Positions 1 to 64,000 of a DNA stretch of 64,000 nucleotides are shown here, in pieces. This stretch comes from Polyangiales bacterium. GTDB taxonomy: Bacteria; Myxococcota_A; Polyangia; Polyangiales; Polyangiaceae. The position numbers were made by a program, and so were the translations under genes. Numbering within the stretch: the stretch's first letter is position 1; every line of letters starts with the position of its first letter. The DNA lies in contig JBBRLQ010000026.1 of assembly GCA_038231275.1 (NCBI GenBank), forward strand, positions 32,001 to 96,000. Reading direction: 5' to 3'. The notes under the pieces were generated by a model. It was not told where the DNA came from and did no database searches. It saw only the letters and a program-made list of their open reading frames with translations.

Positions 1-1092
1 GGATCCACCTCGGTCACGAGCTCGCTCTTCGCGAAGTCGGGGCTCCACGCCGAAGGGAACAACGCCGACCTCGTGAGCGCGGCGGAGAAGGTCCTGGCCG
101 CGTGCGGCGCCGACTTTCGCCCGCGTCGAGGGTTCGACGACTGCCCGGCGCTCGACAAGGACTTCCGTGAGATGAAGATCCGCCGCGGGCGAGAGGACAA
201 GACGTTCATCGCCTTCCTCGAGGACCCCGACGAGAAGGTGCGCGCGCTGGGCGTGAAGGCCCTCCACGCGTGGGGCGACGACTACAAGACCGACAAGGAT
301 CTGGCCGCGCGTCTCGTCGGTGCGCTCGAGAAGGAGACCTGCCCGGCCATCGACGGCGCGATGGCGGATCTCGTCGCGGATCTGAACCCCGCTGACGTCG
401 GCCTCGGCGCGCGCATCCAGGCGCTCGCGATGAAGGCGGAGACCACGACGGACGTGAAATCGTTCCTCGTGACGTGGTGGGGTCAGGATGGCGGCGGCGA
501 CAAGAACACCTTCGCGTACGAGCTGTCGAAGCACTACGCGACGTCGACCGAGAAGCGCCTGAAGCTCGCCGCGCTCGAAGGGTACAGCGTCTTCTTCGCG
601 ACCCACACCTCCGAGGCGTGCGGGCTGTGGTTCGATCTCATGAAGAGCGATGACACCGAGATCGCCGCGCGCTCGACGGGGCAGCTGACGGGCGGCTGGA
701 CCGGTCTGTGGTCGGGCGATGAGGACTCGAAGTGGCAGACGTCGGGCGGGGGCCGCTCGTCCTCGTCGACGGAGACGCGCTGCAAGGAGCTGGACGCCGC
801 GCTCGGTCTCGTCCTCGCGCGCGCCAAGGCCGGGAAGATCGACGACGCCACGTACGTGCAGTCGCTCGGGTTCGTGCTCGGCGACAAGCACGCCACCGTC
901 GCGCAGAAGGGCGAAGCACGCACGGCGATGCACGCCATCATCGAGAACAAGGACAACGGCTGGCGACGCGGCAGCGCCATCACCGAGCTCGTGCGGCACG
1001 ATCCCTCGCAGCGCAGCTACGTGGCGCGCTTCGCGAAGGACAAGGAGCTCGCCAGCTACGTGAAGAGCGCGCTCGAGCAGAAGAAGACCTGA
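1..1092 (+). CDS. Hypothetical helical (HEAT-repeat-like) protein, 5'-partial
   Basis: Frame open from base 1 (GSTSVTSSLFAK...) to TGA at 1090-1092; GC3-rich codon usage; HEAT-like segment LEDPDEKVRALGVKAL. Confidence 0.6.
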   Translation, partial: GSTSVTSSLFAKSGLHAEGNNADLVSAAEKVLAACGADFRPRRGFDDCPALDKDFREMKIRRGREDKTFIAFLEDPDEKVRALGVKALHAWGDDYKTDKDLAARLVGALEKETCPAIDGAMADLVADLNPADVGLGARIQALAMKAETTTDVKSFLVTWWGQDGGGDKNTFAYELSKHYATSTEKRLKLAALEGYSVFFATHTSEACGLWFDLMKSDDTEIAARSTGQLTGGWTGLWSGDEDSKWQTSGGGRSSSSTETRCKELDAALGLVLARAKAGKIDDATYVQSLGFVLGDKHATVAQKGEARTAMHAIIENKDNGWRRGSAITELVRHDPSQRSYVARFAKDKELASYVKSALEQKKT

Positions 1093-1157
1093 CGCGCCCG
1101 CGCATCTCCTCCCCTTCGCCTTGAAAGCGGCGCGGGGAGGCCCACACTGAAGGGGGG

Positions 1158-1730
1158 ATGGGTCCCTACGAGTTCGCCGCGCTGTGGATGGTCCTGCCGA
1201 TGGTGGTGGGCCTCGTCTGGATCGCGCGGCGCTTCGAAACGGACGGGGCGCCCTCGCCGGAGTTCGAGGCCTGGTGCCAGAACGCGCAGCCGGTCGTCGT
1301 CGCGATGCAGTGCGCGCCGGGTGGCGCGTCGGCGGTGGCGACGGTGATGAGCGCCGCGCTCGGACCGCGACGCGAGATCGAGCATCACCGGGGCCGCTAT
1401 CCCTGGACGAGGTATCTCTTCGAGGTCGAGATCGAGATCGAGCCGCTCCGCGACGTGGTCCTGGTCCGGCTCGCGCGCTGCGCGATGCGAAGGGGCGCGC
1501 AGCGGCGGCCCGAGCTCGGCGCCACGGTCGACCGGGTCACGCTCGGCCTCGGGGGTCATCTCGAGGCGCTCTGGATCCACGCCGAGCTGCGCGCGGAGGA
1601 CGACGCCGACGGCCCCGACCGCCGTGATCGCGGCTGGCTGACCGCGATCGCACATGGCGTCGCGGGCACCTTCGCGCCGACGCTCGGGCTCCCTCCTTGG
1701 GCCCGCCTCCCGCGCCCCGCCAACGCGTAG
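1158..1730 (+). CDS. Hypothetical protein with N-terminal membrane anchor
   Basis: 190 aa; purine-rich RBS (aagggggg) just before ATG; hydrophobic N-terminus FAALWMVLPMVVGLVWIA. Confidence 0.55.
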   Translation: MGPYEFAALWMVLPMVVGLVWIARRFETDGAPSPEFEAWCQNAQPVVVAMQCAPGGASAVATVMSAALGPRREIEHHRGRYPWTRYLFEVEIEIEPLRDVVLVRLARCAMRRGAQRRPELGATVDRVTLGLGGHLEALWIHAELRAEDDADGPDRRDRGWLTAIAHGVAGTFAPTLGLPPWARLPRPANA

Positions 1731-1789
1731 CGGTGTCGTAGCGGTGCGACGAAACGCGCTCGCGGGTCCGGACTCCGGGATCCGAGATT

Positions 1790-1862
1790 TGTGCCAAGCG
1801 GCACACCCCGATCGAAAAAAAACGCCGGTTTTTCGGCATTTCGTGACGGCACGGCTCATGCT
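1790..1862 (+). promoter_or_regulatory. Putative sigma-54 promoter with upstream palindrome
   Basis: CGGCACG-GCTC-ATGCT with GG at 1848-49 and GC at 1860-61 (GG-N10-GC); perfect inverted repeat TGTGCC-AAGC-GGCACA at 1790-1805; A/T tracts at 1815-1833 between them. Confidence 0.55.
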
Positions 1863-1874
1863 GAGGAGATGGCC

Positions 1875-2579
1875 ATGCCCTCGCCGCGATCCCACTTCAT
1901 CCTGGCCGCCGTGACCGTCCTTGTCGCCGGCGTCGTCGCTGCGTGCGGCGGCAGCGTCGTCAGCCCCGACCCCGGCTCCTCGTCCAGCTCCGGGAGCAGC
2001 TCCGGCGGCAGCGGCTCGAGCTCCTCCGGCGCCTCCTCTTCTTCGGGAGGCTCCGGCTCGTCCTCGGGCACGTCCTCGTCGAGCGGCACCTCCGGCGGGA
2101 TCTGCGTCGAGGGCCAGCAAGGGCCTCCGATCTGCAACGGCGGGTGCAACGGCGGCAGAGTCCCCGAGGTCTGCGTGCAGGGTCGCTTCGTCTGCCCGCC
2201 GACGCCACCGTGCCCTCCGCCGATTTGTGGCGGCCCGCCGCCGCCGTGCTTCTGCCCCCCCAACTGCGACTGCCAAGCGACGTGCGATCCGAAGAGCGGC
2301 GGTTGGGTGTGCTCGGGCCTCTGCCCCGTCGACGCCGGCACCACGCTCTTCGCGTGCGGCGACAAGAGCTGCAACGCGGGCGACGTCTGCATCGACGTCG
2401 CGGGCAAGGACGGCGGCTTGCAGACGGGACCGTACGAGTGCCTCCCCAACCCGAGCGTCTGCGCGGGCGACTATTCGTGCGGATGCGAGATGAAGGCGCT
2501 TCAGGGGGCGGGCACGTGCACGCCAGTGAGCTGCGATCAGACGTTCGGCAACGTCGTCGTGCACTGCGCTAGCTTGTAA
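1875..2579 (+). CDS. Cys-rich lipoprotein with Ser/Gly linker
   Basis: Signal peptide ending in lipobox VVAAC, then a poly-Ser/Gly linker and a domain with many Cys. Start moved to ATG 1875 after GAGGAG. Confidence 0.75.
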   Translation: MPSPRSHFILAAVTVLVAGVVAACGGSVVSPDPGSSSSSGSSSGGSGSSSSGASSSSGGSGSSSGTSSSSGTSGGICVEGQQGPPICNGGCNGGRVPEVCVQGRFVCPPTPPCPPPICGGPPPPCFCPPNCDCQATCDPKSGGWVCSGLCPVDAGTTLFACGDKSCNAGDVCIDVAGKDGGLQTGPYECLPNPSVCAGDYSCGCEMKALQGAGTCTPVSCDQTFGNVVVHCASL

Positions 2580-2643
2580 GCGACGCGCGGCCGACTACGC
2601 TGCGCTTGCCGCGGCGGACGGCGGTTGGTAAGGACATGCCCCC

Positions 2644-3489
2644 GTGTCCTCTTCTTCCGAGCCCGCTTCGTCGTCCGCCCAAAGCAAGCGCGCGCGTGCC
2701 CTGGTGCGCGAGCTCGACCGTCCGAACAGCGACGTGTACGAGCTCTTCGCGCAGCTCGACGCGCTGCCGAGGGAGACGGTCCTCGCCGCGCTCGCGAGCT
2801 CGACGGGTCCGTCGCGGCCGCCGGAGGAGCTCGATGACGACGTCCGCCGCGTGCACGGCTTCGCGCCGCCTGCGCTCCAACTGACGTGCACGCGCGTGGT
2901 GAAGCCTGCGGCGGGCGCACGCCTCGGCGCGACGACCGTCGAGCAGATCGAGCGCGCGTGCGCGACGTGGGACGGGCTCGCGCTTCCCCTCGGCGCGCGC
3001 GTCGCGGACGGCGAGCACGCGCTCGCGATCGAGCATCGTACGCTCGACGATCTCGACGGCATGCCGCAGTTCGATGTCGTCCTCGTCGGCGGAGACGGCG
3101 GCGCGATCTTTCGCGCGGGGACGACCGACGTGTACGCGACGGTCGCCTACGGGAAGGTCGAAGCGCGCGATCGACGCGAGCGGACGGCGCTGCAGCAGGC
3201 GTTGGACGCGCCGCTCGACGGGGACGTCGAGGAGGAGCCCGTGACGGTCGTGAAGAAGAGGAGGACGACGGCGCCGCGCAAGACGGCGACGGCGACCAAG
3301 ACCACGACCAAGACGGCGACCAAGACCAAGGCGGCGGCCAAGCCGACCACGACAAAGACCACGACCGCGACAAAGACGGCGACCAAGACCAAGACGGCGA
3401 CCAAGCCGACCGCGACAAAGACTACGACCAAGACGACTGCGAAGAAGAAGGTCGTGGCGAAGAAGACAGCGGCGCGATCACGACGTTGA
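2644..3489 (+). CDS. Hypothetical protein with histone-like Lys/Thr/Ala-rich C-terminal tail
   Basis: 281 aa; globular N-terminal part followed by KTAT/KPTT repeats. Confidence 0.7.
   Translation: MSSSSEPASSSAQSKRARALVRELDRPNSDVYELFAQLDALPRETVLAALASSTGPSRPPEELDDDVRRVHGFAPPALQLTCTRVVKPAAGARLGATTVEQIERACATWDGLALPLGARVADGEHALAIEHRTLDDLDGMPQFDVVLVGGDGGAIFRAGTTDVYATVAYGKVEARDRRERTALQQALDAPLDGDVEEEPVTVVKKRRTTAPRKTATATKTTTKTATKTKAAAKPTTTKTTTATKTATKTKTATKPTATKTTTKTTAKKKVVAKKTAARSRR
3250..3480 (+). repeat. Degenerate coding tandem repeat (aagacggcgacc-type units encoding KTAT)
   Basis: Repeated aagacggcgacc / aagacc / aagccgacc units are visible directly. Confidence 0.8.
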
Positions 3490-3593
3490 GGTTTGCGCGA
3501 GTCGCGCAATGTGGCCGCCCAAGTCGCGCAAGAACGGCACGGCAACGACTGAAGTAGCCAACGCCGCCGGGAGCGCTCACACTCGCCGCCACG

Positions 3594-4280
3594 ATGAGCG
3601 AGAAGCAGGAGTCGCAAGCGACCGGGCTCCGCCCCGGCGTCCTTCACTACGAGAAGCCGGAGCTGGGTCGCCATTTCTGGGTGAAGGACAACGCGCTCGC
3701 GCGCCCGACGGAGGTGACGCGACGGTGTCTCCTCCAAGATCGATGGATCCTCGGCGCGCCGCACCGCGACGAGAGCTGGCCCGGAATGCGTGCGCCAAAC
3801 GCGCTGCTCCCCGCCGAGCTCGCCGAGCTCGAAACCTGGATCGTCGCGCAGCTCGGGATCGAGGCGCTCGAACCACCGGACGCCGCGCTCTCGCACAACC
3901 ACGTTCAGCTCGTGGGCGGCGGCGAATCGGTCGCGCGACCGCACGTCGACTCGCGCGCGCGGTGCGATCTCGCCGCTGTCCTCTTCCTTCACCCGTACCC
4001 GGCGACGAAGCACTCCGGCACGTCGTTCTTCCGCCTCCGCCTCCCGGACGGCACGCTCGACGGCAACCTGTGCCCGCCTCCTCACGACGGCCTCGAGGAC
4101 GCGCTCGGCATCAAGAAGGTGCCCGTCCACGCGTGGGTCGAGGAGGTGGAGGTCACCAACGTCTACAACCGCCTCGTCGTCTATCGCCCTGATCTCGTTC
4201 ACTCCGCGACCTCGTACTTCGGCACGGAGCACACGCAGAAGCGTCTGACCGCGGTCTTTTTCTGGCGAGTACGGCGCTAG
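3594..4280 (+). CDS. DUF6445-like 2OG-Fe(II) oxygenase family protein
   Basis: PHVD ... AAVLFL ... GTSFFR ... YNRLVVY ... H ... RLTAVFF matches the HxD..H triad plus the C-terminal Arg. Confidence 0.75.
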   Translation: MSEKQESQATGLRPGVLHYEKPELGRHFWVKDNALARPTEVTRRCLLQDRWILGAPHRDESWPGMRAPNALLPAELAELETWIVAQLGIEALEPPDAALSHNHVQLVGGGESVARPHVDSRARCDLAAVLFLHPYPATKHSGTSFFRLRLPDGTLDGNLCPPPHDGLEDALGIKKVPVHAWVEEVEVTNVYNRLVVYRPDLVHSATSYFGTEHTQKRLTAVFFWRVRR

Positions 4281-4558
4281 GCGCATATGAAATGAAGGCC
4301 CTTACACGTGCGCCGATGCGCTTACGTCGTAGGTCTTTGTGGGCCACAATCTAGAACAATTTCGCCTGGTTGGAATCGACCGGAGCTTCGCATTTGGGGT
4401 TGCCGCGCGGGACAAACCGCGGCACTGACACGGCGCCTCACAGAGGCCCGGATGTCGGACCATGCGCGCGGATGCGTGCGTGGATTTCGGGCGGCAGTGA
4501 CGACTTGAAAACCGAAACCCGCGCAGTGCCAACGCCCGCGCGAACAAAGGTCACTCAC

Positions 4559-6568
4559 ATGAAGCTTCGAACTTCGATCAAGCTCCTTGGCGCTGTCGGT
4601 CTCGCGCAGCTCATTTTCGTCGGATGCTCGGCATCGAACGACGAGTCCTCCGACGAGTCGTCGGCCGCATCGTCGGCGGGGAAGATCACGATCGTCGACG
4701 TCGACCAAGACGGCGTCCCCACGTTCGTGACCGGCAACCTCGGCGCCGCGCCGAACGCGCACGTGCTCGCCTCGAGCGCGATGGCGACGCCGCTCGCCGC
4801 GCTCACGCCGACGTTCCACGCGAAGGCCTCGAGCCTCGTCTTCATGCACGCGCACACCGACGCGATCGGCGACACGCACTTCCGCTACCGCCAGCAGCGC
4901 GACGGACGTGACGTCATCGGCGCCGAGCTCGTCATGCACGTCCGAAACGGCGCGGTCTACGCGGCGAACGGCTCGGTGCGCGACGATCTCGTCCCGAACG
5001 CGACGACCCCGGCCATCAAGCAAGCCGACGCAGTGACCGCGGCGCGCGGCGGTTCGGCGAGCCTCGTCAACCTCTCGGCCGGCGCGACGCCCGATCTCGC
5101 GTACCTCCAGCTCCCCGGCGCGATCGTCCTCGTCTACCGCGTCGACGTGACCGGCACGAAGGCCGACATGACGCCGGTGCACGACACCGTGCTCGTCGAC
5201 GCCGTCAGCGGCACGATCGCCGGCCGCATCCCGCACATCCACACCGCCGAGAACCGCCAGGTTCACGACTCGAAGAACACGTCGACGACGCCGGGCACCC
5301 TCGCCCGCAGCGAGGGCCAGGCGCCGACGGCCGATGCGGTCGTCAACGGCAACTACGACAACCTCGGTGTTACCTACGACTGCTACAAGCAGCTCTTCGC
5401 GCGCGACTCGTTCGACAACAAGGGTGCCGCGTTCATCAGCAGCGTCCACTACGGGACGAAGTACAACAACGCCTTCTGGGACGGCACGCAGATGGTCTAC
5501 GGCGACGGCGACGGCGTCGTCCTCGCGAACCTCGCGACCGAGGTCGACGTGACGGCGCACGAGCTCACCCACGCCGTGACCGAGCGTACGTCGGGCCTCA
5601 TCTACTCGGGCGAGTCGGGCGGCCTCAACGAGTCGATGTCCGACATCTTCGGCAACACGTGCGAGTGGTTCAAGGACGGCAAGCCCGCCGTTCCGCCGGA
5701 GAGCGTGTGGGAGGTCGGCGAAGGCGTCTACACGCCGGCCACGCCGGGCGACGCGCTCCGCTACATGGATGACCCGACCAAGGACGGCTCGTCGCTCGAC
5801 TTCTGGACAAGCGGCGCCGGCAACGTCGACGTGCACTACAGCTCGGGCATCTCGAACCTCGCGTTCTACCTGCTCTCGCACGGCGGATCGCACCCGCACG
5901 CCAAGTCGACGGTGGTCGTGACCGGCATCGGCATCGACAAGGCGTCGCAGATCTTCTACCGCGCCAACACGACGATCTTCACGTCGTCGACCAACTTCGC
6001 CGCCGCGCGCACCGCGACCGAGCAGGCCGCATCACAGCTCGGCTACTCCGCCGCAGAGATCGCGTCGGTCAGCGCGGCGTGGGCCGCGGTCGGCGTCGGC
6101 AAGGTCACCCCGCCGCCGCCCACGGACGCCGGCATCGACGCGAAGGACTCGGCACCGCCGCCGCCTCCCCCGCCGCCGCCGCCGGACGCGGGAAGCACCT
6201 GCTCGCACAACGAATGCTCCACCGGCAGCAAGCTGGTGAGCGGCTGCGACCCGTGCGTCACCAAGATCTGCGCGGCGGATTCGTTCTGCTGCGCGACCTC
6301 GTGGGACTCGATCTGCGTCGGTGAGGTCAAGTCGATCTGCGGCCAGACCTGCGGTGCGCCGCCTCCGCCGCCCCCGCCTCCGCCGCCCACCGACGGCGGC
6401 ACCAACACGTGCAGCCACCCGCTGTGCACCGTCGGCAGCAAGCTGACGAAGACGTGCGACCCGTGCGCCACCAAGATCTGCGCAGCCGACTCGTTCTGCT
6501 GCGCGACCTCGTGGGACTCGATCTGCGTCGGCGAGGTGAAGTCGATCTGCGGCCAGACCTGCAACTGA
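4559..6568 (+). CDS. M4 (thermolysin-family) metallopeptidase lipoprotein with two C-terminal Cys-rich repeats
   Basis: Lipobox IFVGC; FTP/PepSY propeptide (HFRYRQ); NNAFWDG, HELTH, GGLNESMSD and VHYSSG motifs. Confidence 0.95.
   Translation: MKLRTSIKLLGAVGLAQLIFVGCSASNDESSDESSAASSAGKITIVDVDQDGVPTFVTGNLGAAPNAHVLASSAMATPLAALTPTFHAKASSLVFMHAHTDAIGDTHFRYRQQRDGRDVIGAELVMHVRNGAVYAANGSVRDDLVPNATTPAIKQADAVTAARGGSASLVNLSAGATPDLAYLQLPGAIVLVYRVDVTGTKADMTPVHDTVLVDAVSGTIAGRIPHIHTAENRQVHDSKNTSTTPGTLARSEGQAPTADAVVNGNYDNLGVTYDCYKQLFARDSFDNKGAAFISSVHYGTKYNNAFWDGTQMVYGDGDGVVLANLATEVDVTAHELTHAVTERTSGLIYSGESGGLNESMSDIFGNTCEWFKDGKPAVPPESVWEVGEGVYTPATPGDALRYMDDPTKDGSSLDFWTSGAGNVDVHYSSGISNLAFYLLSHGGSHPHAKSTVVVTGIGIDKASQIFYRANTTIFTSSTNFAAARTATEQAASQLGYSAAEIASVSAAWAAVGVGKVTPPPPTDAGIDAKDSAPPPPPPPPPPDAGSTCSHNECSTGSKLVSGCDPCVTKICAADSFCCATSWDSICVGEVKSICGQTCGAPPPPPPPPPPTDGGTNTCSHPLCTVGSKLTKTCDPCATKICAADSFCCATSWDSICVGEVKSICGQTCN
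6200..6562 (+). repeat. Internal duplication: two 153-bp Cys-rich modules (6200-6352, 6410-6562)
   Basis: Near-identical DNA encoding CDPC.TKICAADSFCCATSWDSICVGEVKSICGQTC, period 210 bp, separated by poly-Pro. Confidence 0.95.
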
Positions 6569-6594
6569 GGTAGCGAAAGACGGACCTCCTCGCG

Positions 6595-7554
6595 TCAGCT
6601 CGGCGTGAGGAGGACCTTCAGCACACCCGGACGCGCGGCGAGGGCGAGCGCCTCTTCGCCGCGCGCGAGCGGGAGGGTTTCGGAGATCAGGCCCTCGACG
6701 TCGACCGCATTCTTCGCCAAGAGCTCCAGCGCCGGGGCGAGCCGACCGCACCGCGAGCCGGTGATGCGGATTTCGTCGACGACGATCCGCGCGGTGTCGA
6801 TGGACGCGGCGCCGTGGAACGTCGACTTGAGGACGAGCGTGCCCTGAGGCTCCAAGAGCTCGAGCGCGGCGGCAAAGCCAGCTTCTGCTCCCGACGCTTC
6901 GACGGTGATCGGGAAGGTGCGCGCGTGGGCCTTCACGTCGGCGACGGCGACCGTCTCGATGCCGCGCGCGCCGGCGATCCGCATTTTTTCCGCGTGCTTT
7001 CCGAAGAGGACCACGCGCGCGCCGGCGACCGCGAGCACTTGGGACACGAGGACGCCGAGCTTTCCATCACCCACGATCGCGACGCGCACGCCTGCGACGG
7101 GCGGGAGACACTCGAGGACGCTGCACGCCGCAGCGAGCGGCTCGGCGAAGACCGCGCGGTGATCGGGAACAGCGTCGGGCACGCGGAGGAGGTTCCGCGC
7201 GGGGAGCCGGAGCAGCTCCGCGTGCGCTCCGTCGCGGCCGACGATGCCGAGGACCGTCCGCGCCGGGCAGTGCCGTGAGTCTCCCGAGGCGCAACGCGCG
7301 CACGTCCCACACCCCGCGTTGATCTCTCCAACGACGCGCGCGCCGCGCGGGACCGCGCCGCCGCCGGGGTCCTCGACCACGCCGACGAACTCGTGACCGA
7401 TCGTCCCCTCGAAGCCGGCGTAACCACGCATCAGCTCGAGGTCCGTGTTGCAGATCCCCGAGATCGTCACGCGGACGAGCGCGTCGCCGTCGGCAACGGG
7501 TGGGGCGACGTCTTGGACCGCGGCGCGACCGCCGGAGACTCTCAGGGCTCGCAC
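6595..7554 (-). CDS. Zinc-dependent alcohol dehydrogenase (MDR family)
   Basis: GICNTD, GHEFVG, CGTCARC..C structural Zn site, GDGKLG. Confidence 0.93.
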   Translation of the reverse strand: MRALRVSGGRAAVQDVAPPVADGDALVRVTISGICNTDLELMRGYAGFEGTIGHEFVGVVEDPGGGAVPRGARVVGEINAGCGTCARCASGDSRHCPARTVLGIVGRDGAHAELLRLPARNLLRVPDAVPDHRAVFAEPLAAACSVLECLPPVAGVRVAIVGDGKLGVLVSQVLAVAGARVVLFGKHAEKMRIAGARGIETVAVADVKAHARTFPITVEASGAEAGFAAALELLEPQGTLVLKSTFHGAASIDTARIVVDEIRITGSRCGRLAPALELLAKNAVDVEGLISETLPLARGEEALALAARPGVLKVLLTPS

Positions 7555-7683
7555 GATGGCCTGAGGATATCCGACGCGGTCTCGGGGCGCGCGCGCGAGA
7601 CCCTACCCGATAGGCCTCCTCATCCGCGTCGCGGGTGGTACGGTCGTCGTCCCGAGCAGTTCACCAACGAAAGAGAGACCACC

Positions 7684-7884
7684 ATGGCCGTCGCACGCGT
7701 CACGAAGATCACCGCGTCCTCGAAGAAGGGTTGGGACGATGCCGCGAACCTGGGGCTGAAGCGCGCCGCCGCGACCGTGCGAGGCATCACTGGCCTCGAG
7801 GTCGTGAGCCAGAAGGCGAAAGTCGAGGGCGGGAAGATCGTGGAGTACCGGCTCACGATGGAGCTGACGTTCCTCCTCGAGTGA
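7684..7884 (+). CDS. Dodecin family protein
   Basis: 66 aa: MAVARVTKITASSKKGWDDA...GKIVEYRLTMELTFLLE, the typical dodecin pattern. Confidence 0.9.
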   Translation: MAVARVTKITASSKKGWDDAANLGLKRAAATVRGITGLEVVSQKAKVEGGKIVEYRLTMELTFLLE

Positions 7885-7953
7885 GCCCGCGCCTCCGCTG
7901 CCGGTCAGGGTGTCGAGCGACCAACGCGCCGCTCGTGGCGCGTCGCTCGACGC

Positions 7954-9351
7954 CTACTGGACGCGAAGCCCCTTTTCGGTGATCTCGATCTCGTGGACGC
8001 CCAGGTCGTGCATGCTCGCGCGCGACTTGAGGACGACGAGGCCGCGCTTCGTCCGCTCTTTCAGCTCGGTCGACAGGAGCACGATGTTGTCCGAGAGGTA
8101 CGAGAAGCAGCCGCCAGCGCTGTGCGTGTCGAAGCCGGACTCCTCGGACACGCTCGCGCCCTCGAAGGTCAGGATGCTCGTCACGCCCTTGACCGTGAAG
8201 TGCTGCACGAGGGCGTAGAGGTAGTCGTGCAGGCGCCGGGGATCGCTCGCCGCGTTGATCAAGTCACCGAGGGCGTCGATCACCACCCTGCGCGTCCCCG
8301 CGCGCTGGATCTGCTGAAAAAGGCTCACGATGATGCGGTCGACCTGGAGCTCGACCGGCGAGGCGTACATGAGGTGGAGCCCCCGGCGCTTCGCATCCTC
8401 GACGTCGGCGCCGAGGCCGCGCAAGGAGCGCGCGAGCTGCATCGGGTTCTCTTGGAAATTCGCGTAGAGGCACGGCTCGCCGCGGCGCACGCCCTCGAGG
8501 ACGAACTGGAGGCTCGCGGTGGTCTTGCCGGCGCCGGTAGGCCCCGCGAGCACCGTAGTGCTCCCGCGCCATAGCCCTCCCCCCATGAGCCGGTCGAGCC
8601 CCTCGATACCGGTAGGCGTCCTCTCCTCGACGATGGTGTAGCTCTCGGGGATCTCCGGGCTGACGAGGCGCGGAAAGATCTCGAGGCCCGCGGAGCCGAT
8701 GCGGAACGCGTGCATCCCTTCGAGGTACGCGCTGCCGCGCAGCTTGAGCACGCGGAGGAAGCGCTCGTCGCGCGTGCTCAGCGGATTTCGCAGAAACTGG
8801 AGGATCCCGTCGGCGACGGCGAACTCGGGGAGCTTTTGCGCGTCGTCGTCGGTGTACTCGCCGACGAGAAACACGGTGGTCTGGAACGCCGTGAGCAGGC
8901 CCGTGAGCTCGTAGAGGACGCGCCGCAGCTCGGACACCGACGTCGACAGATCGTGGAGCGCCTTGAAGGAGTCGATGACGATGATCTTCGGCGCGGACAC
9001 CTCGATCGCGCGCTGCACGCACTCGAGGAGCCCGCGGATGCCTCCGGCGGCGACCTGTTGCCCGATGTCCTCGTAGATGACCGCCTTGCCGATCTTTTCG
9101 TGATCGAAGAACGCGAACCGCTGCAGGTAGCTCACCATCTTCGCGAGCGGCTCGGAGAGCGTCGTGAAGTAGAGGATGGGGCGCTCGTCGTCGGCGTTCC
9201 TGAAGACGAGCTGCTCGGCGAAGATGCTCTTGCCGGTGCCGGGCTGGCCCATGACGATGTTGATCGAGTTCTTCGGGAACCCGCCGCCCAGGATTTCGTC
9301 GGCTTGCGGGTTGCCCGTACTGACGCGCTCATGGCGCTTCGGAGACTTCAT
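7954..9351 (-). CDS. KaiC-like/RAD55 double-domain ATPase
   Basis: Two RecA-like domains with Walker A GQPGTGKS and GPTGAGKT, Walker B IVIDS and VVIDA, and R-fingers KLRG and KSRA. ATG 9351 overlaps the upstream stop (ATGA). Confidence 0.92.
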   Translation of the reverse strand: MKSPKRHERVSTGNPQADEILGGGFPKNSINIVMGQPGTGKSIFAEQLVFRNADDERPILYFTTLSEPLAKMVSYLQRFAFFDHEKIGKAVIYEDIGQQVAAGGIRGLLECVQRAIEVSAPKIIVIDSFKALHDLSTSVSELRRVLYELTGLLTAFQTTVFLVGEYTDDDAQKLPEFAVADGILQFLRNPLSTRDERFLRVLKLRGSAYLEGMHAFRIGSAGLEIFPRLVSPEIPESYTIVEERTPTGIEGLDRLMGGGLWRGSTTVLAGPTGAGKTTASLQFVLEGVRRGEPCLYANFQENPMQLARSLRGLGADVEDAKRRGLHLMYASPVELQVDRIIVSLFQQIQRAGTRRVVIDALGDLINAASDPRRLHDYLYALVQHFTVKGVTSILTFEGASVSEESGFDTHSAGGCFSYLSDNIVLLSTELKERTKRGLVVLKSRASMHDLGVHEIEITEKGLRVQ

Positions 9352-10391
9352 GCTGTGCTCGGGTCGTGCGGCGGAAGGGTGAGGTCGCGCAGCGATGCGA
9401 TGAGGCTCTCTCGCTCCAGGGGCTTGCCGAGGAACGCGTCGGCGCCCGCCGCCATCGCGCGCTCGTCGGCGGCGAGGATGCTGAAGACGAGAACTGGTAC
9501 GTCGTGGGTCGTGGGATCCCCCTTGATCAGACGGCAAAGGGCGAGGCCGTCGAGGCGAGGCACGAGGATCTCGGTGACGAGCACCGCCGGTGGGGACGTG
9601 CGCACGCGATCGAGTGCGACGCCGCCGTCGTCGAAGAACTCGACGCCGTAGCGGTTTCCCACGAACTGCTGGACGAGGTGTCGAACGTGCGGATCCCGGT
9701 CGACCACGTAGAGCGTCTTTCGCGCGGAGGCCTCCGCGTGCTCGTCGAGAGCGCCCAAGGAGCCAGGCGTCGGGCCGTGAAGCGCGTCGCTCTCGACAGC
9801 GAGCGTCGATCCGCATGTACAGTTGCGGAGCTCGTAGTGACTCCGGCGGTGCGGGCGCTGCATCCGCCCGCACATCGGCAACGCCAGCCACTGCTTGCGC
9901 GTGAGGTCACGTCCGCAGGCGCAGCGCTTGATCACGTCTCCCTGCACGGCGAAGGTCGGCTCCACATCGCCTGCCCCGACGCGTGCGCGCAGGGCCAGAT
10001 CGAGCGCCGACGCGTCGAAGGGCTTGCAGATGAACGCGTCGCACCCCGCGTCCGTGGCCTCCTGCATCCGCTCCATCCCACGTCCCGTCACCACGACGAT
10101 GATGCACCCGCTGGTGCGCGGATCCGCGCGCAGGCGGCGGGTGGCCTCGATGCCGTCGAAGCCTGGCACAACGACGTCGAGGACGACGGCGTCGGGTCGG
10201 AGCTGGAACGCCGCCTCGAGCCCTCGGGTGCCGTCGGCTTCACCCACCGCCCGGTATCCCAGTTGCTCCAGGCACTCGGTGTACATGAAGCGCAGGTCGT
10301 CGTCGTCCTCCACCACGAGGACGAGCTTGCCAAGCCGCACGGCAGCCGGGACGTCGCGCGTAGAGTCGTGGGTGGGTGAGCTTGTTGGCAT
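9348..10391 (-). CDS. Response regulator with two receiver domains and a central CxC...CxC module
   Basis: REC1 VEDD..VLD..KP; central CACG...CTCG; REC2 VVDRD..VTE..KP. Start uncertain. Confidence 0.85.
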   Translation of the reverse strand: MPTSSPTHDSTRDVPAAVRLGKLVLVVEDDDDLRFMYTECLEQLGYRAVGEADGTRGLEAAFQLRPDAVVLDVVVPGFDGIEATRRLRADPRTSGCIIVVVTGRGMERMQEATDAGCDAFICKPFDASALDLALRARVGAGDVEPTFAVQGDVIKRCACGRDLTRKQWLALPMCGRMQRPHRRSHYELRNCTCGSTLAVESDALHGPTPGSLGALDEHAEASARKTLYVVDRDPHVRHLVQQFVGNRYGVEFFDDGGVALDRVRTSPPAVLVTEILVPRLDGLALCRLIKGDPTTHDVPVLVFSILAADERAMAAGADAFLGKPLERESLIASLRDLTLPPHDPSTA

Positions 10392-10565
10392 CGGTGCGAG
10401 GGGCGGACGCGCGCTGTTCGGTTCGAACGCATGGACCGTACCGGCGCGAAATGTAGGGATTTGTGGCCTCTCGGCAACGTGGAAGCGCAGCAACGCCGCC
10501 ACAATCCTCCGAGTGTGGCGCAAGCGCCGCGCGCCTCGCGCCCTCGCACGGGCGCACTCTGTTGC

Positions 10566-10601
10566 TTGACAATGCTCGTGGCATCACTACAACTGTAGTG
10601 A
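10566..10601 (+). promoter_or_regulatory. Sigma-70 promoter with BlaI/CopY-type operator
   Basis: TTGACA at 10566-71; palindrome TCACTACA-AC-TGTAGTGA at 10584-10601 contains the TACA-N2-TGTA core and overlaps the expected -10. Confidence 0.88.
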
Positions 10602-10634
10602 CAGCACGATGAACGTCGTGACCACGGAGGAGAG

Positions 10635-11024
10635 ATGACGGAGCGTAGGAGAGGGACGATCCACGAGACCGAGTGGGATCTGCTCGAGGTCCTCTGGGCC
10701 AAAGAGCGCGCAACGGCGCGTGAGGTCGGGGAGGCGCTCGCCAAGAAGCGCGGCTGGGCCGTGTCTACGGTGAAGACGCTGCTCGACCGCATGACGCAGA
10801 AGGGCCTCGTCGGCGCTCGGCAGGTCGGGAACGTCTGGGAGTACACGCCCGCCGTTCGCCCCGTCGAGGCGCGCCGCTCGGCGTGGGGGGAGCTGGTCGA
10901 GAAGGCGTTCGGTGGTGCCGTCGCCCCTGCCCTCCACTTCCTCGCCAAGGACGCCAAGCTCTCGAAGAAGGACCTGTCGGAGCTCCGCGCTCTGCTCGAC
11001 ACGAAGGAGAAAGACAATGAGTGA
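10635..11024 (+). CDS. BlaI/MecI/CopY family transcriptional repressor
   Basis: EWDLLEVLW...TVKTLLDRMTQKG...EYTP...LSKKDLSELRALL; GGAGG RBS upstream. Confidence 0.93.
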   Translation: MTERRRGTIHETEWDLLEVLWAKERATAREVGEALAKKRGWAVSTVKTLLDRMTQKGLVGARQVGNVWEYTPAVRPVEARRSAWGELVEKAFGGAVAPALHFLAKDAKLSKKDLSELRALLDTKEKDNE

Positions 11025-12411
11025 CGTCGCGACCGTTCTTGCCTACCTGGAGCCATCCGGCCGCGCGCTCGTGGAGCGGCTCGGCGTCCTCAACATGTGG
11101 ACGGCGGCGCTCCTCGTCGGTGCGCTCTCCGTCGATCGCGCGGTCGCGCGGCGCGCCCGGGCGTCGTGGCGCATCGCGCTCTACGCGCCGGTGGCCCTGC
11201 GTGTCCTCTTGCCAGCGGGGTGGACGCTGCACGTCGCGAGCGCGCCGCGCGTCGAGGCGTTTCTCGCGCCGCTCGCTCGAATCGGGGGGTCCGCGGGCGC
11301 GGACGTCACCGTGGGGACCGCGCCCTCGTGGTACTCGCTCGTCGCGATCGTTTACGTCGCCGTTGGAATCGCGCTCGCCGCCCGGGCGATCCTCGCGCGC
11401 GTTCGCCTCGGGCGCGCGCTCGCCGGAGCGCCGCCGGTGCTCGGCCGCGCGCTCGCCGGCGAGAGGCCCGTCCTCGGCCCGCATCCGGGCGTCCCCTGCC
11501 CCGTCGTGCAGCACGACGAGCTCGGGCCGATGGTCGTCGGGCTCCTCTCACCGCGCGTCGTCCTTCCGCGCCGCCTCCTCGTCGCCGGCGAAGAGCACGC
11601 GCTCGCCTGCGTGCTCCGGCACGAGGTCGCGCACCTGCGCCGCCGGGACGCGTGGCTCTCCGCGGCGCTGCAGCTCCTTTCGATCACGGCGTGGCCGGTC
11701 GTGCCTGTGTGGATCGCCGTCGCGCGCGTGCGTCAGCTCGTCGAGCTCGCGTGCGACGAGGCCGCGGTGGACGGCGCCGACGCCACGGAGCGCAGGCGCT
11801 ACGGTCACACGCTCCTCGACATCGCCGAGTGGCGCGCGCTCATGACGCCGCTCGGCGCGGGCGAGCTCCACTTCGGCTCGACGTTGCGCGCGCGCATCGA
11901 GGCGCTCGGCGCGCGACGCCATTGGCCGTTGGGCCTGCAGGCCATGGTCCTCACCGCCGCGGCCCTCGCGCTCTTCGCGGCGTGCGCGACGACGCCGCCG
12001 AGCGCGTCGGCACCCGCGACGTCGAGCGCCGACGAGGGGTATGGCTACGAGTTCGAGGTGGACAGCGCGAAGGCCGCGGCGTCCTCGCCTGCCAACGCGC
12101 CGATGCCACCGCCGGGCCCCGGGGGTCGCCTCCCGCCCGAGGCCGTACAGAGCGCCGTTCGCGCGCGCTTCCCGGCGATCCAGAGCTGCTACGACGCCGG
12201 ACTCGCCAGAAACCCCAAGCTCGCGGGCACCGTGTCCGTGAGGTTCGTCTTCGGCGAGGACGGCGTGACGCGCGAAGCCGAAGACGCGCGCTCCACGTTG
12301 CCCGACAAGGCCGTGGTCGGCTGCATCACCGCTGAATTCCGCAAGATCACCTACCCCAAGACGCACGCCGGCCTCGTCACCGTCGTCTATCCGATCGCGC
12401 TCGCGCCATGA
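11017..12411 (+). CDS. M56 (BlaR1-like) peptidase with C-terminal AgmX/PglI-like domain
   Basis: TM helices; HEVAHLRRRD and ELACD motifs; C-terminal CYDAGLARNPKLAGTVSVRFVFGEDG. Start overlaps the blaI-like gene end. Confidence 0.88.
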   Translation: MSDVATVLAYLEPSGRALVERLGVLNMWTAALLVGALSVDRAVARRARASWRIALYAPVALRVLLPAGWTLHVASAPRVEAFLAPLARIGGSAGADVTVGTAPSWYSLVAIVYVAVGIALAARAILARVRLGRALAGAPPVLGRALAGERPVLGPHPGVPCPVVQHDELGPMVVGLLSPRVVLPRRLLVAGEEHALACVLRHEVAHLRRRDAWLSAALQLLSITAWPVVPVWIAVARVRQLVELACDEAAVDGADATERRRYGHTLLDIAEWRALMTPLGAGELHFGSTLRARIEALGARRHWPLGLQAMVLTAAALALFAACATTPPSASAPATSSADEGYGYEFEVDSAKAAASSPANAPMPPPGPGGRLPPEAVQSAVRARFPAIQSCYDAGLARNPKLAGTVSVRFVFGEDGVTREAEDARSTLPDKAVVGCITAEFRKITYPKTHAGLVTVVYPIALAP

Positions 12412-12504
12412 CGGCGGGCCCCGACGAGCGTCACGGCGCGCGGAACGACGAGAACGGGCCTTCGTATCGCACGCTCCGCGAGGCCGCCCAAGAGGTGGCG
12501 CGTG

Positions 12505-13842
12505 TTACTTCGGGCCCGGCTGAGGCACGGTCACGACGCCACTCGCGCCGCTCGCGACCCACTGGAAATCGTCGACCAGCGCGGTCGAGTCATACTGCGC
12601 GTTGCCGGCGTCCCAGATCGCGAAACGCACTGTGATGATGCTGCCGGCTTTGGCAGGCGCCTGCGTTTGCAGCCATCGCGTCGCGCCGGACGGTCCGACG
12701 GCGGTGTGCCACACGTCGTAGCCGGTCCCCGCGAGATCGCCGAGGCCGAGCGGGCAGTAAGGGCTCGGCGTGGCCGGGCACGCGCCGCCGCCGGACTTGC
12801 AGTGCGTCGCAAAGCGCGCGGGCGTGCTCGGATCGCACGCGTCGAAGTACCCGACGTTCACGCTGACGGGGTGGTTCTTGCTGTCGAACGAGATGTTGCC
12901 CCACGTCGAGCCCGCGGGCACGTACGCGCCGGCGGGCGGCGGCGTCACGAGGGCGACGAACTGATCGTTGTACCCGTTCTTGTCGCAGACCCAGTCGGGG
13001 AACTCGAAGGAGTAGAACTTGAAACTGAACGAGTAGCCCGTCGCGTTGGTGGGCACGCGCATCTTCAGCTCGAGGGCGACGTCGTCGGCGATGACCTTGG
13101 TCGGCGGGCACGCGGGATCGTCCTGCGGGAAGCCGGTGGGCGCGGTGCCCGTCGCGTTGATCTGGCAAGAGATGCCGTTGCACGCGCCGGTCTCGCCGAC
13201 GACGCGCGCGTGCCCGCTGGAGAGCGCGAGCAGGTTGGCGCCGCCTTGCGGGTGCACGTTCGTGCCGAACGTCCCGTGGATCCCGATCTGCAGACCCGGC
13301 GCGGCGAACGGCGTTCCGTCGGCGCGTACGTACGCGGCAGAGATGACGCCGTATTTGCGGTCGGCGTCAGTCGCCTTCGCGCAGAGCTCGATCGCCTTGG
13401 CGCCGCTCATCGGATCGACGTCGGTGAGCGCGAGGCCCGTGTCGCATGCTTGCGCGGAGTCGCCCGGTTTGCCGCTGCAGTCCTCGTCGCCCCACGTAGG
13501 CGGGCCTGCGTCGGGCGTATGGAGCACGTCGATCGCGCCGGGGTTCACGTTGGGATCGCAGTCGTTGCAGTCGCCCTGGCTCGGCGAGAACCCGTCCTTG
13601 TCGAGGTCGGCGTTGGGATCGCTGCTCACGCAAGGGCCGCCGCCGCCGGGGCCGCCGTCGTTTCCGAACGCGGGGCCACCATCGCCGCCACCCGGCCCGC
13701 CCCCTCCGCCGTCACCACCCCCGCCGCCGACGCTCGCGTCGTCGTCCGTGAACCCGGCCTTCCCGCCGTTCGAGCAGGCGACGCCGAGCACCATCACGAT
13801 GAGGCCCAAAGCCGACGACGATGAACGCATGACGGACCTCAC
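12505..13842 (-). CDS. Lipoprotein with MopE-related metal-binding motif and choice-of-anchor-L-like domain
   Basis: Lipobox LGVAC; DLDKDGF..GDCNDCDPNVNPGA; FSFKFYSFEFPDWVC..YNDQF; IWDAGNAQYDSTALVD. Confidence 0.75.
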   Translation of the reverse strand: MRSVMRSSSSALGLIVMVLGVACSNGGKAGFTDDDASVGGGGGDGGGGGPGGGDGGPAFGNDGGPGGGGPCVSSDPNADLDKDGFSPSQGDCNDCDPNVNPGAIDVLHTPDAGPPTWGDEDCSGKPGDSAQACDTGLALTDVDPMSGAKAIELCAKATDADRKYGVISAAYVRADGTPFAAPGLQIGIHGTFGTNVHPQGGANLLALSSGHARVVGETGACNGISCQINATGTAPTGFPQDDPACPPTKVIADDVALELKMRVPTNATGYSFSFKFYSFEFPDWVCDKNGYNDQFVALVTPPPAGAYVPAGSTWGNISFDSKNHPVSVNVGYFDACDPSTPARFATHCKSGGGACPATPSPYCPLGLGDLAGTGYDVWHTAVGPSGATRWLQTQAPAKAGSIITVRFAIWDAGNAQYDSTALVDDFQWVASGASGVVTVPQPGPK

Positions 13843-14990
13843 TTCGGCGGAGCGGGAACGATCCAGAGACGCGCGCCGAGACCGTCGAGGACGTACGCGT
13901 TCCCGGCGTCGTCGGCGACCGTGTTACGGGTACCCGCGGAGGTCGCGGCAGTGGCGACCAGCGTAAGCTGCCCCTTGTCGTCTACGTGGACGACGCTGAG
14001 CTTCGCCACCTTGCCCGCGACGGCGTAGACGTTCCCGAGCGCGGCGACGTAGTCGATGTTGTCGACGCCCGCGCCGGTATCCATCTTGCCGAGCGGCGCG
14101 CCTTCGTGACCGGCGTCGAGCACCTGGAGATGATCGGTGCACGCGACGATGAGGAAATTCCGCGCCGCGTCGACCGCGATTCCGCGCGGCCCTTCGGCGC
14201 CGCAGCCCGGCGCGTACGTCGCCTTCGCGACGTGTGTCTTCACGTCCACAACGACCGTCTTGTCCTTGTCCTCGAGGTTCGTGAAAAAGAGGCCGCGAGT
14301 CTCGTCGATGGCGTAGCCCTCGGTCTCGCCGTCGAACTTGATGACGAGCTTGGGCTTCAGCGTGTCGGGCTTCGACGCGTCGAGCACCGTGATCGAGTGA
14401 TCGCGCGGGGTCGTGACCCAGACCTCCTTGGTCGACGCCACGTACGCGACGCCGTCCGAGGGAGACGCGACCTTGAGGCACTTGCCGAGCTTCATCGACT
14501 TCGCGTCGACCGCGCAGATCTCGCTCGTCGCGCGGTTGCCGACGTAGACGTAGCCGTCGCCGACGAACGCGGCGCTCGGGCCGACGAGGCGCTTCTTGCC
14601 GCGGATCTCGCGCTCACCGGTCTTGAAGCCGTCGACGCGCGCGAACGCGTTGGCTGCGAGGTCGAGGACGTCGACGCTCCCGGTATCGCCGACCGGCACC
14701 CAGACGCGCCCGCGCGCGCGATCGATCGCGAGGTAGTCGACGCTCACCGGCGCCGTCGCACCCGGCAGCGCGAGCGACGTCGCGGTGAGTTGAGGCGGAG
14801 CCGGCGGCGCTGGCGGACCGGCGTCGACGGCGTCCGGCGCCTTCGCGATCGGCGGCGCGGGCTCTGGCATCGAAGGCGTCGTCGTGGGCGTGGGCACGGC
14901 CGGCGCAGGACCCGCAGGCGTCTCGCCGCCGCACGCTGCTGCGAGACACGAGAGCGCGACGAGCGAGCGACCGAATTTCATGCGCGACAT
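13839..14990 (-). CDS. YncE-like beta-propeller lipoprotein
   Basis: Lipobox LAAAC, Pro-rich linker, repeated blade motifs (GPRGIAVD, GVDNIDY). Confidence 0.8.
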   Translation of the reverse strand: MSRMKFGRSLVALSCLAAACGGETPAGPAPAVPTPTTTPSMPEPAPPIAKAPDAVDAGPPAPPAPPQLTATSLALPGATAPVSVDYLAIDRARGRVWVPVGDTGSVDVLDLAANAFARVDGFKTGEREIRGKKRLVGPSAAFVGDGYVYVGNRATSEICAVDAKSMKLGKCLKVASPSDGVAYVASTKEVWVTTPRDHSITVLDASKPDTLKPKLVIKFDGETEGYAIDETRGLFFTNLEDKDKTVVVDVKTHVAKATYAPGCGAEGPRGIAVDAARNFLIVACTDHLQVLDAGHEGAPLGKMDTGAGVDNIDYVAALGNVYAVAGKVAKLSVVHVDDKGQLTLVATAATSAGTRNTVADDAGNAYVLDGLGARLWIVPAPPK

Positions 14991-15221
14991 CTAACCCGAA
15001 CCTCCGAGCGCACGGCGAGCGAATTCGACGCCTCGCCTTCGGGCCGATCGAGACGCAGATTCGTCGTCTGCTCCTTTGACCTACACGGCACGCGCACCCG
15101 CCGGCAGCGCGCGGTTCCATCGCGCGTGCTTCGCGCGTCCCCACGATCCAGATCGCAGGTCGCGACGTGGATCGCGCGCGACTCACGGCACCAAGCATGG
15201 AAAATTGCAGGGGTTGCGGTC

Positions 15222-15237
15222 AGGCACATCGGTTGCT
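15222..15237 (+). promoter_or_regulatory. Putative sigma-54 promoter
   Basis: AGGCACA-TCGG-TTGCT with GG at 15223-24 and GC at 15235-36; close to TGGCAC-N5-TTGC. Confidence 0.65.
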
Positions 15238-15249
15238 CAGGCGTGCAGG

Positions 15250-16920
15250 ATGCCGCGTTCCTTACGACTCGTCGCGCTTTGGTCCTTCTTCGTCGTCTTC
15301 GTCGCGTGCGGCGCTCCGTCCCATGGGGACGAGGAGTCCGTCGGCTCGACGGACTCCGCGCTCGTCACCGCCACCGGCGTCGACTACTCGTTCGCGCGCC
15401 CTTCGCCCGCGGGCCTCCACGCCGACGGCTATACGTTCGCGGCGCGCTACTTGAGCCACGACCCGCCGAAGGATCTGACGAAAGGCGAGGCCGACGCGCT
15501 GTGGGCCAACAAGGTCGATGTCGTCGCGAACTGGGAAGCGACCGCCGGCGGCGCGCTCAACGGTCACGCGCAGGGCGTCGCCGACGCGCAAGCGGCAGAG
15601 GCCGAAGCCAAGGCCGCAGGAATGCCGGCCGGTCGACCGATCTACTTCAGCGTCGACTTCGACGCGACGCCGGGCCAGCAGGCGGCGTTGAACGCGTACT
15701 TCGATGGCGTCGGCTCGGTCATCGGCGTCACGCGCGCCGGCGCGTATGGCGGCTACTACGTCATCCAGCGCCTCTTCGACGCCGGCAAGATCAAGTGGGG
15801 CTGGCAAACGTACGCGTGGTCGGGCGGCCAGTGGGAGCCGCGCGCGCAGCTCCGGCAGGTGCAGAACGGGATCACCGCGGCCGGCGACGGCGCGTGCTGC
15901 GACAAGGATCAAGCGGTCGCCGCCGACTTCGGTCAGTGGCACGCCGCTCCCGCCGACCTGGCCCCGCGCGGCGCGTTCGACAGCGCAGCCTGCGCCGGCC
16001 TCGCCGGCTGGTCGCAGGATCAGAACGCGCCGACGACGGCGAACGGCGTGGAACTGTCGTTCAACGCCGCCGCGGGCGCCGCCGGATCGGAGGCTGTTCG
16101 CCTCGTCGCGTCGGTGAACCGTAAAGATCTCTGCACGCCGCTCGGCTCGTGCGACCACGGCTTCACGTTCGAGATGCCGCTCGGCGTCCAAGACGGCAAA
16201 CCGCACGCGGTGCACGCGTACGGCATCGACACCGCCGGCGGCCCGAGCACCGAGCTGACGGGAAGCCCCAAGTCGCTCCAGTGCCCCTACGCGACGCCGC
16301 CGCTGGACGCGACGGGCGGCATCAAGCGCCACGTTCTCGATGCGGCCGCGATGAAGGCGTGGGGGTTCTCGTCGCTCCTCGATGTCGCGCCGCAACCGGA
16401 CGCCGTCCTCACCGGCTTCGCGGCCGGCGCGGATTGGACCGAAAAGCCCGCGTTGATCCAGGCCGACGACGGTTCGCCGTCTGTGTGGCTCCTCGACGGG
16501 AACATTCGCCGTCACGTCGTCAGCGGGGCGTCCCTCGCCGCGTGGCACCGCACGTTCGCCGAGGTCGTGAAGACGCCGGCCGCCAAGGTGAACGCGTACG
16601 CGCAAGGGCCCGACCTTCCGACGAAGCCGTTCCTCATGATCGGCAGCGGCCCCGCGGTGTACGTCCTCGACGCCGATCCGAGCACGCCGCCGGGCCCGGT
16701 CGATCCGGACGCCGGCGCGCCCGGTGGTCCTGGAACGCCCGGTACTCCCGGGGCTCCTGGTTCCGGCGGTCCGTCGGCGAGCCCCGATCCCGGCAACGCC
16801 GATGGCGCGCACTCGAGTGGGTGCAGCGCACATGGACGTGCGCCGGCGACGGACCTGGGGTGGATGCTGGGGCTCGCCGTCGCGTTGGCGACGCTCGGAC
16901 GCCGTCGGCGCGCGGTCTGA
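15250..16920 (+). CDS. DUF1906 (GH25-like) domain protein with MYXO-CTERM sorting signal
   Basis: Lipobox-like FVAC; GVDYS..FAARYL..NWE..IYFSVDFD..WQTYAWS; C-terminus SSGCS...WMLGLAVALATLGRRRRAV. Confidence 0.85.
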   Translation: MPRSLRLVALWSFFVVFVACGAPSHGDEESVGSTDSALVTATGVDYSFARPSPAGLHADGYTFAARYLSHDPPKDLTKGEADALWANKVDVVANWEATAGGALNGHAQGVADAQAAEAEAKAAGMPAGRPIYFSVDFDATPGQQAALNAYFDGVGSVIGVTRAGAYGGYYVIQRLFDAGKIKWGWQTYAWSGGQWEPRAQLRQVQNGITAAGDGACCDKDQAVAADFGQWHAAPADLAPRGAFDSAACAGLAGWSQDQNAPTTANGVELSFNAAAGAAGSEAVRLVASVNRKDLCTPLGSCDHGFTFEMPLGVQDGKPHAVHAYGIDTAGGPSTELTGSPKSLQCPYATPPLDATGGIKRHVLDAAAMKAWGFSSLLDVAPQPDAVLTGFAAGADWTEKPALIQADDGSPSVWLLDGNIRRHVVSGASLAAWHRTFAEVVKTPAAKVNAYAQGPDLPTKPFLMIGSGPAVYVLDADPSTPPGPVDPDAGAPGGPGTPGTPGAPGSGGPSASPDPGNADGAHSSGCSAHGRAPATDLGWMLGLAVALATLGRRRRAV

Positions 16921-17064
16921 GCGCGATTGCCGCGCGTCACGGCGTCAGCGCGTTGACGCGTAGGTGCGCGGGACGATGAATCTTTCGTCTTGAGGCACGC
17001 GGCGCTTAGGTCGCGGCGAGAGAGGTCGTTTTTCTTGGTGAACCCTCCGCCAAGGACTAGACCC

Positions 17065-17469
17065 ATGCCCTCCCTCTCCCCGCTCTCGAGCTTCACGTTT
17101 GCCGCATTCGTCGCCACCTTCGCCCTCGCCGGCTGCGGCGGCGCGCCGCAATCCGACGCCGAAGCCCACGCCACCGACACCGCTTCGGCGGCCCTCGCGA
17201 CGCCGGCGCCCCGCGCCCACGCCGTTCACGCGGTCCACGCCGCGCCGATCGGCGACTTCGAGATTCAGCCCCCGATGCCGCCGACGCCGTTTCCCCCGCC
17301 GGCGCCCATCTGCCTCGACTTCCATCCCTGCATGGATGGTTTCGTCTTCGACAGCTCGCCCGACGTCTGCTCCTGCGTGACCGCGCCGTGCGTGCAGTTC
17401 GCGCAGTGCATGAAGGGCTCGACCTACGACTCGACGCCCGGCGTCTGCGCCTGCGTCTCCGCGGGCTGA
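17065..17469 (+). CDS. Small Cys-rich lipoprotein
   Basis: Lipobox LAGC; two repeats of C-x5-C-x2-G-x2-[FY]DS-x-P-x-VC-x-CV. Confidence 0.75.
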   Translation: MPSLSPLSSFTFAAFVATFALAGCGGAPQSDAEAHATDTASAALATPAPRAHAVHAVHAAPIGDFEIQPPMPPTPFPPPAPICLDFHPCMDGFVFDSSPDVCSCVTAPCVQFAQCMKGSTYDSTPGVCACVSAG

Positions 17470-17515
17470 GCCTGCTTGCGCGCGCCGCATCGTCGTGGTG
17501 ATGTGCCCGGCTCCA

Positions 17516-17719
17516 ATGAGCACACTCATCGAGATGCAGGCCTCGCACAACGGGAGGATGCTGGAACGCGCGATTCGGCTCGACGCCGTCCCGCGCGTCG
17601 GCACGCTCGTCTTCATCCAAGGGCACAGCAAGCACAACCTCAGGGTGAAGCAGGTGCTTTACCGCGACGGCGGCGGAATCACGCTGCTCCTCGGTGACGA
17701 CGAAGAGTCGTGGACCTGA
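17516..17719 (+). CDS. Small hypothetical protein
   Basis: 67 aa beta-rich ORF with good codon usage; overlaps the next gene by 10 nt. Confidence 0.55.
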   Translation: MSTLIEMQASHNGRMLERAIRLDAVPRVGTLVFIQGHSKHNLRVKQVLYRDGGGITLLLGDDEESWT

Positions 17720-18291
17720 CCCACGAGGCCGCCATGAACGCCGCGATGGCGGAGGCGGAGCGTGCACGTGGCAGCACCGGCGACAACCCGTGGGTCGGTA
17801 GCGTCATCGTCGCCGGCGGACACATCGTCGCGCGCGGCCACACGCAAGGCCCCGGCGAGGACCACGCGGAGATCGGCGCGCTGCGTGAGGCCCGTGCCGC
17901 CGGCGTCGCCCTGACGAGCGCGGTGCTCTACTCGACCCTCGAGCCATGCTCGTTCCACGGCCGGACGCCCGCGTGCGCGAAGGTCATCGCCGAGAGCGGC
18001 GTCCGCACGCTCGTCACCGGCATTCGCGATCCGAACCCGCGAGTCGACGGCGCCGGCGTGGCCATCGTGCGCGCGGCCGGCGTCGAGGTCGTCGAGGACG
18101 TGTGCGATGCGGCCATCCGCCTCCAGCTCGGCGCGTGGATCGTGCATTTCCATCCGCACGAACCGCTGAGGCGCGCCCGCGCGATGCTCCCGCTGGCCGA
18201 CGACGCGATGGCAGACGCGCTCCGGAGCGTCTATGGCGTCGACATCGCGACCGCCCGCGACCTCGCACGACGCGCGCGCGCCGTGTCGTGA
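17710..18291 (+). CDS. RibD-type pyrimidine deaminase domain protein, no reductase domain
   Basis: NPWVG, HAE, STLEPCSFHGRTPAC, DPNPRVDGAG. Confidence 0.85.
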   Translation: MDLTHEAAMNAAMAEAERARGSTGDNPWVGSVIVAGGHIVARGHTQGPGEDHAEIGALREARAAGVALTSAVLYSTLEPCSFHGRTPACAKVIAESGVRTLVTGIRDPNPRVDGAGVAIVRAAGVEVVEDVCDAAIRLQLGAWIVHFHPHEPLRRARAMLPLADDAMADALRSVYGVDIATARDLARRARAVS

Positions 18292-18311
18292 CGCGGTCCT
18301 TCGCCTCGCCT

Positions 18312-18730
18312 CTACGCCCGTCGCTGCGCGAGGTAGGCGGTCACGCCGCCGAAGATGTGGATCAAGATCTTGATCCCTTGCAGCACCACGAAGAGCCCCC
18401 CACCGGATCCGATTTGGATGACCGCCGAGATGGCTCCGATGCCGTGGAGCCACATGATCCGGCGCGCCGCGGCGGGGTCGCCTTTGAAGATCTGAACCCC
18501 TCGCACGGCGTAGAGGACGATGAGCAGATCGGGAGGATCGTCTGGAACCCCGACACCGATCCGTGAGCGGCGCCGAGCCCGATGAGCAGCGTGAGTCCCG
18601 CCCAGTATGCGCTCGCGAGGCCGGCGCCGACCGCGGCGAGCACGAACATCGTACGATCGGGCGGCGGTCCGCCGGGCGCATACGGAAGCGGGCCTTGTGC
18701 GTTCGGGGGCTGGTAAGGGTTCGGGTTCAT
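18312..18730 (-). pseudogene. Frameshifted small membrane protein (pseudogene or sequencing error)
   Basis: Upstream frame (...FQTILP) continues in another frame as LLIVLYAVRGVQIFKG.... One missing base near 18527 would restore a 139-aa multi-TM protein. Confidence 0.75.
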
Positions 18731-19986
18731 CGGTGGGCCGCGCCGATGCTATCCGACGCCGGGGAGCGTGGGGTCTGCGTCGTCAGCCATTTTTTGAGGA
18801 CATCGTAGACCTCCGGCCGCGACAGCAGATCCAGGTGACCGACGCCGTAGGCGATCCATCGGTGGGTCTCCGGGAAGTCGAGCGCGAGATCGCCGTTCGC
18901 ATGGCGGCCGAGGGCGCTTTCGACGGGGACGAGCCCGTCGCTGGCGAGGCTCGTGGCGGGCGCGGGCGTCGTCGTTCCGGCGATCGCGAAGCAGCGGACA
19001 CCGTCCGGGAGCGCGAGGCGCCGGCGAGAATCGCGTCCATGCGCGAAGCGATCACGCCCCTCCCAGTGCTCGTCGAGGACGTAGCCGAATCGGAGATCGG
19101 TGACGCCGGCGCTGCGGAGCCGGCCGAGCCGCGACAGGGGCACGCTGTAGCGACTCACGCCGAGCAGGACGTCGATCATGTTGCCGCCGCGCTCGAGCGG
19201 CGCGCCGTGGTGCGGCGTTCCGATGCACGCGAGCGCGGTCAGCTTGGCGCGCCAGGCGTACTTCGCCGACTCCGCGGCGTGGCAGGCGCTTCGCGCGACG
19301 AGACCGCCCATGCTGTGCCCGACCAGCACGATCTCCTCGATGCGCACGGGCCAGGACGCGCAGAGGCGCTCGAGCATCTCGGCGAGCTCGCGCCCGTTCG
19401 TCGATACGTGCAGACCGGAGTTGTACCGGGAGTACACCGCGGTGAGCCCCAAATCGCGCGCGAGGGCGGCGCCGTGATCGTGCCCTGCGCGTAGCCATTG
19501 CCCATCGTTCATGCTCGACCCGTGCACGAGCACGACGACCCGCGCGCCTGCGTCCGGCAAGGCGCCCCGGAGCGCGGCGGGGTCGAGGTCGAGCGCTTCG
19601 CCAGAGACGCAGAACGCCATCGGCGTCGCGAGCGGGTTGCCCGTCTCGACGAGGTAGTCGCCGATGACGCCGTTCAGCACCGCAACGACGGCCGCGCGCT
19701 CGGGTCCAGGCACGCTCTCGCCGAGGAGCGGCGCGAGCTGCGTCAGCGTGAGATCGATCGCGGCGCCGACCGCGTGCGTCACGCCGCGAATGCTCCCGTA
19801 CACGAGGCCGGTGAGCACGCGCACGGGACCATCGAGCGGGCGCCCCAAGAGATCGGGCCCCGCCGCGATCGTGCGATGCATCGCCTCGACGATGCCCGTC
19901 ACCCTCTTCGTCGCGTCCACGACGAGGCGACTCGCGCCGCGAAGATCGCCCGCGTGGGAGCGCTTGGATTTTCGCTTCTTGGTCAC
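18727..19986 (-). CDS. Alpha/beta-hydrolase (PGAP1-like esterase/lipase)
   Basis: VHG, GHSMGG, GTPHHGAP, DGLVP, HLDL. Confidence 0.9.
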   Translation of the reverse strand: MTKKRKSKRSHAGDLRGASRLVVDATKRVTGIVEAMHRTIAAGPDLLGRPLDGPVRVLTGLVYGSIRGVTHAVGAAIDLTLTQLAPLLGESVPGPERAAVVAVLNGVIGDYLVETGNPLATPMAFCVSGEALDLDPAALRGALPDAGARVVVLVHGSSMNDGQWLRAGHDHGAALARDLGLTAVYSRYNSGLHVSTNGRELAEMLERLCASWPVRIEEIVLVGHSMGGLVARSACHAAESAKYAWRAKLTALACIGTPHHGAPLERGGNMIDVLLGVSRYSVPLSRLGRLRSAGVTDLRFGYVLDEHWEGRDRFAHGRDSRRRLALPDGVRCFAIAGTTTPAPATSLASDGLVPVESALGRHANGDLALDFPETHRWIAYGVGHLDLLSRPEVYDVLKKWLTTQTPRSPASDSIGAAHR

Positions 19987-19993
19987 TCGGCCC

Positions 19994-21184
19994 TCAGCGT
20001 GCCTCGACCGCGATCGCCGCGTCGAGCGCGCTCATCGCGCGATCGAGCTCGGCCTCGGTGTTGTAGTGCACGGCCGACACGCGCACGACGCCGGCCGGGG
20101 CGAGTCCCAGCGCGTCGACGAGGCGTTTCGCGTAAAAGTCCCCGTGGCGGATTCCCACGCCGCACGGATCCACGCGGCGCACGATCGCCTCGGGCGACGC
20201 CCCGTCCACCGTGAAGCCGATCGTGGGCACCCGCCGCGCGCGATCGGCGACGGTGTCGCCCCACACGCGCGCGCCGCGGACGCCCGCGAGCCACCCGAGC
20301 AGGCGCGCGGAGAGGCGCTCTTCGTGTTCGGCGATCCGCGCGAACGCCTCTCGTTTGCCGCCGAGCGCGCCAACGTACTCGTAAATTCCGCCGAGCCCGT
20401 GCGACAGCTCGTAATTCACGTTGCCGGGCTGCAGCTTGTACGGGACCTCGTCGATGAACCCGTGGTTGATCCCGGCGAGCCGCTCGAGAAGCGCGCGCTT
20501 GCCGAAGAGCACGGCCATGTGCGGCCCGTACACCTTGTAGAAGCTGAAGACATAGTAGTCGACGTCCCACGCCGCGACATCGACCTCGCGGTGCGGCGCG
20601 AAGGCCACACCGTCGACGCACACCTTGGCGCCGTGCGCGTGCGCGAGGCGGGTCAGCGCGGAGACGTCATGGATGCTCCCGAGGACGTTCGAGACATGGG
20701 GGAACGCGACGAGGCGCGTGCGCTTCGTCAGGAGCGGCGCGAGCCCGCGCTCTTCGAGGCGCAGCGTCTCGGGATCCAGTGGCCACACCTTGATGACGAC
20801 CCCGCGCGACGCGAGGCGCGTCCACGGTCCCACGTTCGCTTCGTGATCGGCCTCCGTCGTCACGATCTCGTCGCCGGGCGAGAGCTCCGCCTCCATCGCA
20901 CGCGAGAGGTTCTGGAGGAGCTGCGTCGTCGACGCGCCGAGGACGATCTCCCCCTCCGCCGCCCCCATGTACCGCGCCGTCTCGCGCGCGGCCTCGTCGA
21001 CGCGCGCCGTCGAGATCTCGGAAATCGCATACGAGGCGCCGAGCTGCACGTTGCTCGTGAGCAGGTAGTCGCGAATGCGATCGGCGACGCGTCCGAGCGT
21101 CTGCGAGCCGCCCGCGTTGTCCAAGAAGACGTAGCCGGCGGAGAGCGCGGGGAACTGCGCGCGGACGAAGTCGAGATCGAGCAC
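19994..21184 (-). CDS. Cysteine desulfurase-like class V PLP aminotransferase
   Basis: DNAGGSQ, DHEAN, VSNVLG, DGV, FSFYKVYG, RVSAVHYN. Confidence 0.9.
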   Translation of the reverse strand: MLDLDFVRAQFPALSAGYVFLDNAGGSQTLGRVADRIRDYLLTSNVQLGASYAISEISTARVDEAARETARYMGAAEGEIVLGASTTQLLQNLSRAMEAELSPGDEIVTTEADHEANVGPWTRLASRGVVIKVWPLDPETLRLEERGLAPLLTKRTRLVAFPHVSNVLGSIHDVSALTRLAHAHGAKVCVDGVAFAPHREVDVAAWDVDYYVFSFYKVYGPHMAVLFGKRALLERLAGINHGFIDEVPYKLQPGNVNYELSHGLGGIYEYVGALGGKREAFARIAEHEERLSARLLGWLAGVRGARVWGDTVADRARRVPTIGFTVDGASPEAIVRRVDPCGVGIRHGDFYAKRLVDALGLAPAGVVRVSAVHYNTEAELDRAMSALDAAIAVEAR

Positions 21185-21217
21185 GACGGCAGTACAGCAC
21201 GACTCGCGGGAGCAGTC

Positions 21218-24200
21218 TCAGCGCGCGCGGAAGACCTCGCGCCCGCCATGCATCACGAAGTCCATCTCCGCAGCGACACCGAACGTGGTCCTCACCGGCG
21301 TGGTCGGAAGCCCCAGCTCCGCCGCGAGCGGGTGGCTGTCGTAATCGCAGACGGTCACTTCGTGGGGCGACAGAATCGGCCGCCAGCTACGCATCGCCGT
21401 TACGCTGGCCTCGGCCTCGACAATCGCCTGGTACGCCGCGCGACCGCCCTCCCCGGCCTGCCGGAACTGCTTCAGGAAGACGAGGTTCATCGTCGCGTCC
21501 ACGAACCGCTTGGCGACGAGGTCGCGGACGGCCGACGCGAGCTCGAGGTCGGGTCCCGCGCGCTTGGCGATCGAGAGGAGTGTGCCTCGCTCGACGGTGG
21601 CGTCGGGGGCGTAGCGCCTCAGCACGGGACCGCGCACGTCGAGCCGTGTGAGCCCGCCGCTCCCGCGCGTCACGTCGACGTCCACGACGCTCTTGGCGAA
21701 GCCGAAGATCTCGCGACCTGCCGCCATCGCCGCGCCGCTGTCGACGAACACGTACGGCAAGAACCACGAGAGGCGCCGCGCACCCGAGACGCGCGAGAAG
21801 ATCGGGACCCACACCGACACGTCGATCTCCGGCATTCCGCCGCGGCGCGCGTGCTCCGGGTCGAGCGACGCGACGCGCGCTGTGAAGGCGCTGACGACGA
21901 ACGCGAACGGGGCCGCCACCTCGTACCTCAGCGCGCCCTTCGTCGGAGCCTCCAGGTAGCGGTGGACGAGCGCCTGCATCTTCCCTTCGTCGGCGCGGAT
22001 CGCGAACGCGTCGAGCTGGACGCTCTGCATGGCGTACGGCGGACGGAGCACCATTTCGTCGGGCCGGTCCACGTACGCCGGGCCGCTCGTCACGCGCTCG
22101 CGGGCGACCGCCGACGCGGCGCGGAGCCACGCGGGCTCGCCGAAGACGTGCGCGGGCTCGCCGATCACCGCACGCGCCGCCTGGAGCCCGCTCATGGCCG
22201 CCGCCTCGATGCATCCTGCGTCGAAGCCGGTTCGCGTCCAGTCGCCGCACACGACGAGGTTCTCGAAGCCCGTGTCGTGAGCGGGCAAGCGGTGCTTCGT
22301 GGTTCCGGCGACGGACAAGACGTAACGACCGGAAGGATCGGTGTTCGCACGCACGAAATGCGCCGTGAGCCGCGCCTCGCCGCACCGCTCCTCGACGTCG
22401 TGGAGCGTCGTCCAGTCGATCCCGCCGCGCGCGTCGGCGCCCTTGGGAAAGAGGTGTCCAGCGTGACGCGAGAGCCACGTGCCGGCGGCGTCCACGACCC
22501 GGGCGTGCTCGCGCGCGTGGTCCTCCGGCGTATCGGTGATCGGTGCGGCGCTCGTGTCGTAGGGACCACAAAAATACGCCAAATGCTTCACGCCGTCGTC
22601 GCGCGTCCACGACTCACGCGGCAAGAGGTGCGTCATGTCCGCCCACGTGTCGAACGGCTCGGCGTAGGTGCCGAGAACCGGCGGGGGCTTGGTCCAGCCG
22701 AGGTGCTCCAGGTCGCGCTTCAGCCACAGTTGCATCGCGAGCGTCTTCGTCGTCCTCACGTTGTCGAGCATCGCGCGCCAGCGGGGCTCGGCCGCGGCGA
22801 GCTCCTCGCAAATGGGCGCCAGCGCGCCGTGGGAGATTCCGAGGACCACCCGATCGAAGTCACGCCCACGCGCGAGCTCTCGCTCCTCCGCGGCCGGCCA
22901 ATCGAGCGACCAACTGGCAGGCCGCACGCCGAGACGAGAGAGAGCGTCTCCCTCTTCCAGCTGCTCGTAGAGCGGCGCCTCCGGCCAGCACGCGAGACCT
23001 CCGACGTCGACGAGCGGCCGGTACTCGCCGTCCTTCACGCGCGCTTGGCGAGCGACGGTGACGCGGTCGATCGAGCGCCCGTCCGTTGCGACGCCGAGCC
23101 GCATCACTGTGTGGAAGAATTCGAAGCGGACCCCCCGTTTCTGAAGAACCTCGTAGAGCGGCGTGAACACGGTCTCGCCCATGCCCGCTTGCATCTTGTA
23201 ATAGATGGCGCCGCGGTACCCGAGGAACATCCTCAGCGTCCCGAGCAGCGCTGTACCTGCGCCGGCGCCGTCGTCCCAGCTGAACGCGAGGTTGTAGAGG
23301 CCGCGGACCAACGACGAGCCGAGCGTCAGCTTCGATGCGCCATGCCGCTTCAGCCACGCGCGGTACTCCTCGTCGTCGAGCGCCGCAAAGTCCGCGTCGC
23401 GCGCGGTGAGGCCTTCGCGGATCATGCCGACGAGGTTCGTCGAGAAGAAGTCGATCATGATCCAAAGGCGGCGGGACGTGTCGTCCTTCGCGAGATCGTC
23501 CTCGAGCAGGCGCGCCGCGCGTCGCGCGAACGCCGTCAGTACGTTCGCCGCCCATCGCCACGGCCCCGTCGCGCCTGCATCTTCGCTCGTCGCGCCCTCG
23601 CCCGCTGCCCACGCGAGGAGCTGCCGAACGCCGCGGTACGACGCCACGCCGAGCGTGACGCCGAGGCCCGCCGCGCCGAGGTTTACGAGCGCCGCCGCTT
23701 CCTCGAGCGAGTCCGCGAGCTCGCCGAGCCCCCGCCGCTTCTCGCCGTCGCGTTCGGACAGGCCCTCCCGCGCCCACGCGCGCAGATGGTGGCTCAGGTG
23801 CTTGAAGCCGAGGAGCAGGTAGTCGCGAGGGCCCGGCGGCTCGCGCCCGTCGCCCGGGACCTCGGCGTTCTCCGGCGCCGCGAAGTGCCAGTGCCGCCAG
23901 CCCTCGCGCGTCTCCTCCTCGAGCGTGATGAAGCTGTGCTTCTTGAACGCGTCCTCCCACGTCGCGAGCGGCGCCGACGGCGGGCGCGCGAGCTCGTCGT
24001 AGCAACCGCGCATGACCTGGAACGCGTTCTCGTAGAAGCCCATCCAGATGTGTAGCCCGTGCTCCTCGATGCGATCGTGGTGCGCGCGGTTGCGGACGCT
24101 CGCTCCCTTGCCGCCGAGCAGCCAGCCGTCCTGATAGACCGTGACCTCGTAGCGCTCCTTCCAGTCGGGGGCGCGTGTGAGGGCGAAGGCGGCGGTGAGT

Positions 24201-24301
24201 GCTCCCATGCCGCCACCGAGGACGGCGACCTTCTCGCGACGTTGCACGCCGTGCACCACTGCACGCCGCGGACCATGCGCAGGTGCCTCATTTTCGGCCA
24301 T
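21218..24301 (-). CDS. FAD-dependent oxidoreductase (carotenoid desaturase-like) fused to an acetoacetate decarboxylase-like domain
   Basis: GGGMGAL, LGGKGAS, EEHGLHIW, CGDWT..GCIEAA..SG; C-terminal GREIFGFAK. Start uncertain. Confidence 0.82.
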   Translation of the reverse strand: MAENEAPAHGPRRAVVHGVQRREKVAVLGGGMGALTAAFALTRAPDWKERYEVTVYQDGWLLGGKGASVRNRAHHDRIEEHGLHIWMGFYENAFQVMRGCYDELARPPSAPLATWEDAFKKHSFITLEEETREGWRHWHFAAPENAEVPGDGREPPGPRDYLLLGFKHLSHHLRAWAREGLSERDGEKRRGLGELADSLEEAAALVNLGAAGLGVTLGVASYRGVRQLLAWAAGEGATSEDAGATGPWRWAANVLTAFARRAARLLEDDLAKDDTSRRLWIMIDFFSTNLVGMIREGLTARDADFAALDDEEYRAWLKRHGASKLTLGSSLVRGLYNLAFSWDDGAGAGTALLGTLRMFLGYRGAIYYKMQAGMGETVFTPLYEVLQKRGVRFEFFHTVMRLGVATDGRSIDRVTVARQARVKDGEYRPLVDVGGLACWPEAPLYEQLEEGDALSRLGVRPASWSLDWPAAEERELARGRDFDRVVLGISHGALAPICEELAAAEPRWRAMLDNVRTTKTLAMQLWLKRDLEHLGWTKPPPVLGTYAEPFDTWADMTHLLPRESWTRDDGVKHLAYFCGPYDTSAAPITDTPEDHAREHARVVDAAGTWLSRHAGHLFPKGADARGGIDWTTLHDVEERCGEARLTAHFVRANTDPSGRYVLSVAGTTKHRLPAHDTGFENLVVCGDWTRTGFDAGCIEAAAMSGLQAARAVIGEPAHVFGEPAWLRAASAVARERVTSGPAYVDRPDEMVLRPPYAMQSVQLDAFAIRADEGKMQALVHRYLEAPTKGALRYEVAAPFAFVVSAFTARVASLDPEHARRGGMPEIDVSVWVPIFSRVSGARRLSWFLPYVFVDSGAAMAAGREIFGFAKSVVDVDVTRGSGGLTRLDVRGPVLRRYAPDATVERGTLLSIAKRAGPDLELASAVRDLVAKRFVDATMNLVFLKQFRQAGEGGRAAYQAIVEAEASVTAMRSWRPILSPHEVTVCDYDSHPLAAELGLPTTPVRTTFGVAAEMDFVMHGGREVFRAR

Positions 24302-24419
24302 TCGTGATGCAGGGGGTGCACAGTGCACACGTTCGCTCCTGCACGCGGAGTGCTCCGGGTGCGCGTGGCGCGCCCTTTTGGCGGTCGCCCGCGCGTCCGT
24401 GCCGTAAGCTAGGAGAGCG

Positions 24420-25619
24420 ATGCGGCATCCCTCGATCTGGCTCGTGCTCGTGGCCGCCCCAATGGCGGCGGCGTTCGTCGCCAGCGGATGCGGCTCTTCT
24501 TCGCACGGCGACGCAACGCCCGGGGACGCAGGCAACGACGCGCCGATTGTCACCCCGCCGCCTCCTCCCCCTCCCCCTCCCCCTCCGCCGACCGATGGAT
24601 CCTCCGCGCTCGACTGCGCGACCGATCTCGCGGCGGACGGCGTTTACGCGCATCTCCAATGCGCGGGCCTCTACACGGATTTCGCGGCGAAGACGCTCGC
24701 GAGCGACGCGCGCGCGTACGTGCCGGCGCTCCAGCTCTGGGCCGACGGCGCCACGAAGCAGCGCTGGCTCCAGCTCCCCGCCGGCCAGAAGATCGACTCG
24801 TCGGACATGGACGAGTGGGTCTTTCCGAACGGCACGAAGGTGTGGAAAGAGTTCTCGCTCGACGGCAAGCGAATCGAGACGCGCCTCTATTCGAAATCGG
24901 CGACCGGGAGCTGGCGCCACACGACCTACCGCTGGAACGCCACCGACACCGACGCCGTGCGAAATGAGGTCGGCGAGCTCGTCGCGCGTGACGGCGGCGC
25001 CGAGGGGGGCGCTCCGCCGTACCAGGTCCCGACCGCCAACGAGTGCAACGACTGCCACGGCGGCCGCAAAGATCGCCTCCTCGGCCTCGAGCCCGTGAAC
25101 CTCGGGATGCCTGGCGCGCAGGGGATCACGCTCGCGTCACTCGTCGCCGAGGGCTTGCTCACGAACGCGCCGCCCGCCACGACCCTCGCGTTTCCCGAGG
25201 ACACGTCGGGGAAAGCCGCCGCCGCGCTGGGGTGGCTGCACGTCTCGTGCGGCCCGTGCCACAACCGCTCGCGCGACGCGAACGCGCAGAACAGCAACAT
25301 CCGCCTGCTCACGATGATGAGCCAACTCGCGGGCGCCGACGCCGGTGCCGACGGAGGTCCGGTACCCGTCACCGCCCTCGACGCGTACCTCACCACCGTG
25401 GACCGCGTCTCGCCGACGCCAATCCCCGGCGGCGACGGCGGCACGTCCTACGTGATCAAGCGCGGCGATCCCTCGGTGAGCCTCGCCGCCTACCTCGCGG
25501 GCCACCGGGTCGGCCCCGCCGGGACTCCGAACCAAAAGCAGCAGATGCCGCCCATCGTCACGCGCGTCCTCGACGGCGCGCACCAGAAGCTCGACGATTG
25601 GATCGTCGTGATCCCCTGA
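24420..25619 (+). CDS. Diheme c-type cytochrome-like lipoprotein (SO2930-like)
   Basis: Lipobox ASGC; LWADGATKQRW, FPNGT..KEF, IETR; CNDCH at 25044 and CGPCH at 25248; QMPP; AGGAG RBS. Confidence 0.82.
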   Translation: MRHPSIWLVLVAAPMAAAFVASGCGSSSHGDATPGDAGNDAPIVTPPPPPPPPPPPPTDGSSALDCATDLAADGVYAHLQCAGLYTDFAAKTLASDARAYVPALQLWADGATKQRWLQLPAGQKIDSSDMDEWVFPNGTKVWKEFSLDGKRIETRLYSKSATGSWRHTTYRWNATDTDAVRNEVGELVARDGGAEGGAPPYQVPTANECNDCHGGRKDRLLGLEPVNLGMPGAQGITLASLVAEGLLTNAPPATTLAFPEDTSGKAAAALGWLHVSCGPCHNRSRDANAQNSNIRLLTMMSQLAGADAGADGGPVPVTALDAYLTTVDRVSPTPIPGGDGGTSYVIKRGDPSVSLAAYLAGHRVGPAGTPNQKQQMPPIVTRVLDGAHQKLDDWIVVIP

Positions 25620-25652
25620 GAGCGACCGCTTCTTTTTCGCGACTCGTTGCCG

Positions 25653-27935
<2,283 letters not shown>

Positions 27936-27972
27936 CGACCGTCGCGTTTAGCACGTCCGCTCGCCGGCGACG

Positions 27973-29217
27973 TCAGCCAGCACGCGCGGCGGGCCGCATC
28001 AGCCCGAGCGCGACGCTCACCCCCGTCCAGAGCACGCATGCGGACAGCGCGACGCCGAGCACGACCGGTCCCAGGAGCGCCGCGCCGCCGAAGACCGCAG
28101 CGCCGAGCGCGTCGCCGGTGCGATAGACGAAGGTGTCGATGAACGTCTTCGCCTTGTACTTCTCTTCGCGACTCACCACGGTGAAGAGGACCTCGCGCGC
28201 GGGCTTGGCGACGCCGTAGTCGCACGCGCGACGGGCGACCTGGAACACGACGATCGCCGCGAGCGACGGCTCCAGGCCCACGACCGCGCAGCCGGCGAGC
28301 GTGAGGAGCGGCAACACGAGGAGCACCGGCCCGACGCCGACCGCGCGGAGCAGCGGCCCGATGAGCACGCCCTGCAAGACGAGACTGCCCATGTTCACCG
28401 CCAGATCCATCTTCGCAAAGAGCTCCGTGCGGAGCGCCGTCGTCGGGATCGCCGCCTTCACGATGCGCGCCTGCTCGAAGTAGACGAACGTGGAGGTGAA
28501 CGAGAAGAGGAGCATGTAGAGGACGATCGTAAGGAGGTACTTGCTCCGCGCCGCCTCACGGGTCCACGCGAGCACGCCGCCTCGGCTCAGCTCCACGTCG
28601 CGCGCGGCCCCGTCGGCGATCGGATCGTGGAAGATCCTCGACAAGCGGCGCACGCACCACACCGTGGCCTCGAGCAGCGCGGCGGCGAATATGAGGAGCG
28701 TCGCAGATCCGACGTGCTTCGCCAGCCCCGCGGTGACCGCCGAGCCCACCATCGCGCCGAGCGTCCCGCCCGCGCCGATGAAGCCGAAGAGCCGCACGCC
28801 CTGCTCCTTCTTGAAGAGATCGGCCATCAGGCCCCAGAAGATCGACACCGAGAACAGGTTGAAGACGCTCGTCCACACGAAGAACACGCGCGCCGCGTCG
28901 GGCCCGACGTTCGGCGCCCGCAGCACCCACGCGAACACAAGGAGCTGCAGCGCGAAGAAGCGATTGGTGATCGGGACGAAACGGCGGCGCGACATGCGCG
29001 ACACCAGCGCCGTCAGGAGCGGCGTCACGAGGAACGTCACCGCGAGCGTCACGAGGAAGAGCTTTGGCAGATCGCCGACCTTGCCCGCGAGCCCCATTGC
29101 GTCGCGCACCGGCCGCAGCACGTAGTAGGCCGCCAGCAGGCAGAAGAAATAGAGGAACGACACGAACGCCGCGCCGCGCTCGTCGGGGCGCGCCGGCATC
29201 AAGGACGCGAGGCGCAT
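27973..29217 (-). CDS. MFS transporter, NTP/NDP-exchange (TLC)-like
   Basis: YYVLRPVRDAM, FWGLMADLF, RLFGFI, KPAREVLF, KYKAKTFIDTFVYR; about 12 TM. Confidence 0.88.
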   Translation of the reverse strand: MRLASLMPARPDERGAAFVSFLYFFCLLAAYYVLRPVRDAMGLAGKVGDLPKLFLVTLAVTFLVTPLLTALVSRMSRRRFVPITNRFFALQLLVFAWVLRAPNVGPDAARVFFVWTSVFNLFSVSIFWGLMADLFKKEQGVRLFGFIGAGGTLGAMVGSAVTAGLAKHVGSATLLIFAAALLEATVWCVRRLSRIFHDPIADGAARDVELSRGGVLAWTREAARSKYLLTIVLYMLLFSFTSTFVYFEQARIVKAAIPTTALRTELFAKMDLAVNMGSLVLQGVLIGPLLRAVGVGPVLLVLPLLTLAGCAVVGLEPSLAAIVVFQVARRACDYGVAKPAREVLFTVVSREEKYKAKTFIDTFVYRTGDALGAAVFGGAALLGPVVLGVALSACVLWTGVSVALGLMRPAARAG

Positions 29218-29223
29218 GCGTCG

Positions 29224-30393
29224 TCAGCCCGCCGTCGGCCTTTGACGTGCGCGCCACGCCGCGAGCACCTCGGCCTCTCGCGCGCGCGTGATGCCGGCGC
29301 GGAGCTTGTTTCGCCGCTCTTCCGGGAGCGTCGCGAACCACGTGAGGGTGTCCTTCACCGTCTCCTCGAGCGGCCGGAAGGTGAGCCCCTTGGCGATCGC
29401 CCTCGCGCTCGAAACGCGTGCGATGCCCGCGTCGTCGGAGACGGGATCCACCCAAACGGGCATGTCCGACCATGCCTCGACCTTCTGCGACGCGAGGAAT
29501 TTAGCGTCCACCCACTCGAAGCGCGCGCGGCCGCCGGTCGCTGCGTTCGTGCGCGTGAGCATCTCGCCGACGCCTTGCCGCTCTTTCGGCCCCGCCACGT
29601 TGTAGACGCCCACGTCTCCGTTCTCCGCCGCGCGGATCATCCACGCGGCGAGATCGCGCACGTCGACGTACTGGACCGGATCGGCCGGATCGCCCGGCGC
29701 CATCACGTCCCCGCCGTCCTTGATGCGCGCCGGCCAGTACGTGAAGCGATCGGACCCGTCCCCCGGACCGACGATGAGACCCGGGCGCACGTTCGTGACC
29801 TTGCCCGGCATCGCCGCCTCCGCCGCGCGCTCGCACGCCGCCTTGAGCGGTCCGTAGCTGCCTTCGTCGATCTTCTCGACGTTGGGATCGGTCAGCTTTC
29901 CGACGGCGCCCGACTCGTCGACGCCGGTCGTCGGCGGCTTGTCGTAGACCGACACCGACGACACGAAGAGGTACTGCCGCGCGCCCGACAAGAGCTCGGC
30001 GGTCGCCTTCACCTTGCGCGGGACGAAGCCCGAGGTGTCGATGACGACGTCCCACGTGCGCCCGCGCAAGGCGTCGAGCGTCCCGTCGTCGCGATCGCCG
30101 TGGAGCTTCTCGACGTCTGGGAAGAGGCCCGGGTTCGTCTTGCCGCGGTTGAAGAGGGTGAGCGCATGCCCGCGCCCGCGCGCGGCGTCGACGAGCTCGG
30201 GTCCGAGGAACTTCGTGCCGCCGAGAATGAGGATCTTCATGGCCTTCCGTGGCGTGGCGCTCGTGCCGGGCGCGCCGGACAATGCCGCGGTCTTCGGCGG
30301 CGCAGGCTCGGCCCCCGCGCATCCAAGGAGACCGCCGGCGGCGGCGGTGGCGACGGCCGCTTGAAGGAGGAAATCACGACGATGGACGCTCAT
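29224..30393 (-). CDS. Tat-signal NAD-dependent epimerase/dehydratase (atypical SDR)
   Basis: RRDFL twin-Arg with LLGC; GGTKFLG; YGPLK. Confidence 0.88.
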   Translation of the reverse strand: MSVHRRDFLLQAAVATAAAGGLLGCAGAEPAPPKTAALSGAPGTSATPRKAMKILILGGTKFLGPELVDAARGRGHALTLFNRGKTNPGLFPDVEKLHGDRDDGTLDALRGRTWDVVIDTSGFVPRKVKATAELLSGARQYLFVSSVSVYDKPPTTGVDESGAVGKLTDPNVEKIDEGSYGPLKAACERAAEAAMPGKVTNVRPGLIVGPGDGSDRFTYWPARIKDGGDVMAPGDPADPVQYVDVRDLAAWMIRAAENGDVGVYNVAGPKERQGVGEMLTRTNAATGGRARFEWVDAKFLASQKVEAWSDMPVWVDPVSDDAGIARVSSARAIAKGLTFRPLEETVKDTLTWFATLPEERRNKLRAGITRAREAEVLAAWRARQRPTAG

Positions 30394-30430
30394 CCGCGCA
30401 CAAACACCGCAGGAGTCGATTTGTTCGCGT

Positions 30431-30470
30431 TTGACGATATTTCATATTTACGTTAACTATTATGCGTATT
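30431..30470 (+). promoter_or_regulatory. AT-rich promoter and probable ArsR operator
   Basis: TTGACG followed by imperfect inverted repeat ATATTTCA-N8-TTAACTAT in an AT-rich island upstream of the VOC-ArsR operon. Confidence 0.5.
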
Positions 30471-30493
30471 CACTAACCACAAACGGAGCGCCC

Positions 30494-30919
30494 ATGAAAC
30501 CGCCCCCCAAGGATTGGCCTCGCATCTCCTCCTCCCTCTTTTACGACGACGCCGCCGCCGCGATCGACTGGCTGTGCAAGGCCTTCGACTTCAAGGTGCG
30601 CCTTCGCGTGGACGGTGAGGACGGATCGGTCGTCCACTGCGAGCTCGACTACGGCGAGGGTCTCGTCATGGTGAGCAGCTCCAAACCCGACAAGCAGTAC
30701 AAGGCCCCGAGCTCGCTCGGCGGCGCCAATACCCAGACCCTGTGCGTCCAAGTCGAGGACTGCGACGCCCACTTCGCCAAGGCCCGCGCGGCCGGCGCCG
30801 GGATCGTGTCGGAGCCGAAGGTGACCGACTACGGCGAAGGGTACTGGGCCGACCGATCCTACGGCGCCGTCGATCCGGGCGGGCATCAGTGGTGGTTCGC
30901 GCAGCGCGTACGCGGGTGA
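30494..30919 (+). CDS. VOC/glyoxalase (PhnB-like) family protein
   Basis: YDDAAAAIDWLCKAF, VHCEL, RSYGAVDPGGHQWWF. Confidence 0.9.
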   Translation: MKPPPKDWPRISSSLFYDDAAAAIDWLCKAFDFKVRLRVDGEDGSVVHCELDYGEGLVMVSSSKPDKQYKAPSSLGGANTQTLCVQVEDCDAHFAKARAAGAGIVSEPKVTDYGEGYWADRSYGAVDPGGHQWWFAQRVRG

Positions 30920-30923
30920 GGAG

Positions 30924-31232
30924 ATGACCGCCGAGATCGATCGCACGCTCGCCGCCCTCGCCGATCCGACACGCCGCCGCATCGTGGACGTCCTTCGGAA
31001 GAGGCCGCGTCGCGCGGGCGAGCTGGCGGCGGCGTTCGAGATGAGCGCGCCTGCGATGAGCGCACACCTCAAGGTCCTCCGGAAGATCGGCCTCGTGGAG
31101 CCATCAGGCCTCGCGGAAGACGCGCGCGTCCGCGTCTACCGCTTGCGCCCCGAGCGTTTCGGGGAGCTCCGCACCTGGCTCGACGAGGTCGAGGCGTACT
31201 GGGACGGCCAACAACGCGCCAGGCCACGCTGA
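30924..31232 (+). CDS. ArsR/SmtB family transcriptional regulator
   Basis: ALADPTRRRI...MSAPAMSAHLKVL...RVYRL; GAGGAG RBS. Confidence 0.9.
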   Translation: MTAEIDRTLAALADPTRRRIVDVLRKRPRRAGELAAAFEMSAPAMSAHLKVLRKIGLVEPSGLAEDARVRVYRLRPERFGELRTWLDEVEAYWDGQQRARPR

Positions 31233-31285
31233 TCGCGGGCGAGGCATCGACAGCGGACGGATCTTTCCCTACGTTCCCCGGCGCC

Positions 31286-32566
31286 TTGAGTCCCCCCTCC
31301 CCGCCTTCGAAGAAGAAAAAGCTCCCCACGAGCCGCGTCGGCCGCCTCGCGCAGGTCGCGCGCATCGGCCTCACGAGCGGCGCGGCGCGTGCGGAGAAGA
31401 CTGCACAGGTCTTGTCGTCGATGCGCGGCCTCGCGGCGAAGGTCGGCCAAATGGCCAGCTACGTCGACGGCCTCGTCCCCGAGGAGCATCGCGAGTCGTA
31501 CTCCTCGTGGCTCTCGCACCTGCGCACGCAAGCCGCGCGCTCGGAGCCGGGAGAGGTGCGCGCGCTCGTCGAAGAGGAGCTCGGCGCCCCCGTCACGAAG
31601 CTCTTCGCAGAGTGGGACGAAGAGCCGTTCGCGAGCGCGTCGATTGGCCAGGTCCACCGCGCGCGCATGGCCGACGGGCGACTGCTCGCCGTGAAGGTGC
31701 AGCACCCGGGCGTCGCGAAGGCGGTCGAGAGCGATCTCTCGAACGCGAGCCTCGTCGAGTCGATGATCGGCGCGCTCGGCGGTCGCCGCCTCGACACCAG
31801 GCGCCTCCTCGAGGTCATCAAGCTCCGTTTCCGCGAAGAGCTGGACTACGCGCACGAGGCCGAGCAGCTCCTCTACTTCACCGCGCTCCACCAGGGCGAT
31901 CCGCAGATCCACATTCCCGCGCTCGTCGCCGAGCGATCGTCGGGCCGCGTCCTCTCTACCGAGCTCGTCAGCGGGCGCACGTTCGACGAGGCCTGCGCCG
32001 CGAGCGCCGATGAGCGACGCGCGTGGGCGGAGACGCTCTGGCGCTACGTGTACCGAGGCAACCTCGTCGGCGGCCGCTTCAACGCGGATCCGCACCCCGG
32101 CAACTACATCTTCCACGACGACGCGCGCATCACGTTCCTCGACTACGGCTGCGTGCAGAAGATCGAGCCCCCCGCACTCGCCGGCGCCCGCGCGATGCAC
32201 GACGCCGCGGTTCGACGCGACGAGGGAGCGTTCACGAAGCACGTCTCCACGATGATCGGCGCCAAGCCGGGCGCGCTGGAGGACGCGGCGCGCGCGTACA
32301 TCCGCCGCTGCTTCGAGCCGATCTTCGCCTCCCCATTCCATATTACGCGTCCCTACACGGCGAGCCTCGTCGTCTCCACGAAGGGCCTGGCCGGCGTCGC
32401 GCGCGCCGTGAAGAACGAGGAGCTCTTCACGATGCCGCCGGAGATGCTCTTCATGAACCGGCTGCAGTTCGGCTTTTATTCGGTGCTCGCGCGCCTCGAC
32501 GTAGAGGTCGATTACGCAGCGACCGAGCGCCGCATCCACGCCGAAATCGTCGCCGCGTCGTCGTGA
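31286..32566 (+). CDS. ABC1/UbiB (AarF) kinase family protein
   Basis: KVGQ, ASASIGQVH, AVKVQHPG, EELDY..E, ADPHPGN, LDYG. Confidence 0.93.
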   Translation: MSPPSPPSKKKKLPTSRVGRLAQVARIGLTSGAARAEKTAQVLSSMRGLAAKVGQMASYVDGLVPEEHRESYSSWLSHLRTQAARSEPGEVRALVEEELGAPVTKLFAEWDEEPFASASIGQVHRARMADGRLLAVKVQHPGVAKAVESDLSNASLVESMIGALGGRRLDTRRLLEVIKLRFREELDYAHEAEQLLYFTALHQGDPQIHIPALVAERSSGRVLSTELVSGRTFDEACAASADERRAWAETLWRYVYRGNLVGGRFNADPHPGNYIFHDDARITFLDYGCVQKIEPPALAGARAMHDAAVRRDEGAFTKHVSTMIGAKPGALEDAARAYIRRCFEPIFASPFHITRPYTASLVVSTKGLAGVARAVKNEELFTMPPEMLFMNRLQFGFYSVLARLDVEVDYAATERRIHAEIVAASS

Positions 32567-32567
32567 G

Positions 32568-33008
32568 TTACTCGAGGACCTTCGCGAGCAGCGCTTCGTT
32601 CTCCGGCGAGAGCCGAACGAACTTGAGGCCCACGTCGAATTTGCCGGGGGCGCCTTCCTCGAGGCGCTCGATCCAGGCGACCTCGGCGTCGAAGGTCACC
32701 GACGGCTGGTCCTTCAGGAACAGCTCCATCGTCAGGCGATCACCGACGCGCAGAGGTTCATCGGTGTACACGCGTACACCCCCGCGGCTGACGTCGATCG
32801 GCTCCTCTTGGTGATCGAAGAGCTTGAGACCCGCCGCCCGGCAATAGACGGGCGCCTCGATGCGCCGGAACTGACGACGCTCCTTCGGATCCTCCGGGAT
32901 CTCCGCGGAAACCTTCGGACGGAATCCGGATTTCGTACGGCTCGCCGGCTCGATGCCCGTAAGCATCGTCAAGACGCGCTGTGCGAGTGTTTTCTTCGGC
33001 TCGGTCAT
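32568..33008 (-). CDS. PilZ domain protein
   Basis: RRQFRR (RxxxR) and DVSRGG (DxSxxG), GLKF. Confidence 0.88.
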   Translation of the reverse strand: MTEPKKTLAQRVLTMLTGIEPASRTKSGFRPKVSAEIPEDPKERRQFRRIEAPVYCRAAGLKLFDHQEEPIDVSRGGVRVYTDEPLRVGDRLTMELFLKDQPSVTFDAEVAWIERLEEGAPGKFDVGLKFVRLSPENEALLAKVLE

Positions 33009-33148
33009 CGAGGAGGGCGGCCCTTCACTTCGACCCTTACTGTGGCGCAACTCGGCGCCGCAAGCCTCAAAATGCCGTTTGGCTGGAATTTTGAGCGACG
33101 CATCGCGTCATCACGCCCTTGGAGCGCCCGATTTCCCGGCCGTTCGGT

Positions 33149-33496
33149 CTATTCGCCGAGCACTTTTCGGAGGAGCTCTTCGGCGCGGACGTCGAGGTGG
33201 AGGAACTTCAAGCCGACGTCGAAGCGCGCGACGGCTCCCTTCGGCAGCTTCTCTACCCACGCGACCATCGCCTGAAATGTCACTTCGTCGTCACCGGCGC
33301 CCTCGACGAAGAGCTCCAACGTCAATCGATCGCCGACCTTCATCGGCTCGTCGCTGTAGATGCGGACGCCGCCGCGGCTCACGTCCACGGCCTCTTGCCG
33401 CTTGGACATGATCTTCAGCCCGGCGGGGCGACAGAAGACCGGCGCCTGGATTCGTCGATAGCGTCGCCTCTCGGGACCGTCGTCCGCCGAACCCAT
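33149..33496 (-). CDS. PilZ domain protein (paralog)
   Basis: RRRYRR and DVSRGG, GLKF. Confidence 0.88.
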   Translation of the reverse strand: MGSADDGPERRRYRRIQAPVFCRPAGLKIMSKRQEAVDVSRGGVRIYSDEPMKVGDRLTLELFVEGAGDDEVTFQAMVAWVEKLPKGAVARFDVGLKFLHLDVRAEELLRKVLGE

Positions 33497-33570
33497 TCCA
33501 AGAAGCATGTCTGACCGAAGCCGGCGCGCAAGGGCGTTCGCGCAAGGGCGTTGTGGTACCGTTTTCGGTC

Positions 33571-34551
33571 ATGTTCTCTCGCGACGTCCTCGAGATCGAT
33601 CGCGAGGCTGTGACGCGCGAGATCGCCGAGACCGTGCGCGCCCAGGTGCTCGGAACGCTCAAGCGTCGGGGCGCGATCGTCGGCCTCTCGGGCGGGATCG
33701 ACAGCTCGGTCGTCGCGGCGCTGGCGGTGCGGGCGCTCGGAAAAGAGAAGGTGCTCGGTGTCTTCATGCCCGAGCGCGATTCGTCGGGCGACTCGCTGCG
33801 CCTGGGGAGGCTCCTCGCGGAGTCGCTCGGCATCGAGACCGTGCTCGAGGACATCGCGGGCACCGTGGAGGCCGCCGGCTGCTACCGCCGCCAGGACGAC
33901 GCCGTCCGCACCGTGTTCCCGGAGTACGGGCCCGGGTACAAGTGCAAGATCACCCTGCCGTCGATCCTCGAGAGCGAGCGGCTCAACGTCTTTCAGCTCA
34001 CGATCCAGTCGCCGTCCGGCGAGACGAAGACGAGCCGCATGGGGCTCGCGGCATTCCTGCTGCTCGTGGCGGCGACCAACCTCAAGCAGCGCGCGCGGAA
34101 GATGATGGAATACTTCCACGCCGATCGGCTGAACTACGCCGTCGCCGGCACGCCGAACCGGCTCGAGTACGACCAGGGCTTCTTCGTGAAGCAAGGAGAC
34201 GGCGCCGCGGATTTCAAGCCGATCGCGCACCTCTACAAGACGCAGGTGTACGCGCTCGCCGCGCACCTCCATGTCCCCGCGGAAATTTGCGAGAGGCCGC
34301 CCACGACCGACACGTACTCGATGCCGCAGACCCAGGAGGAGTTCTACTTCGCGCTCCCCTACGACAAGATGGACCTGTGCCTGTACGGCAAGAACCACGG
34401 CGTCCCGGCAGCGGAGGTCGCGCCGATCGTCGGCGTCACCGCGGAGCAGGTCGAGCGCGTCTACAAGGACATCGACAAGAAGCGGATGACGACGCGCTAC
34501 CTCCACGCGCGCCCGCTCCTCGTCCACGACGTGCTCGAGATCGCGAAGTAG
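33571..34551 (+). CDS. nadE: NadE-like NH3-dependent NAD(+) synthase family protein
   Basis: GLSGGIDSS, NLKQRARK, GTPNRLE, GFFVKQGDG, LYKTQV. Confidence 0.88.
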   Translation: MFSRDVLEIDREAVTREIAETVRAQVLGTLKRRGAIVGLSGGIDSSVVAALAVRALGKEKVLGVFMPERDSSGDSLRLGRLLAESLGIETVLEDIAGTVEAAGCYRRQDDAVRTVFPEYGPGYKCKITLPSILESERLNVFQLTIQSPSGETKTSRMGLAAFLLLVAATNLKQRARKMMEYFHADRLNYAVAGTPNRLEYDQGFFVKQGDGAADFKPIAHLYKTQVYALAAHLHVPAEICERPPTTDTYSMPQTQEEFYFALPYDKMDLCLYGKNHGVPAAEVAPIVGVTAEQVERVYKDIDKKRMTTRYLHARPLLVHDVLEIAK

Positions 34552-34552
34552 A

Positions 34553-36541
34553 ATGTGCGGGATCGCCGGCATCGTCGCCACCGGCGCCGCCGCCCTCCCC
34601 CCGACGCGCGAGGCCCTCACGCGAATGGCGGCAGCGCTGCACCATCGCGGCCCCGACGAGCTCGGCGTCTACCGCCGCGGCCCCGCCGGCCTCGCGCACG
34701 CGCGCCTCTCGATCATCGATTTGAAGAGCGGGCAGCAGCCCCTCGCGAACGAGGATCACACGCTTTGGGTCGTCTACAACGGCGAGATCTTCAACTACGT
34801 CGAGCTCCGCGCCGACCTCGTCGCGCGCGGTCACGTGTTCAGGACCGCCAGCGACACCGAGGTCATCGTCCACGCGTACGAGGCCTGGGGAGACGACGCG
34901 TTCGCGCGCTTCAACGGCCAATTCGCGATCGCGCTGTGGGACGAGACGCGCGCACGCCTCGTCCTCGCGCGCGACCGGCTGGGCGTAAGGCCGCTCCACG
35001 TCTGCGAGCGCGGAGGCCGCGTCGTCTTCGCGAGCGAGGTAAAGGCTATTTTCGCCGGCGATCCGGAGATCCCGCGCGCGCTCGATCCGAAGGGGATCGA
35101 CGAGACGTTCACGTTCTGGTCGATCGTCCCTCCGCAAGGCGTCTTCGAAGGCATCGGCGAGCTCCGCCCCGGGCACGTGCGAACGTACCAAGCAGGCGAG
35201 GTCCATGAGCGCGCGTTCTGGACGCCCTGCTTTCCACCGCAGCACGGATTTCACGGCACGCTGGACGATGCGGTTGTCCAGGTCCGCGCGGCGCTTGAGG
35301 ACGCGACGCGCCTGCGCATGCTCCGCGCCGACGTCCCGGTAGGCAGCTACCTCTCTGGCGGCCTCGACAGCTCGCTCGTCGCCGCGCTCGGTCTCCGCGT
35401 GAAGGGAGAGGGCTTTCACACCTTCTCGCTCCGCTTCGAGGACGCCGAGTACGACGAGACCGCGTTTCAACGCGCGATGGCGGCTCGCCTCGGCACGCAG
35501 CACCACGAGGTGATCGTCTCGCGCGCCGACATCGCGGGCGTGTTTCCCGAGGTCGTCTTCCACACCGAGCGTCCGATCCTCCGCACCGCGCCGGCCCCGC
35601 TGCTCCTCCTCTCGCGCCTCGTCCGGGAGACCGGCATCAAGGTCGTCCTCACCGGCGAGGGCGCCGACGAGATCTTCGCCGGCTACGATCTGTTCCGCGA
35701 GGCGAAGGTCCGCCGCTTCTGGGCGAAGGCGCCGGCGTCACGGACGCGCCCACGCCTCCTCGAGCGGCTCTACCCTTACTTGGCGCGCTCGCCGGTCGCG
35801 CAGCAAGCGATCGCGCGGCAGTTCTTCGGGAGGGATCTCGACCAGTGGCGTGCTCCCGGCTTTGGCCACGCGACGCGATGGAATGGCACGAGCGCGCTAA
35901 AACGCCTATTTTCGAAGGAGATGCGCGATCGGACGACAGGACGAGACGCCGTCGCGCGGCTTCTCGCCGATCTGCCCGCCGCGTTCGCGTCGTGGGATCC
36001 GCTCGCGCAAGATCAGTACCTGGAGATGAGGACGCTCCTCTCGGGGTACCTCCTCGCGTCGCAGGGCGATCGCATGCTCATGGCGAGCTCGGTGGAGGGG
36101 CGCTTCCCGTTCCTCGACGCCAACGTCGTGGAGCTCGCGAGCACGCTGCCCTCCCGGTACAAGCTCGCGGTCCTCGACGAGAAGCACGTCCTGAAGCGCG
36201 CGGCGGCAGGCCTCGTCCCCGACGCGATCCTACGTAGGCAGAAGCAGCCGTACCGCGCGCCCGACGCGCTGTCGTTCGTGGGGCCTCACGCGCCGGCGTG
36301 GGTGAGCGACGCGATGAGCGAGGCGCGCGTGGCGGAGGCCGGCGTCTTCGATCCGGGCGTGGTCGGGCAGCTCTGGAAGAAGTGCGCGGCGAAGAAGGAC
36401 GACGGGCAGTTCTCGAACGCCGACAACATGGCCGTGGTCGGCGTCCTGTCGACGCAGCTCCTCCACGCCCGCTTCGTCGCGCGCCCGCCCGACCCGACGA
36501 GACCCATCCCCCTCACGACGCTCGTAGAGAGAGACCCATGA
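34553..36541 (+). CDS. asnB: Asparagine synthase (glutamine-hydrolysing) family amidotransferase
   Basis: MCGI, HRGPD, NGEIFN, SGGLDSS, GEGADE, EGRFPFLD. Confidence 0.95.
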   Translation: MCGIAGIVATGAAALPPTREALTRMAAALHHRGPDELGVYRRGPAGLAHARLSIIDLKSGQQPLANEDHTLWVVYNGEIFNYVELRADLVARGHVFRTASDTEVIVHAYEAWGDDAFARFNGQFAIALWDETRARLVLARDRLGVRPLHVCERGGRVVFASEVKAIFAGDPEIPRALDPKGIDETFTFWSIVPPQGVFEGIGELRPGHVRTYQAGEVHERAFWTPCFPPQHGFHGTLDDAVVQVRAALEDATRLRMLRADVPVGSYLSGGLDSSLVAALGLRVKGEGFHTFSLRFEDAEYDETAFQRAMAARLGTQHHEVIVSRADIAGVFPEVVFHTERPILRTAPAPLLLLSRLVRETGIKVVLTGEGADEIFAGYDLFREAKVRRFWAKAPASRTRPRLLERLYPYLARSPVAQQAIARQFFGRDLDQWRAPGFGHATRWNGTSALKRLFSKEMRDRTTGRDAVARLLADLPAAFASWDPLAQDQYLEMRTLLSGYLLASQGDRMLMASSVEGRFPFLDANVVELASTLPSRYKLAVLDEKHVLKRAAAGLVPDAILRRQKQPYRAPDALSFVGPHAPAWVSDAMSEARVAEAGVFDPGVVGQLWKKCAAKKDDGQFSNADNMAVVGVLSTQLLHARFVARPPDPTRPIPLTTLVERDP

Positions 36542-38091
36542 ACGGCGTTCCCCAGCTCCACGACTACCTCTCCGACTCCGCGCGGCGCCTGCCGGAGAAG
36601 ATTGCGCTCGTCTGTCGCAAGCAGCGCTTCTCGTACCGCGAGCTCGATCGGCGCGCGAACCGTCTCGCCCACGCGCTTCAACGGCGCGGAGTCTCGCGCG
36701 GCGATCGGATCGTCGTCTTCGCGGACAACACGGTAGAGACCGTGATCGCGTTCTGGGCGATCTTGAAGGCGAACGCCGTCGTCTCGATCGTCAACCCCCT
36801 CACCAAGGCCGACAAGCTCGCCTACCTCTTGAACGACTGCCGCGCGGTGGCGCTCGTCACCGACGGGCACCTCACGCCGGTCTTCGCCGACGCCGCGACG
36901 AAGTCTCGGCACCTCCGCCACGTCATCATTTCCGGGGCGATCGACGCGGCGCGCACAGCGAGCCTGCCCGGGGTGGTCGCGTGGGACGTGGCCCTCGAGG
37001 ATGGAGATCCCGCCGCGCCGCCGCCCCGGAAGAACATCGACATCGACCTCGCCGCCATCATCTACACCTCGGGGAGCACCGGCGATCCGAAGGGCGTCAT
37101 GCTCACCCACCGGAACATGCTCACCGCGGCGCGCTCGATCACGACGTACCTCGAGAACGTCGAGGACGACGTGATCCTCGGCGTCCTCCCCCTCGCCTTC
37201 GATTACGGCCTCTACCAGATGATCATGGCGTTCCGCGTCGGCGCCCGCCTCGTGCTCGAGCGCTCGTTCACCTACCCGGCCCAGGTGCTCGAGGTGGTGG
37301 TCAGCGAGAAGGTCACCGGCTTCCCCGGCGTGCCGACCATCTTCGCCATCCTCGCGGAGATGAAGACGCTCAAATCCCATGATTTTTCGAGCATCCGCTA
37401 CGCGACGAACACCGCCGCGGCGTTGCCGGTCAAGCACATCACCGTCCTGCAAGACATCTTCCCGGGCGCGAAGATCTTCAGCATGTACGGCCTCACCGAG
37501 TGCAAGCGCTGCACGTACCTCCCGCCCGCCGATCTCGCGCGCAAGCCGACCAGCGTAGGCGTCGCCATCCCGAACACCGAGCTCTGGATCGTCGACGAGA
37601 ACGGCGCAAAGGTCGGTCCCAACGTCGTCGGCCAGCTCGTCATCCGCGGCGCGACCGTCATGAAGGGCTACTGGGAGAAGCCCGAGGAGACGGCGAAGAA
37701 GCTGCGGCCCGGTCCAGTGCCCGGCGAACAGGTCCTCTACACCGGCGATCTCTGCAAGCTCGACGACGAGGGCTACCTCACCTTCGTCGGGCGCATGGAC
37801 GACATCATCAAGAGCCGCGGCGAGAAGGTGGCGCCGAAGGAGGTCGAGACCGCGCTCATGAACGTCGTCGGCGTGAAAGAGGCGGCGGTCATCGGCGTGC
37901 CCGACGAGATCCTCGGCCAGGCGATCAAAGCGTTCGTGGTCCTAGAAGAGGGCGCGACGCTGACCGAGAAGGATCTCCAGAAGGAGTGCCAGAGGCGCCT
38001 CGAGAATTTCATGGTGCCCAAGCACTTCGCGTTCGTCGCCGAGCTTCCGAAGACGACGACCGGCAAGATCAAGAAGACGGGGCTCGCGTGA
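36538..38091 (+). CDS. AMP-dependent ligase (class I adenylate-forming)
   Basis: YTSGSTGDPKG, YGLTEC, TGD, PKTTTGKI; ATGA overlap with asnB. Confidence 0.93.
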   Translation: MNGVPQLHDYLSDSARRLPEKIALVCRKQRFSYRELDRRANRLAHALQRRGVSRGDRIVVFADNTVETVIAFWAILKANAVVSIVNPLTKADKLAYLLNDCRAVALVTDGHLTPVFADAATKSRHLRHVIISGAIDAARTASLPGVVAWDVALEDGDPAAPPPRKNIDIDLAAIIYTSGSTGDPKGVMLTHRNMLTAARSITTYLENVEDDVILGVLPLAFDYGLYQMIMAFRVGARLVLERSFTYPAQVLEVVVSEKVTGFPGVPTIFAILAEMKTLKSHDFSSIRYATNTAAALPVKHITVLQDIFPGAKIFSMYGLTECKRCTYLPPADLARKPTSVGVAIPNTELWIVDENGAKVGPNVVGQLVIRGATVMKGYWEKPEETAKKLRPGPVPGEQVLYTGDLCKLDDEGYLTFVGRMDDIIKSRGEKVAPKEVETALMNVVGVKEAAVIGVPDEILGQAIKAFVVLEEGATLTEKDLQKECQRRLENFMVPKHFAFVAELPKTTTGKIKKTGLA

Positions 38092-38768
38092 GCGAGGACG
38101 AGCGCGTTCGTCGCGCGTACGCCGAGGGGCGCGTTCGGTTCTTGGATCTCGATCTGGAGATCGCGCCGGGCGCGCTCGTCCCTCGTCGAGAGACGGAGCT
38201 CCTCGCGCGCACGGCGATCGGTCTCCTCGCGGCCCTGCCAGGCGACCTTCGCGTGGTGGACATGTGCTGCGGCTCCGGAAACCTCGCGTGCGCCATCGCG
38301 TCCTTCATCCCGCAATCGCACGTGTGGGCGAGCGATCTGACGGACGGTTGCGTGGCGGTCACGAGGAGGAACGTCGCGCGCCTGGACCTCGGCGCGCGGG
38401 TGACGGTCACGCAAGGCGATCTGTTCGCCGCCCTCGCCGGCTCGGGCCTCGAGGCTGCGGTCGACGTCGTCGTCTGCAACCCGCCGTACATCTCGACCGG
38501 CCGCCTCGAGAAGGAGCGCAAGGAACTGCTCGATCACGAGCCGCGCGAAGCGTTCGACGGGGGCCCCTACGGCCTCACGATTCACCAGCGCGTCGTCCGA
38601 GAGGCGCCCCCGTTCCTGCGCGCGGGGGGGTCGCTCCTCTTCGAGATCGGGCTTGGGCAGGAGCGTCAGGTCGACGTCCTCTTTCGTCGCGCGACCTCGT
38701 ACACTGCCACCGTGCACGAAAAGGACGCCGACGGTCACGTGCGCGTCGTGATGGCAAAGAAGGTCTGA
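38088..38768 (+). CDS. HemK/PrmC-like methyltransferase lacking the N-terminal domain
   Basis: LVPRRETE, DMCCGSG, NPPY, HEP..A..GG..GL, FEIG..Q; 226 aa; GTGA overlap. Confidence 0.88.
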   Translation: MSEDERVRRAYAEGRVRFLDLDLEIAPGALVPRRETELLARTAIGLLAALPGDLRVVDMCCGSGNLACAIASFIPQSHVWASDLTDGCVAVTRRNVARLDLGARVTVTQGDLFAALAGSGLEAAVDVVVCNPPYISTGRLEKERKELLDHEPREAFDGGPYGLTIHQRVVREAPPFLRAGGSLLFEIGLGQERQVDVLFRRATSYTATVHEKDADGHVRVVMAKKV

Positions 38769-38771
38769 CGA

Positions 38772-39014
38772 ATGGAAATCAAGGAGCAGGTCCGTCAGTT
38801 CATCGTCAGCAACTTCTACGTCGCGGACCCCGTTGCGGTCGGAGACGAGACGTCGCTCCTCGACCAGGGCATCATCGACTCGACCGGCGTCCTCGAGGTC
38901 ATCAGCTTCCTCGAGTCGACGTTCGGCATCGTGGTCGCCGACGAGGAGATGCTCCCCGACAACCTCGACACGATCGGGCGCATCGCCGCGTTCGTCGGCA
39001 AGAAAAGGGCATGA
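38772..39014 (+). CDS. Acyl carrier protein (carrier 1)
   Basis: 80 aa, acidic, GIIDSTG phosphopantetheine site. Confidence 0.93.
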   Translation: MEIKEQVRQFIVSNFYVADPVAVGDETSLLDQGIIDSTGVLEVISFLESTFGIVVADEEMLPDNLDTIGRIAAFVGKKRA

Positions 39015-39277
39015 GGACGACGGCGCGCGCGGGTTGATCCGCCGCCTGAGCCGTCGCGCCTGAACGCGCGGAGAAGGCTCGGAAAACCGACACGCCTCGA
39101 TGCGAGAGCTCCGCCTTGCACGGCGGCGGCCCGCGTGGCAGTACCCGCGCGCGCAAGAGCCAAAGTGGGGGTGCGTTGCGCGCCGGCGAGGGCGACGCCA
39201 TGGGGTCGTTTGTCCCGCCATTACTGAACGCATTTCTAGTACGCGGACCACGGCCGTTCGGTCGAAGAGCCCGGCGG

Positions 39278-39392
39278 TTCGAGGGCGGAAAAGACCGCGA
39301 AAAGACGGCCTCGAACGCCTGATTTACCGATAATTTCCGGCGCGTTGGCCCGGAGAAGAAAAGGCAACTTTTCGAGGGCGATTTTTATCGCC
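39278..39392. promoter_or_regulatory. Repeat-rich regulatory region upstream of the EPS priming transferase
   Basis: Tandem GAAAAGAC(C/G)GC at 39288-39309; TTCGAGGGCG at 39278 and 39371; inverted repeat GGCGAT-TTTT-ATCGCC at 39377-39392. Confidence 0.45.
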
Positions 39393-39516
39393 TGATTCAG
39401 CGTACTTAGGCCCAATGTGGACGACGCTCGCGAAATGTAGGTTGCACGGTGCGGGCGCGGCGCATACGAGGAACAGTCGCGGTTTCACTACCCCTCACTC
39501 TCTTCCGAGCACCACC

Positions 39517-40902
39517 ATGATCACCCCCCGATTGAACAACCTGGCGCCTGGTCTGACCTCGAAGGTCAACCTTGCGGCGGATTGTGCGGCGCTGGCGGTG
39601 GCGGGGGGGCTCGCGTGCGTGGGGTCCTGGTCGGAGCCGGCGCTGGTCGCTTCGGCGACGATCGTGGGCTGGGTCCTCGCGGCCCGCGTCCTTCGCCAGT
39701 ACGACATCTGGCACAAGCAGGGCGTCGTCGGCGAGCTCGCCCTCACGACCGTGATGGTCCTCGGGACGGTCATCGAGCTGTTCCTCCTGCGCCTCGTCCT
39801 TCCGGCGCACGTGATGCCGAACCTCTCGCTCGGCAAGTACGTCGACGTCGCGCTCCCAGCTCTCGTTCTGCTTCGCCTCTTCATGGTCGCCGTCCGCTCG
39901 GTGCGTGAGCAGGCAAAGCACGACGTCCTCGTCGTCGGCGCCGGCGCGCTGGGGCGCGTCACGGCGGAGGATCTCCTCGCCGATCGCGCGCAGCCGAAGC
40001 AGATCGTGGGGTTCCTCCGCTTCCGTGACGACGCGACGGTCCCGCGCATTCCCGGCCCGCTGCTCGGAGACGTGAGCGAGCTCGACTCGGTGCTCAAGAC
40101 GCACCCGGTGAGCGAGGTCTACATCGCCGGCAACATGGTCAAGAACGCCGAGACGATGCAGGCCGTCATCCGCGTCTGCGAGAAGTTCGGCGTGCCGTTC
40201 GCGCTGCCTGCGGCGGGCTTCCGCTTCGGCCGCGCCCGCGCCGTCAACGCCAAGGCCATCCAGGATGGCTACATCCACTACCAGGCGTTCGAGGCGAAGC
40301 CGGTGCAGGTCGCCCTCAAGCGCGCCTTCGACGTCGCGCTCTCGGCGATCGCGCTCTGGCTCCTCTCGCCCGTTCTGATCGCCACCGCGATCGCCGTCAA
40401 GCTCTCGTCGAAGGGGCCCGTCCTCTTCAAGCAGCCGCGCGTCGGCATGCACGGTCGCCCGTTCAACATGCTGAAGTTCCGGTCGATGGTCGTGAACGCC
40501 GAGGCGCTCAAAGAGCAGCTGATGGCGCAGAACGAGCAGAGCGGCCCGGTCTTCAAGATGAAGTCGGATCCGCGCGTCACCGCCGTCGGCCGCTTCATCC
40601 GCAAGTACTCGATCGACGAGCTCCCGCAGCTGATCAACATCCTCCGCGGCGAGATGGCCATCGTCGGCCCGCGCCCGCCGGTCCCCAAGGAGGTCGCGCT
40701 GTACGAGCCGTGGCAGCGCCGCCGCCTCAGCGTCCGTCCGGGACTCACGTGCGTGTGGCAGGTCAGCGGCCGCAACGAGATCAGCTTCGAGCAGTGGATG
40801 TACTTGGACATGCAGTACATCGACAACTGGAGCCTCGGTCAGGACCTGGGCCTCATCCTGAAGACTGTGCCCGTCGTCCTGACCGGCCGCGGCGCTTCCT
40901 GA
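39517..40902 (+). CDS. Polyprenyl-phosphate hexose-1-phosphate transferase (WcaJ/EpsZ-like priming transferase)
   Basis: N-terminal TMs, VGAG domain, KRAFD, KFRSM, DPRVT.VG.FIRKYSIDELPQL, RPGLTCVWQV. Confidence 0.95.
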   Translation: MITPRLNNLAPGLTSKVNLAADCAALAVAGGLACVGSWSEPALVASATIVGWVLAARVLRQYDIWHKQGVVGELALTTVMVLGTVIELFLLRLVLPAHVMPNLSLGKYVDVALPALVLLRLFMVAVRSVREQAKHDVLVVGAGALGRVTAEDLLADRAQPKQIVGFLRFRDDATVPRIPGPLLGDVSELDSVLKTHPVSEVYIAGNMVKNAETMQAVIRVCEKFGVPFALPAAGFRFGRARAVNAKAIQDGYIHYQAFEAKPVQVALKRAFDVALSAIALWLLSPVLIATAIAVKLSSKGPVLFKQPRVGMHGRPFNMLKFRSMVVNAEALKEQLMAQNEQSGPVFKMKSDPRVTAVGRFIRKYSIDELPQLINILRGEMAIVGPRPPVPKEVALYEPWQRRRLSVRPGLTCVWQVSGRNEISFEQWMYLDMQYIDNWSLGQDLGLILKTVPVVLTGRGAS

Positions 40903-40989
40903 CGCGTCCTGCCGGCCCATACGCCCCTACAAGACGTCATCCGTTTGGGGCGATGACTTGGCCGCAGCGACGGTTACACTAGGCATCCG

Positions 40990-41418
40990 ATGGCGACCGC
41001 CCGCCGCTCGAGCACCAAGCTCAAGGCCGCTTCTGCAAAGAAGCGCATCCTCCTCGTGGAGGACGAGCCGACGTTGCGCCAAAGCGTGAAAAATCACCTG
41101 GTCCGCAGAGGGTTCGACGTCGACGCGACCAGCGACTCGGAGTCGGGGATCCGCGCGGTGAAGGGCCACCTGCCGGATCTCGTCTTCGTCGATCTGCAGC
41201 TGCCACGGGAGTCGGGGTACGAGGTCTGCGAGATCCTGCGCAATGAGCTGCGGCTCAAGGAGCTGCCGATCGTCCTCATGGGGGAGACCAACTCTCCCGA
41301 GGCGCGGGCGTTCGCTGAAGAGGCCGGCGCGGATCGCTACTTGAACAAGCCCTTCACCTTGCGCCAGCTCGACGCGCTCGTGGACGCGCTCCTCCGGGCC
41401 GAGGCGCGCAAGGCGTGA
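40990..41418 (+). CDS. Single-domain response regulator
   Basis: LVEDE, VDLQLP, KPF. Confidence 0.9.
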   Translation: MATARRSSTKLKAASAKKRILLVEDEPTLRQSVKNHLVRRGFDVDATSDSESGIRAVKGHLPDLVFVDLQLPRESGYEVCEILRNELRLKELPIVLMGETNSPEARAFAEEAGADRYLNKPFTLRQLDALVDALLRAEARKA

Positions 41419-41924
41419 TCGTCGCCCGCTTCCGGCTCCGCGCGTGCGCGTCGGTCGGCGAGGCGCCGCGCGTGCTCGGCCGGATCTGGGTGCACGGCGA
41501 CGGGGCGATCCGGATCGGCCATCGGGTCGTCCTCGACGCGCGCATCGCGCCGATCGAGTTGCACGCCACGAGCGCAGGCGCCGAGCTGGTCCTCGGGGAC
41601 GACGTCGTCATTGGCCCGGGGACGTCGATCGAGGCGGAGCAGTCGGTCCGTATCGGCGCCCGTGTGCGCATCGGCGCGTTCTGCCGCGTGATGGACAGCC
41701 ACTTCCACCCCCTCCGCGGCGATCGCGAGAGACGGCCACGCCCGATGCCGGTGATCGTGGAGGAGGACGTCGAGATGGGGGACCGGTCGATCCTCGTCGC
41801 CGGAAGCCACCTCGAGCATCACGTCGTCGTCGCGCCCGGCACCGTCGTGACCCGCCGCGTGCGTGCGGGGTGCACGGTGCGTGGGGCGCCGTTCCAGGTG
41901 GTCGCCGTGGGGGCGGCGCGGTGA
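41415..41924 (+). CDS. Hexapeptide-repeat (LbH) acyltransferase
   Basis: IRIGHRV, LGDDVVIG, IGARVRIG, MDSHFH; GTGA overlap. Confidence 0.85.
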   Translation: MIVARFRLRACASVGEAPRVLGRIWVHGDGAIRIGHRVVLDARIAPIELHATSAGAELVLGDDVVIGPGTSIEAEQSVRIGARVRIGAFCRVMDSHFHPLRGDRERRPRPMPVIVEEDVEMGDRSILVAGSHLEHHVVVAPGTVVTRRVRAGCTVRGAPFQVVAVGAAR

Positions 41925-42502
41925 CCGACGAGCCGCTCACCGATCGCGCGTTCGCCCGCCTCGCGGAGACGGTTCGGCGCCCACGGGTCGCGCGCGAGGT
42001 GCTCGACGGGACGATCGCGCTCGCCCGGGCGCGATTTCTCTTCCGCGGGTGCCACCTCGGGCGGCGCGTGCGTGCGTTCGGCCCGGTACGCGTCGTCGCG
42101 CACGGCCGCATCGCGCTCGACGATTTCGCGTTCTTCCTCCGCGGGATGATCCCCTCCGAGATCGTCTGCCACGAGGGGGCCGAGATCGTGGTCGGGGAGC
42201 GCTCCGGCTTCAACTACGGCGTATCGCTCGAGGCGCGCGCGCGCCTGACGCTCGGCAAGCGCTGCCTCGTCGCGGCGATGGTGCGCATCGGCGATACGCG
42301 CGGCGGCAAATCCGCGCCCATCACGATCGGGGATGACGTATGGATCGCCCACGGCGCCATCGTCGAACCCGGCGTCACGATCGGGGATCGCTCGGTCGTC
42401 GCAGCAGGGAGCGTGGTGGTGAGCGACGTGCCGGCCGATCGAATGGCCATCGGCAACCCCGCGCGCGCGGTGCCGCTCGAAGCGCGCAAGACCACCACCT
42501 GA
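41921..42502 (+). CDS. Hexapeptide-repeat (LbH) acyltransferase
   Basis: IGDDVWIA, GVTIGDRSVVAAGSVV, GNPA; GTGA overlap. Confidence 0.88.
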   Translation: MTDEPLTDRAFARLAETVRRPRVAREVLDGTIALARARFLFRGCHLGRRVRAFGPVRVVAHGRIALDDFAFFLRGMIPSEIVCHEGAEIVVGERSGFNYGVSLEARARLTLGKRCLVAAMVRIGDTRGGKSAPITIGDDVWIAHGAIVEPGVTIGDRSVVAAGSVVVSDVPADRMAIGNPARAVPLEARKTTT

Positions 42503-42513
42503 AGACGTGTCGC

Positions 42514-43269
42514 TCAGGAGCGGCGCGACGCGTAGGCGCGCCAGTACGGCGACGCCTTGAGCAACTCGAGGTGAGGCGACGCATCGAGCAGCTTCAGCGT
42601 CTCGCCGGGGGGCTTTCGGTAGAGCAGAATCACCTTGCGTGGATGCGCGGCGATCGACGCCTCCACGTGGCGGATCGCGCGCGCCGCGATTTCATCGGGG
42701 AACGGCGCGTTCATGAAGAAGAGCGCGGGGCGCGGCGCGATCGCGTGGCGCATGAAGTCGTCGCACACCCACTCCACGCGGAGGTCACGGCCCGTCGCGC
42801 GCTCGAAGATGGCGAGGTTCTTCTTTCCTGCCTCCACGAGGGGTGGCGAAAATTCGACCCCCACGAGCTCGCGGAATGGGTAGTCGCTCGCCAGCATCAG
42901 CGCGAGGCCCTTCCCTGCCCCGACGTCGACGAAGCCGTAGTCCTCGAAGCGAATCGGCAGCGCGCGCAGCATCTCGTGGAAGAAGTCGGGGTTGACCGGG
43001 CCGTACATCCACGTCCCGAACGTCGGATCGAAGCCGCCCGTGATCTCCAGGTCGGAGAGGTGCAAACGCTCGTAGGTGTCGGTGCCGTACTTGCGGTCGA
43101 AGGCGCGCGTCCGGTAATCCGTGTAGCGGCCCATCCACTCCTGGAGCCGGCCAACCGCGTGCCGGCCGACGCCGACCCGTCCGGAGACCTTGTGGAGCAC
43201 GCTGAGCGCACCCCCAAAGTGGGACGTCGAGTCCAAGAGCCCGCGCGCGCGGAGGAGTAGGGTCTTCAT
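42514..43269 (-). CDS. Class I SAM-dependent methyltransferase
   Basis: FDRKYGTDT, FVDVGAGKG, GVEFS, FFMNAPF. Confidence 0.85.
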   Translation of the reverse strand: MKTLLLRARGLLDSTSHFGGALSVLHKVSGRVGVGRHAVGRLQEWMGRYTDYRTRAFDRKYGTDTYERLHLSDLEITGGFDPTFGTWMYGPVNPDFFHEMLRALPIRFEDYGFVDVGAGKGLALMLASDYPFRELVGVEFSPPLVEAGKKNLAIFERATGRDLRVEWVCDDFMRHAIAPRPALFFMNAPFPDEIAARAIRHVEASIAAHPRKVILLYRKPPGETLKLLDASPHLELLKASPYWRAYASRRS

Positions 43270-43272
43270 CGG

Positions 43273-44196
43273 ATGGGAACGGAGTCTCTCACGAGGGCGC
43301 CGCGGCGCAACCGGCTCGGACGCGCCGCGCTCGTCGCGCTCGCGATCTTCGTGGTGGGGTGCGCGGCGCAGGCGGTTCGCGTGGCGCGGCGGACGATCGC
43401 CTCGTGCCACCCGGCGCGTGCCCGCCTCCGCGCCGAAGATCACGCCGCCGCGCGCGACGCGTTCCCGTCGTTGGAGGAGGTCTCGTTCCGCACGAAGGAC
43501 GGAATCACGCTGCGCGGTTGGCGGATCCCGTCGAAGAACCGCGCGGCCGTGATCCTCGTACACGGCGGTGGCGGCAACCGAGCGCACTGGATGCCGGAGC
43601 TCCGCGCCCTCGCGGACCGCGGCTACGGCGCCCTCGCCTATGACTCGCGCGCGTGCGGAGAGAGCGACGGTGATCTCGTCACCGCAGGCGATCGGGAGCG
43701 GGCCGACGTCGTCGCGGCGCTCGACCTCGTCACGACAAGTGCCGACGTGGATCCGGCGCGCGTCGGCCTCGTCGGTTTCTCGTACGGAGCGTCGGCCGTG
43801 CTCCTCGTCGCCGCGACCGACACACGCGCGCGCGCGGTCCTGGTGGGCGCATCGTGGACGTCACTCGAGGACGAGCTTACGAAGAAAAGCGGAAAATTCC
43901 AGCCGATCGCGAACGTCGCGAGCCTCTGGGCGATGCGCCACGAAGGCGTGCGCGTCGACGACGTCCGCCCGATCGATCACGTCGCCGAGATCTCGCCTAG
44001 ACCGCTCTTCCTCGTGACGGGCGACCTCGACACCGACACGCCCGTCGCTGTCGTGCGGGCGCTGCTCGACGCCGCTCGTATGCCCAAAGAGCTCTGGATC
44101 GTCCCCGGCGCGGGCCACGGAGACTACGCGGCGGTGTCGCCGGCGGAGGTTCCCCGCCGCTTCGTGGCGTTCTTCGACGGCGCGCTCCTGCGGTAG
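43273..44196 (+). CDS. Alpha/beta-hydrolase, probably membrane-anchored or a lipoprotein
   Basis: Hydrophobic N-terminus ending VVGC; HGGG, GFSYG, D (GDLDT), GAGH. Confidence 0.88.
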   Translation: MGTESLTRAPRRNRLGRAALVALAIFVVGCAAQAVRVARRTIASCHPARARLRAEDHAAARDAFPSLEEVSFRTKDGITLRGWRIPSKNRAAVILVHGGGGNRAHWMPELRALADRGYGALAYDSRACGESDGDLVTAGDRERADVVAALDLVTTSADVDPARVGLVGFSYGASAVLLVAATDTRARAVLVGASWTSLEDELTKKSGKFQPIANVASLWAMRHEGVRVDDVRPIDHVAEISPRPLFLVTGDLDTDTPVAVVRALLDAARMPKELWIVPGAGHGDYAAVSPAEVPRRFVAFFDGALLR

Positions 44197-44206
44197 GGCG
44201 CGGGGT

Positions 44207-45025
44207 ATGCTCGGCACGATGGGAATCGACGTGTCGGTGGTGGTCCCGACGTTCCGCCGTCCGGAGTTGCTCCGAGAGGCGCTTGCCACCGCGCTGGCGC
44301 AGGAGGGCGTGTCGCTCGAGATCATCGTGGTGGACGACAGCCCCGAGGGCTCCGCCGAAGCGGCGGTCGAGCAGCTCGGCGACGCGCGGGTGCGGTACGT
44401 GAAGATGGAGACGCCGAGCGGCGGATGGCCGGGCCGCGTACGCAACGTCGGATGGCCGCTGACCACCGGGCGCCTCGTTCATTTCCTCGACGACGACGAT
44501 CGCCTGGAGCCGGGGCATTACGCGGCGATGAAGCGCGCCTTCGACGAGCACCCCACACTTGGCGTCGTCTTCAGCCGTCTCGAGCCGTTCGGCGACGAGG
44601 GCGTGATGGGCCACGAGCGCGGTTACTTCCGGCGCGCCGCCGAGACCGCCGCAAAGAGCGCGCGGTTCGGGTCGAGGCTCGGCTACCTCGCGCGCATCCT
44701 CTTCGAGCCCACCATGATCGTCTGCGGCGTGAGCACGGTGCGGCGCGATTGCCTCGCGCGCGCGAACGGCTTCGATCCGCGCATCCGCGTCGGGGAGGAC
44801 ATCGACCTCATGCTCCGCATCATCCGAGAGAGCGGCGCCATGTACGTCGATCGCATCGCGATCCACTACCGCGTCGACGGCACGTCGATGGCCCACTCCG
44901 AGCAAGCGAAGACAGACATCCGCGAGACGTATCGCCTCATGCACCGGCGGTACCGGGACACCCACGGCCGCCTCGAATTCTTCACGCTCAAAGTGCTAGC
45001 CAAGAGCCTCTTCAAGGTGATCTGA
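44207..45025 (+). CDS. Glycosyltransferase family 2
   Basis: VVVPTFRR, VVDDS, FLDDDD, GEDID. Confidence 0.92.
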   Translation: MLGTMGIDVSVVVPTFRRPELLREALATALAQEGVSLEIIVVDDSPEGSAEAAVEQLGDARVRYVKMETPSGGWPGRVRNVGWPLTTGRLVHFLDDDDRLEPGHYAAMKRAFDEHPTLGVVFSRLEPFGDEGVMGHERGYFRRAAETAAKSARFGSRLGYLARILFEPTMIVCGVSTVRRDCLARANGFDPRIRVGEDIDLMLRIIRESGAMYVDRIAIHYRVDGTSMAHSEQAKTDIRETYRLMHRRYRDTHGRLEFFTLKVLAKSLFKVI

Positions 45026-45051
45026 TAGTGGAGCGAAGCGCAGCGGAGGGT

Positions 45052-46122
45052 ATGCTGTCCCGCGTCATGAGAGCAGCCCAGGCCGCCACACAGACGTGGT
45101 CGCTGGTGATCGCAACCTACAAGCGCGAGGACGTCCTTCGTCGATGCTTGAAGCTGGCGGCCGAGCAGACGCGGCCGCCGATCGAGATCGTCGTCGTCGA
45201 CTCGAGCCCCGGATGGGAGGCGTCGCGCGACTGGGTGATGGCCAACCTCGCGCCGAAGTACCCGGCCATCGCCTGGCGCTATGCGGAGGCCGAGGTGCGA
45301 TCGTCGGGCGCGCAGAGAAACCAGGGCGCGCGCCTCGCCGTCGGCGACGTCCTCTTCCTGATCGACGACGACTCGCTCATGTACGCCGACTGCGCGGAGC
45401 GGATCATGGAGGTGTACGACGCCGATCCCGAGCGCGCGATCGTCGGCGTCAACGCGATCCACGTCCCCACGCCTCCCGACGATCCGTCGGAAGTACCCGA
45501 TCCAGAGTATGGCACCACCAAACACTACGGCCCCGTCGCGCGCGCGGTTCGACGGCTGCTCGACGCCGACAACGTCTTCGTCCCGTACGACGACGACTGG
45601 CCGCGTACCCCCATCCCGGCGGCGGTCCTTCGCCTCCGCGTGAGCCGCTGGCCGAACGCCGCCGGTTGGGGGATGACGTTCCGCCGCGCGGTCTTCTTGA
45701 AGGAGCCGTTCGACGAGATCCTCGCGGCGTACTCCGCGACCGAAGACTCGGACATGAGCTACCGCGCGAGCCGTCACGGCGCGTTCGTCGGGTGCGACGA
45801 CGCGCGCCTCTGCCACATCGGCTCGCGCGGCGGTCGGCTCGGCGTCCTGACGGTCTCGAGCTTGAAGGGGCTCAACTCGCTCGTCCTGCATCGCATCAAC
45901 ACCACCGACGTCGAGCGCGGCCGGCGCTTGTGCCGAAGGCTCCTCGTGCGCCGCGCGATGATCGCGCTCGCCAAGGACATCAACAAGCGACGCATCGACG
46001 CGCCCGAAGCGCGCGGGTGGCTGCACGCGGTGAAGATGGTCGACGCCATCTTCGACAAGACGCCGGAGGAGCTGCGGCGCTGGTATCCCGGCTACCAGAG
46101 AGAGCTCCTCGGCGGCTCGTGA
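45052..46122 (+). CDS. Glycosyltransferase family 2
   Basis: LVIATYKR, VVDSS, FLIDDD, TEDSD. Start could be GTG 45028. Confidence 0.9.
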   Translation: MLSRVMRAAQAATQTWSLVIATYKREDVLRRCLKLAAEQTRPPIEIVVVDSSPGWEASRDWVMANLAPKYPAIAWRYAEAEVRSSGAQRNQGARLAVGDVLFLIDDDSLMYADCAERIMEVYDADPERAIVGVNAIHVPTPPDDPSEVPDPEYGTTKHYGPVARAVRRLLDADNVFVPYDDDWPRTPIPAAVLRLRVSRWPNAAGWGMTFRRAVFLKEPFDEILAAYSATEDSDMSYRASRHGAFVGCDDARLCHIGSRGGRLGVLTVSSLKGLNSLVLHRINTTDVERGRRLCRRLLVRRAMIALAKDINKRRIDAPEARGWLHAVKMVDAIFDKTPEELRRWYPGYQRELLGGS

Positions 46123-46131
46123 GGCGGCGCC

Positions 46132-47664
46132 ATGCCTGGTGAGGAGCCGCCCTTGACGGCGCCGAAGGACGTGGCGTCGAGCGGCCATGGTGCGGCCATT
46201 CGCACGTCCGTGGCGAACGCGTCGAAGCTCTCGCTCGCGATGGCCATCACGATCCCGCTCGGGTTCGTGGGGCGGATCTTGATCCCGCGCTTCCTCGGGA
46301 GCGAGCAGGCCGGAATGCTCTTCTTCGCCGAGGGCTTCCCGGTGCTCCTCCTCACCTTCATGCCGCTCGGGATCCCGGCGTACATCTCCAAGACGGTGCC
46401 GCCGCGCCACGAGCACGCCGCGGAGATCCTCTCGCCGATCCTGCGCATCGAGCTGCTCCTCGGCGCCGCGCTGACGGTGGCGCTCATGGCCTTCATGTGG
46501 CTGGCGCACTACCCGACGCCGATCCTGCTCCTCACCGGCGTGATGGCCGCCTACCAGACGCTGTGGATGCTCACGACGGAGATCTTCCAGCCGCTCTTTT
46601 TGGCGATCGGGCAGATCAACTTCACGACGCTGCTGAACGTCGGCGCGAAATTCGTGGTGACGGCGTGCATCCTCGCGTGCCTGCTCGCGGGCGGCGGGCC
46701 GATGGCGCTGGCGTGGGTCTTTTTGATCACCCAGTGCGGGATCGTCCTGGCCCTGCTGGGCAAGGCGGGGCGCCTCGGGCTGCGATCGCAGGGAGGCGGC
46801 GCGGCGGCGATGTGGCCGATGCTGTGGGCGAGCTTGCCGTTCTTCGCGGGGAGCGTGCTCGCGCGGACGACCGGGAGCATCGACATCGCGATCTTGTCGC
46901 GGATGGGCGGCTACCAGGAGGTCGGCTTCTACGGCGCGGTGCAGCGCCTCCACGGTCTCTTCATGCTGCTCGTACCCATCGTGCAAAATTCGATGATCCC
47001 GGTGCTCTCGCGGGCGTTCGCGCACGACAAGGCGCAGTATCGCCTCCTCGCCGGCTCCGGCGCGCGCGCGCTCGCCATCCTGGCGTTTCCACTCAGCGTG
47101 GGGATGACCGCCTTCGCGACGGAGATCATCGCGGTCGTCTACGGCCCGAGCTTCGCGCCGGCTGCGCACGTCCTCCGCGTCAACGGGCCGCTCCTTCTCC
47201 TGTCGTACGTGACCACCTTCATCGCGATGAACGTCGTCATCACTACCAACGGACGCGGCATGGCGGGGGCGCTCCTCGTGAGCTTCGTCCTGAACGCGCT
47301 CTTCGACGTTCTCTTCATCCCGCTGGGGCGGGCCCACTTCGGGATCGGCGGCGGCGCGGCGGGCGCCCTCGCGTCGACGCTCGTGGTCGAGCTCGTGACG
47401 GCCTTGACGCTCCTCTGGCTCGCGAAGGACAGCGAGCTCCGCGGCCGGACGCTTTTCACGCTCGTCACCGCCGCGGCCCCTTCGGTCGCCTTGGTCGCCC
47501 TCGGCGATCATTGGTCCACCCTCCCGCTGACGATCCGCATCGCGGCGTTCCTGGTCGGCGTACCCGCCTATTTCTTCGCGAGCCGGATGGCGAAGGTCTC
47601 GGAGATCGTCGCGTTCGTCGACATCCTCCGCAAACGGAAGACGGCGCCCGCGACCGAGCCGTGA
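46132..47664 (+). CDS. wzx: Wzx-type polysaccharide flippase
   Basis: About 12-14 TM; IDIAIL...VGFYGAVQRL...IP.LSR pattern; EPS context. Confidence 0.88.
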   Translation: MPGEEPPLTAPKDVASSGHGAAIRTSVANASKLSLAMAITIPLGFVGRILIPRFLGSEQAGMLFFAEGFPVLLLTFMPLGIPAYISKTVPPRHEHAAEILSPILRIELLLGAALTVALMAFMWLAHYPTPILLLTGVMAAYQTLWMLTTEIFQPLFLAIGQINFTTLLNVGAKFVVTACILACLLAGGGPMALAWVFLITQCGIVLALLGKAGRLGLRSQGGGAAAMWPMLWASLPFFAGSVLARTTGSIDIAILSRMGGYQEVGFYGAVQRLHGLFMLLVPIVQNSMIPVLSRAFAHDKAQYRLLAGSGARALAILAFPLSVGMTAFATEIIAVVYGPSFAPAAHVLRVNGPLLLLSYVTTFIAMNVVITTNGRGMAGALLVSFVLNALFDVLFIPLGRAHFGIGGGAAGALASTLVVELVTALTLLWLAKDSELRGRTLFTLVTAAAPSVALVALGDHWSTLPLTIRIAAFLVGVPAYFFASRMAKVSEIVAFVDILRKRKTAPATEP

Positions 47665-47670
47665 CGTTCG

Positions 47671-48528
47671 CTACAAGCCGAACGCCGCGCGGATCTCGGA
47701 CATCGGAGTCGGTGAGCGCGCGCTCACCATCGCGAGGACGCGATCCTCGGGCACCGTGCGGCTGAACTCGCCGAGCTCCGCCGCCGTCATCGGACGCGCG
47801 TCCCAAAACTCGTGGCACAGGTGGCGATCGAAGCCGTAGTGCCCCGCGGCGTCGATGCCGAGGACCTCGTCGACGAAGATCCCGTAGAGCATGTACTCCG
47901 AGAACGTGACGTGTCGCGCGATGCCGCGCAGCCACGCCGCGCCGCTACGCCCGTTCGACAGGTGCGCCTCGAGCTTCCCGAGCACGTCGCGCCGCCAGAA
48001 CGGCCCCGGCCCGACGTAGCCGACGCGCCACGGCCGCGTGGATCTCGGAAGGCGCAAGGCGCGATGACTGATCGCCGCCCACTTCTGGTGATCGGCGCTC
48101 GTCTCGTACCAGTCCTTCTCTTCGCGCAGCATCGGGACCTTGCCGTCCACGACGAACGAGCGCGGGTCGCATGGGCGGACGAAGAAGATGTCCGAGTCGA
48201 TGAACATGTACGCGTCGGCGTCGACGGCGCGCGCGATGGAGAGCTTGACCATCTGCTGCCAAATCCAGCCCCGGATGGGCGGCGTCATCCAGCCGATCCG
48301 CGAATTTTTTGGCCACGGCAGACGAACGAAGCGTCCTTCGACGATGTCCTCCTGGACGATCACCCGCGTCCGGCGGTTGGCGCGCGCTTGGAAGAGCGCG
48401 TGGTCGCTGCGGCTCACGATGATGACGTGCTCCACGTCCTCCGGGACGTGCCGCGCGATCGAGTCGTTCAAGAGAAGGCAGCGCTCGTAGTCGAGGTGGA
48501 ACGACGGCGTGACGATCGCAAAGCGCAT
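47671..48528 (-). CDS. DUF6492-like protein (probable GT-A fold)
   Basis: IVTPSF..D, GWIWQQMVKL, IDSD, FSEYMLYG. Confidence 0.75.
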   Translation of the reverse strand: MRFAIVTPSFHLDYERCLLLNDSIARHVPEDVEHVIIVSRSDHALFQARANRRTRVIVQEDIVEGRFVRLPWPKNSRIGWMTPPIRGWIWQQMVKLSIARAVDADAYMFIDSDIFFVRPCDPRSFVVDGKVPMLREEKDWYETSADHQKWAAISHRALRLPRSTRPWRVGYVGPGPFWRRDVLGKLEAHLSNGRSGAAWLRGIARHVTFSEYMLYGIFVDEVLGIDAAGHYGFDRHLCHEFWDARPMTAAELGEFSRTVPEDRVLAMVSARSPTPMSEIRAAFGL

Positions 48529-48546
48529 CTTCTCCGCCCTCGGCCT

Positions 48547-49527
48547 CTACCGCGCCGGCCCGAACGTGCGCGCGAGGCACGCCTGATGATCGAGCTTCGG
48601 GCTCCAGCCGAGGACCTCGCGCGCGCGGCGGTAGTCGAATTTGAGCGGCTTCATGCGCGACTCGAAGCGGTTCGGGATGAGGATGCCCGGCACCTTGGTC
48701 GCCGTGCGGAAGACGGTGGCGTACGCGAGGCGAACGGCGGAGATGCCCAGCGCGTACGGCACGGGGAGCCGCAGTCCTTTCTCGCCGGTGCCGCGGAGGT
48801 AGTCGGAGAGGTAGCTCCAGATTCGCTCGCCGGGGCCGTCGACGACGTTGAACGTCTGGCCCTTCGCGCGCGGGTCCGTTGCCGCGAGCGCGAAGAGATC
48901 GGCGCAGTTCTCGACGTGCGTGAGCGGGATGCGCGTCATCGGGCCGATGACGATGTGGTGCCGCCCGATCTGCTGGCCGAGAGCGGCGAGGTACGCGTGG
49001 TCTTTGCCCCAGATGAAGCCGGGGCGCAGCACCGTGAGATCCCAGCCGTGGCGCGCGGCGTAGCGACGCGTGACCTTCTCCTGCCAAAATTTCGCGATCG
49101 TGTAGCCGTCGCGACCGAATACGGCCCGCTCGTCGTGGAGCGGCGCGTCCTCGTCGAGGATGCCGCGCGTGGCGCCAAAATCGTAGACCGAGAAGCTGCT
49201 CGCGAGGACCAGGCGCGTGCACGCGCTCTTGGCCATCGCGTCGAGGAGGCGCTCGGTGCCGGCGACGCCGACCGCGAACTGCTGATCCTCGCCGCCGCTC
49301 ACCGCTGCAGCCAAGTGAAGGAGCACGTCGACGCCTTCGAACGCGCGCTCCAGATCGCGCGCCTCGCGGAGATCGGCGCGGAATACCTCCACCCTAGCCG
49401 GCCAGCCGAGATCGTCGACGCGCGCGGCGGGCCTCACCATCGCGCGCACGCTCTCGCCGCGCGCCGCCAGCGCGGTGACGACGTGGCGGCCGAGAAATCC
49501 GCCGGCCCCGGTGACGAGCGCCTTCAC
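48547..49527 (-). CDS. NAD-dependent epimerase/dehydratase
   Basis: TGAGGFLG, HLAA, SS.SVY, YTIAK; GTGA overlap. Confidence 0.92.
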   Translation of the reverse strand: MKALVTGAGGFLGRHVVTALAARGESVRAMVRPAARVDDLGWPARVEVFRADLREARDLERAFEGVDVLLHLAAAVSGGEDQQFAVGVAGTERLLDAMAKSACTRLVLASSFSVYDFGATRGILDEDAPLHDERAVFGRDGYTIAKFWQEKVTRRYAARHGWDLTVLRPGFIWGKDHAYLAALGQQIGRHHIVIGPMTRIPLTHVENCADLFALAATDPRAKGQTFNVVDGPGERIWSYLSDYLRGTGEKGLRLPVPYALGISAVRLAYATVFRTATKVPGILIPNRFESRMKPLKFDYRRAREVLGWSPKLDHQACLARTFGPAR

Positions 49528-50564
49528 GAACGTGGCTCCTTCGGCTTCAGCGCCTCGACCATGCGGTTCACCTCGAGGACGTCGCGCGGCCCGATGGGGA
49601 GCGCGGAGTGATCGGCGAGCGCGAGGTAGGTGCGGCGCAAGTACTCCCACAGGCCCTCGTACGCGCCGGGGCCCTTGAATTTACGGAGGAGCGTGGCGAC
49701 CGCGGCCTTGCCGATCGCGCGGCCTTCGTCGAGGCCGTTCCAGAACGGGCGGAGGGGCTTGGGGCCGCCGTGAACGCCGTCGAAGGTCACGCGCGTCTCG
49801 AAGAGGTTGGCGCTGGCCTGCTGCTTTTCGCCGTACACGCGCAGCCAGAACGCATCGGGCTGCGAGCACGCGCTGAAGCCGAGCGCGGCGGTCCCTCCCT
49901 CGCAGTCGACGACCGCGCGGAGCTCGTCGAACGGGAGGATCGACTCGCGGCGCTTCCTCCAGACGGGGTGCGCCTCGCGGTAGGGACCGACGAACGCGTG
50001 CGCGAGCGACGCCAGGTGCGGCAAGAAATCGGCGATGGCTCCGCCGGGAATCTTGAGCACCGGGTTGGGGACGTTGGGATCGGCGAAGCCGCCGGGTCCG
50101 AAGATGTCGAGGCAGATCAGCACCTCGACGTGGACGACCTTGCCCAGCTCGCCGGAGCGGATGCGTCGCTGGATCTCGAGCGGACCGCGGTTGAAGACGT
50201 AGTTGTAGTCCTCCGTGAGGCCGAGCTTCTTCTCCTCCGCGCGCGCGAGCAGCGTGTCGAGCTCGGCGAAGCTCGCGGTGACGGGCTTTTCCACGATGAC
50301 GTGCGCGCCCGCGTCCAGGCACTCCATCGCGATGCGAAAATGCGTCGTCGGCGGCGTGGTGATGTGGACGACGTCGGGTTTCACCTCGCGCAGCATCTTC
50401 GCGTGATCGGTGAACCACGATTTGGCCCCGAAGCGCGCCGCAGCGGCCTCCGCGGTGGCGCTCGAGAGATCGCACACAGCCGCGATCTCGACGCCGGGCA
50501 GCTGCCGCAAGCATCCCAGATGTTGCCGGGCGATCTGCCCAGCGCCCACGAGCGCAGTCTTCAC
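49524..50564 (-). CDS. Gfo/Idh/MocA family oxidoreductase
   Basis: GAGQIA, TPPTTH, VEKP, GGAIADFLPH; GTGA overlap. Confidence 0.92.
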   Translation of the reverse strand: MKTALVGAGQIARQHLGCLRQLPGVEIAAVCDLSSATAEAAAARFGAKSWFTDHAKMLREVKPDVVHITTPPTTHFRIAMECLDAGAHVIVEKPVTASFAELDTLLARAEEKKLGLTEDYNYVFNRGPLEIQRRIRSGELGKVVHVEVLICLDIFGPGGFADPNVPNPVLKIPGGAIADFLPHLASLAHAFVGPYREAHPVWRKRRESILPFDELRAVVDCEGGTAALGFSACSQPDAFWLRVYGEKQQASANLFETRVTFDGVHGGPKPLRPFWNGLDEGRAIGKAAVATLLRKFKGPGAYEGLWEYLRRTYLALADHSALPIGPRDVLEVNRMVEALKPKEPRS

Positions 50565-51808
50565 GTCGAGCCTCCCGTCCCGCCCAGTACCTGATCGAAG
50601 AATCCCTCGAGTGACGCCGCCGCCGCGCTCCACGAGTACCGCGCCACCGCCAGCGTGCGCGCCGCCTCTCCGATCGTCGCGCCGAGGCGCGGCTCGTCGA
50701 GGAGCCGGATCACCGCCGCCGCGAACGCCGCCGGATCGTCGGCGATGAGGATGTCCTTCTCCGGCGTCGCGTCGATGCCCTCGGCGCCGAGCGTCGTCGA
50801 CACGATCGCCTTGCCCATCGCCATCCCCTCCACGATCTTGAGGCGCGTGCCGCTGCCGACGCGGAGCGGGACGACGATCGCCGCCGCCGATGCGAGGCTC
50901 GGCCGGAGATCCTCGACGAAGCCGGTAATCTCGACGCCGGGGCCGGCGAGATCTCGGATCGCCTGGGGGGGGCGCGCGCCGACGATCTTGCAGCGCGCGC
51001 TCGGTCGCGCCGCGGCGACCCTCGGCCAGATCTCGCGAAGGAGGAACGTCACGCCGTCGATGTTCGGGAACGTCGACAGGAGGCCGAAGAAGACGACAGT
51101 GCGCCCGTCGGGCTTCGGATCGCTGTCGCGCGGCTGGTAGTGGACGACGTCGGCGGCGTTGGGGATCAGGACCACGCGCGCCGCTGGGATCTCGGCGTGG
51201 ATGCGCCGCTCGTCCTCCACGCTGCAGACGCAGAGACCGTCGGAGCCGCGAAACGCCGCGAGCTCTTCGCGACGCAGCTTGCGCCAGTTGAGCGAGCCGT
51301 AGAGGCGCCGCGGGAGGCTGCCGCCGCTCGCGGCCATTTGCCGGGCGAGATCGTAGGCGACCTCGTGGGTGTCGAGGACGACCTTGGGTGGCTTGGTCCC
51401 CGGCGGCGACTTGCGGAGGGCGTAGTGGGCGGAGAAATGGAACTCGAGGTTCACGACGTCGAAGCGCGTTCGCTCGAGGAGGCGATCGAGCGCCGCCTGG
51501 AGGCCTGGCGCCGCGAACTGACGCCGCTCGAAGCTGTGCATCGACGCGAGCGACCGAAGCTGCTGAACGCGCTTCGCCGCGCCGTTTCCGCCGCGCGGGT
51601 TGTCGACGAGCACCACCTCGCGGCAATACTCCTTCATCGCGCGCTCGCACGCCTTGGCGTCGAAGTCGCCGTCGACGAGGGACAGGGCGGTGACGTCGTG
51701 CCGGCGCGCGAGCTCCGTCAGGAGGCCGTGCATGCGCGCCTGCGCACCGAACCCCGGCGGGCTGGGCGGAAAGGGAGACACGCTTAGGATCTGGAGACGC
51801 CCCGACAC
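50561..51808 (-). CDS. Glycosyltransferase family 4
   Basis: PFPP..G...R, IPNAAD, PNIDG, GTRLKIVEGMAMG. Start uncertain (GTG 51808 or ATG 51886). Confidence 0.9.
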   Translation of the reverse strand: MSGRLQILSVSPFPPSPPGFGAQARMHGLLTELARRHDVTALSLVDGDFDAKACERAMKEYCREVVLVDNPRGGNGAAKRVQQLRSLASMHSFERRQFAAPGLQAALDRLLERTRFDVVNLEFHFSAHYALRKSPPGTKPPKVVLDTHEVAYDLARQMAASGGSLPRRLYGSLNWRKLRREELAAFRGSDGLCVCSVEDERRIHAEIPAARVVLIPNAADVVHYQPRDSDPKPDGRTVVFFGLLSTFPNIDGVTFLLREIWPRVAAARPSARCKIVGARPPQAIRDLAGPGVEITGFVEDLRPSLASAAAIVVPLRVGSGTRLKIVEGMAMGKAIVSTTLGAEGIDATPEKDILIADDPAAFAAAVIRLLDEPRLGATIGEAARTLAVARYSWSAAAASLEGFFDQVLGGTGGST

Positions 51809-51913
51809 CGAGCCGCGAGAGATACCACAGCTCGGGCCGCTCCGAGGGCCGCGCGGAGGCACGGAGGGCGTGACTCCCGCGCGCATCCATGGTCTGGTTC
51901 GATCGGCAAACGA

Positions 51914-53854
51914 ATGTGCGGAATCGCCGGAATCCTCGGGCGCGTGGGCGACCGAAATCGCGCCGCGCTCCGCCGGATGAGCGCCGCGATGCTCCACCGC
52001 GGCCCTGACGCCGACGGCACCTGGGAGGCTCCGCCCGACGATCGGGGGCGCGGCGTCCTCCTGGCGCATCGTCGTCTCTCGATCATCGATCTGTCACCGG
52101 CGGGCGCGCAGCCGATGATCGATCCGGTCACCGGGCACGTCACGGTCTACAACGGCGAAATCTACAACTACCAGGCGGTGCGCGAGGAGCTCGCATCGGA
52201 GGGGCAGAGGTTCGCGTCGACCGGCGACACGGCGGTCATGCTCCGCGCGCTCTCGGTCCACGGGCGGCGCGCGCTGACGAAGCTGCGCGGGATGTTCGCG
52301 CTGGCGCTCTGGGATCCGGCGCGGCGCGAGCTCCTCCTCGCGCGCGATCCGCTGGGAATCAAGCCGATTTACGTCGCACGAAACTCGGACCCCGACGGAG
52401 ACTGGTCGATTGCGTTCGCCTCCGAGGTGCGCGCGATCCTGGCGTCGGGCCTCCTGGGGACGGCGCGCCTCGATCCGCAGGCGGCGGCGTCGGTCGCGTG
52501 GAACGGCTTCGTCGTGGGGCCGCGCACGGTCGTGGCGGGCGTCGAGCTCCTGTCGTCCGGGGCGGCGCGCGTCTACGACGCGGGGGGAACGCAGGTGGCG
52601 TCGGAGGAGTACTGGTCCATGCCGGCGCCCGGTCACGGATCTCCGGCGACGGAGGCCGAGCTGGCGCGCGCGCTGGAGGAGTGCCTGCGCCTGCACCTCA
52701 TCGCCGACGTGCCGCTCGGGATTTTTCTCTCGAGTGGGATCGACTCGTCGGCGGTCGCGAACCTCGCGCAGCGCGCGGCCCCGGGCGGCGTGCGAACGTT
52801 CACGCTGGCGTTCGAGGAGAAAGAGTTCGACGAGGGAGCGTGGGCGAAGAAGATCGCCAAGGCGATCGGCACGCAGCACCAGGAGGTCGTGCTCACCGAG
52901 CAGGCGTTCGTCACCGGCCTCGAGACCGCGCTCGACACACTCGATCAGCCGACGTTCGACGGGCTCAACTCCTACTTCATGTCGCGCGCCGTCCGCGACG
53001 CCGGCTTCACGGTGGCGCTCGTGGGGACCGGCGGCGACGAGCTCTTCGGCGGCTACACGTCGTTCCGCGATCTGCCTGCGCTCCTCGCGTGGTCCAAGCG
53101 CGCGCGCAGGATTCCACGCGGCGCGCTCGTCGGCCTCGCGCGCAAAGTCGTGGCGACGCTGCAGCCCGAGCGCGGCTCATTCCCGCGGCAAACACGCTGG
53201 GCGAAGCTCCCCGACATGATCCGAGACGGCGACGATCTGCTCGCCCTCTACCAGCTCGCCTACGCGCTCTTCTTGCCGAGCACCCAGCGCGAGCTCGTCG
53301 GCGACGACGCCGCCCGCGCCTTGGTCGACGGCCTGCCCGCCGAGATGCACGCGCGCGTCGTCCGCGATACGCGCGGGCGATCTCCGCTGTCGGCGCTCAG
53401 CGTGATGGAAGAGCGCCTCTTCCTCGGCGAGCGCCTCCTCCGCGACAACGACGCCGCGAGCATGGCCGCGTCGATCGAGCAGCGCCTGCCCCTCGTCGAT
53501 CAGGTGCTGTTCGAGACGGTGGATCGCCTCCCCGAAACCGTGCGCTATGCGCCGGTGAGAAAGAAGGCGGCGCTGAGGCGCGTTGGGCTCGCTGGGCTCG
53601 ACCCCGCGCTCTTCAATCGCCCCAAGGTCGGCTTCGTCCTCCCGTTCGACCGCTGGATCCGGCAAGGACTGACCAAGGCCGTCGACGAGACGCTGCGGGA
53701 TGCCGCGGCGGTTCGCGCGGCAGGCCTTCGCGCAGAGCCGGTCGAGCGCCTATGGCGAGCGTTCCAGGCCGGCGCGCCCGGCGTATACTGGTCGCGCGTG
53801 TGGTCGCTCTACGCGCACGTCCGCTGGTGCCATCGCCACAAGGTCCTCGCATGA
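51914..53854 (+). CDS. asnB: Asparagine synthase family amidotransferase (second copy)
   Basis: MCGI, HRGPD, YNGEIYN, SSGIDSS, GTGGDE, EQRLPLVD. Confidence 0.93.
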   Translation: MCGIAGILGRVGDRNRAALRRMSAAMLHRGPDADGTWEAPPDDRGRGVLLAHRRLSIIDLSPAGAQPMIDPVTGHVTVYNGEIYNYQAVREELASEGQRFASTGDTAVMLRALSVHGRRALTKLRGMFALALWDPARRELLLARDPLGIKPIYVARNSDPDGDWSIAFASEVRAILASGLLGTARLDPQAAASVAWNGFVVGPRTVVAGVELLSSGAARVYDAGGTQVASEEYWSMPAPGHGSPATEAELARALEECLRLHLIADVPLGIFLSSGIDSSAVANLAQRAAPGGVRTFTLAFEEKEFDEGAWAKKIAKAIGTQHQEVVLTEQAFVTGLETALDTLDQPTFDGLNSYFMSRAVRDAGFTVALVGTGGDELFGGYTSFRDLPALLAWSKRARRIPRGALVGLARKVVATLQPERGSFPRQTRWAKLPDMIRDGDDLLALYQLAYALFLPSTQRELVGDDAARALVDGLPAEMHARVVRDTRGRSPLSALSVMEERLFLGERLLRDNDAASMAASIEQRLPLVDQVLFETVDRLPETVRYAPVRKKAALRRVGLAGLDPALFNRPKVGFVLPFDRWIRQGLTKAVDETLRDAAAVRAAGLRAEPVERLWRAFQAGAPGVYWSRVWSLYAHVRWCHRHKVLA

Positions 53855-54840
53855 GCTCGCGCAAGTACTGCCTCATCACCCCGTGCCGCGACGAAGCGAA
53901 GTACGCGAGGCGCACGCTCGACTCCGTCACGGGCCAGACCGAGCCCCCTACCCTCTGGGTCATCGTCGACGACGGCTCCAAGGACGAGACACCCGCGATC
54001 CTCGCCGACTACGCCGCGCGCTTTCCGTTCATCCGCGTCGTGACGCGCGCCGATCGCGGCGCTCGGAAGGTCGGCGGCGGCGTCATCGACGCGTTTTACT
54101 CCGGGTGGGACACGATCACGCCGAGCGACTTCGACTACGTCTGCAAGCTGGACCTCGATCTGGATCTTCCGCCCGCCTACTTCGCCGGCCTCATGGACCG
54201 GATGGAGGCTGGACCGCGCATCGGCACCTGCTCGGGAAAGCCCTATTTTTTCCCTGAAAGCACCGCCGACGACGTCGTCACATTTCCACTGTCCGATCCC
54301 AGCTCGGTCGGCCTTGTCTCCGAGATGATTGGCGACGAGCACTCCGTCGGGATGACCAAGTTCTACCGAACGAGCTGCTTCGCGCAGATCGGCGGCTTCG
54401 TGCGCGAGGTGATGTGGGACGGCATCGACAGCCACCGCTGCCGCCAGCTCGGGTGGATCGCGGTGTCGTGGGACGATCCCGCGCTGCGCTTCGTGCATCT
54501 CAGGCCGATGGGGACGAGCCAGAAGAACTGGTGGACCGGCCGCGTTCGCCACGGCTTCGGGCAGTACTTCATGGGCACCGCGCCGGTGTACATGCTGGCG
54601 AGCGCGATCTACCGCATGACGCGGCCGCCGCTCGTCGTCGGCGGCATCGCGATGATGCACGGCTACCTGGACAGCATGGTCAAAGGGAAGCCGCGGTACG
54701 GGACGCCGGAGTTCCGGGCGTTCTTGCGGCGCTACCAGCTCGCGTGCCTCGTGAAGGGCAAGAAGCGCGCGACAGAGGAGCTCGACGCAGAGCAGGCCGC
54801 GCGCTGGCATCCGTCGCCAGAGGACGCGCCGCGCTCGTGA
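53851..54840 (+). CDS. Glycosyltransferase family 2
   Basis: ITPCRDE, VDDGSKD, KLDLD, MWDGID; ATGA overlap. Confidence 0.9.
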   Translation: MSSRKYCLITPCRDEAKYARRTLDSVTGQTEPPTLWVIVDDGSKDETPAILADYAARFPFIRVVTRADRGARKVGGGVIDAFYSGWDTITPSDFDYVCKLDLDLDLPPAYFAGLMDRMEAGPRIGTCSGKPYFFPESTADDVVTFPLSDPSSVGLVSEMIGDEHSVGMTKFYRTSCFAQIGGFVREVMWDGIDSHRCRQLGWIAVSWDDPALRFVHLRPMGTSQKNWWTGRVRHGFGQYFMGTAPVYMLASAIYRMTRPPLVVGGIAMMHGYLDSMVKGKPRYGTPEFRAFLRRYQLACLVKGKKRATEELDAEQAARWHPSPEDAPRS

Positions 54841-56618
54841 CGACGGGCCTCGCCATCCCCGTCGTCTTCGGGCCCGCGGGCCGCGCGATCTCGGGGTTTC
54901 ATCACCCGGCGCGCGCCGCGGATGGACGCACGCGCGCCATCGGTATCGTCTTGTGCAATCCGCTCGGGTACGACGCGATGTGCACGCACCGCACGTACCG
55001 TCACCTCGCCGAGCGCGCGGCCGAGCACGGATTTCAGACGCTGCGCTTCGACTACGAAGGGACCGGAGACTCCGCCGGTCGCCCGGACTCGCCCGATCGC
55101 GGGCGGGCGTGGCTCGACAGCGTCGCATTCGCGATCGACGAGTTGCGCGCGCGCTCAGGCGTCGAGAAGGTCGCGCTCTTCGGCGTACGGTTCGGCGCGA
55201 CCCTCGCGGCAACGGCGGCGGCGACGCGCGACGACGTGGACGCGCTGATCTTGTGGGCGCCGTGCGCGTCGGGGCGCGCGTACGTGCGCGAGCTCCGCGC
55301 GTTCCGGATGATCAAGGCGAAGGAAGCGCCGAAGGCGAGCGACGTGGGCGACGAGGAGGTGGCGGGCTACCTCTTCGACAAGGCGACCGTGGCGGACATG
55401 AGCGCGCTCGATCTCCTCGCTCGCCGTGAGCGGCCGGCGCGACGCGTGCTCGTCGTCCCGCGTGATCTGGCGTCGGCAGAGGCCCGCCTGGTCACGCACC
55501 TCGAGGCGGTGGGCGCCGCGGTGACCGTCGCGCGTGAGTCGGGGTACGCACTGATGATGCGCGATCCGCAGGACACGATCGTCCCCGTCGGCACGTTGGA
55601 CGGGATCGTCGAGTGGCTGGCGCACGGAGAGCCCTTGGATTCGCCGCACCCTCCCTCTCGAGACCATGCGCCTCCGCCCGTGCTCACCACGACCGCCGCG
55701 TCGGGCGCCGAGGTCCGCGAAGAGGCCGTGCAGTTCGGCGACGGCGACCGCCTGTTCGGCGTGGTCACCGAGCCCATCGCGCGCGAGTGCCTCGCGGGCG
55801 GCCCGACGATCTTGTTCTTGAACGTGGGCGCGAACCACCGCGTCGGGCCGAACCGCATGTACGTCTCGATGGCGCGTGACCTCGCCGCGCTCGGCTACCG
55901 CGGCATGCGCTTCGACGTGGCCGGCCTCGGCGACAGCCGCATCGCCCCCGGCGCGCCCGAGAACCGGCTCTATTCGAAGGACTCCGTCGTCGACGTGAAA
56001 GCGGCGATGGACTTTCTCGAGAAGACGCGCGGCGCGAGGCGCTTCGTCCTCCTCGGGTTGTGCTCGGGCGCGTACCTCGCCTTTCATACCGCCGTCGAGG
56101 ACCCTCGCGTCGTCGGTCAGGTGCTCTTGAACCCACAGACCTTCGAGTGGAAAGAGGGGGACTCGCTCGAGCTCTCGATGCGAAAGAGCTTCCTCTCGAC
56201 CCGCTACTACGCGCGCGCGCTCTTGGAGCCGGCGATGTGGAAGCGGCTCGTACGCGGGCGAGTCAACGTGCGCGGCGTCATGGGTGCCCTGCGCGAGCGA
56301 ATGGCGACGCAGGCGCGCGCCCGCGCGGAGGCGCTACGTGCACGGCTCACCGGCCAGCGCGAGCCGCAGACCGACATCGAGCGCGCGTTCGTCGCCATCT
56401 CCGATCGCGGCGTCGCTTCGCTGCTGGTCTTCAGCTTCGATGACGGGGGCCTCGACATGATCGAGCAGCACCTCGGCCGGAACGTCCGCAAGATGGCCCG
56501 GCGAAAGAACTTCCATTTCGAAATCGTGGACGGCGCCGACCACACTTTCACCCCCATCCACTCGCAGCACACGCTGCACGGGATCGTCACCCGCTACGTG
56601 ACGGCCAGCTTCGGCTGA
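54837..56618 (+). CDS. Tandem double alpha/beta-hydrolase-fold protein
   Basis: Domain 1: RFDYEGTGDS, GVRFG. Domain 2: RFDVAGLGDS, GLCSG, ADHTF. GTGA overlap. Confidence 0.88.
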   Translation: MTTGLAIPVVFGPAGRAISGFHHPARAADGRTRAIGIVLCNPLGYDAMCTHRTYRHLAERAAEHGFQTLRFDYEGTGDSAGRPDSPDRGRAWLDSVAFAIDELRARSGVEKVALFGVRFGATLAATAAATRDDVDALILWAPCASGRAYVRELRAFRMIKAKEAPKASDVGDEEVAGYLFDKATVADMSALDLLARRERPARRVLVVPRDLASAEARLVTHLEAVGAAVTVARESGYALMMRDPQDTIVPVGTLDGIVEWLAHGEPLDSPHPPSRDHAPPPVLTTTAASGAEVREEAVQFGDGDRLFGVVTEPIARECLAGGPTILFLNVGANHRVGPNRMYVSMARDLAALGYRGMRFDVAGLGDSRIAPGAPENRLYSKDSVVDVKAAMDFLEKTRGARRFVLLGLCSGAYLAFHTAVEDPRVVGQVLLNPQTFEWKEGDSLELSMRKSFLSTRYYARALLEPAMWKRLVRGRVNVRGVMGALRERMATQARARAEALRARLTGQREPQTDIERAFVAISDRGVASLLVFSFDDGGLDMIEQHLGRNVRKMARRKNFHFEIVDGADHTFTPIHSQHTLHGIVTRYVTASFG

Positions 56619-56626
56619 TTTTCTTC

Positions 56627-59161
56627 TTACGTCTTCGCGACGACGATCTTCGTCGGCGAGGCTGCGTTCAGAGGGACGACGCGGCCGGGAGACGCGTCGG
56701 TGCGGAGGCCGTGCAGCGTGACGGTGCGCTCGCCGCCCGGCTCGACGTGGAAGAACTCGTCGTCGGCGACGAATCCGCGCGCGTCGAAGGCGACGGCGAG
56801 CGCGAGCCTCTTGGCGCGCACGGTGACACGCCACGTCTCCGCGGGTCCCGGCGTCGCCACCGCCTCGACGCCGAGGTCTGCCGCCCGCGCGTGCGGGGTG
56901 CCGCACGGGAAATGGAACGCGCGCCCGATGCACGCCCCGTCCTTCCGATCGACGAGGGTGCCGACGACGAGATCGTGTCCTGGCGGACCGAAGCGGTACG
57001 CGTAGGTCGTGTCGACGAAGCGCCCGAGGACGGAGTCGGCAGAGATGGCGGTCACGCCGCGCGCCGGGACGGCCACCGGCGCGGCGCCTTCGACGACGCG
57101 TACATCGCCCCGGTAGAGCGTGACGCGCACCTCCGTGTCGAGCGCCACGGGGCCGTCGTTGACGGCGTGGAACGTGAGGCCGTTGAGGCCTTCGTCGGTC
57201 GCGAGGAGGGCCACCGGCGCGAACGCACGCGCGAGGTAGTGGTACGCCGCCTTGGGACGCCCGTTCGCGTCGACGACGCCCCACCCCGCCCCCGCCCAAA
57301 GGTCACGGAGGAGCCAGACCAGCGCACCTTTGCACTCCGAGCCCGCGCGTCGAAACTCCGAGATCGTCGCGAGCATCGCCTCGCCGGTGACGACGCGCCC
57401 GAGCTCGAGGTAGCGCGCGACGTCGGCGGCCCGAAGCAGCGCCGGATCGACGCCGAAGAGTCGGCCGAGGTAGTGATCGCGAACGTCCTCGAAATCCCAC
57501 GAGGCGCCGCGATCGCGCGGGACGCGGGCCTTCCATCGCGGGTGGTTCGGAGGAGACTCACCGTCGCGGAGGAGGCCCTCGATCGTCTCGTCGCACGGGA
57601 CGTTCGCGAACGCGAGGCACTCGGCGGTGAAGCGCACGCGAGATCGTCGCGCGTCTTCGAGCGGCCGCAAGTACGCGCCGACGCCGTAGTAATGCGACAC
57701 CCCCTCGTCGACGCGGAACGGCAGCGCCCCGCCCTCCGGTGTGCTCGCCACGTAGGGAACGTCGGGACGCGCCGCGCGCGCGACGGCCGGCAAGAGCTCG
57801 TCGAAGAGCGGACCGGACCACTCCTTCTCCGGCAGGCCGAGCATCGCGGCCTGCTGCGCGACCTCGCTGTTTCCGCAAAAAATTGCCAGGCTGGGCGAGA
57901 GCTGGAGCCGGCTCGCGAGCTGCGTCGCCTCGGCGCGAACGGACGCAGCGAACGCCTCGTCGGCGATCGGGTAGTCCATGTTGGCGAACATGAAGTCCTG
58001 CCACACCATGATGCCGAGCTCGTCGCAGAGATCGTGGAAGGTCTCGGGCGCGTAGCCCATCGTGCCGCCGACGCGGAGCATGTTCATCCCTGCGCGCGCG
58101 GCCATCGTGAGCGCGGCGCGCAGATCCTGGAGATCGTCGCCGTCGGTGATCCCGACGAGGTCGAGCGGCGTCCAGACGGCCCCTCGCGCGAAGACGTCCA
58201 CCCCGTTGACGCGAACGCCGAAGCCGCCGCCCTCGCGATCGAGCGTGATCGTACGAAAGCCGGTCCTGCCGAGGTCCATCTTCACGTCGCCGCGATCGGT
58301 GTGGGCGACGACGACGACGTCGTGGAGCGTCGGCGCACCGTGGGTCGCCGGCCACCAGAGCGCGACGTCGGGGATCGTGAGCGTGCCGCGCGCGACGACG
58401 GCGCCGTCCGCCTGCGATTCGGTGACCAGCTCCGTGACCGCGGCCCCGACGGCGAGCGATACGCTGCGAATGAGCGCGGGTCCGACGGTCGCGAGACGGA
58501 GCGCGATGTCCAAGGCGCCGTCGCGACCCTCTACGCGCGTCCTCGCGTCGGCAGAGAGCACGCATACACGCCCGCGCCGCTCGACGGCGATCGCGCGGTA
58601 GGGCCCGACCGGCGCGACCGGCGGCGACCACGCCGGGATGCGCCCGAGGAGCGCCGTTCGAATCCAGCGAAGCTGCTGCTGCGCCACGATCTGCGCGCGC
58701 CACCGCGGCCGCGGGCGGCGCTTCTTCAGCTCCTCGGTGATCGACGCGAACCGCAGGACGAGCTCGCCCGGGCCGCCGTGGCCAGTCACGTCGACGTCGT
58801 GCGCGAGGAACATGTTGTCGGAGCGAAGGACGTGCGCGCCGTCGAGCCACACGTCCGCGAGCGTCGCGAGGCCGTCGAAGCGGAGGATCACCTTCTCGTC
58901 GGCCTCGCGCGGCGTGAGGTCGACCTTCGCGCGAAACCACCAGTCGCTCTCGTCGAAGTCGCGCCCGTCGTCGAGGCTCCACGCCTTCGCGGCCGCGAGC
59001 GCGCTCGCCGCGGTGCCCGGCACTCGCGCGTCGAACCAGCGCGCGCTCGCGGCCTCGAGCCCCGCCGGATCGCTCACGGAGCCCGCCGCAAGCGCGGCGC
59101 ACGACCATCCGCCCGAAAGCGTGGTCACCAGGGTCCCGTCGATCGCGCGGACCTTGGCCAT
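56627..59161 (-). CDS. Glycoside hydrolase family 2 (beta-mannosidase-like), no signal peptide
   Basis: FDGLAT, SDNMF, WWP..HG, NMLRVGG, CDELGIMVWQDFMFAN, CGNSE, RFTAEC. Confidence 0.9.
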   Translation of the reverse strand: MAKVRAIDGTLVTTLSGGWSCAALAAGSVSDPAGLEAASARWFDARVPGTAASALAAAKAWSLDDGRDFDESDWWFRAKVDLTPREADEKVILRFDGLATLADVWLDGAHVLRSDNMFLAHDVDVTGHGGPGELVLRFASITEELKKRRPRPRWRAQIVAQQQLRWIRTALLGRIPAWSPPVAPVGPYRAIAVERRGRVCVLSADARTRVEGRDGALDIALRLATVGPALIRSVSLAVGAAVTELVTESQADGAVVARGTLTIPDVALWWPATHGAPTLHDVVVVAHTDRGDVKMDLGRTGFRTITLDREGGGFGVRVNGVDVFARGAVWTPLDLVGITDGDDLQDLRAALTMAARAGMNMLRVGGTMGYAPETFHDLCDELGIMVWQDFMFANMDYPIADEAFAASVRAEATQLASRLQLSPSLAIFCGNSEVAQQAAMLGLPEKEWSGPLFDELLPAVARAARPDVPYVASTPEGGALPFRVDEGVSHYYGVGAYLRPLEDARRSRVRFTAECLAFANVPCDETIEGLLRDGESPPNHPRWKARVPRDRGASWDFEDVRDHYLGRLFGVDPALLRAADVARYLELGRVVTGEAMLATISEFRRAGSECKGALVWLLRDLWAGAGWGVVDANGRPKAAYHYLARAFAPVALLATDEGLNGLTFHAVNDGPVALDTEVRVTLYRGDVRVVEGAAPVAVPARGVTAISADSVLGRFVDTTYAYRFGPPGHDLVVGTLVDRKDGACIGRAFHFPCGTPHARAADLGVEAVATPGPAETWRVTVRAKRLALAVAFDARGFVADDEFFHVEPGGERTVTLHGLRTDASPGRVVPLNAASPTKIVVAKT

Positions 59162-60144
59162 CAGACCTGGTAGCGCCGGGCGAGCGCCGAGACGCCAACC
59201 TCCCACGCGCGCTCGAGGTCCGACAGCATCGGCCCCAGATCGACGACCTTCTTCGCGCCGACCGCGCGCGCGGTCTTCAAGATGAGCGATTTACTCGTGT
59301 CGGAGATCGCCATGAACGCCTTCGCGCTCTCCTCCAGGCCGCCCTCACCGCGCTCGCCGAGCCACCGCAGGTAGAGCGCCGCGAGCTCGAACGCAGAGCC
59401 GAGCTGCCGGATCGTGGCGAACGCGTACACGTGGTACGCGCCGAGCCCCTCCCCCTTGAGCCGCTCGACGTCCTCCTTGAACCGCGCTGAGAAGCGCGCG
59501 AGCGGGTTGTCGTCGGGCCGACGCGCGAGGTGCTTTTGCAAGAGCTCCACCGAGCGGCGCGTAAGATCCGCCGGATCGCGAAGAACGACCCGCGCGGTGC
59601 GGACGAACTCCGCGAAGAACGGCATGAACGTCGGATCGGCCGGCGCGCCCAGTCGAAACAGGCTCACGAAGTCCTCGCCTGCGAGCGCGTGGTAGCTGCT
59701 GTTGTGGAAATACCCGAGCGTGCGCGCCTCGACGTCGATCTCCTGGATGCCGATCGTCGTCTTCGTGTGCTGCGTTCGGTAGTCGGTTCCCACGGTGTCG
59801 GGCAAATAGAACGCGTCGGCCTCCGCCAGGACGAGCTTGCCGCCGCGGAGCATCTCTTGCGCGTTGTCGATGAGCGGGCGGTAGACGTTGAGCTCTTGGA
59901 TGTCGAGGCCGTAGAGCGCCGTCAGGTCCTCGTGCGGCGGCTTGAAGAAAGTGAATTGATCGCCCTCCCAGTCGAGCCCCATCAAGAACCCGAGGCACGC
60001 GTGCGGATCGCAGCCGAGCGCGTGCAGGACCTCGATCCACACGTCGATGTAGCAGTTCGACTCGCCCCACGCGCGCGTCGGGCCGTGGAGCGCGTGCGGC
60101 ACGTATGCCTTCGCGTCGATCGACCGGAGCGCGGCGACCTTCAC
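59161..60144 (-). CDS. DUF1839 family protein
   Basis: WGESNCYIDVWIEVLH, DWEGDQFTFFK, DAFYLPDT, YAFATIRQLG; coupled to both neighbours. Confidence 0.85.
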   Translation of the reverse strand: MKVAALRSIDAKAYVPHALHGPTRAWGESNCYIDVWIEVLHALGCDPHACLGFLMGLDWEGDQFTFFKPPHEDLTALYGLDIQELNVYRPLIDNAQEMLRGGKLVLAEADAFYLPDTVGTDYRTQHTKTTIGIQEIDVEARTLGYFHNSSYHALAGEDFVSLFRLGAPADPTFMPFFAEFVRTARVVLRDPADLTRRSVELLQKHLARRPDDNPLARFSARFKEDVERLKGEGLGAYHVYAFATIRQLGSAFELAALYLRWLGERGEGGLEESAKAFMAISDTSKSLILKTARAVGAKKVVDLGPMLSDLERAWEVGVSALARRYQV

Positions 60145-61052
60145 GGCCAGAGCTTCTCCCGGACCGCCGCCGGCCACGTCTTCGGATCGAAACCGTGGTG
60201 CTTGAAGAGCGCCATGCACACGCGCTCCATCCCGAAGCCGAGGCACGCGGTGTTGGCGAGCTTGCCGTCGGCGGTCTTGATGTCGAAGATCTTGCCGAAG
60301 TGATCCTGGTGCCAGTTGAAGGAGCACACCGCGGTGGGCTTCTCTTCGGAGATGACGGGGATGGTGACCTCGAATTTGAGCTGCTGCTCGCGCTGCGTCG
60401 CCGCGAGCATGCGGCCGCCGCGGCCGAAGAACGGATCGTTCGCGACCTCCGGCTTCGCGGGGAGGCCGAGGGCGCGCATGATCGTGACGCCGCGCTCGAG
60501 CCACATGTCACGCCACGCGACGACCACCTCCGGCGCGCCGACCCGCACGAACTCGCGGACGCGGAAGGCCTGCATGCGCGTCGGCTCGGTCGACGGCTCG
60601 TTGCGGAAGACCCAGTTCTGCATGTCGACGAGTCGCCCCGCCGGGCCGAGCGTGCCTGTGAAGCTCGGATAGACGGGGTAGCAAGCGGCGGGCGTCAGCA
60701 CCACGTCGGTCATCGTCTGGAGCGCGCTCCACGACTCACCGGCGTGGACGCGCGACGCGAGCTCCGCGTGCTCCTTCTCTTTGCCGGCGAACGAGAAGAC
60801 CGTGCCGGCCAGCTGCGGGAACGAGTCCAGGAACTCGCTCTTTTCGAGCACCTTGCGATCTAGCGTCGGCGGAAAGAGCATCTGCTCGGCGCCGTCGTCC
60901 TTCGCGACGCGCGAGACGTAGTCGTCGAAGTGACGGAGCACGTCCTCGAAGACGGCGTTTCGCCCGAAAATTCCCGGCACGCCGACCGGGATGATGAGCC
61001 CCGACTGGACCAGCCCGTCGTAGAGCTCCTGCGAGGAGTACGTCACGCCCAT
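60141..61052 (-). CDS. Amino acid:[carrier protein] ligase (truncated atypical SerRS homolog)
   Basis: 303 aa with no tRNA-binding domain; TPAACYP, FRNEP, F..RE, SFNWHQDHFG, TACLGFGMER. Confidence 0.93.
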   Translation of the reverse strand: MGVTYSSQELYDGLVQSGLIIPVGVPGIFGRNAVFEDVLRHFDDYVSRVAKDDGAEQMLFPPTLDRKVLEKSEFLDSFPQLAGTVFSFAGKEKEHAELASRVHAGESWSALQTMTDVVLTPAACYPVYPSFTGTLGPAGRLVDMQNWVFRNEPSTEPTRMQAFRVREFVRVGAPEVVVAWRDMWLERGVTIMRALGLPAKPEVANDPFFGRGGRMLAATQREQQLKFEVTIPVISEEKPTAVCSFNWHQDHFGKIFDIKTADGKLANTACLGFGMERVCMALFKHHGFDPKTWPAAVREKLWP

Positions 61053-61067
61053 GAAGGTTCGCCTCGT

Positions 61068-62246
61068 TCAGTCGTCCTTGAGGACGAGCAACATCGACGC
61101 GTTCGTCGACAGGATGCGATCGTTGCCCACCATGAGCGCCGCGGAGAGCGCGTCGCGGAGGTGACGGCCGACCGAGAATTTAGAGTCGTTCTTGTAGCCC
61201 ATGATTCCGCAAATCTGGAGCGCGTGGTGGACGATCTGCGACGCCATCTGCGACGACGAGACCTTCAGGTTGTTCATCTTCAGCGCAAAGGCGATCGACG
61301 ACAGACTCTTGGTGCCCTGCTCGTCGTCTTTCATGAGCGCCTCGCACTCGCTCGCCACGTCGTGCGCGTTGGTGCGCATCGACTGGAGCATGCTCGAGAC
61401 CTCGGCCAAGCGGAGCGCGCTGGGAGGGACGGTGCCGGGTTTGGCGCGCGCTTGCTGGCGCACGAACGCGCGCGCGCGCCGCACCGCGCCCATCGATATG
61501 CCGAGCCACACGTTCGACCACAAGACGTGGCTGAACGGCACCTGCGTCTCGCTCGCGACGTCGGAGAACGGCGTCGTGAAAATCTGACCATCCTCCCCCT
61601 TCGATTGGAGCATGAACGGCGGGCTGCAGGTGCCGCGCATGCCGAGCGTGTCCCAAACGCCTTTCTGGGTGAGCGTGACGTCCTTCTTCCTGACGAGGAC
61701 GAAGATCTGATCGTTCGGGGGCGAGTCGGGGCCCCGCCGCGCCTGGAAAAGGATGTCGTCGGCCTGCGCGCCGTAAGAAATCGTCGTGCAGTCCTTGTCG
61801 AGGGTGAAGCGCCCGGCGCCGTCGTGCGCCACCGCGCATTTGCTGGTGCGCATCTCTCCGCCGATGCCGGCCTCGCTCGTCGCCGAGGCGATCAGGATCT
61901 GCTCGCGGACCAGATCGCCGACGTACTTCTGGTAGTACGGCTGTCCCATCGCGTGGCGAAGGATGCTCGCCACCTGGATGTGGTGCATCGCGAAGACCAT
62001 CGCCGCGGACGCGCAGTGCTGGCCGAGCGCCTCGCACATCGCGGCGAGCTCGATCATCCCGCACCCGAGCCCGCCTTGCTCGCGCGGGACGAGCGCGCTC
62101 ATCATACGCGCCTTCTTGAGCGCCTCGATCGCTTCGGTCGGGAAGCGCGCGTCGCGATCGACGGCGTCGGCGGCGGGGCCCGCGATCTCCTCAGCGAGGC
62201 GCTGGACGATCTCGACCGACGACGAGCGGGTCTCCTGGGCTTGCAT
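61068..62246 (-). CDS. Acyl-CoA (acyl-ACP) dehydrogenase family protein
   Basis: VDRDARFP, VPREQGG.G, ATSE, LGMRGT, ALQICGIMGY, RHLRD. Confidence 0.92.
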   Translation of the reverse strand: MQAQETRSSSVEIVQRLAEEIAGPAADAVDRDARFPTEAIEALKKARMMSALVPREQGGLGCGMIELAAMCEALGQHCASAAMVFAMHHIQVASILRHAMGQPYYQKYVGDLVREQILIASATSEAGIGGEMRTSKCAVAHDGAGRFTLDKDCTTISYGAQADDILFQARRGPDSPPNDQIFVLVRKKDVTLTQKGVWDTLGMRGTCSPPFMLQSKGEDGQIFTTPFSDVASETQVPFSHVLWSNVWLGISMGAVRRARAFVRQQARAKPGTVPPSALRLAEVSSMLQSMRTNAHDVASECEALMKDDEQGTKSLSSIAFALKMNNLKVSSSQMASQIVHHALQICGIMGYKNDSKFSVGRHLRDALSAALMVGNDRILSTNASMLLVLKDD

Positions 62247-62270
62247 GATTCGTGCGTTCCCTGCTTCCGC

Positions 62271-62513
62271 TCAGCGGTCCTTGGTCAGCTCTTCGATCGC
62301 CGCCCGGATGGCGGCGACGCTCTCGAACACCCCGCGGCGCAGCATGCGATCGGGGAACTCCACGTCGAACGTCCCCTCGAGCGCGAGCATCACGTTGACG
62401 CTGGCGTGCGACGTCATCCCCGACTGGTAGAGATCGCCGTCGTCGGCGAGGGCGTCGACGTCGACCGCCAGGCGACCGTGCTCCTTCAGGATGGCGCGAA
62501 TCTGATCGTTCAT
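62271..62513 (-). CDS. Carrier protein 2 (likely cognate of the aa:CP ligase)
   Basis: 80 aa; DLYQSGMTSHASV Ser site; FDVEFPD. Confidence 0.92.
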   Translation of the reverse strand: MNDQIRAILKEHGRLAVDVDALADDGDLYQSGMTSHASVNVMLALEGTFDVEFPDRMLRRGVFESVAAIRAAIEELTKDR

Positions 62514-62950
62514 GGGCGATGGGCTCCGGGCTTGCGTGCGCGCGTAGAGAGGCGGCTCGTCGTGGAACGTTCACGCTCGCCCATGACGACGGCGATGGCG
62601 AGGTTCCCCTGGTGGCTGATGGACACTTCGAGAGACCGCGCGCCCGCACGCCGCGCCGCACGCTCCGCCGCGCCCGACAGCGCCACGCCACACGCGCCGT
62701 CGGCAGCCTTCGTCACCTCGATGGATCGAGGATCGACGCCGACGTCGCTCGCACGGAGGGCCTTGATCGTCGCCTCTTTCACGGCGAAGCGGCCCGCGAG
62801 GCGACGCGCCGTCTCGGGAGGCGCTGCCATCGCGTACGCGATTTCTGCCGGCGTGTAGATGCGGGAGAGGTACCGGTCCCCGAAGGTCCGCATCGCATCC
62901 TCGACCTCGCGTACGTCCACCAAGTCGGTTCCGAGCAAGACCCCTCGCAT
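62510..62950 (-). CDS. acpS: Holo-ACP synthase (AcpS-type PPTase)
   Basis: GTDLV, RFAVKEATIKAL, VSISH; ATGA overlap with the carrier gene. Confidence 0.92.
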   Translation of the reverse strand: MRGVLLGTDLVDVREVEDAMRTFGDRYLSRIYTPAEIAYAMAAPPETARRLAGRFAVKEATIKALRASDVGVDPRSIEVTKAADGACGVALSGAAERAARRAGARSLEVSISHQGNLAIAVVMGERERSTTSRLSTRARKPGAHRP

Positions 62951-62995
62951 GGTGCGTTCTCGAACACGATACCACGCTGCACCAACCTTGAGCCC

Positions 62996-63757
62996 TTACT
63001 TACGCGACGCGCCGCGCAGCAAAATCCACGCGAATTTCGGATCGCGCACCAGGTACCGGCGCCAGAGGCGACGCGGCTCTCGCCCGAGGCGGTAGGCCCA
63101 CTCGAGGCCGTTCTTCGACATCCACGCCGGCGCGCGCGGGATGGTTCCGGCGACGAAATCGATCGACGCACCGAGGCCGAGGAGCACCGCGGGCGCGAGC
63201 GCCTCCTTGGACTCGTGGATGAAGAGCTCCTGCTTCGGCGCGCCAAGGCCTACGACGACGATCTCCGGCGCGGCCCGCTTCACCGCCTCACGGATCGCGT
63301 CGCGACGTTCGAACGGCTCGCGCATGTCGACCCGCGGCGCGAGCGTGCCCACGATCGCGATGCCGGGGAGAGTCTTCTCGAGCTCCTGCTGCGCCCGCGC
63401 CGCGACCCCGTCTCCGCCCCCGAGGAGGAACACGCGCCATTTGCGCGACGCCGCACGACGGAGCAGCGGCATGACCAGATCGGATCCCGACACCTTCTCC
63501 GGCAACGGCCTGCCGAGGAGGCGCGACGCCCACAGCACCGGCATCCCATCGGCGACCGAGAGGCTGGCCGCCTCGTAGGCCGCGCGCATCGCCGGATTCT
63601 CGGAGTATTCGACGACGTGATCGACGTTGGGCGTGAAGACCGAGCCGCCTTTCTTCGCGACGACGAGCGCGTCGATCGCGTCGACGGTCTCCGCCAACGT
63701 GAGCGCGTCGATGGGAACGCCGCCGACGCGCACGCGCGAATGAAGGGCGGACACCAC
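62996..63757 (-). CDS. WecB/TagA/CpsF (GT26) glycosyltransferase
   Basis: TPNVDH, ADGMP, GSDL, GLGAPKQE, RAP.W...GLEW.YRL..EPRRL. Confidence 0.93.
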   Translation of the reverse strand: MVSALHSRVRVGGVPIDALTLAETVDAIDALVVAKKGGSVFTPNVDHVVEYSENPAMRAAYEAASLSVADGMPVLWASRLLGRPLPEKVSGSDLVMPLLRRAASRKWRVFLLGGGDGVAARAQQELEKTLPGIAIVGTLAPRVDMREPFERRDAIREAVKRAAPEIVVVGLGAPKQELFIHESKEALAPAVLLGLGASIDFVAGTIPRAPAWMSKNGLEWAYRLGREPRRLWRRYLVRDPKFAWILLRGASRK

Positions 63758-63763
63758 GGGCGG

Positions 63764-64000
63764 CTATTTCTCGAGAGGGCCCGCGATCGGTCGGGCCAGG
63801 CGCAGGTCCACGACCGTGATCGACCACGGCGGAAGGACCGTGTCGGTGGACGACGGCGCGGCATCCCCGCGCTCGGGGGCGACCGCGGTGAGCGTCCGTG
63901 CCCCCCGCGCGAGGACGTACGTGCTCATCGACGTGACCGCGCCGCACGTGTCGAGCCCGAGCTTCGCGAGCACCGCCTCGTCCGGGGACTGGTTGACCGC
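63764..64000 (-). CDS. C-terminal fragment, possibly the beta-sandwich tail of a glycoside hydrolase (5'-partial)
   Basis: Frame open to the window edge: AVNQSPDEAV...LPPWSITVVDL, resembling the C-terminal domains of GH44/GH51-type enzymes. Confidence 0.45.
   Translation of the reverse strand, partial: AVNQSPDEAVLAKLGLDTCGAVTSMSTYVLARGARTLTAVAPERGDAAPSSTDTVLPPWSITVVDLRLARPIAGPLEK

Follow-up and report, generated by a model that had tools for sequence, protein, structure and literature searches.

An Arg/Cys double alpha/beta hydrolase predicted to serve an aminoacyl-carrier-protein pathway in a Polyangiales bacterium

Related carrier-protein and hydrolase systems

Bll0957 from Bradyrhizobium (PDB 3mey, 4h2w) and Atu2571 from Agrobacterium (2jq4) represent amino acid:carrier-protein ligase systems on which published work is limited to the loading step. 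Glycine or alanine is given as the amino acid of the characterised ligase homologues in a review's table, and a 2022 review still calls the biological role of these ligases unknown (PMC9437257). In the window, as we call the whole 64,000-nucleotide stretch of Polyangiales DNA that was analysed, a ligase and a carrier protein (ACP2) match these systems, and a fused double alpha/beta hydrolase is a regular member of such operons.

In D-alanylation by DltABCD and lipid A glycylation by AlmEFG, a carrier-loaded amino acid is delivered to a cell-surface glycopolymer. The cassette of the window follows the same logic, but the loading enzymes and transferases are of different families and no homology is claimed. 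CmaE, SyrC and CouN7 are alpha/beta hydrolases by fold, with a Cys in the active site. They are single-domain enzymes without an Arg-elbow partner; their likeness to the fused hydrolase is functional, and their structures were not among the fold-search matches of the hydrolase. They hand a carrier-bound (amino)acyl group on, either to a second carrier or to an acceptor that is free (PMC8748450). Acylation of amines with carrier-bound groups via an enzyme-bound intermediate is described for CtaG and CcbD (PMC12865890). Both are papain-like carrier-dependent amide ligases; their fold differs from that of the hydrolase, and the likeness concerns the neighbouring DUF1839 protein alone.

The TIGR03101/TIGR03100 pair, hydrolases 2 and 1, is a family pair described for genomes with an exosortase A (XrtA)/PEP-CTERM system. 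The fused protein shares with it the order 2 then 1 and the elbow Arg and Cys, and all of them are found next to carrier proteins within loci for polysaccharides. Unlike the two families, the fused protein is a single chain with a longer lid on domain 2. Its partner is an aaRS-like ligase cassette, whereas the two families are accompanied by ligase_PEP_1 and a decarboxylase set.

The fused hydrolase and its Arg and Cys elbows

The reading frame at 54837..56618 on the forward strand was open throughout and encodes a fused double alpha/beta hydrolase of 593 aa (P0001). Third-position GC indicated a coding frame from about 54840 to 56620, and inspection by eye revealed no signal peptide. The preliminary description had placed an Arg elbow, GVRFG, at 55188, a Cys elbow, GLCSG, at 56061 and a DHTF His at the end of the protein, and translation and structure model located all of them there. 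The codon of R118 occupies 55188-55190 (local text ALFGVRFGATLAA) and that of C409 occupies 56061-56063 (local text VLLGLCSGAYLAF); D568 and H569 come from the stretch VDGADHTFTP.

The AlphaFold2 model had a mean pLDDT of 88.6 and a pTM of 0.90. R118 connects strand 111-117 with helix 119-129, and C409 connects strand 403-408 with helix 410-421. Because each sits between a strand and a helix, both residues occupy true nucleophile-elbow positions in the model. Domain 1 (residues 1-270, 54837..55646) is hydrolase-2-like and carries the Arg118 elbow without a nucleophile; the position of its His, after strand 228-231, is occupied by Y237. Domain 2 (residues 291-593, 55707..56615) is hydrolase-1-like, with Cys409, Asp536 (56442-56444) and His569 (56541-56543). 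D536 comes after strand 527-533 and H569 after strand 559-564, the canonical topology of acid and His. The Ser-His-Asp triad of type II thioesterases and serine alpha/beta hydrolases is absent, the nucleophile positions being Arg118 and Cys409. A helical lid covers about residues 432-525 of domain 2, and its loop 437-449 was of low pLDDT yet contains the invariant W438 and D442.

Fold searches with VIA matched domain 1 (residues 5-266) to the TTL lipase 9h0z_F with a Z of 24.3 and domain 2 (residues 291-593) to PsEst3 7v8x with a Z of 21.6. By these matches, both domains are canonical alpha/beta hydrolases. The fold neighbours were esterases, lipases and thioesterases of a generic kind, with no function-specific neighbour among them; the thioesterases included DcsB (7d78, Z 22.1) and LuxD (1tht, Z 20.2). 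Overall charge was considered as a pointer to an ACP-docking half. The pI was 6.2 for the N half and 9.7 for the C half, which is uninformative or speaks against the N half. Cys40 was considered as a second catalytic thiol, as it was invariant in the first alignment. It is likely structural and was rejected: it lies at the end of strand 35-40 in the model, is Val in 13/150 fused representatives, and its position is Val in 53/66 rows of the hydrolase-2 alignment.

The fused family comprised 5756 representatives at E<=1e-30, and each of the best 150 of these gave one single full-length match to the hydrolase. Among the 120 matches listed, identity was 51-100% and coverage 81-100%. A search of the ESM Atlas with the hydrolase returned the same unnamed fused family and nothing else. 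Conservation was counted in 150 representatives at 50% identity and in a second set of 81 loci sequences. Position 118 was R in 137/150 representatives and H in 8, and R in 75/81 loci sequences. Position 409 was C in 149 of the 150 and S in none, with a single S in the 81-sequence set. His was found at position 569 in 143/145 ungapped representatives, and of the 150, 124 had Asp and 18 had Glu at position 536. This R/C/D/H pattern is far beyond chance, and the Arg elbow and the Cys-Asp-His triad are hallmarks of the family. The Cys centre proposed for domain 2 was therefore found as a complete and conserved triad. Domain 1 had been called a dead elbow; it does lack a nucleophile, but it is not degenerate. 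Arg118 is under strong selection and not in decay, because the Arg elbow (G-x-R-x-G) is invariant in 65/65 stand-alone relatives of hydrolase 2; JGI names 7 of these 'exosortase A-associated hydrolase 2'. The hydrolase of the window is an ordinary full-length member of a large, multi-phylum and uncharacterised fused family. No paper on the function of an Arg/Cys hydrolase was found in a search that was thin on subscription literature, which leaves absence in print unproven.

The two halves had been described from recall as a mirror of the exosortase-A-associated hydrolases 2 and 1, and an HMM search was run. The N half scored 106.7 bits against hydr2_PEP (TIGR03101) over residues 33-194, below the curated cut-off of 202.75, and the same model reached 80.2 bits at the hydrolase gene in a whole-genome scan. 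The C half scored 139.8 bits against hydr1_PEP (TIGR03100) over residues 302-589 (profile positions 10-273 of 274), also below its cut-off of 168.45. In profile-profile comparison (hhalign), the N half scored 389 with the hydrolase-2 set (E 1e-57) and 146 with the hydrolase-1 set; the C half scored 302 with the hydrolase-1 set (E 2e-43) and 115 with the hydrolase-2 set. The halves are thus reciprocal-best matches to these two sets.

Three matches of at least 450 aa were removed before the stand-alone hydrolase-1 relatives were counted. The Cys elbow (G-L-C-x-G) was present in 72/72 of them and a C-terminal His of the D-H-T-F type in 71/71 ungapped ones; P0252, named 'hydrolase 1, exosortase A system-associated' by NCBI, has GLCDG and DADHTF. 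The G-x-R-x-G and G-L-C-x-G/DHTF hallmarks were derived in the present analysis and are not published definitions. The protein of the window carries both, with its GVRFG elbow and with GLCSG plus ADHTF, and a single ORF unites its two hydrolases in the order seen for the split pair of locus L007. A hydrolase 2 named by JGI was 40% identical over 149 aa, and an NCBI-named hydrolase 1 was 34% identical over 195 aa. Searches of the window's genome with PF09721 and TIGR03109 gave 0 exosortase matches, which in a genome that is 94% complete leaves absence unproven. No split Arg/Cys pair was found elsewhere in this genome, and no TIGR03101 member above cut-off in 201 genomes of the phylum plus 5 proteobacterial genomes. 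The proposed mirror is supported by reciprocal-best halves in the same order. Membership in the exosortase A set was rejected: with both scores short of the curated thresholds and no exosortase match in the genome, the fused protein is best described as a relative of these families and not a member.

The carrier-protein ligase cassette and other neighbours

Just downstream of the hydrolase, a cassette lies on the opposite strand that the preliminary description had not tied to the hydrolase gene. This operon (56627-62513, reverse strand) is convergent with the hydrolase, with 8 bases between the stop codons. Its gene nearest to the hydrolase (56627..59161, ATG start at 59161) encodes a GH2-like beta-mannosidase homologue (PF22666; PDB 5n6u, E 5.3e-56, residues 85-703). 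DUF1839 (59161..60144; PF08893, E 3.4e-105) is a papain-like Cys protein with an invariant N-C-Y motif. Next to it lies a SerRS-like amino acid:[carrier protein] ligase (60141..61052) that scored 421.4 bits against NF005479, above the cut-off of 357, and matched 3mey (Bll0957, E 8.1e-74) and 4h2w (E 3.3e-75). An acyl-CoA-dehydrogenase-fold (ACAD) protein (61068..62246; PF02771, PF00441) and the aminoacyl carrier protein ACP2 (62271..62513, motif TSHAS) complete the operon. ACP2 scored 108 bits against NF005480, with a cut-off of 72, and matched 4h2w_C and 2jq4 (Atu2571) at E 3e-17. Ligase and carrier protein are thus adjacent and both above the cut-offs of curated models, as in operons of the Bll0957/Atu2573 type, and the two proteins are clear homologues of the solved Bll0957/Atu2571 system.

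Related loci were searched for the same genes; the counts of linkage include related genomes, i.e. non-independent samples. The cassette was present in 39-42/80 related loci, the single genes being found in 39 (ligase), 38 (ACP2), 38 (ACAD), 35 (GH2-like) and 33 (DUF1839). All five occurred together in 30/80 loci, 19 of these 30 in the canonical colinear order with the hydrolase last. In 27 of the 35 loci with a GH2-like gene, this gene directly precedes the hydrolase in the same orientation, and the convergent layout of the window recurred in three loci (L055, L063, L075). From 38/80 loci the cassette genes were absent within the flanking DNA examined. Where no cassette was seen within 10 kb, 5/5 such genomes still had a ligase homologue, which in G206 and G209 lies about 15-17 kb from the hydrolase by contig number and coordinates. 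Of 201 sampled genomes of the phylum, 5 contained the ligase and 4 a full-length fused hydrolase. In all 4, hydrolase and ligase share a contig at a distance of 1.5-8 kb; one of the 4 hydrolases is split over two contigs. One genome (G078) has the ligase and no hydrolase at E<=1e-30, and one cassette (G178, L119) is without the ligase. The linkage spans at least seven phyla, usually inside polysaccharide loci. The conserved neighbour of the fused hydrolase is the Bll0957-type ligase cassette, not GT2/asnB2 and not an exosortase-type ligase, and the hydrolase is the most regular terminal gene of an amino acid:carrier-protein ligase operon.

Upstream of the hydrolase, an AsnB-type amidotransferase (asnB2, 51914..53854, forward strand) scored 378.7 bits against TIGR01536, above cut-off, and 352.8 bits against the XrtA/PEP-CTERM amidotransferase model TIGR03108, under the cut-off of 816.9. 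It is followed by a GT2 glycosyltransferase (53851..54840, forward strand; PF00535, E 4.4e-15). The translational coupling proposed for these genes is real in the window: the GT2 start overlaps the asnB2 stop in ATGA (53851-53854) and the GTG start of the hydrolase overlaps the GT2 stop in GTGA (54837-54840). It is not conserved. In the 80 related loci, no homologue of this GT2 (GT2b) and a single AsnB homologue were found; the two were rejected as conserved partners, and their coupling to the hydrolase is a local feature. Unrelated GT2 genes lie directly 5' of the hydrolase in the window and in 10 cassette-less loci, and the GT2 of Paraburkholderia-type loci is unrelated to that of the window (BLASTP E 3.8).

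The hydrolase is fused to a polysaccharide deacetylase in P0338 and to a GNAT/FemAB-like protein in P0318, and both fusions point to glycan work. It could be a cytoplasmic esterase or deacylase that acts on an acylated sugar or glycan independently of a carrier. Arg118 would then be the binding site for a diphosphate or for the carboxylate of a uronic acid, and the cassette linkage would be indirect. The position behind GT2 genes in polysaccharide loci and the deacetylase fusion suit such an enzyme, as do feruloyl esterases, TTL lipase and PET46, the esterases and lipases that are its nearest solved relatives in sequence and in fold. The tight, ordered linkage to the carrier cassette across phyla makes it improbable, however, as do stand-alone relatives directly 3' of carrier-protein genes, such as the one in L113 with an ACP1-like gene about 60 bases upstream.

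A second carrier module of three genes without a hydrolase pair of its own is located 16 kb upstream (36538..39014, forward strand). It consists of a ligase_PEP_1-like adenylating enzyme (36538-38091; TIGR03098, 492 bits, below the cut-off of 592), an MTS methyltransferase (38100-38768; PF05175) and ACP1 (38772-39014). An alpha/beta hydrolase at 43261-44196 was considered as partner of ACP1 and rejected, as it proved to be a serine hydrolase with the canonical GFSYG motif whose N-terminus resembles that of a lipoprotein. The window therefore holds two different carrier modules and a single Arg/Cys hydrolase, and split pairs elsewhere adjoin ACP1-like or ligase_PEP_1-like genes. With CmaE and SyrC as precedent, the fused hydrolase might shuttle groups between ACP2 and ACP1, each domain perhaps docking one carrier. 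We consider such a shuttle highly improbable: most related loci have ACP2 alone, with ACP1 homologues in 1/80 and ligase_PEP_1-like matches in 7/80 (identity 23-32%), so that it cannot be the general function of the family.

Predicted role in unloading the carrier protein

The reading that we prefer is that the fused hydrolase is the unloading enzyme of the adjacent aminoacyl-carrier-protein pathway, acting by transfer or by hydrolysis. We hold this prediction at a little under an even chance. The ligase would charge ACP2 with a small amino acid, and the bound group may then be modified or extended by the ACAD-fold enzyme and/or DUF1839. Cys409 would attack the thioester and form an acyl-S-enzyme. 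On the cytoplasmic side, a non-water acceptor would resolve this intermediate, most likely a sugar or a glycan linked to a lipid or a nucleotide. CmaE, SyrC and CouN7 offer a precedent for such movement of carrier-bound aminoacyl groups. Speculatively, elbow, helix dipole and oxyanion-hole-like amides might form a pocket around Arg118 for an anionic group, which could be the phosphate of phosphopantetheine or, on the acceptor, a diphosphate or a carboxylate. A non-catalytic docking half and a transferase rather than a thioesterase, both proposed in the preliminary description, can likewise be inferred here and are kept at that strength.

Release may be by transfer or by hydrolysis, because the neighbouring DUF1839 protein models like the carrier-dependent amide ligases. 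Its model (pLDDT 93.5) matched CcbD (7yn1_A, Z 19.5), AziU3/U2 (7wuw_C, 17.3) and CtaG (9qvj_A, 17.3) by VIA, with the next match at 8.1, and makes DUF1839 a second candidate transferase in the cassette. If DUF1839 performs the transfer to an amine, as the amide formation described for CcbD and CtaG (PMC12865890) would allow, the fused hydrolase could be a thioesterase. Cys409 would accept the acyl group and water would resolve it, which would free the acid or clear mis-loaded or stalled ACP2. DcsB and LuxD among the fold neighbours are consistent with this, and a Cys nucleophile is compatible with hydrolysis because dienelactone hydrolase is a Cys hydrolase. However, the near-invariant Cys409, replaced by Ser in none of the 150 representatives and once in the 81-sequence set, is unexpected for a plain hydrolase, and a thioesterase gives the extra, strongly conserved Arg domain no obvious proofreading role. 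Exosortase-type cassettes keep the Arg/Cys pair and lack DUF1839, so that the pair is the sole visible off-loader there. Taken with these points, a thioesterase seems rather unlikely.

Unloading by transfer can be stated in a narrower form, in which the Arg/Cys module is a glycan aminoacyl transferase. Cys409 would carry the amino acid, Arg118 would clamp a diphosphate or the phosphopantetheine phosphate, and nascent exopolysaccharide would be aminoacylated in the cytoplasm. This proposal is tentative, and we consider it possible rather than probable.

If it is true, glycan aminoacyl transfer would assign a biological function to the amino acid:carrier-protein ligases, which have lacked a known role since 2010. 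The pair of pseudoenzyme and enzyme alpha/beta hydrolases would define glycan aminoacyl transferases of a new class and would supply the missing last step of the pathway. Knowledge of the acyl-enzyme at Cys409, of the acceptor and of the function of the invariant Arg would reveal the product of the pathway. The same knowledge would indicate how amino acids might reach bacterial surface polysaccharides, and what role the hydrolase 1 and 2 families of exosortase loci may have.

Architecture of the fused hydrolase

The reading frame at 54837-56618 (+) is open across 593 residues upon translation, and the coding signal in third-position GC covers exactly this interval. The fused hydrolase is therefore a real gene. 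Its GTG start codon shares bases with the stop codon of a GT2 gene (GTGA), and the GT2 gene is joined in the same manner to an AsnB-type amidotransferase gene, its ATG running into the stop codon of the latter (ATGA). Reading the sequence by eye, no alternative in-frame start codon was found just upstream of the GTG. A word-indexed search of 5.8 billion proteins recovered 900 relatives at E≤0.001; among the 120 matches listed of these, identity was 51-100% and query coverage 81-100%. The preliminary description is confirmed as an observation and borne out in part as an interpretation. All three of its motifs were recovered: GVRFG with Arg118 at 55188, GLCSG with Cys409 at 56061 and ADHTF with His569.

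Pfam detected two alpha/beta-hydrolase regions in the protein. An AlphaFold2 model was calculated from an alignment of 59 family members (the query and 58 of the 120 listed matches) and reached a pTM of 0.90 and a mean pLDDT of 88.6. Here strand 111-117 leads through Arg118 into helix 119-129, and strand 403-408 through Cys409 into helix 410-421. Therefore, both residues are predicted to sit on true nucleophile elbows. Strands 527-533 and 559-564 of domain 2 are followed by Asp536 and His569, respectively, which completes a canonical Cys-Asp-His arrangement in the model. In domain 1, Tyr237 lies in the loop after strand 228-231, the place expected for His. A helical lid covers about residues 432-525 of domain 2. 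Its loop 437-449 was modelled poorly, yet holds Trp438 and Asp442, which are invariant in the family alignment. Structural comparison with VIA-align matched domain 1 (5-268) to S33-type lipases and feruloyl esterases (9h0z_F, Z 24.3, rmsd 2.8, 241 aligned) and domain 2 (291-593) to small esterases (7v8x, Z 21.6, rmsd 3.0, 216 aligned). The thioesterases DcsB and LuxD were also among the matches. The comparison with the modelled domains fixes the fold of both, not the function.

Two other features of the window were recorded. A separate canonical serine alpha/beta hydrolase with GFSYG and GAGHGD motifs and a lipoprotein-like N-terminus is encoded inside the polysaccharide locus (43261-44196 (+)). 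At 7954-10583 (-), a KaiC-like ATPase adjoins a protein with two response-regulator receiver domains; these are unrelated to the fused hydrolase.

Relationship to exosortase-associated hydrolases 2 and 1

The preliminary description had likened the two halves to hydrolases 2 and 1 of exosortase systems. In NCBIfam, residues 33-194 matched hydr2_PEP (TIGR03101) with 106.7 bits, below the cut-off of 202.75, and residues 302-589 matched hydr1_PEP (TIGR03100) with 139.8 bits, below the cut-off of 168.45. The 94%-complete genome of the window gave no exosortase match to PF09721 or TIGR03109. Because both curated cut-offs were missed and no exosortase was found, we call the protein a fused relative of the two families and not a member. 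The relationship itself held in profile-profile comparison. The N half scored 389 (E 1e-57) against a stand-alone hydrolase-2 set and 146 against a hydrolase-1 set, the C half 302 (E 2e-43) against hydrolase-1 and 115 against hydrolase-2, and the matching was reciprocal-best.

A split pair, with hydrolase 2 and hydrolase 1 as separate genes, was found in another genome of the phylum (locus L007). Its gene order is that of the fused domains, and the elbow motifs of the two genes are GLRFG and GLCGG, respectively. We gathered relatives of each gene, limiting the hydrolase-1 set to proteins under 450 aa. The elbow Arg was present in 65/65 hydrolase-2 relatives, 7 of which carry the JGI name 'exosortase A-associated hydrolase 2'. 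In the hydrolase-1 relatives the elbow Cys was found in 72/72 and the His in 71/71 ungapped sequences. One of these relatives, a Janthinobacterium protein named 'hydrolase 1, exosortase A system-associated' by NCBI, has GLCDG and DADHTF. Therefore, the elbow Arg and Cys are hallmarks of two catalogued families of unknown function and not oddities of the window gene. Judged from these alignments, the elbow Arg is conserved, not decayed.

The fused form is widespread. A family-profile scan of 1.84 billion representatives with HMMER found 21611 proteins at E≤0.001, of which 5756 also passed E≤1e-30. Each of the top 150 matched the whole fused-family profile in a single stretch. Among these 150, the Arg118 position held R in 137 and H in 8, the Cys409 position C in 149, and the acid position of domain 2 D in 124 and E in 18. 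His569 was retained in 143/145 ungapped sequences, and the Tyr237 position was Y in 125/150 and F in 17/150. A scan with one genome per species identified at least 547 loci encoding the fused hydrolase. The best 80 of these came from Myxococcota, Pseudomonadota, Gemmatimonadota, Acidobacteriota, Actinomycetota, Planctomycetota and Verrucomicrobiota, and their residue conservation resembles that of the 150 representatives. The window gene is thus typical of this large, uncharacterised family, in which the hydrolase 2/1 pair occurs as one fused chain. Four metagenome representatives (P0318, P0338, P0047, P0289) are longer fusions of the double hydrolase. The extra parts, one each, are an N-terminal GNAT/FemAB-like domain (PF13480), a C-terminal polysaccharide deacetylase (PF01522), a methyltransferase and a second hydrolase copy.

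Linkage to an aminoacyl carrier-protein cassette

Every protein of the polysaccharide locus was compared with the best 80 loci by tblastn (E≤1e-6, query coverage at least half). The preliminary description had stressed the translational coupling of the hydrolase to a GT2 and asnB2. GT2b was found in 0/80 loci and AsnB in 1/80, so these genes are not conserved neighbours. The conserved neighbours are the five convergent genes directly downstream (56627-62513 (-)): an amino acid:carrier-protein ligase (39/80), the carrier protein ACP2 (38/80), an ACAD-fold protein (38/80), a GH2-like protein (35/80) and DUF1839 (33/80). At least one of the five was present in 42 loci, at least three in 39 and all five in 30. 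In 19 loci, ACP, ACAD, ligase, DUF1839 and GH2-like genes occur in that order on the hydrolase's strand, immediately before it. Of the immediate neighbours, the GH2-like gene is the most constant: it was present in 35 loci and lay directly upstream of the hydrolase in 27 of them. The convergent layout of the window recurs in L055, L063 and L075. The cassette of L119 (G178:C393) reads ACP, ACAD, DUF1839, GH2-like, hydrolase, with no ligase gene between ACAD and DUF1839. In L028, L046, L047, L051, L057, L062, L067 and L073, matches to the long DUF1839 frame reach ~0.3 kb into the ligase 3' end in another frame, which probably reflects conservation of overlapping DNA rather than a longer protein.

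A ligase homologue was present in 5/5 genomes whose locus showed no cassette, and contig number and coordinates place it 15-17 kb from the hydrolase in 2 of them. In 201 genomes sampled evenly from the phylum, we found the ligase in 5 and the full-length fused hydrolase in 4; one of these hydrolase genes is broken between two contigs. In all four, the ligase lay on the same contig, 1.5-8 kb away. One genome (G078:C107) had the ligase and no hydrolase at E≤1e-30. Split pairs without ligase were found in 6 genomes, where they adjoin ACP1-like or ligase_PEP_1-like genes. Since the genomes are related to one another, these counts describe the sample and are no statistical test. The fused hydrolase belongs functionally with the adjoining ligase operon. 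That it acts as a glycan esterase unrelated to the carrier is improbable.

The window ligase exceeds the NF005479 cut-off (421 bits vs 357) and is homologous to Bll0957 of Bradyrhizobium, an enzyme of solved structure (3mey, E 8e-74). ACP2 (62271-62513 (-)) passes NF005480 and is similar to two aminoacyl carrier proteins, 4h2w_C and Atu2571. Such ligases are described in a 2022 review as joining Gly, Ala or Ser to the phosphopantetheine of the carrier, and their biological role is called still unknown there (PMC9437257). The GH2-like protein (56627-59161 (-)) is a beta-mannosidase homologue over residues 85-703. DUF1839 (59161-60144 (-)) has an N30-C31-Y32 motif that is invariant in 33 sequences. 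A 2023 survey placed DUF1839 in a papain-like class and guessed from gene context at acyl-CoA-dependent glycan processing (PMC10318531). Our DUF1839 model (pLDDT 93.5) matched CcbD (7yn1_A, Z 19.5, rmsd 3.8, 290 aligned), AziU3/U2 (7wuw_C, Z 17.3) and CtaG (9qvj_A, Z 17.3); the fourth-best match was far lower (Z 8.1). CtaG is reported as a papain-like ligase forming an amide between two carrier-bound substrates via an enzyme-bound intermediate, and CcbD as using a carrier-bound substrate to acylate an amino sugar (2026, PMC12865890). The operon thus encodes, in DUF1839, a candidate carrier-dependent amide ligase.

Proposed role in carrier unloading

A second carrier module (33412-39014 (+)) lies sixteen kilobases upstream of the fused hydrolase. 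A NadE-like gene and a further AsnB precede a ligase_PEP_1-like enzyme (492 bits, short of the cut-off of 592), an MTS methyltransferase and the carrier ACP1 (38772-39014 (+)). Elsewhere, such modules are accompanied by a split Arg/Cys pair; none was found anywhere in the genome of the window. Therefore, the fused hydrolase might serve both ACP2 and ACP1, in keeping with the earlier idea of modelling it with each ACP. Homologues of ACP1 and of the ligase_PEP_1-like enzyme were found by tblastn in 1/80 and 7/80 loci, the latter at 23-32% identity. A role as a shuttle from ACP2 to ACP1 is very improbable.

The proposed function starts from the invariant, intact Cys-Asp-His set, the partner domain with a conserved Arg replacing the nucleophile, and the tight linkage to the ACP2 pathway, for which an aminoacyl thioester on the carrier is the sole chemistry known. 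Cys409 would attack this thioester, possibly after action of the ACAD-fold enzyme or DUF1839, and an acceptor would resolve the acyl-enzyme. In the main alternative, the hydrolase would be a plain thioesterase that releases the group by hydrolysis or proofreads, and the actual transfer would fall to DUF1839. We consider this rather unlikely, but the likeness of DUF1839 to CcbD and CtaG makes it a serious rival. Our tentative preference is carrier unloading with transfer. Backed by the helix dipole, the Arg pocket could accommodate a phosphate, diphosphate or carboxylate. Transfer with a sugar or glycan as acceptor is somewhat favoured because the Cys is essentially never Ser, because the Arg/Cys pair is the only visible off-loader in exosortase-type cassettes, because rare fusions join the hydrolase to polysaccharide deacetylase or GNAT/FemAB-like domains, and because unrelated GT2 genes directly precede it in the window and in 10 cassette-less loci.

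Follow-up and report, generated by a model that had tools for sequence, protein, structure and literature searches.

On the minus strand of the window, the whole 64,000-nucleotide stretch of DNA that was analysed, open reading frames (ORFs) read directly gave the gene order WecG-family glycosyltransferase (GT), AcpS, ACP, ACAD-fold enzyme, aa:CP (short for amino acid:[carrier protein]) ligase, DUF1839 and GH2. The junctions in that order are 45 bp (GT stop to acpS ATG), ATGA, 24 bp, 15 bp, GTGA and TGATG, of which ATGA and GTGA are overlaps and TGATG is a one-base overlap. Gene order and all spacers in the initial annotation agreed with this reading to the base, and its family assignments were confirmed by Pfam and NCBIfam scores. 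The WecG/TagA/CpsF-family GT (EpsA-like, 253 aa, 62996..63757, minus strand) scored 206.3 bits against PF03808 and 149.8 against TIGR00696 (cut-off 69), and 264 against NF041872 EpsA, below the cut-off of 500. The co-directional string extends upstream past the window end as PCP (16 bp) 198-aa ORF (ATGA) GH44 EpsB-like gene (6 bp) GT, giving at least 10 genes in which the 45-bp GT–acpS spacer is the largest gap. Only the 3' end of the GH44 gene (725 aa) lies in the window (63764..64000, minus strand), its stop falling 6 bp before the GT start; scored on L003:2768-4942, it reached 233 bits against PF12891 and 812 against NF041873 EpsB, below the cut-off of 1250. Convergent with GH2 is a gene for a fused double alpha/beta hydrolase (54837..56618, plus strand).

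Conservation was assessed in the best 80 of at least 588 loci, with ligase identities of 57–93% and the characterised alpha-proteobacterial systems left out; 39 of the 80 had full 10-kb flanks and many others were truncated. Cultured strains that carry the cassette belong to Undibacterium, Ramlibacter and Nevskia. These loci delimit a self-contained cassette of seven genes, encoding AcpS, ACP, the ACAD-fold enzyme, the ligase, DUF1839, GH2 and the double hydrolase. Among the 39 full-flank loci, ACAD was found in 39, ACP and DUF1839 in 38 each, GH2 and the hydrolase in 36 each, and AcpS in 28; the six partners other than AcpS co-occurred in 34/39 and all seven in 25/39. Across the best 80 loci, many of them truncated, the counts were DUF1839 76, ACAD 75, ACP 67, GH2 63, hydrolase 55 and AcpS 50. 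Because the order and spacing of ACAD–ligase–DUF1839 are constant in related loci from three phyla-level groups, the arrangement is not due to chance. The locus is a new occurrence of a known orphan system whose gene order is already in print: GH2, DUF1839, aa:CP ligase, ACAD, ACP was published in 2023 (Ozhelvaci and Steczkiewicz, PMC10318531, supplement 3). The main text of that paper proposes a glycan-processing role for DUF1839, and its supplement 3 a guess of fatty-acid or phospholipid processing. Within these parts of the paper, the neighbourhood includes no mention of AcpS or of the fused double hydrolase, no link to CcbD, CtaG or BtrH is drawn, and the taxa are proteobacteria and high-GC Gram-positives, as opposed to Myxococcota here.

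The genes for loading an amino acid onto a carrier are assigned by strong homology. A dedicated holo-ACP synthase, the AcpS-type PPTase (146 aa, 62510..62950, minus strand; PF01648 53.6 bits, TIGR00556 70.9 with a cut-off of 45.35), overlaps by ATGA the gene for an 80-aa ACP (62271..62513, minus strand; NF005480 108 bits with a cut-off of 72, PF00550 27.3). The probable phosphopantetheine site predicted from the ACP sequence is Ser35, in the motif G-M-T-S-H, and this residue is conserved in 68/68 aligned sequences. The ligase (303 aa, 60141..61052, minus strand; NF005479 421.4 bits, cut-off 357) resembles SerRS in its class II catalytic core but has no tRNA-binding domain, and matches PDB structures of Bll0957 (3mey, E 8e-74 over residues 19-300; 4h2w, 3e-75), with C124, E152 and C270 invariant in 27 sequences. 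The initial annotation had read it as a SerRS-like ligase with a cognate carrier, and it is indeed a true Bll0957-type aa:CP ligase that comes with an ACP of the cognate type and a PPTase of its own. Characterised aa:CP ligases reportedly prefer Gly or Ala, and the Agrobacterium enzyme is said to have been studied likewise. As in the Bradyrhizobium Bll0957 system (3mey, 4h2s-4h2y), the ligase here lies above the NCBIfam equivalog cut-off (421 versus 357), shows Cys, Glu and Cys where the active-site residues align, and has its NF005480-type ACP two genes away. It differs in having Gly272 two residues past the second Cys, where Bll0957 has Ala, and in its setting, a Polyangiaceae-like host with the cassette within an exopolysaccharide (EPS) operon, whereas the reference is alpha-proteobacterial. 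The biological role of the Bradyrhizobium system is still unknown (PMC9437257).

An enzyme proposed to act on the tethered group is the ACAD-fold flavoenzyme (392 aa, 61068..62246, minus strand; PF02771, PF00441), for which every NCBIfam equivalog score fell far under its cut-off. Glu and Asp are absent from both canonical positions of the catalytic base, the MCAD-type Glu site being V373 and the IVD-type site R259. The "ACAD oxidation" of the initial annotation is therefore doubtful as written, and the chemistry of the step undefined. The family profile scored roughly equally against butyryl/short-chain ACADs (E 1e-21), DnmZ (1e-19) and KijD3 (5e-18), the latter two being sugar N-oxygenases.

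DUF1839 (327 aa, GTG start, 59161..60144, minus strand; PF08893 353.6 bits) is papain-like with a putative site of C31, T/S130 and H147, C31 and H147 being invariant in 29 sequences; a papain-like fold with a non-canonical C(T/S)H site has been described for the family (PMC10318531). Its structure model (pLDDT 92.8) matched CcbD, complexed with its PCP, along the whole length (Z 18.7, 284 residues aligned), followed by CtaG and AziU3 (Z 17.6 each), with the next unrelated fold at Z 8.2; at the sequence level, no match to BtrH_N was obtained even at E 10. CcbD/LmbD form an amide from a CP-tethered prolyl group and a thiooctose amine by a ping-pong mechanism via Cys (PMC12945683), and the papain-like enzymes CtaG, BtrH and AsbE act as ligases that depend on a PCP (PMC12865890). 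Judging from the model, DUF1839 is probably a carrier-protein-dependent transacylase that would share with these enzymes, including CcbD/LmbD of lincosamide condensation with their carrier domains on CcbZ/LmbN, a carrier-protein thioester donor and ping-pong through Cys. The acceptor of CcbD and BtrH is an amino-sugar amine, and an analogous acceptor is proposed for DUF1839. The differences are considerable: sequence identity is 11–15% with no Pfam relation, the site is C-(T/S)-H rather than Cys-His-Glu/Asp, an aaRS-like ligase takes the place of an adenylation domain in loading the donor, and the CcbD/CtaG/BtrH/AsbE relatives produce antibiotics and siderophores, not envelope polymers. Both the C-(T/S)-H site and the failure to match BtrH_N weigh against a transacylase role, and transfer, as opposed to hydrolysis, is a prediction. 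Transfer to a sugar, as originally proposed, thus gains from the resemblance to amide synthases (Z 17–19), CcbD having an amino-octose amine as acceptor, and loses the argument from the GT link, which is unsupported.

The remaining two members are hydrolase-like. GH2 (844 aa, 56627..59161, minus strand; PF22666 84.3 bits) is beta-mannosidase-like (PDB 5n6u, 5e-56; 6byc, 4e-50) and retains both catalytic Glu residues, E433 (E in 48/50) and E514 (50/50), which align to the residues mutated in 6byi and 6byg. Since its residue 13 aligns with residue 6 of the crystallised enzyme, there is no room for a signal peptide and GH2 is placed in the cytoplasm. The double hydrolase, 593 aa from the GTG at 54837, combines a hydr2_PEP-like N domain and a hydr1_PEP-like C domain (TIGR03101 105.6 and TIGR03100 138.5 bits, each under its cut-off). 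Its N-domain elbow, G-x-R-x-G, lacks the nucleophile (Arg in 30/31), and its C-domain elbow, G-x-C-S-G, carries Cys in 31/31, with a D-H-T-F motif after it. This protein, the seventh conserved member of the cassette, was absent from the initial annotation.

The operonic link to the GT had been taken as the pointer to a polysaccharide acceptor. A WecG gene was found within 10 kb of the cassette in 7/80 loci, and none of the related loci (0/80) had it immediately upstream of acpS in the same orientation; L004, the nearest relative (93% ligase identity), has a Wzx-like gene on the opposite strand between GT and acpS. The GT is consequently a locus-specific neighbour outside the conserved cassette, and the link is not conserved. 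The case for a polysaccharide instead derives from embedding in the EPS locus, GT4-like genes that immediately precede acpS in two loci (L034, L053), glycan-type Pfam families within 6.5 kb in 11/19 annotated loci, and the conserved GH2. Around the cassette here are genes for an EpsZ-like priming transferase, GT2, Wzx, GT4, two AsnB-like amidotransferases, GH44, PCP, Wzy and OPX-type proteins, and L004 shows the same EPS locus synteny with the cassette in the same place. No de-N-acetylase or sugar aminotransferase that would expose a sugar amine was recognised among the scanned ORFs of this EPS locus.

With a probability of roughly 0.5, we read the locus as a conserved set of seven genes whose cytoplasmic products load a carrier with a small amino acid and, encoded within an EPS operon of this Polyangiaceae-like metagenome-assembled genome, would act on a glycan; its position in a sugar-polymer operon hints at decoration of that polymer. 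By strong homology, AcpS would prime the dedicated ACP at Ser35, and the zinc-type SerRS-like ligase would activate a small amino acid (Gly or Ala for the relatives that have been characterised) to form a thioester on the phosphopantetheine arm. The ACAD-fold flavoenzyme may then alter the tethered aminoacyl group, probably not by classical alpha,beta-dehydrogenation but possibly by amine or C-N oxidation or by hydroxylation. Fold and conserved residues suggest that Cys31 of DUF1839 accepts the group and donates it to an amine, most likely, judging by CcbD and BtrH, that of an amino sugar, which here could belong to the lipid-linked EPS repeat unit or a nucleotide-sugar precursor on the cytoplasmic side. 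The intact GH2 and the Cys-nucleophile hydrolase may work on this glycoconjugate too, whether to trim, deprotect or proofread it or to make a second transfer.

A product other than a decorated polysaccharide, whether a soluble glycoside bearing an aminoacyl or acyl group, a small specialised metabolite or a modified lipid, with the EPS position reflecting chance insertion of an accessory cassette, is somewhat unlikely, with several observations in its favour. The cassette is self-contained and mobile, with flanks that vary by lineage and no gene family beyond its own members recurring in more than 10/80 loci, and it is patchy within the family (14/81 genomes above cut-off). Because 8/19 annotated loci have no glycan gene nearby and the Undibacterium flanks are housekeeping-like, it is independent of neighbouring glycan pathways; in L027, it sits beside an AMP-binding/thioesterase protein, a TPP enzyme and a methyltransferase. 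All its members are cytoplasmic, and the structural relatives CcbD, CtaG and BtrH, as far as described in the papers cited above, all belong to small-molecule pathways, while the lipid guess of 2023 (PMC10318531, supplement 3) points the same way. However, a catalytically intact GH2 that is near-constant (36/39 loci) calls for a glycoside, glycan genes accompany 11 of the 19 loci, 12/80 loci carry a gene for an AT3-type membrane acyltransferase, mostly adjoining the hydrolase gene, and the cassette occupies the same place in the same EPS locus here and in L004.

The cassette lies inside a Wzx/Wzy-type EPS operon and is probably co-transcribed with the EPS genes. A reading in which the cassette forms a transcription unit apart from that of the GT and its upstream neighbours GH44 and PCP, with a promoter of the cassette's own in the 45-bp spacer, is unlikely: 45 bp is ordinary within operons even if it is the largest gap in the ten-gene string, and sigma-70-like promoter matches in 54000-64000 numbered 0 against 0.4 expected. 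Terminator-like sites in the same interval (7 versus 3.7 expected, sd 1.7) are not clearly enriched, and the one nearest the GT–acpS junction, a weak hairpin at 63048-63027, falls within the 3' coding end of the GT; nonetheless, that hairpin, the lack of the junction in all 80 loci and its interruption in L004 would suit separate units. Although three of the seven members have hydrolase folds (GH2, the alpha/beta hydrolase and the papain-like protein), a role in breaking down or recycling an aminoacylated glycoconjugate, in which GH2 and the hydrolases would do the work, rather than in its synthesis, is highly improbable given the biosynthetic marks of an ATP-consuming ligase, dedicated carrier protein and own PPTase, and an N-terminal hydrolase domain without nucleophile.

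The proposed carrier-based aminoacylation of a glycan has several parallels. The butirosin side-chain pathway uses the ACP BtrI, the ligase BtrJ, BtrK, the flavin monooxygenase BtrO/BtrV, the transferase BtrH and deprotection by BtrG. The proposed logic of the cassette would resemble it in an ACP-tethered amino acid, flavoenzyme modification, papain-like transfer to a sugar amine and hydrolytic clean-up, but only the transferase fold is common and all other enzyme families differ, so that the parallel may serve as a lead. Dlt (DltA/DltC/DltB/DltD) and AlmEFG use a carrier to aminoacylate envelope polymers and lipid A. They share an ATP-activated small amino acid on a dedicated small carrier (the ACP here matches DltC weakly, E 0.001) and an envelope glycoconjugate target, established there and proposed here; they employ an adenylation-domain ligase and MBOAT or DltD/AlmG transferases, and are not known to include the flavoenzyme, GH2 or papain-like enzyme that the cassette has.

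In the XrtA/PEP-CTERM set, the TIGR03098 ligase, an ACP, the TIGR03099 decarboxylase and the TIGR03100 and TIGR03101 hydrolases travel together. The double hydrolase has hydr2_PEP and hydr1_PEP as relatives, and the same EPS locus has a TIGR03098-like ligase, an ACP and relatives of the XrtA-type amidotransferase; in contrast, every score here is under the curated cut-off, the hydrolases are fused with Arg (N domain) and Cys (C domain) at the nucleophile position, and the host genome, 94% complete, gave no match for an exosortase (PF09721). The TIGR03098-like AMP-forming ligase (36238-38091, plus strand; ligase_PEP_1 492 bits with a cut-off of 592, PF00501 326 bits) and the 81-aa ACP (38769-39014, plus strand; weak matches to NF052616 and NF058660) make up a second carrier-protein set of the EPS locus, at 36238..39014 on the plus strand.

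The cassette in the window (G000:C26:32001-96000, G000 being a genome of 9.28 Mb with ~70% G+C and 94% completeness, and C26 its contig) is a genuine, intact representative of an orphan system already described; its setting is informative although the organism is uncultured. On the minus strand, a WecG/TagA/CpsF-family glycosyltransferase (GT) gene (62996-63757; PF03808/TIGR00696) is followed by genes for AcpS (62510-62950), an ACP (62271-62513; NF005480), an ACAD-fold enzyme (61068-62246; PF02771 and PF00441), an amino acid:[carrier protein] ligase (aa:CP ligase; 60141-61052; NF005479), DUF1839 (59161-60144, with a GTG start; PF08893), and a GH2 protein of the beta-mannosidase branch (56627-59161). 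Convergent with GH2 on the plus strand is a gene for a fused double alpha/beta hydrolase related to TIGR03101 and TIGR03100 (54837-56618). Direct reading of the minus-strand junctions from GT to GH2 gave 45 bp, ATGA, 24 bp, 15 bp, GTGA, and TGATG, exactly as the initial annotation had claimed, and all of its family assignments stand on profile scores (421 bits for NF005479 and 108 bits for NF005480, for example). The string extends further upstream of the GT: the stop of a GH44 EpsB-like gene lies 6 bp before the GT start, and past the window end a PCP-type gene, a 16-bp gap, a gene for an unknown 198-aa protein, and an ATGA overlap lead into the GH44 gene in the same direction. Together with these upstream genes, the string comprises at least 10 co-directional genes with gaps of no more than 45 bp. 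A promoter scan of 54000-64000 returned no promoter-like sites (0.4 expected), and a terminator scan of the same stretch returned seven terminator-like sites versus 3.7 expected (sd 1.7). A weak terminator-like hairpin (63048-63027, minus strand; seven pairs, then GATTTTG) falls inside the GT reading frame, in its final 50 bp, shortly before the 45-bp spacer.

The conserved unit was delimited by comparison with other ligase loci. A ligase-alignment scan of species-representative genomes yielded at least 588 loci, the best 80 of which were retained (ligase identity 57%-93%; Myxococcota, Undibacterium, Lysobacterales, Steroidobacteraceae, Burkholderiales, and Methylococcales); among the matches listed, the closest ligase relatives carry a Polyangiaceae label. 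Many of the 80 loci are truncated, and 39 have full 10-kb flanks. When the window's proteins served as tblastn queries (E up to 1e-5, coverage of at least 40%), these 39 loci contained the ACAD-fold enzyme in 39 cases, ACP and DUF1839 in 38 each, GH2 and the double hydrolase in 36 each, and AcpS in 28; the six partners minus AcpS occur together in 34 of the 39, and all seven genes in 25. A WecG GT was present within 10 kb in 7 of the best 80 of at least 588 loci, and on the same strand directly upstream of acpS in none of them. Based on these counts, the unit is a seven-gene cassette that includes the convergent gene at 54837-56618 and excludes the GT. The gene string first proposed matches the conserved cassette from AcpS to GH2, includes a GT that is not conserved, and did not list the convergent double hydrolase. 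The GT link, put forward as a pointer to a polysaccharide acceptor, is not conserved (directly upstream in 0/80, within 10 kb in 7/80), and GT adjacency carries little weight for a sugar of the exopolysaccharide (EPS) as acceptor. All-against-all clustering of flank ORFs detected no further recurrent flank family in more than 10 of the 80 loci. Within the host's family the ligase is patchy, with 14 of 81 genomes above cut-off versus 0 of 14 control genomes, and cultured Undibacterium, Ramlibacter, and Nevskia strains carry the cassette as well. Some Myxococcota relatives have a class I SAM methyltransferase gene within the cassette, absent from the window (a cluster of four loci, including L004:14458-15273, in the nearest relative with a 93% identical ligase, and L005:11957-12763).

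Homology makes it as good as shown that the dedicated carrier of the cassette would be charged with a small amino acid. The 303-aa ligase has a class II SerRS-like catalytic core with the tRNA-binding domain missing: its alignment is confined to positions 236-505 (out of 518) in the methanogen-type SerRS model and to residues 305-508 in PDB 3w3s. It matches NF005479 at full length (residues 7-302 on profile positions 19-316 of 318; 421.4 bits, cut-off 357), and residues 19-300 match Bll0957 structures (PDB 3mey, E 8e-74; 4h2w, E 3e-75). Across 27 sequences, residues C124, E152, and C270 do not vary, and they pair with the matching residues of Bll0957; we take this conserved Cys/Glu/Cys set to be the zinc-binding site. 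Its score and the retention of this site confirm the earlier assignment as a Bll0957-type SerRS-like aa:CP ligase. Beside it are a cognate-type ACP (NF005480, 108 bits; cut-off 72), the phosphopantetheine arm of which is the predicted target of ATP-dependent aminoacylation, and AcpS. The role of aa:CP ligases was still called unknown in a 2022 review (PMC9437257). The genome also encodes a second ligase-like gene of ~400 aa on contig C21 (G000:C21:13673-14578; L002:1099-2301, plus strand, as a ligase locus), which scores between families (163 bits for NF005479, cut-off 357; 142 bits for methanogen-type SerRS), and paralogues similar to it were found in five other genomes of the family (G019, G046, G060, G070, and G071).

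The next step had been described as ACAD oxidation, and here only the fold is upheld. Both ACAD N- and C-terminal domains were detected (PF02771, 51.1 bits; PF00441, 37.9 bits), but the positions that we take to be the canonical ACAD catalytic Glu sites, MCAD-type (Y-E-G-T) and IVD-type (helix G), hold V373, within the C-terminal motif L-M-V-G-N-D-R-I, and R259, respectively. As neither base position is acidic, the protein was filed as an ACAD-fold flavoenzyme only. In PDB searches, the family profile gave near-equal scores for true ACADs (1e-21) and for two sugar N-oxygenases, DnmZ (1e-19) and KijD3 (5e-18), and thus failed to distinguish dehydrogenases from N-oxygenases; given this and the V373/R259 pair, we do not call the step a dehydrogenation. 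A two-component monooxygenase is another idea: among 19 loci picked from the 39 with full flanks (one or few per taxon; 152 flank ORFs annotated with Pfam), three have a flavin reductase gene (PF01613, Flavin_Reduct) beside the cassette (L019:17470-17985, L027:17108-17770, and L033:3655-4698), and no Flavin_Reduct gene was found in the window's genome (94% complete). Such neighbors would suit an ACAD-fold monooxygenase needing reduced flavin.

Transfer of the carrier-bound group to an amine by DUF1839 is well supported by the modeled fold. DUF1839 scores 353.6 bits against PF08893 (gathering score 22.5), the only Pfam family matched at E up to 10, with no BtrH_N, and a sequence search of the PDB returned nothing relevant (one chance match, E 0.59). 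The structure model, based on 29 sequences (pLDDT 92.8), matched CcbD (Z 18.7), CtaG (17.6), and AziU3 (17.6), with the next fold at 8.2 (Foldseek, VIA-align); 284 of 327 DUF1839 residues aligned to CcbD, the structure of which was solved with a PCP partner, at an rmsd of 3.8. The model has the bipartite fold of the CcbD/CtaG/BtrH type, comprising a papain-like N domain and a helical C domain. Whereas that type has a Cys-His-Asp/Glu triad, DUF1839 has C-(T/S)-H instead and, with the canonical triad missing, was filed as CcbD/CtaG/BtrH-like rather than as a member. C31 and H147 are invariant in 29 DUF1839 sequences and position 130 is T or S, with Thr130 provisionally placed in the site by comparing its spacing with that of CtaG's C11/H128/D144 triad; the pattern fits the C(T/S)H family site, with the His moved to third position, described in PMC10318531. 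Two further papers describe CtaG, BtrH, and AsbE as papain-like PCP-dependent ligases (PMC12865890), and CcbD and LmbD as joining a carrier-tethered prolyl group in amide linkage to the lincosamide thiooctose, at its amine, via a Cys acyl-enzyme (PMC12945683).

The cassette lies mid-way in a Wzx/Wzy-type EPS locus of ~40 kb. On one side are two AsnB-like amidotransferases, a TIGR03098-like AMP ligase with its own 81-aa ACP, and an EpsZ-like priming transferase, followed toward the cassette by a hexapeptide transferase, alpha/beta hydrolase, GT2, Wzx, DUF6492, SDR, and GT4, then the double hydrolase; beyond the cassette are the GT, GH44, PCP, an EpsX-like protein, Wzy, and an EpsY-like exporter. 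All Eps equivalog scores are below cut-offs, so these proteins are relatives, not orthologues by NCBI's standard. Likewise, the GT exceeds its family cut-off (TIGR00696 149.8 bits, cut-off 69; PF03808 206.3 bits) and falls below that of the EpsA equivalog (NF041872 264 bits, cut-off 500), and is thus a WecG/TagA/CpsF family member not named EpsA. The nearest relative, L004, retains the same EPS locus (PCP, 198-aa protein, EpsX-like export gene, AsnB, hydrolase, and DUF6492), without GH44, and has a Wzx-like gene on the opposite strand ahead of acpS and a methyltransferase after GH2.

GH2 is closest to beta-mannosidases (PDB 5n6u, 5e-56), and the alignment leaves no room for a signal peptide. 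Its two catalytic glutamates (acid/base and nucleophile) are E433 and E514: these positions correspond to the sites substituted in PDB 6byi (CGNNE to A) and PDB 6byg (FMSE to A), and Glu is conserved at the former in 48 of 50 cassette GH2s and at the latter in 50 of 50. Among the 19 annotated loci, one or more glycan-type families (GT, Wzx, Poly_export, Bac_transf, DegT, GDP-mannose dehydratase, or AT3) were detected within 6.5 kb in 11, comprising 8 of 10 Myxococcota and 3 of 9 proteobacterial loci; L043 is a twelfth locus, with an AT3-like gene detected by tblastn. GT4-like genes are directly upstream of acpS in loci L034 and L053. The conserved GH2 and this context make it reasonable to infer that a sugar belonging to this EPS would serve as acceptor. 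The main rival is that the product is a small glycoside, metabolite, or lipid and that the cassette is merely inserted in an EPS locus; Pfam detected no glycan-type family within 6.5 kb in 8 of the 19 annotated loci, and the Undibacterium flanks resemble housekeeping genes. Transfer to a sugar, as first proposed, keeps the DUF1839 fold (for an amine acceptor), the conserved GH2, and the EPS context in its favor, and gains little from the GT adjacency.

A more far-reaching reading, to which we assign a probability of about one in four, is that the cassette attaches a glycyl or alanyl group, modified by the flavoenzyme, to the nitrogen of an amino sugar in the lipid-linked EPS repeat unit, via DUF1839, and that this is what aa:CP ligases are for. 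One candidate acceptor would be a beta-linked mannosamine-type residue installed by the WecG-family GT, which would also suit the beta-mannosidase-like GH2, while the Cys-nucleophile alpha/beta hydrolase, with an AT3 membrane acyltransferase in some lineages, may constitute a second branch for transfer or proofreading. If true, this would make DUF1839 the first carrier-dependent transacylase of the papain-like type known to act on a cell-envelope polymer. The full cassette, the CcbD-like DUF1839 fold, and recurrent glycan neighbors make carrier-mediated aminoacylation of a sugar a concrete, testable proposal, and the locus here, although from an uncultured organism, is one of the tightest physical links of the cassette to a Wzx/Wzy EPS operon. 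The idea has been in the literature at gene-order level since 2023, as a JBC paper gives the order GH2, DUF1839, ligase, ACAD, ACP (supplement) and suggests glycan processing (main text; PMC10318531). New here are the negative result for the GT link; the catalytic-site assessments showing an intact GH2, an ACAD-fold enzyme with no canonical base, and hydrolase domains with Arg and Cys; the second ligase/ACP pair in the EPS locus; and the optional AT3, methyltransferase, and flavin-reductase neighbors.

The double hydrolase most likely starts at GTG 54837, giving 593 aa. At the nucleophile elbow, the N domain carries Arg in 30 of 31 sequences, opposite the Ser of PDB 9pir; the elbow of the C domain reads G-x-C-S-G, with the Cys (C409, counting from GTG 54837) present in all 31 sequences, and this domain also has a D-H-T-F motif. 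Matches of the model (pLDDT 85.2) in Foldseek were generic esterase, lipase, and PETase alpha/beta hydrolases; a possible resemblance of the Cys domain to a polymerising acyltransferase drew no support, with no PHA-synthase-like or other specific match. Scores were below cut-off for TIGR03100 (138.5 bits; 168.45) and TIGR03101 (105.6 bits; 202.75), and no exosortase (PF09721) was found in the genome (94% complete), so both domains are relatives only of exosortase A-associated hydrolases. This negative result contrasts with several locus proteins being nearest to XrtA/PEP-CTERM-associated families (hydr1, hydr2, ligase_PEP_1, amidotransferase, and stp1 GT). The second carrier-protein set (34490-40902, plus strand), ~20 kb from the cassette, comprises an AsnB-like amidotransferase (TIGR03108 444 bits, below cut-off), the TIGR03098-like AMP-forming ligase (492 bits; cut-off 592), the 81-aa ACP, and the EpsZ-like priming transferase; one polysaccharide locus therefore has two different ligase/ACP pairs, and the double hydrolase could serve either.

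Genes for AT3-type (PF01757) integral-membrane acyltransferases occur in 12 of the best 80 of at least 588 loci (L025, L029, L032, L033, L038, L039, L043, L050, L054, L055, L056, and L063), mostly abutting the double-hydrolase gene, and AT3 looks like an optional eighth cassette member; the AT3-like genes of the window's genome are on other contigs only. In L019, a locus of a Polyangiaceae relative, the cassette is flanked on both sides (2509-7272 and 18028-19158) by genes encoding GDP-mannose 4,6-dehydratase, a DegT-type sugar aminotransferase, and a hexapeptide transferase, which as a set resemble a pathway to a 4-amino-6-deoxy sugar, a possible amine acceptor.
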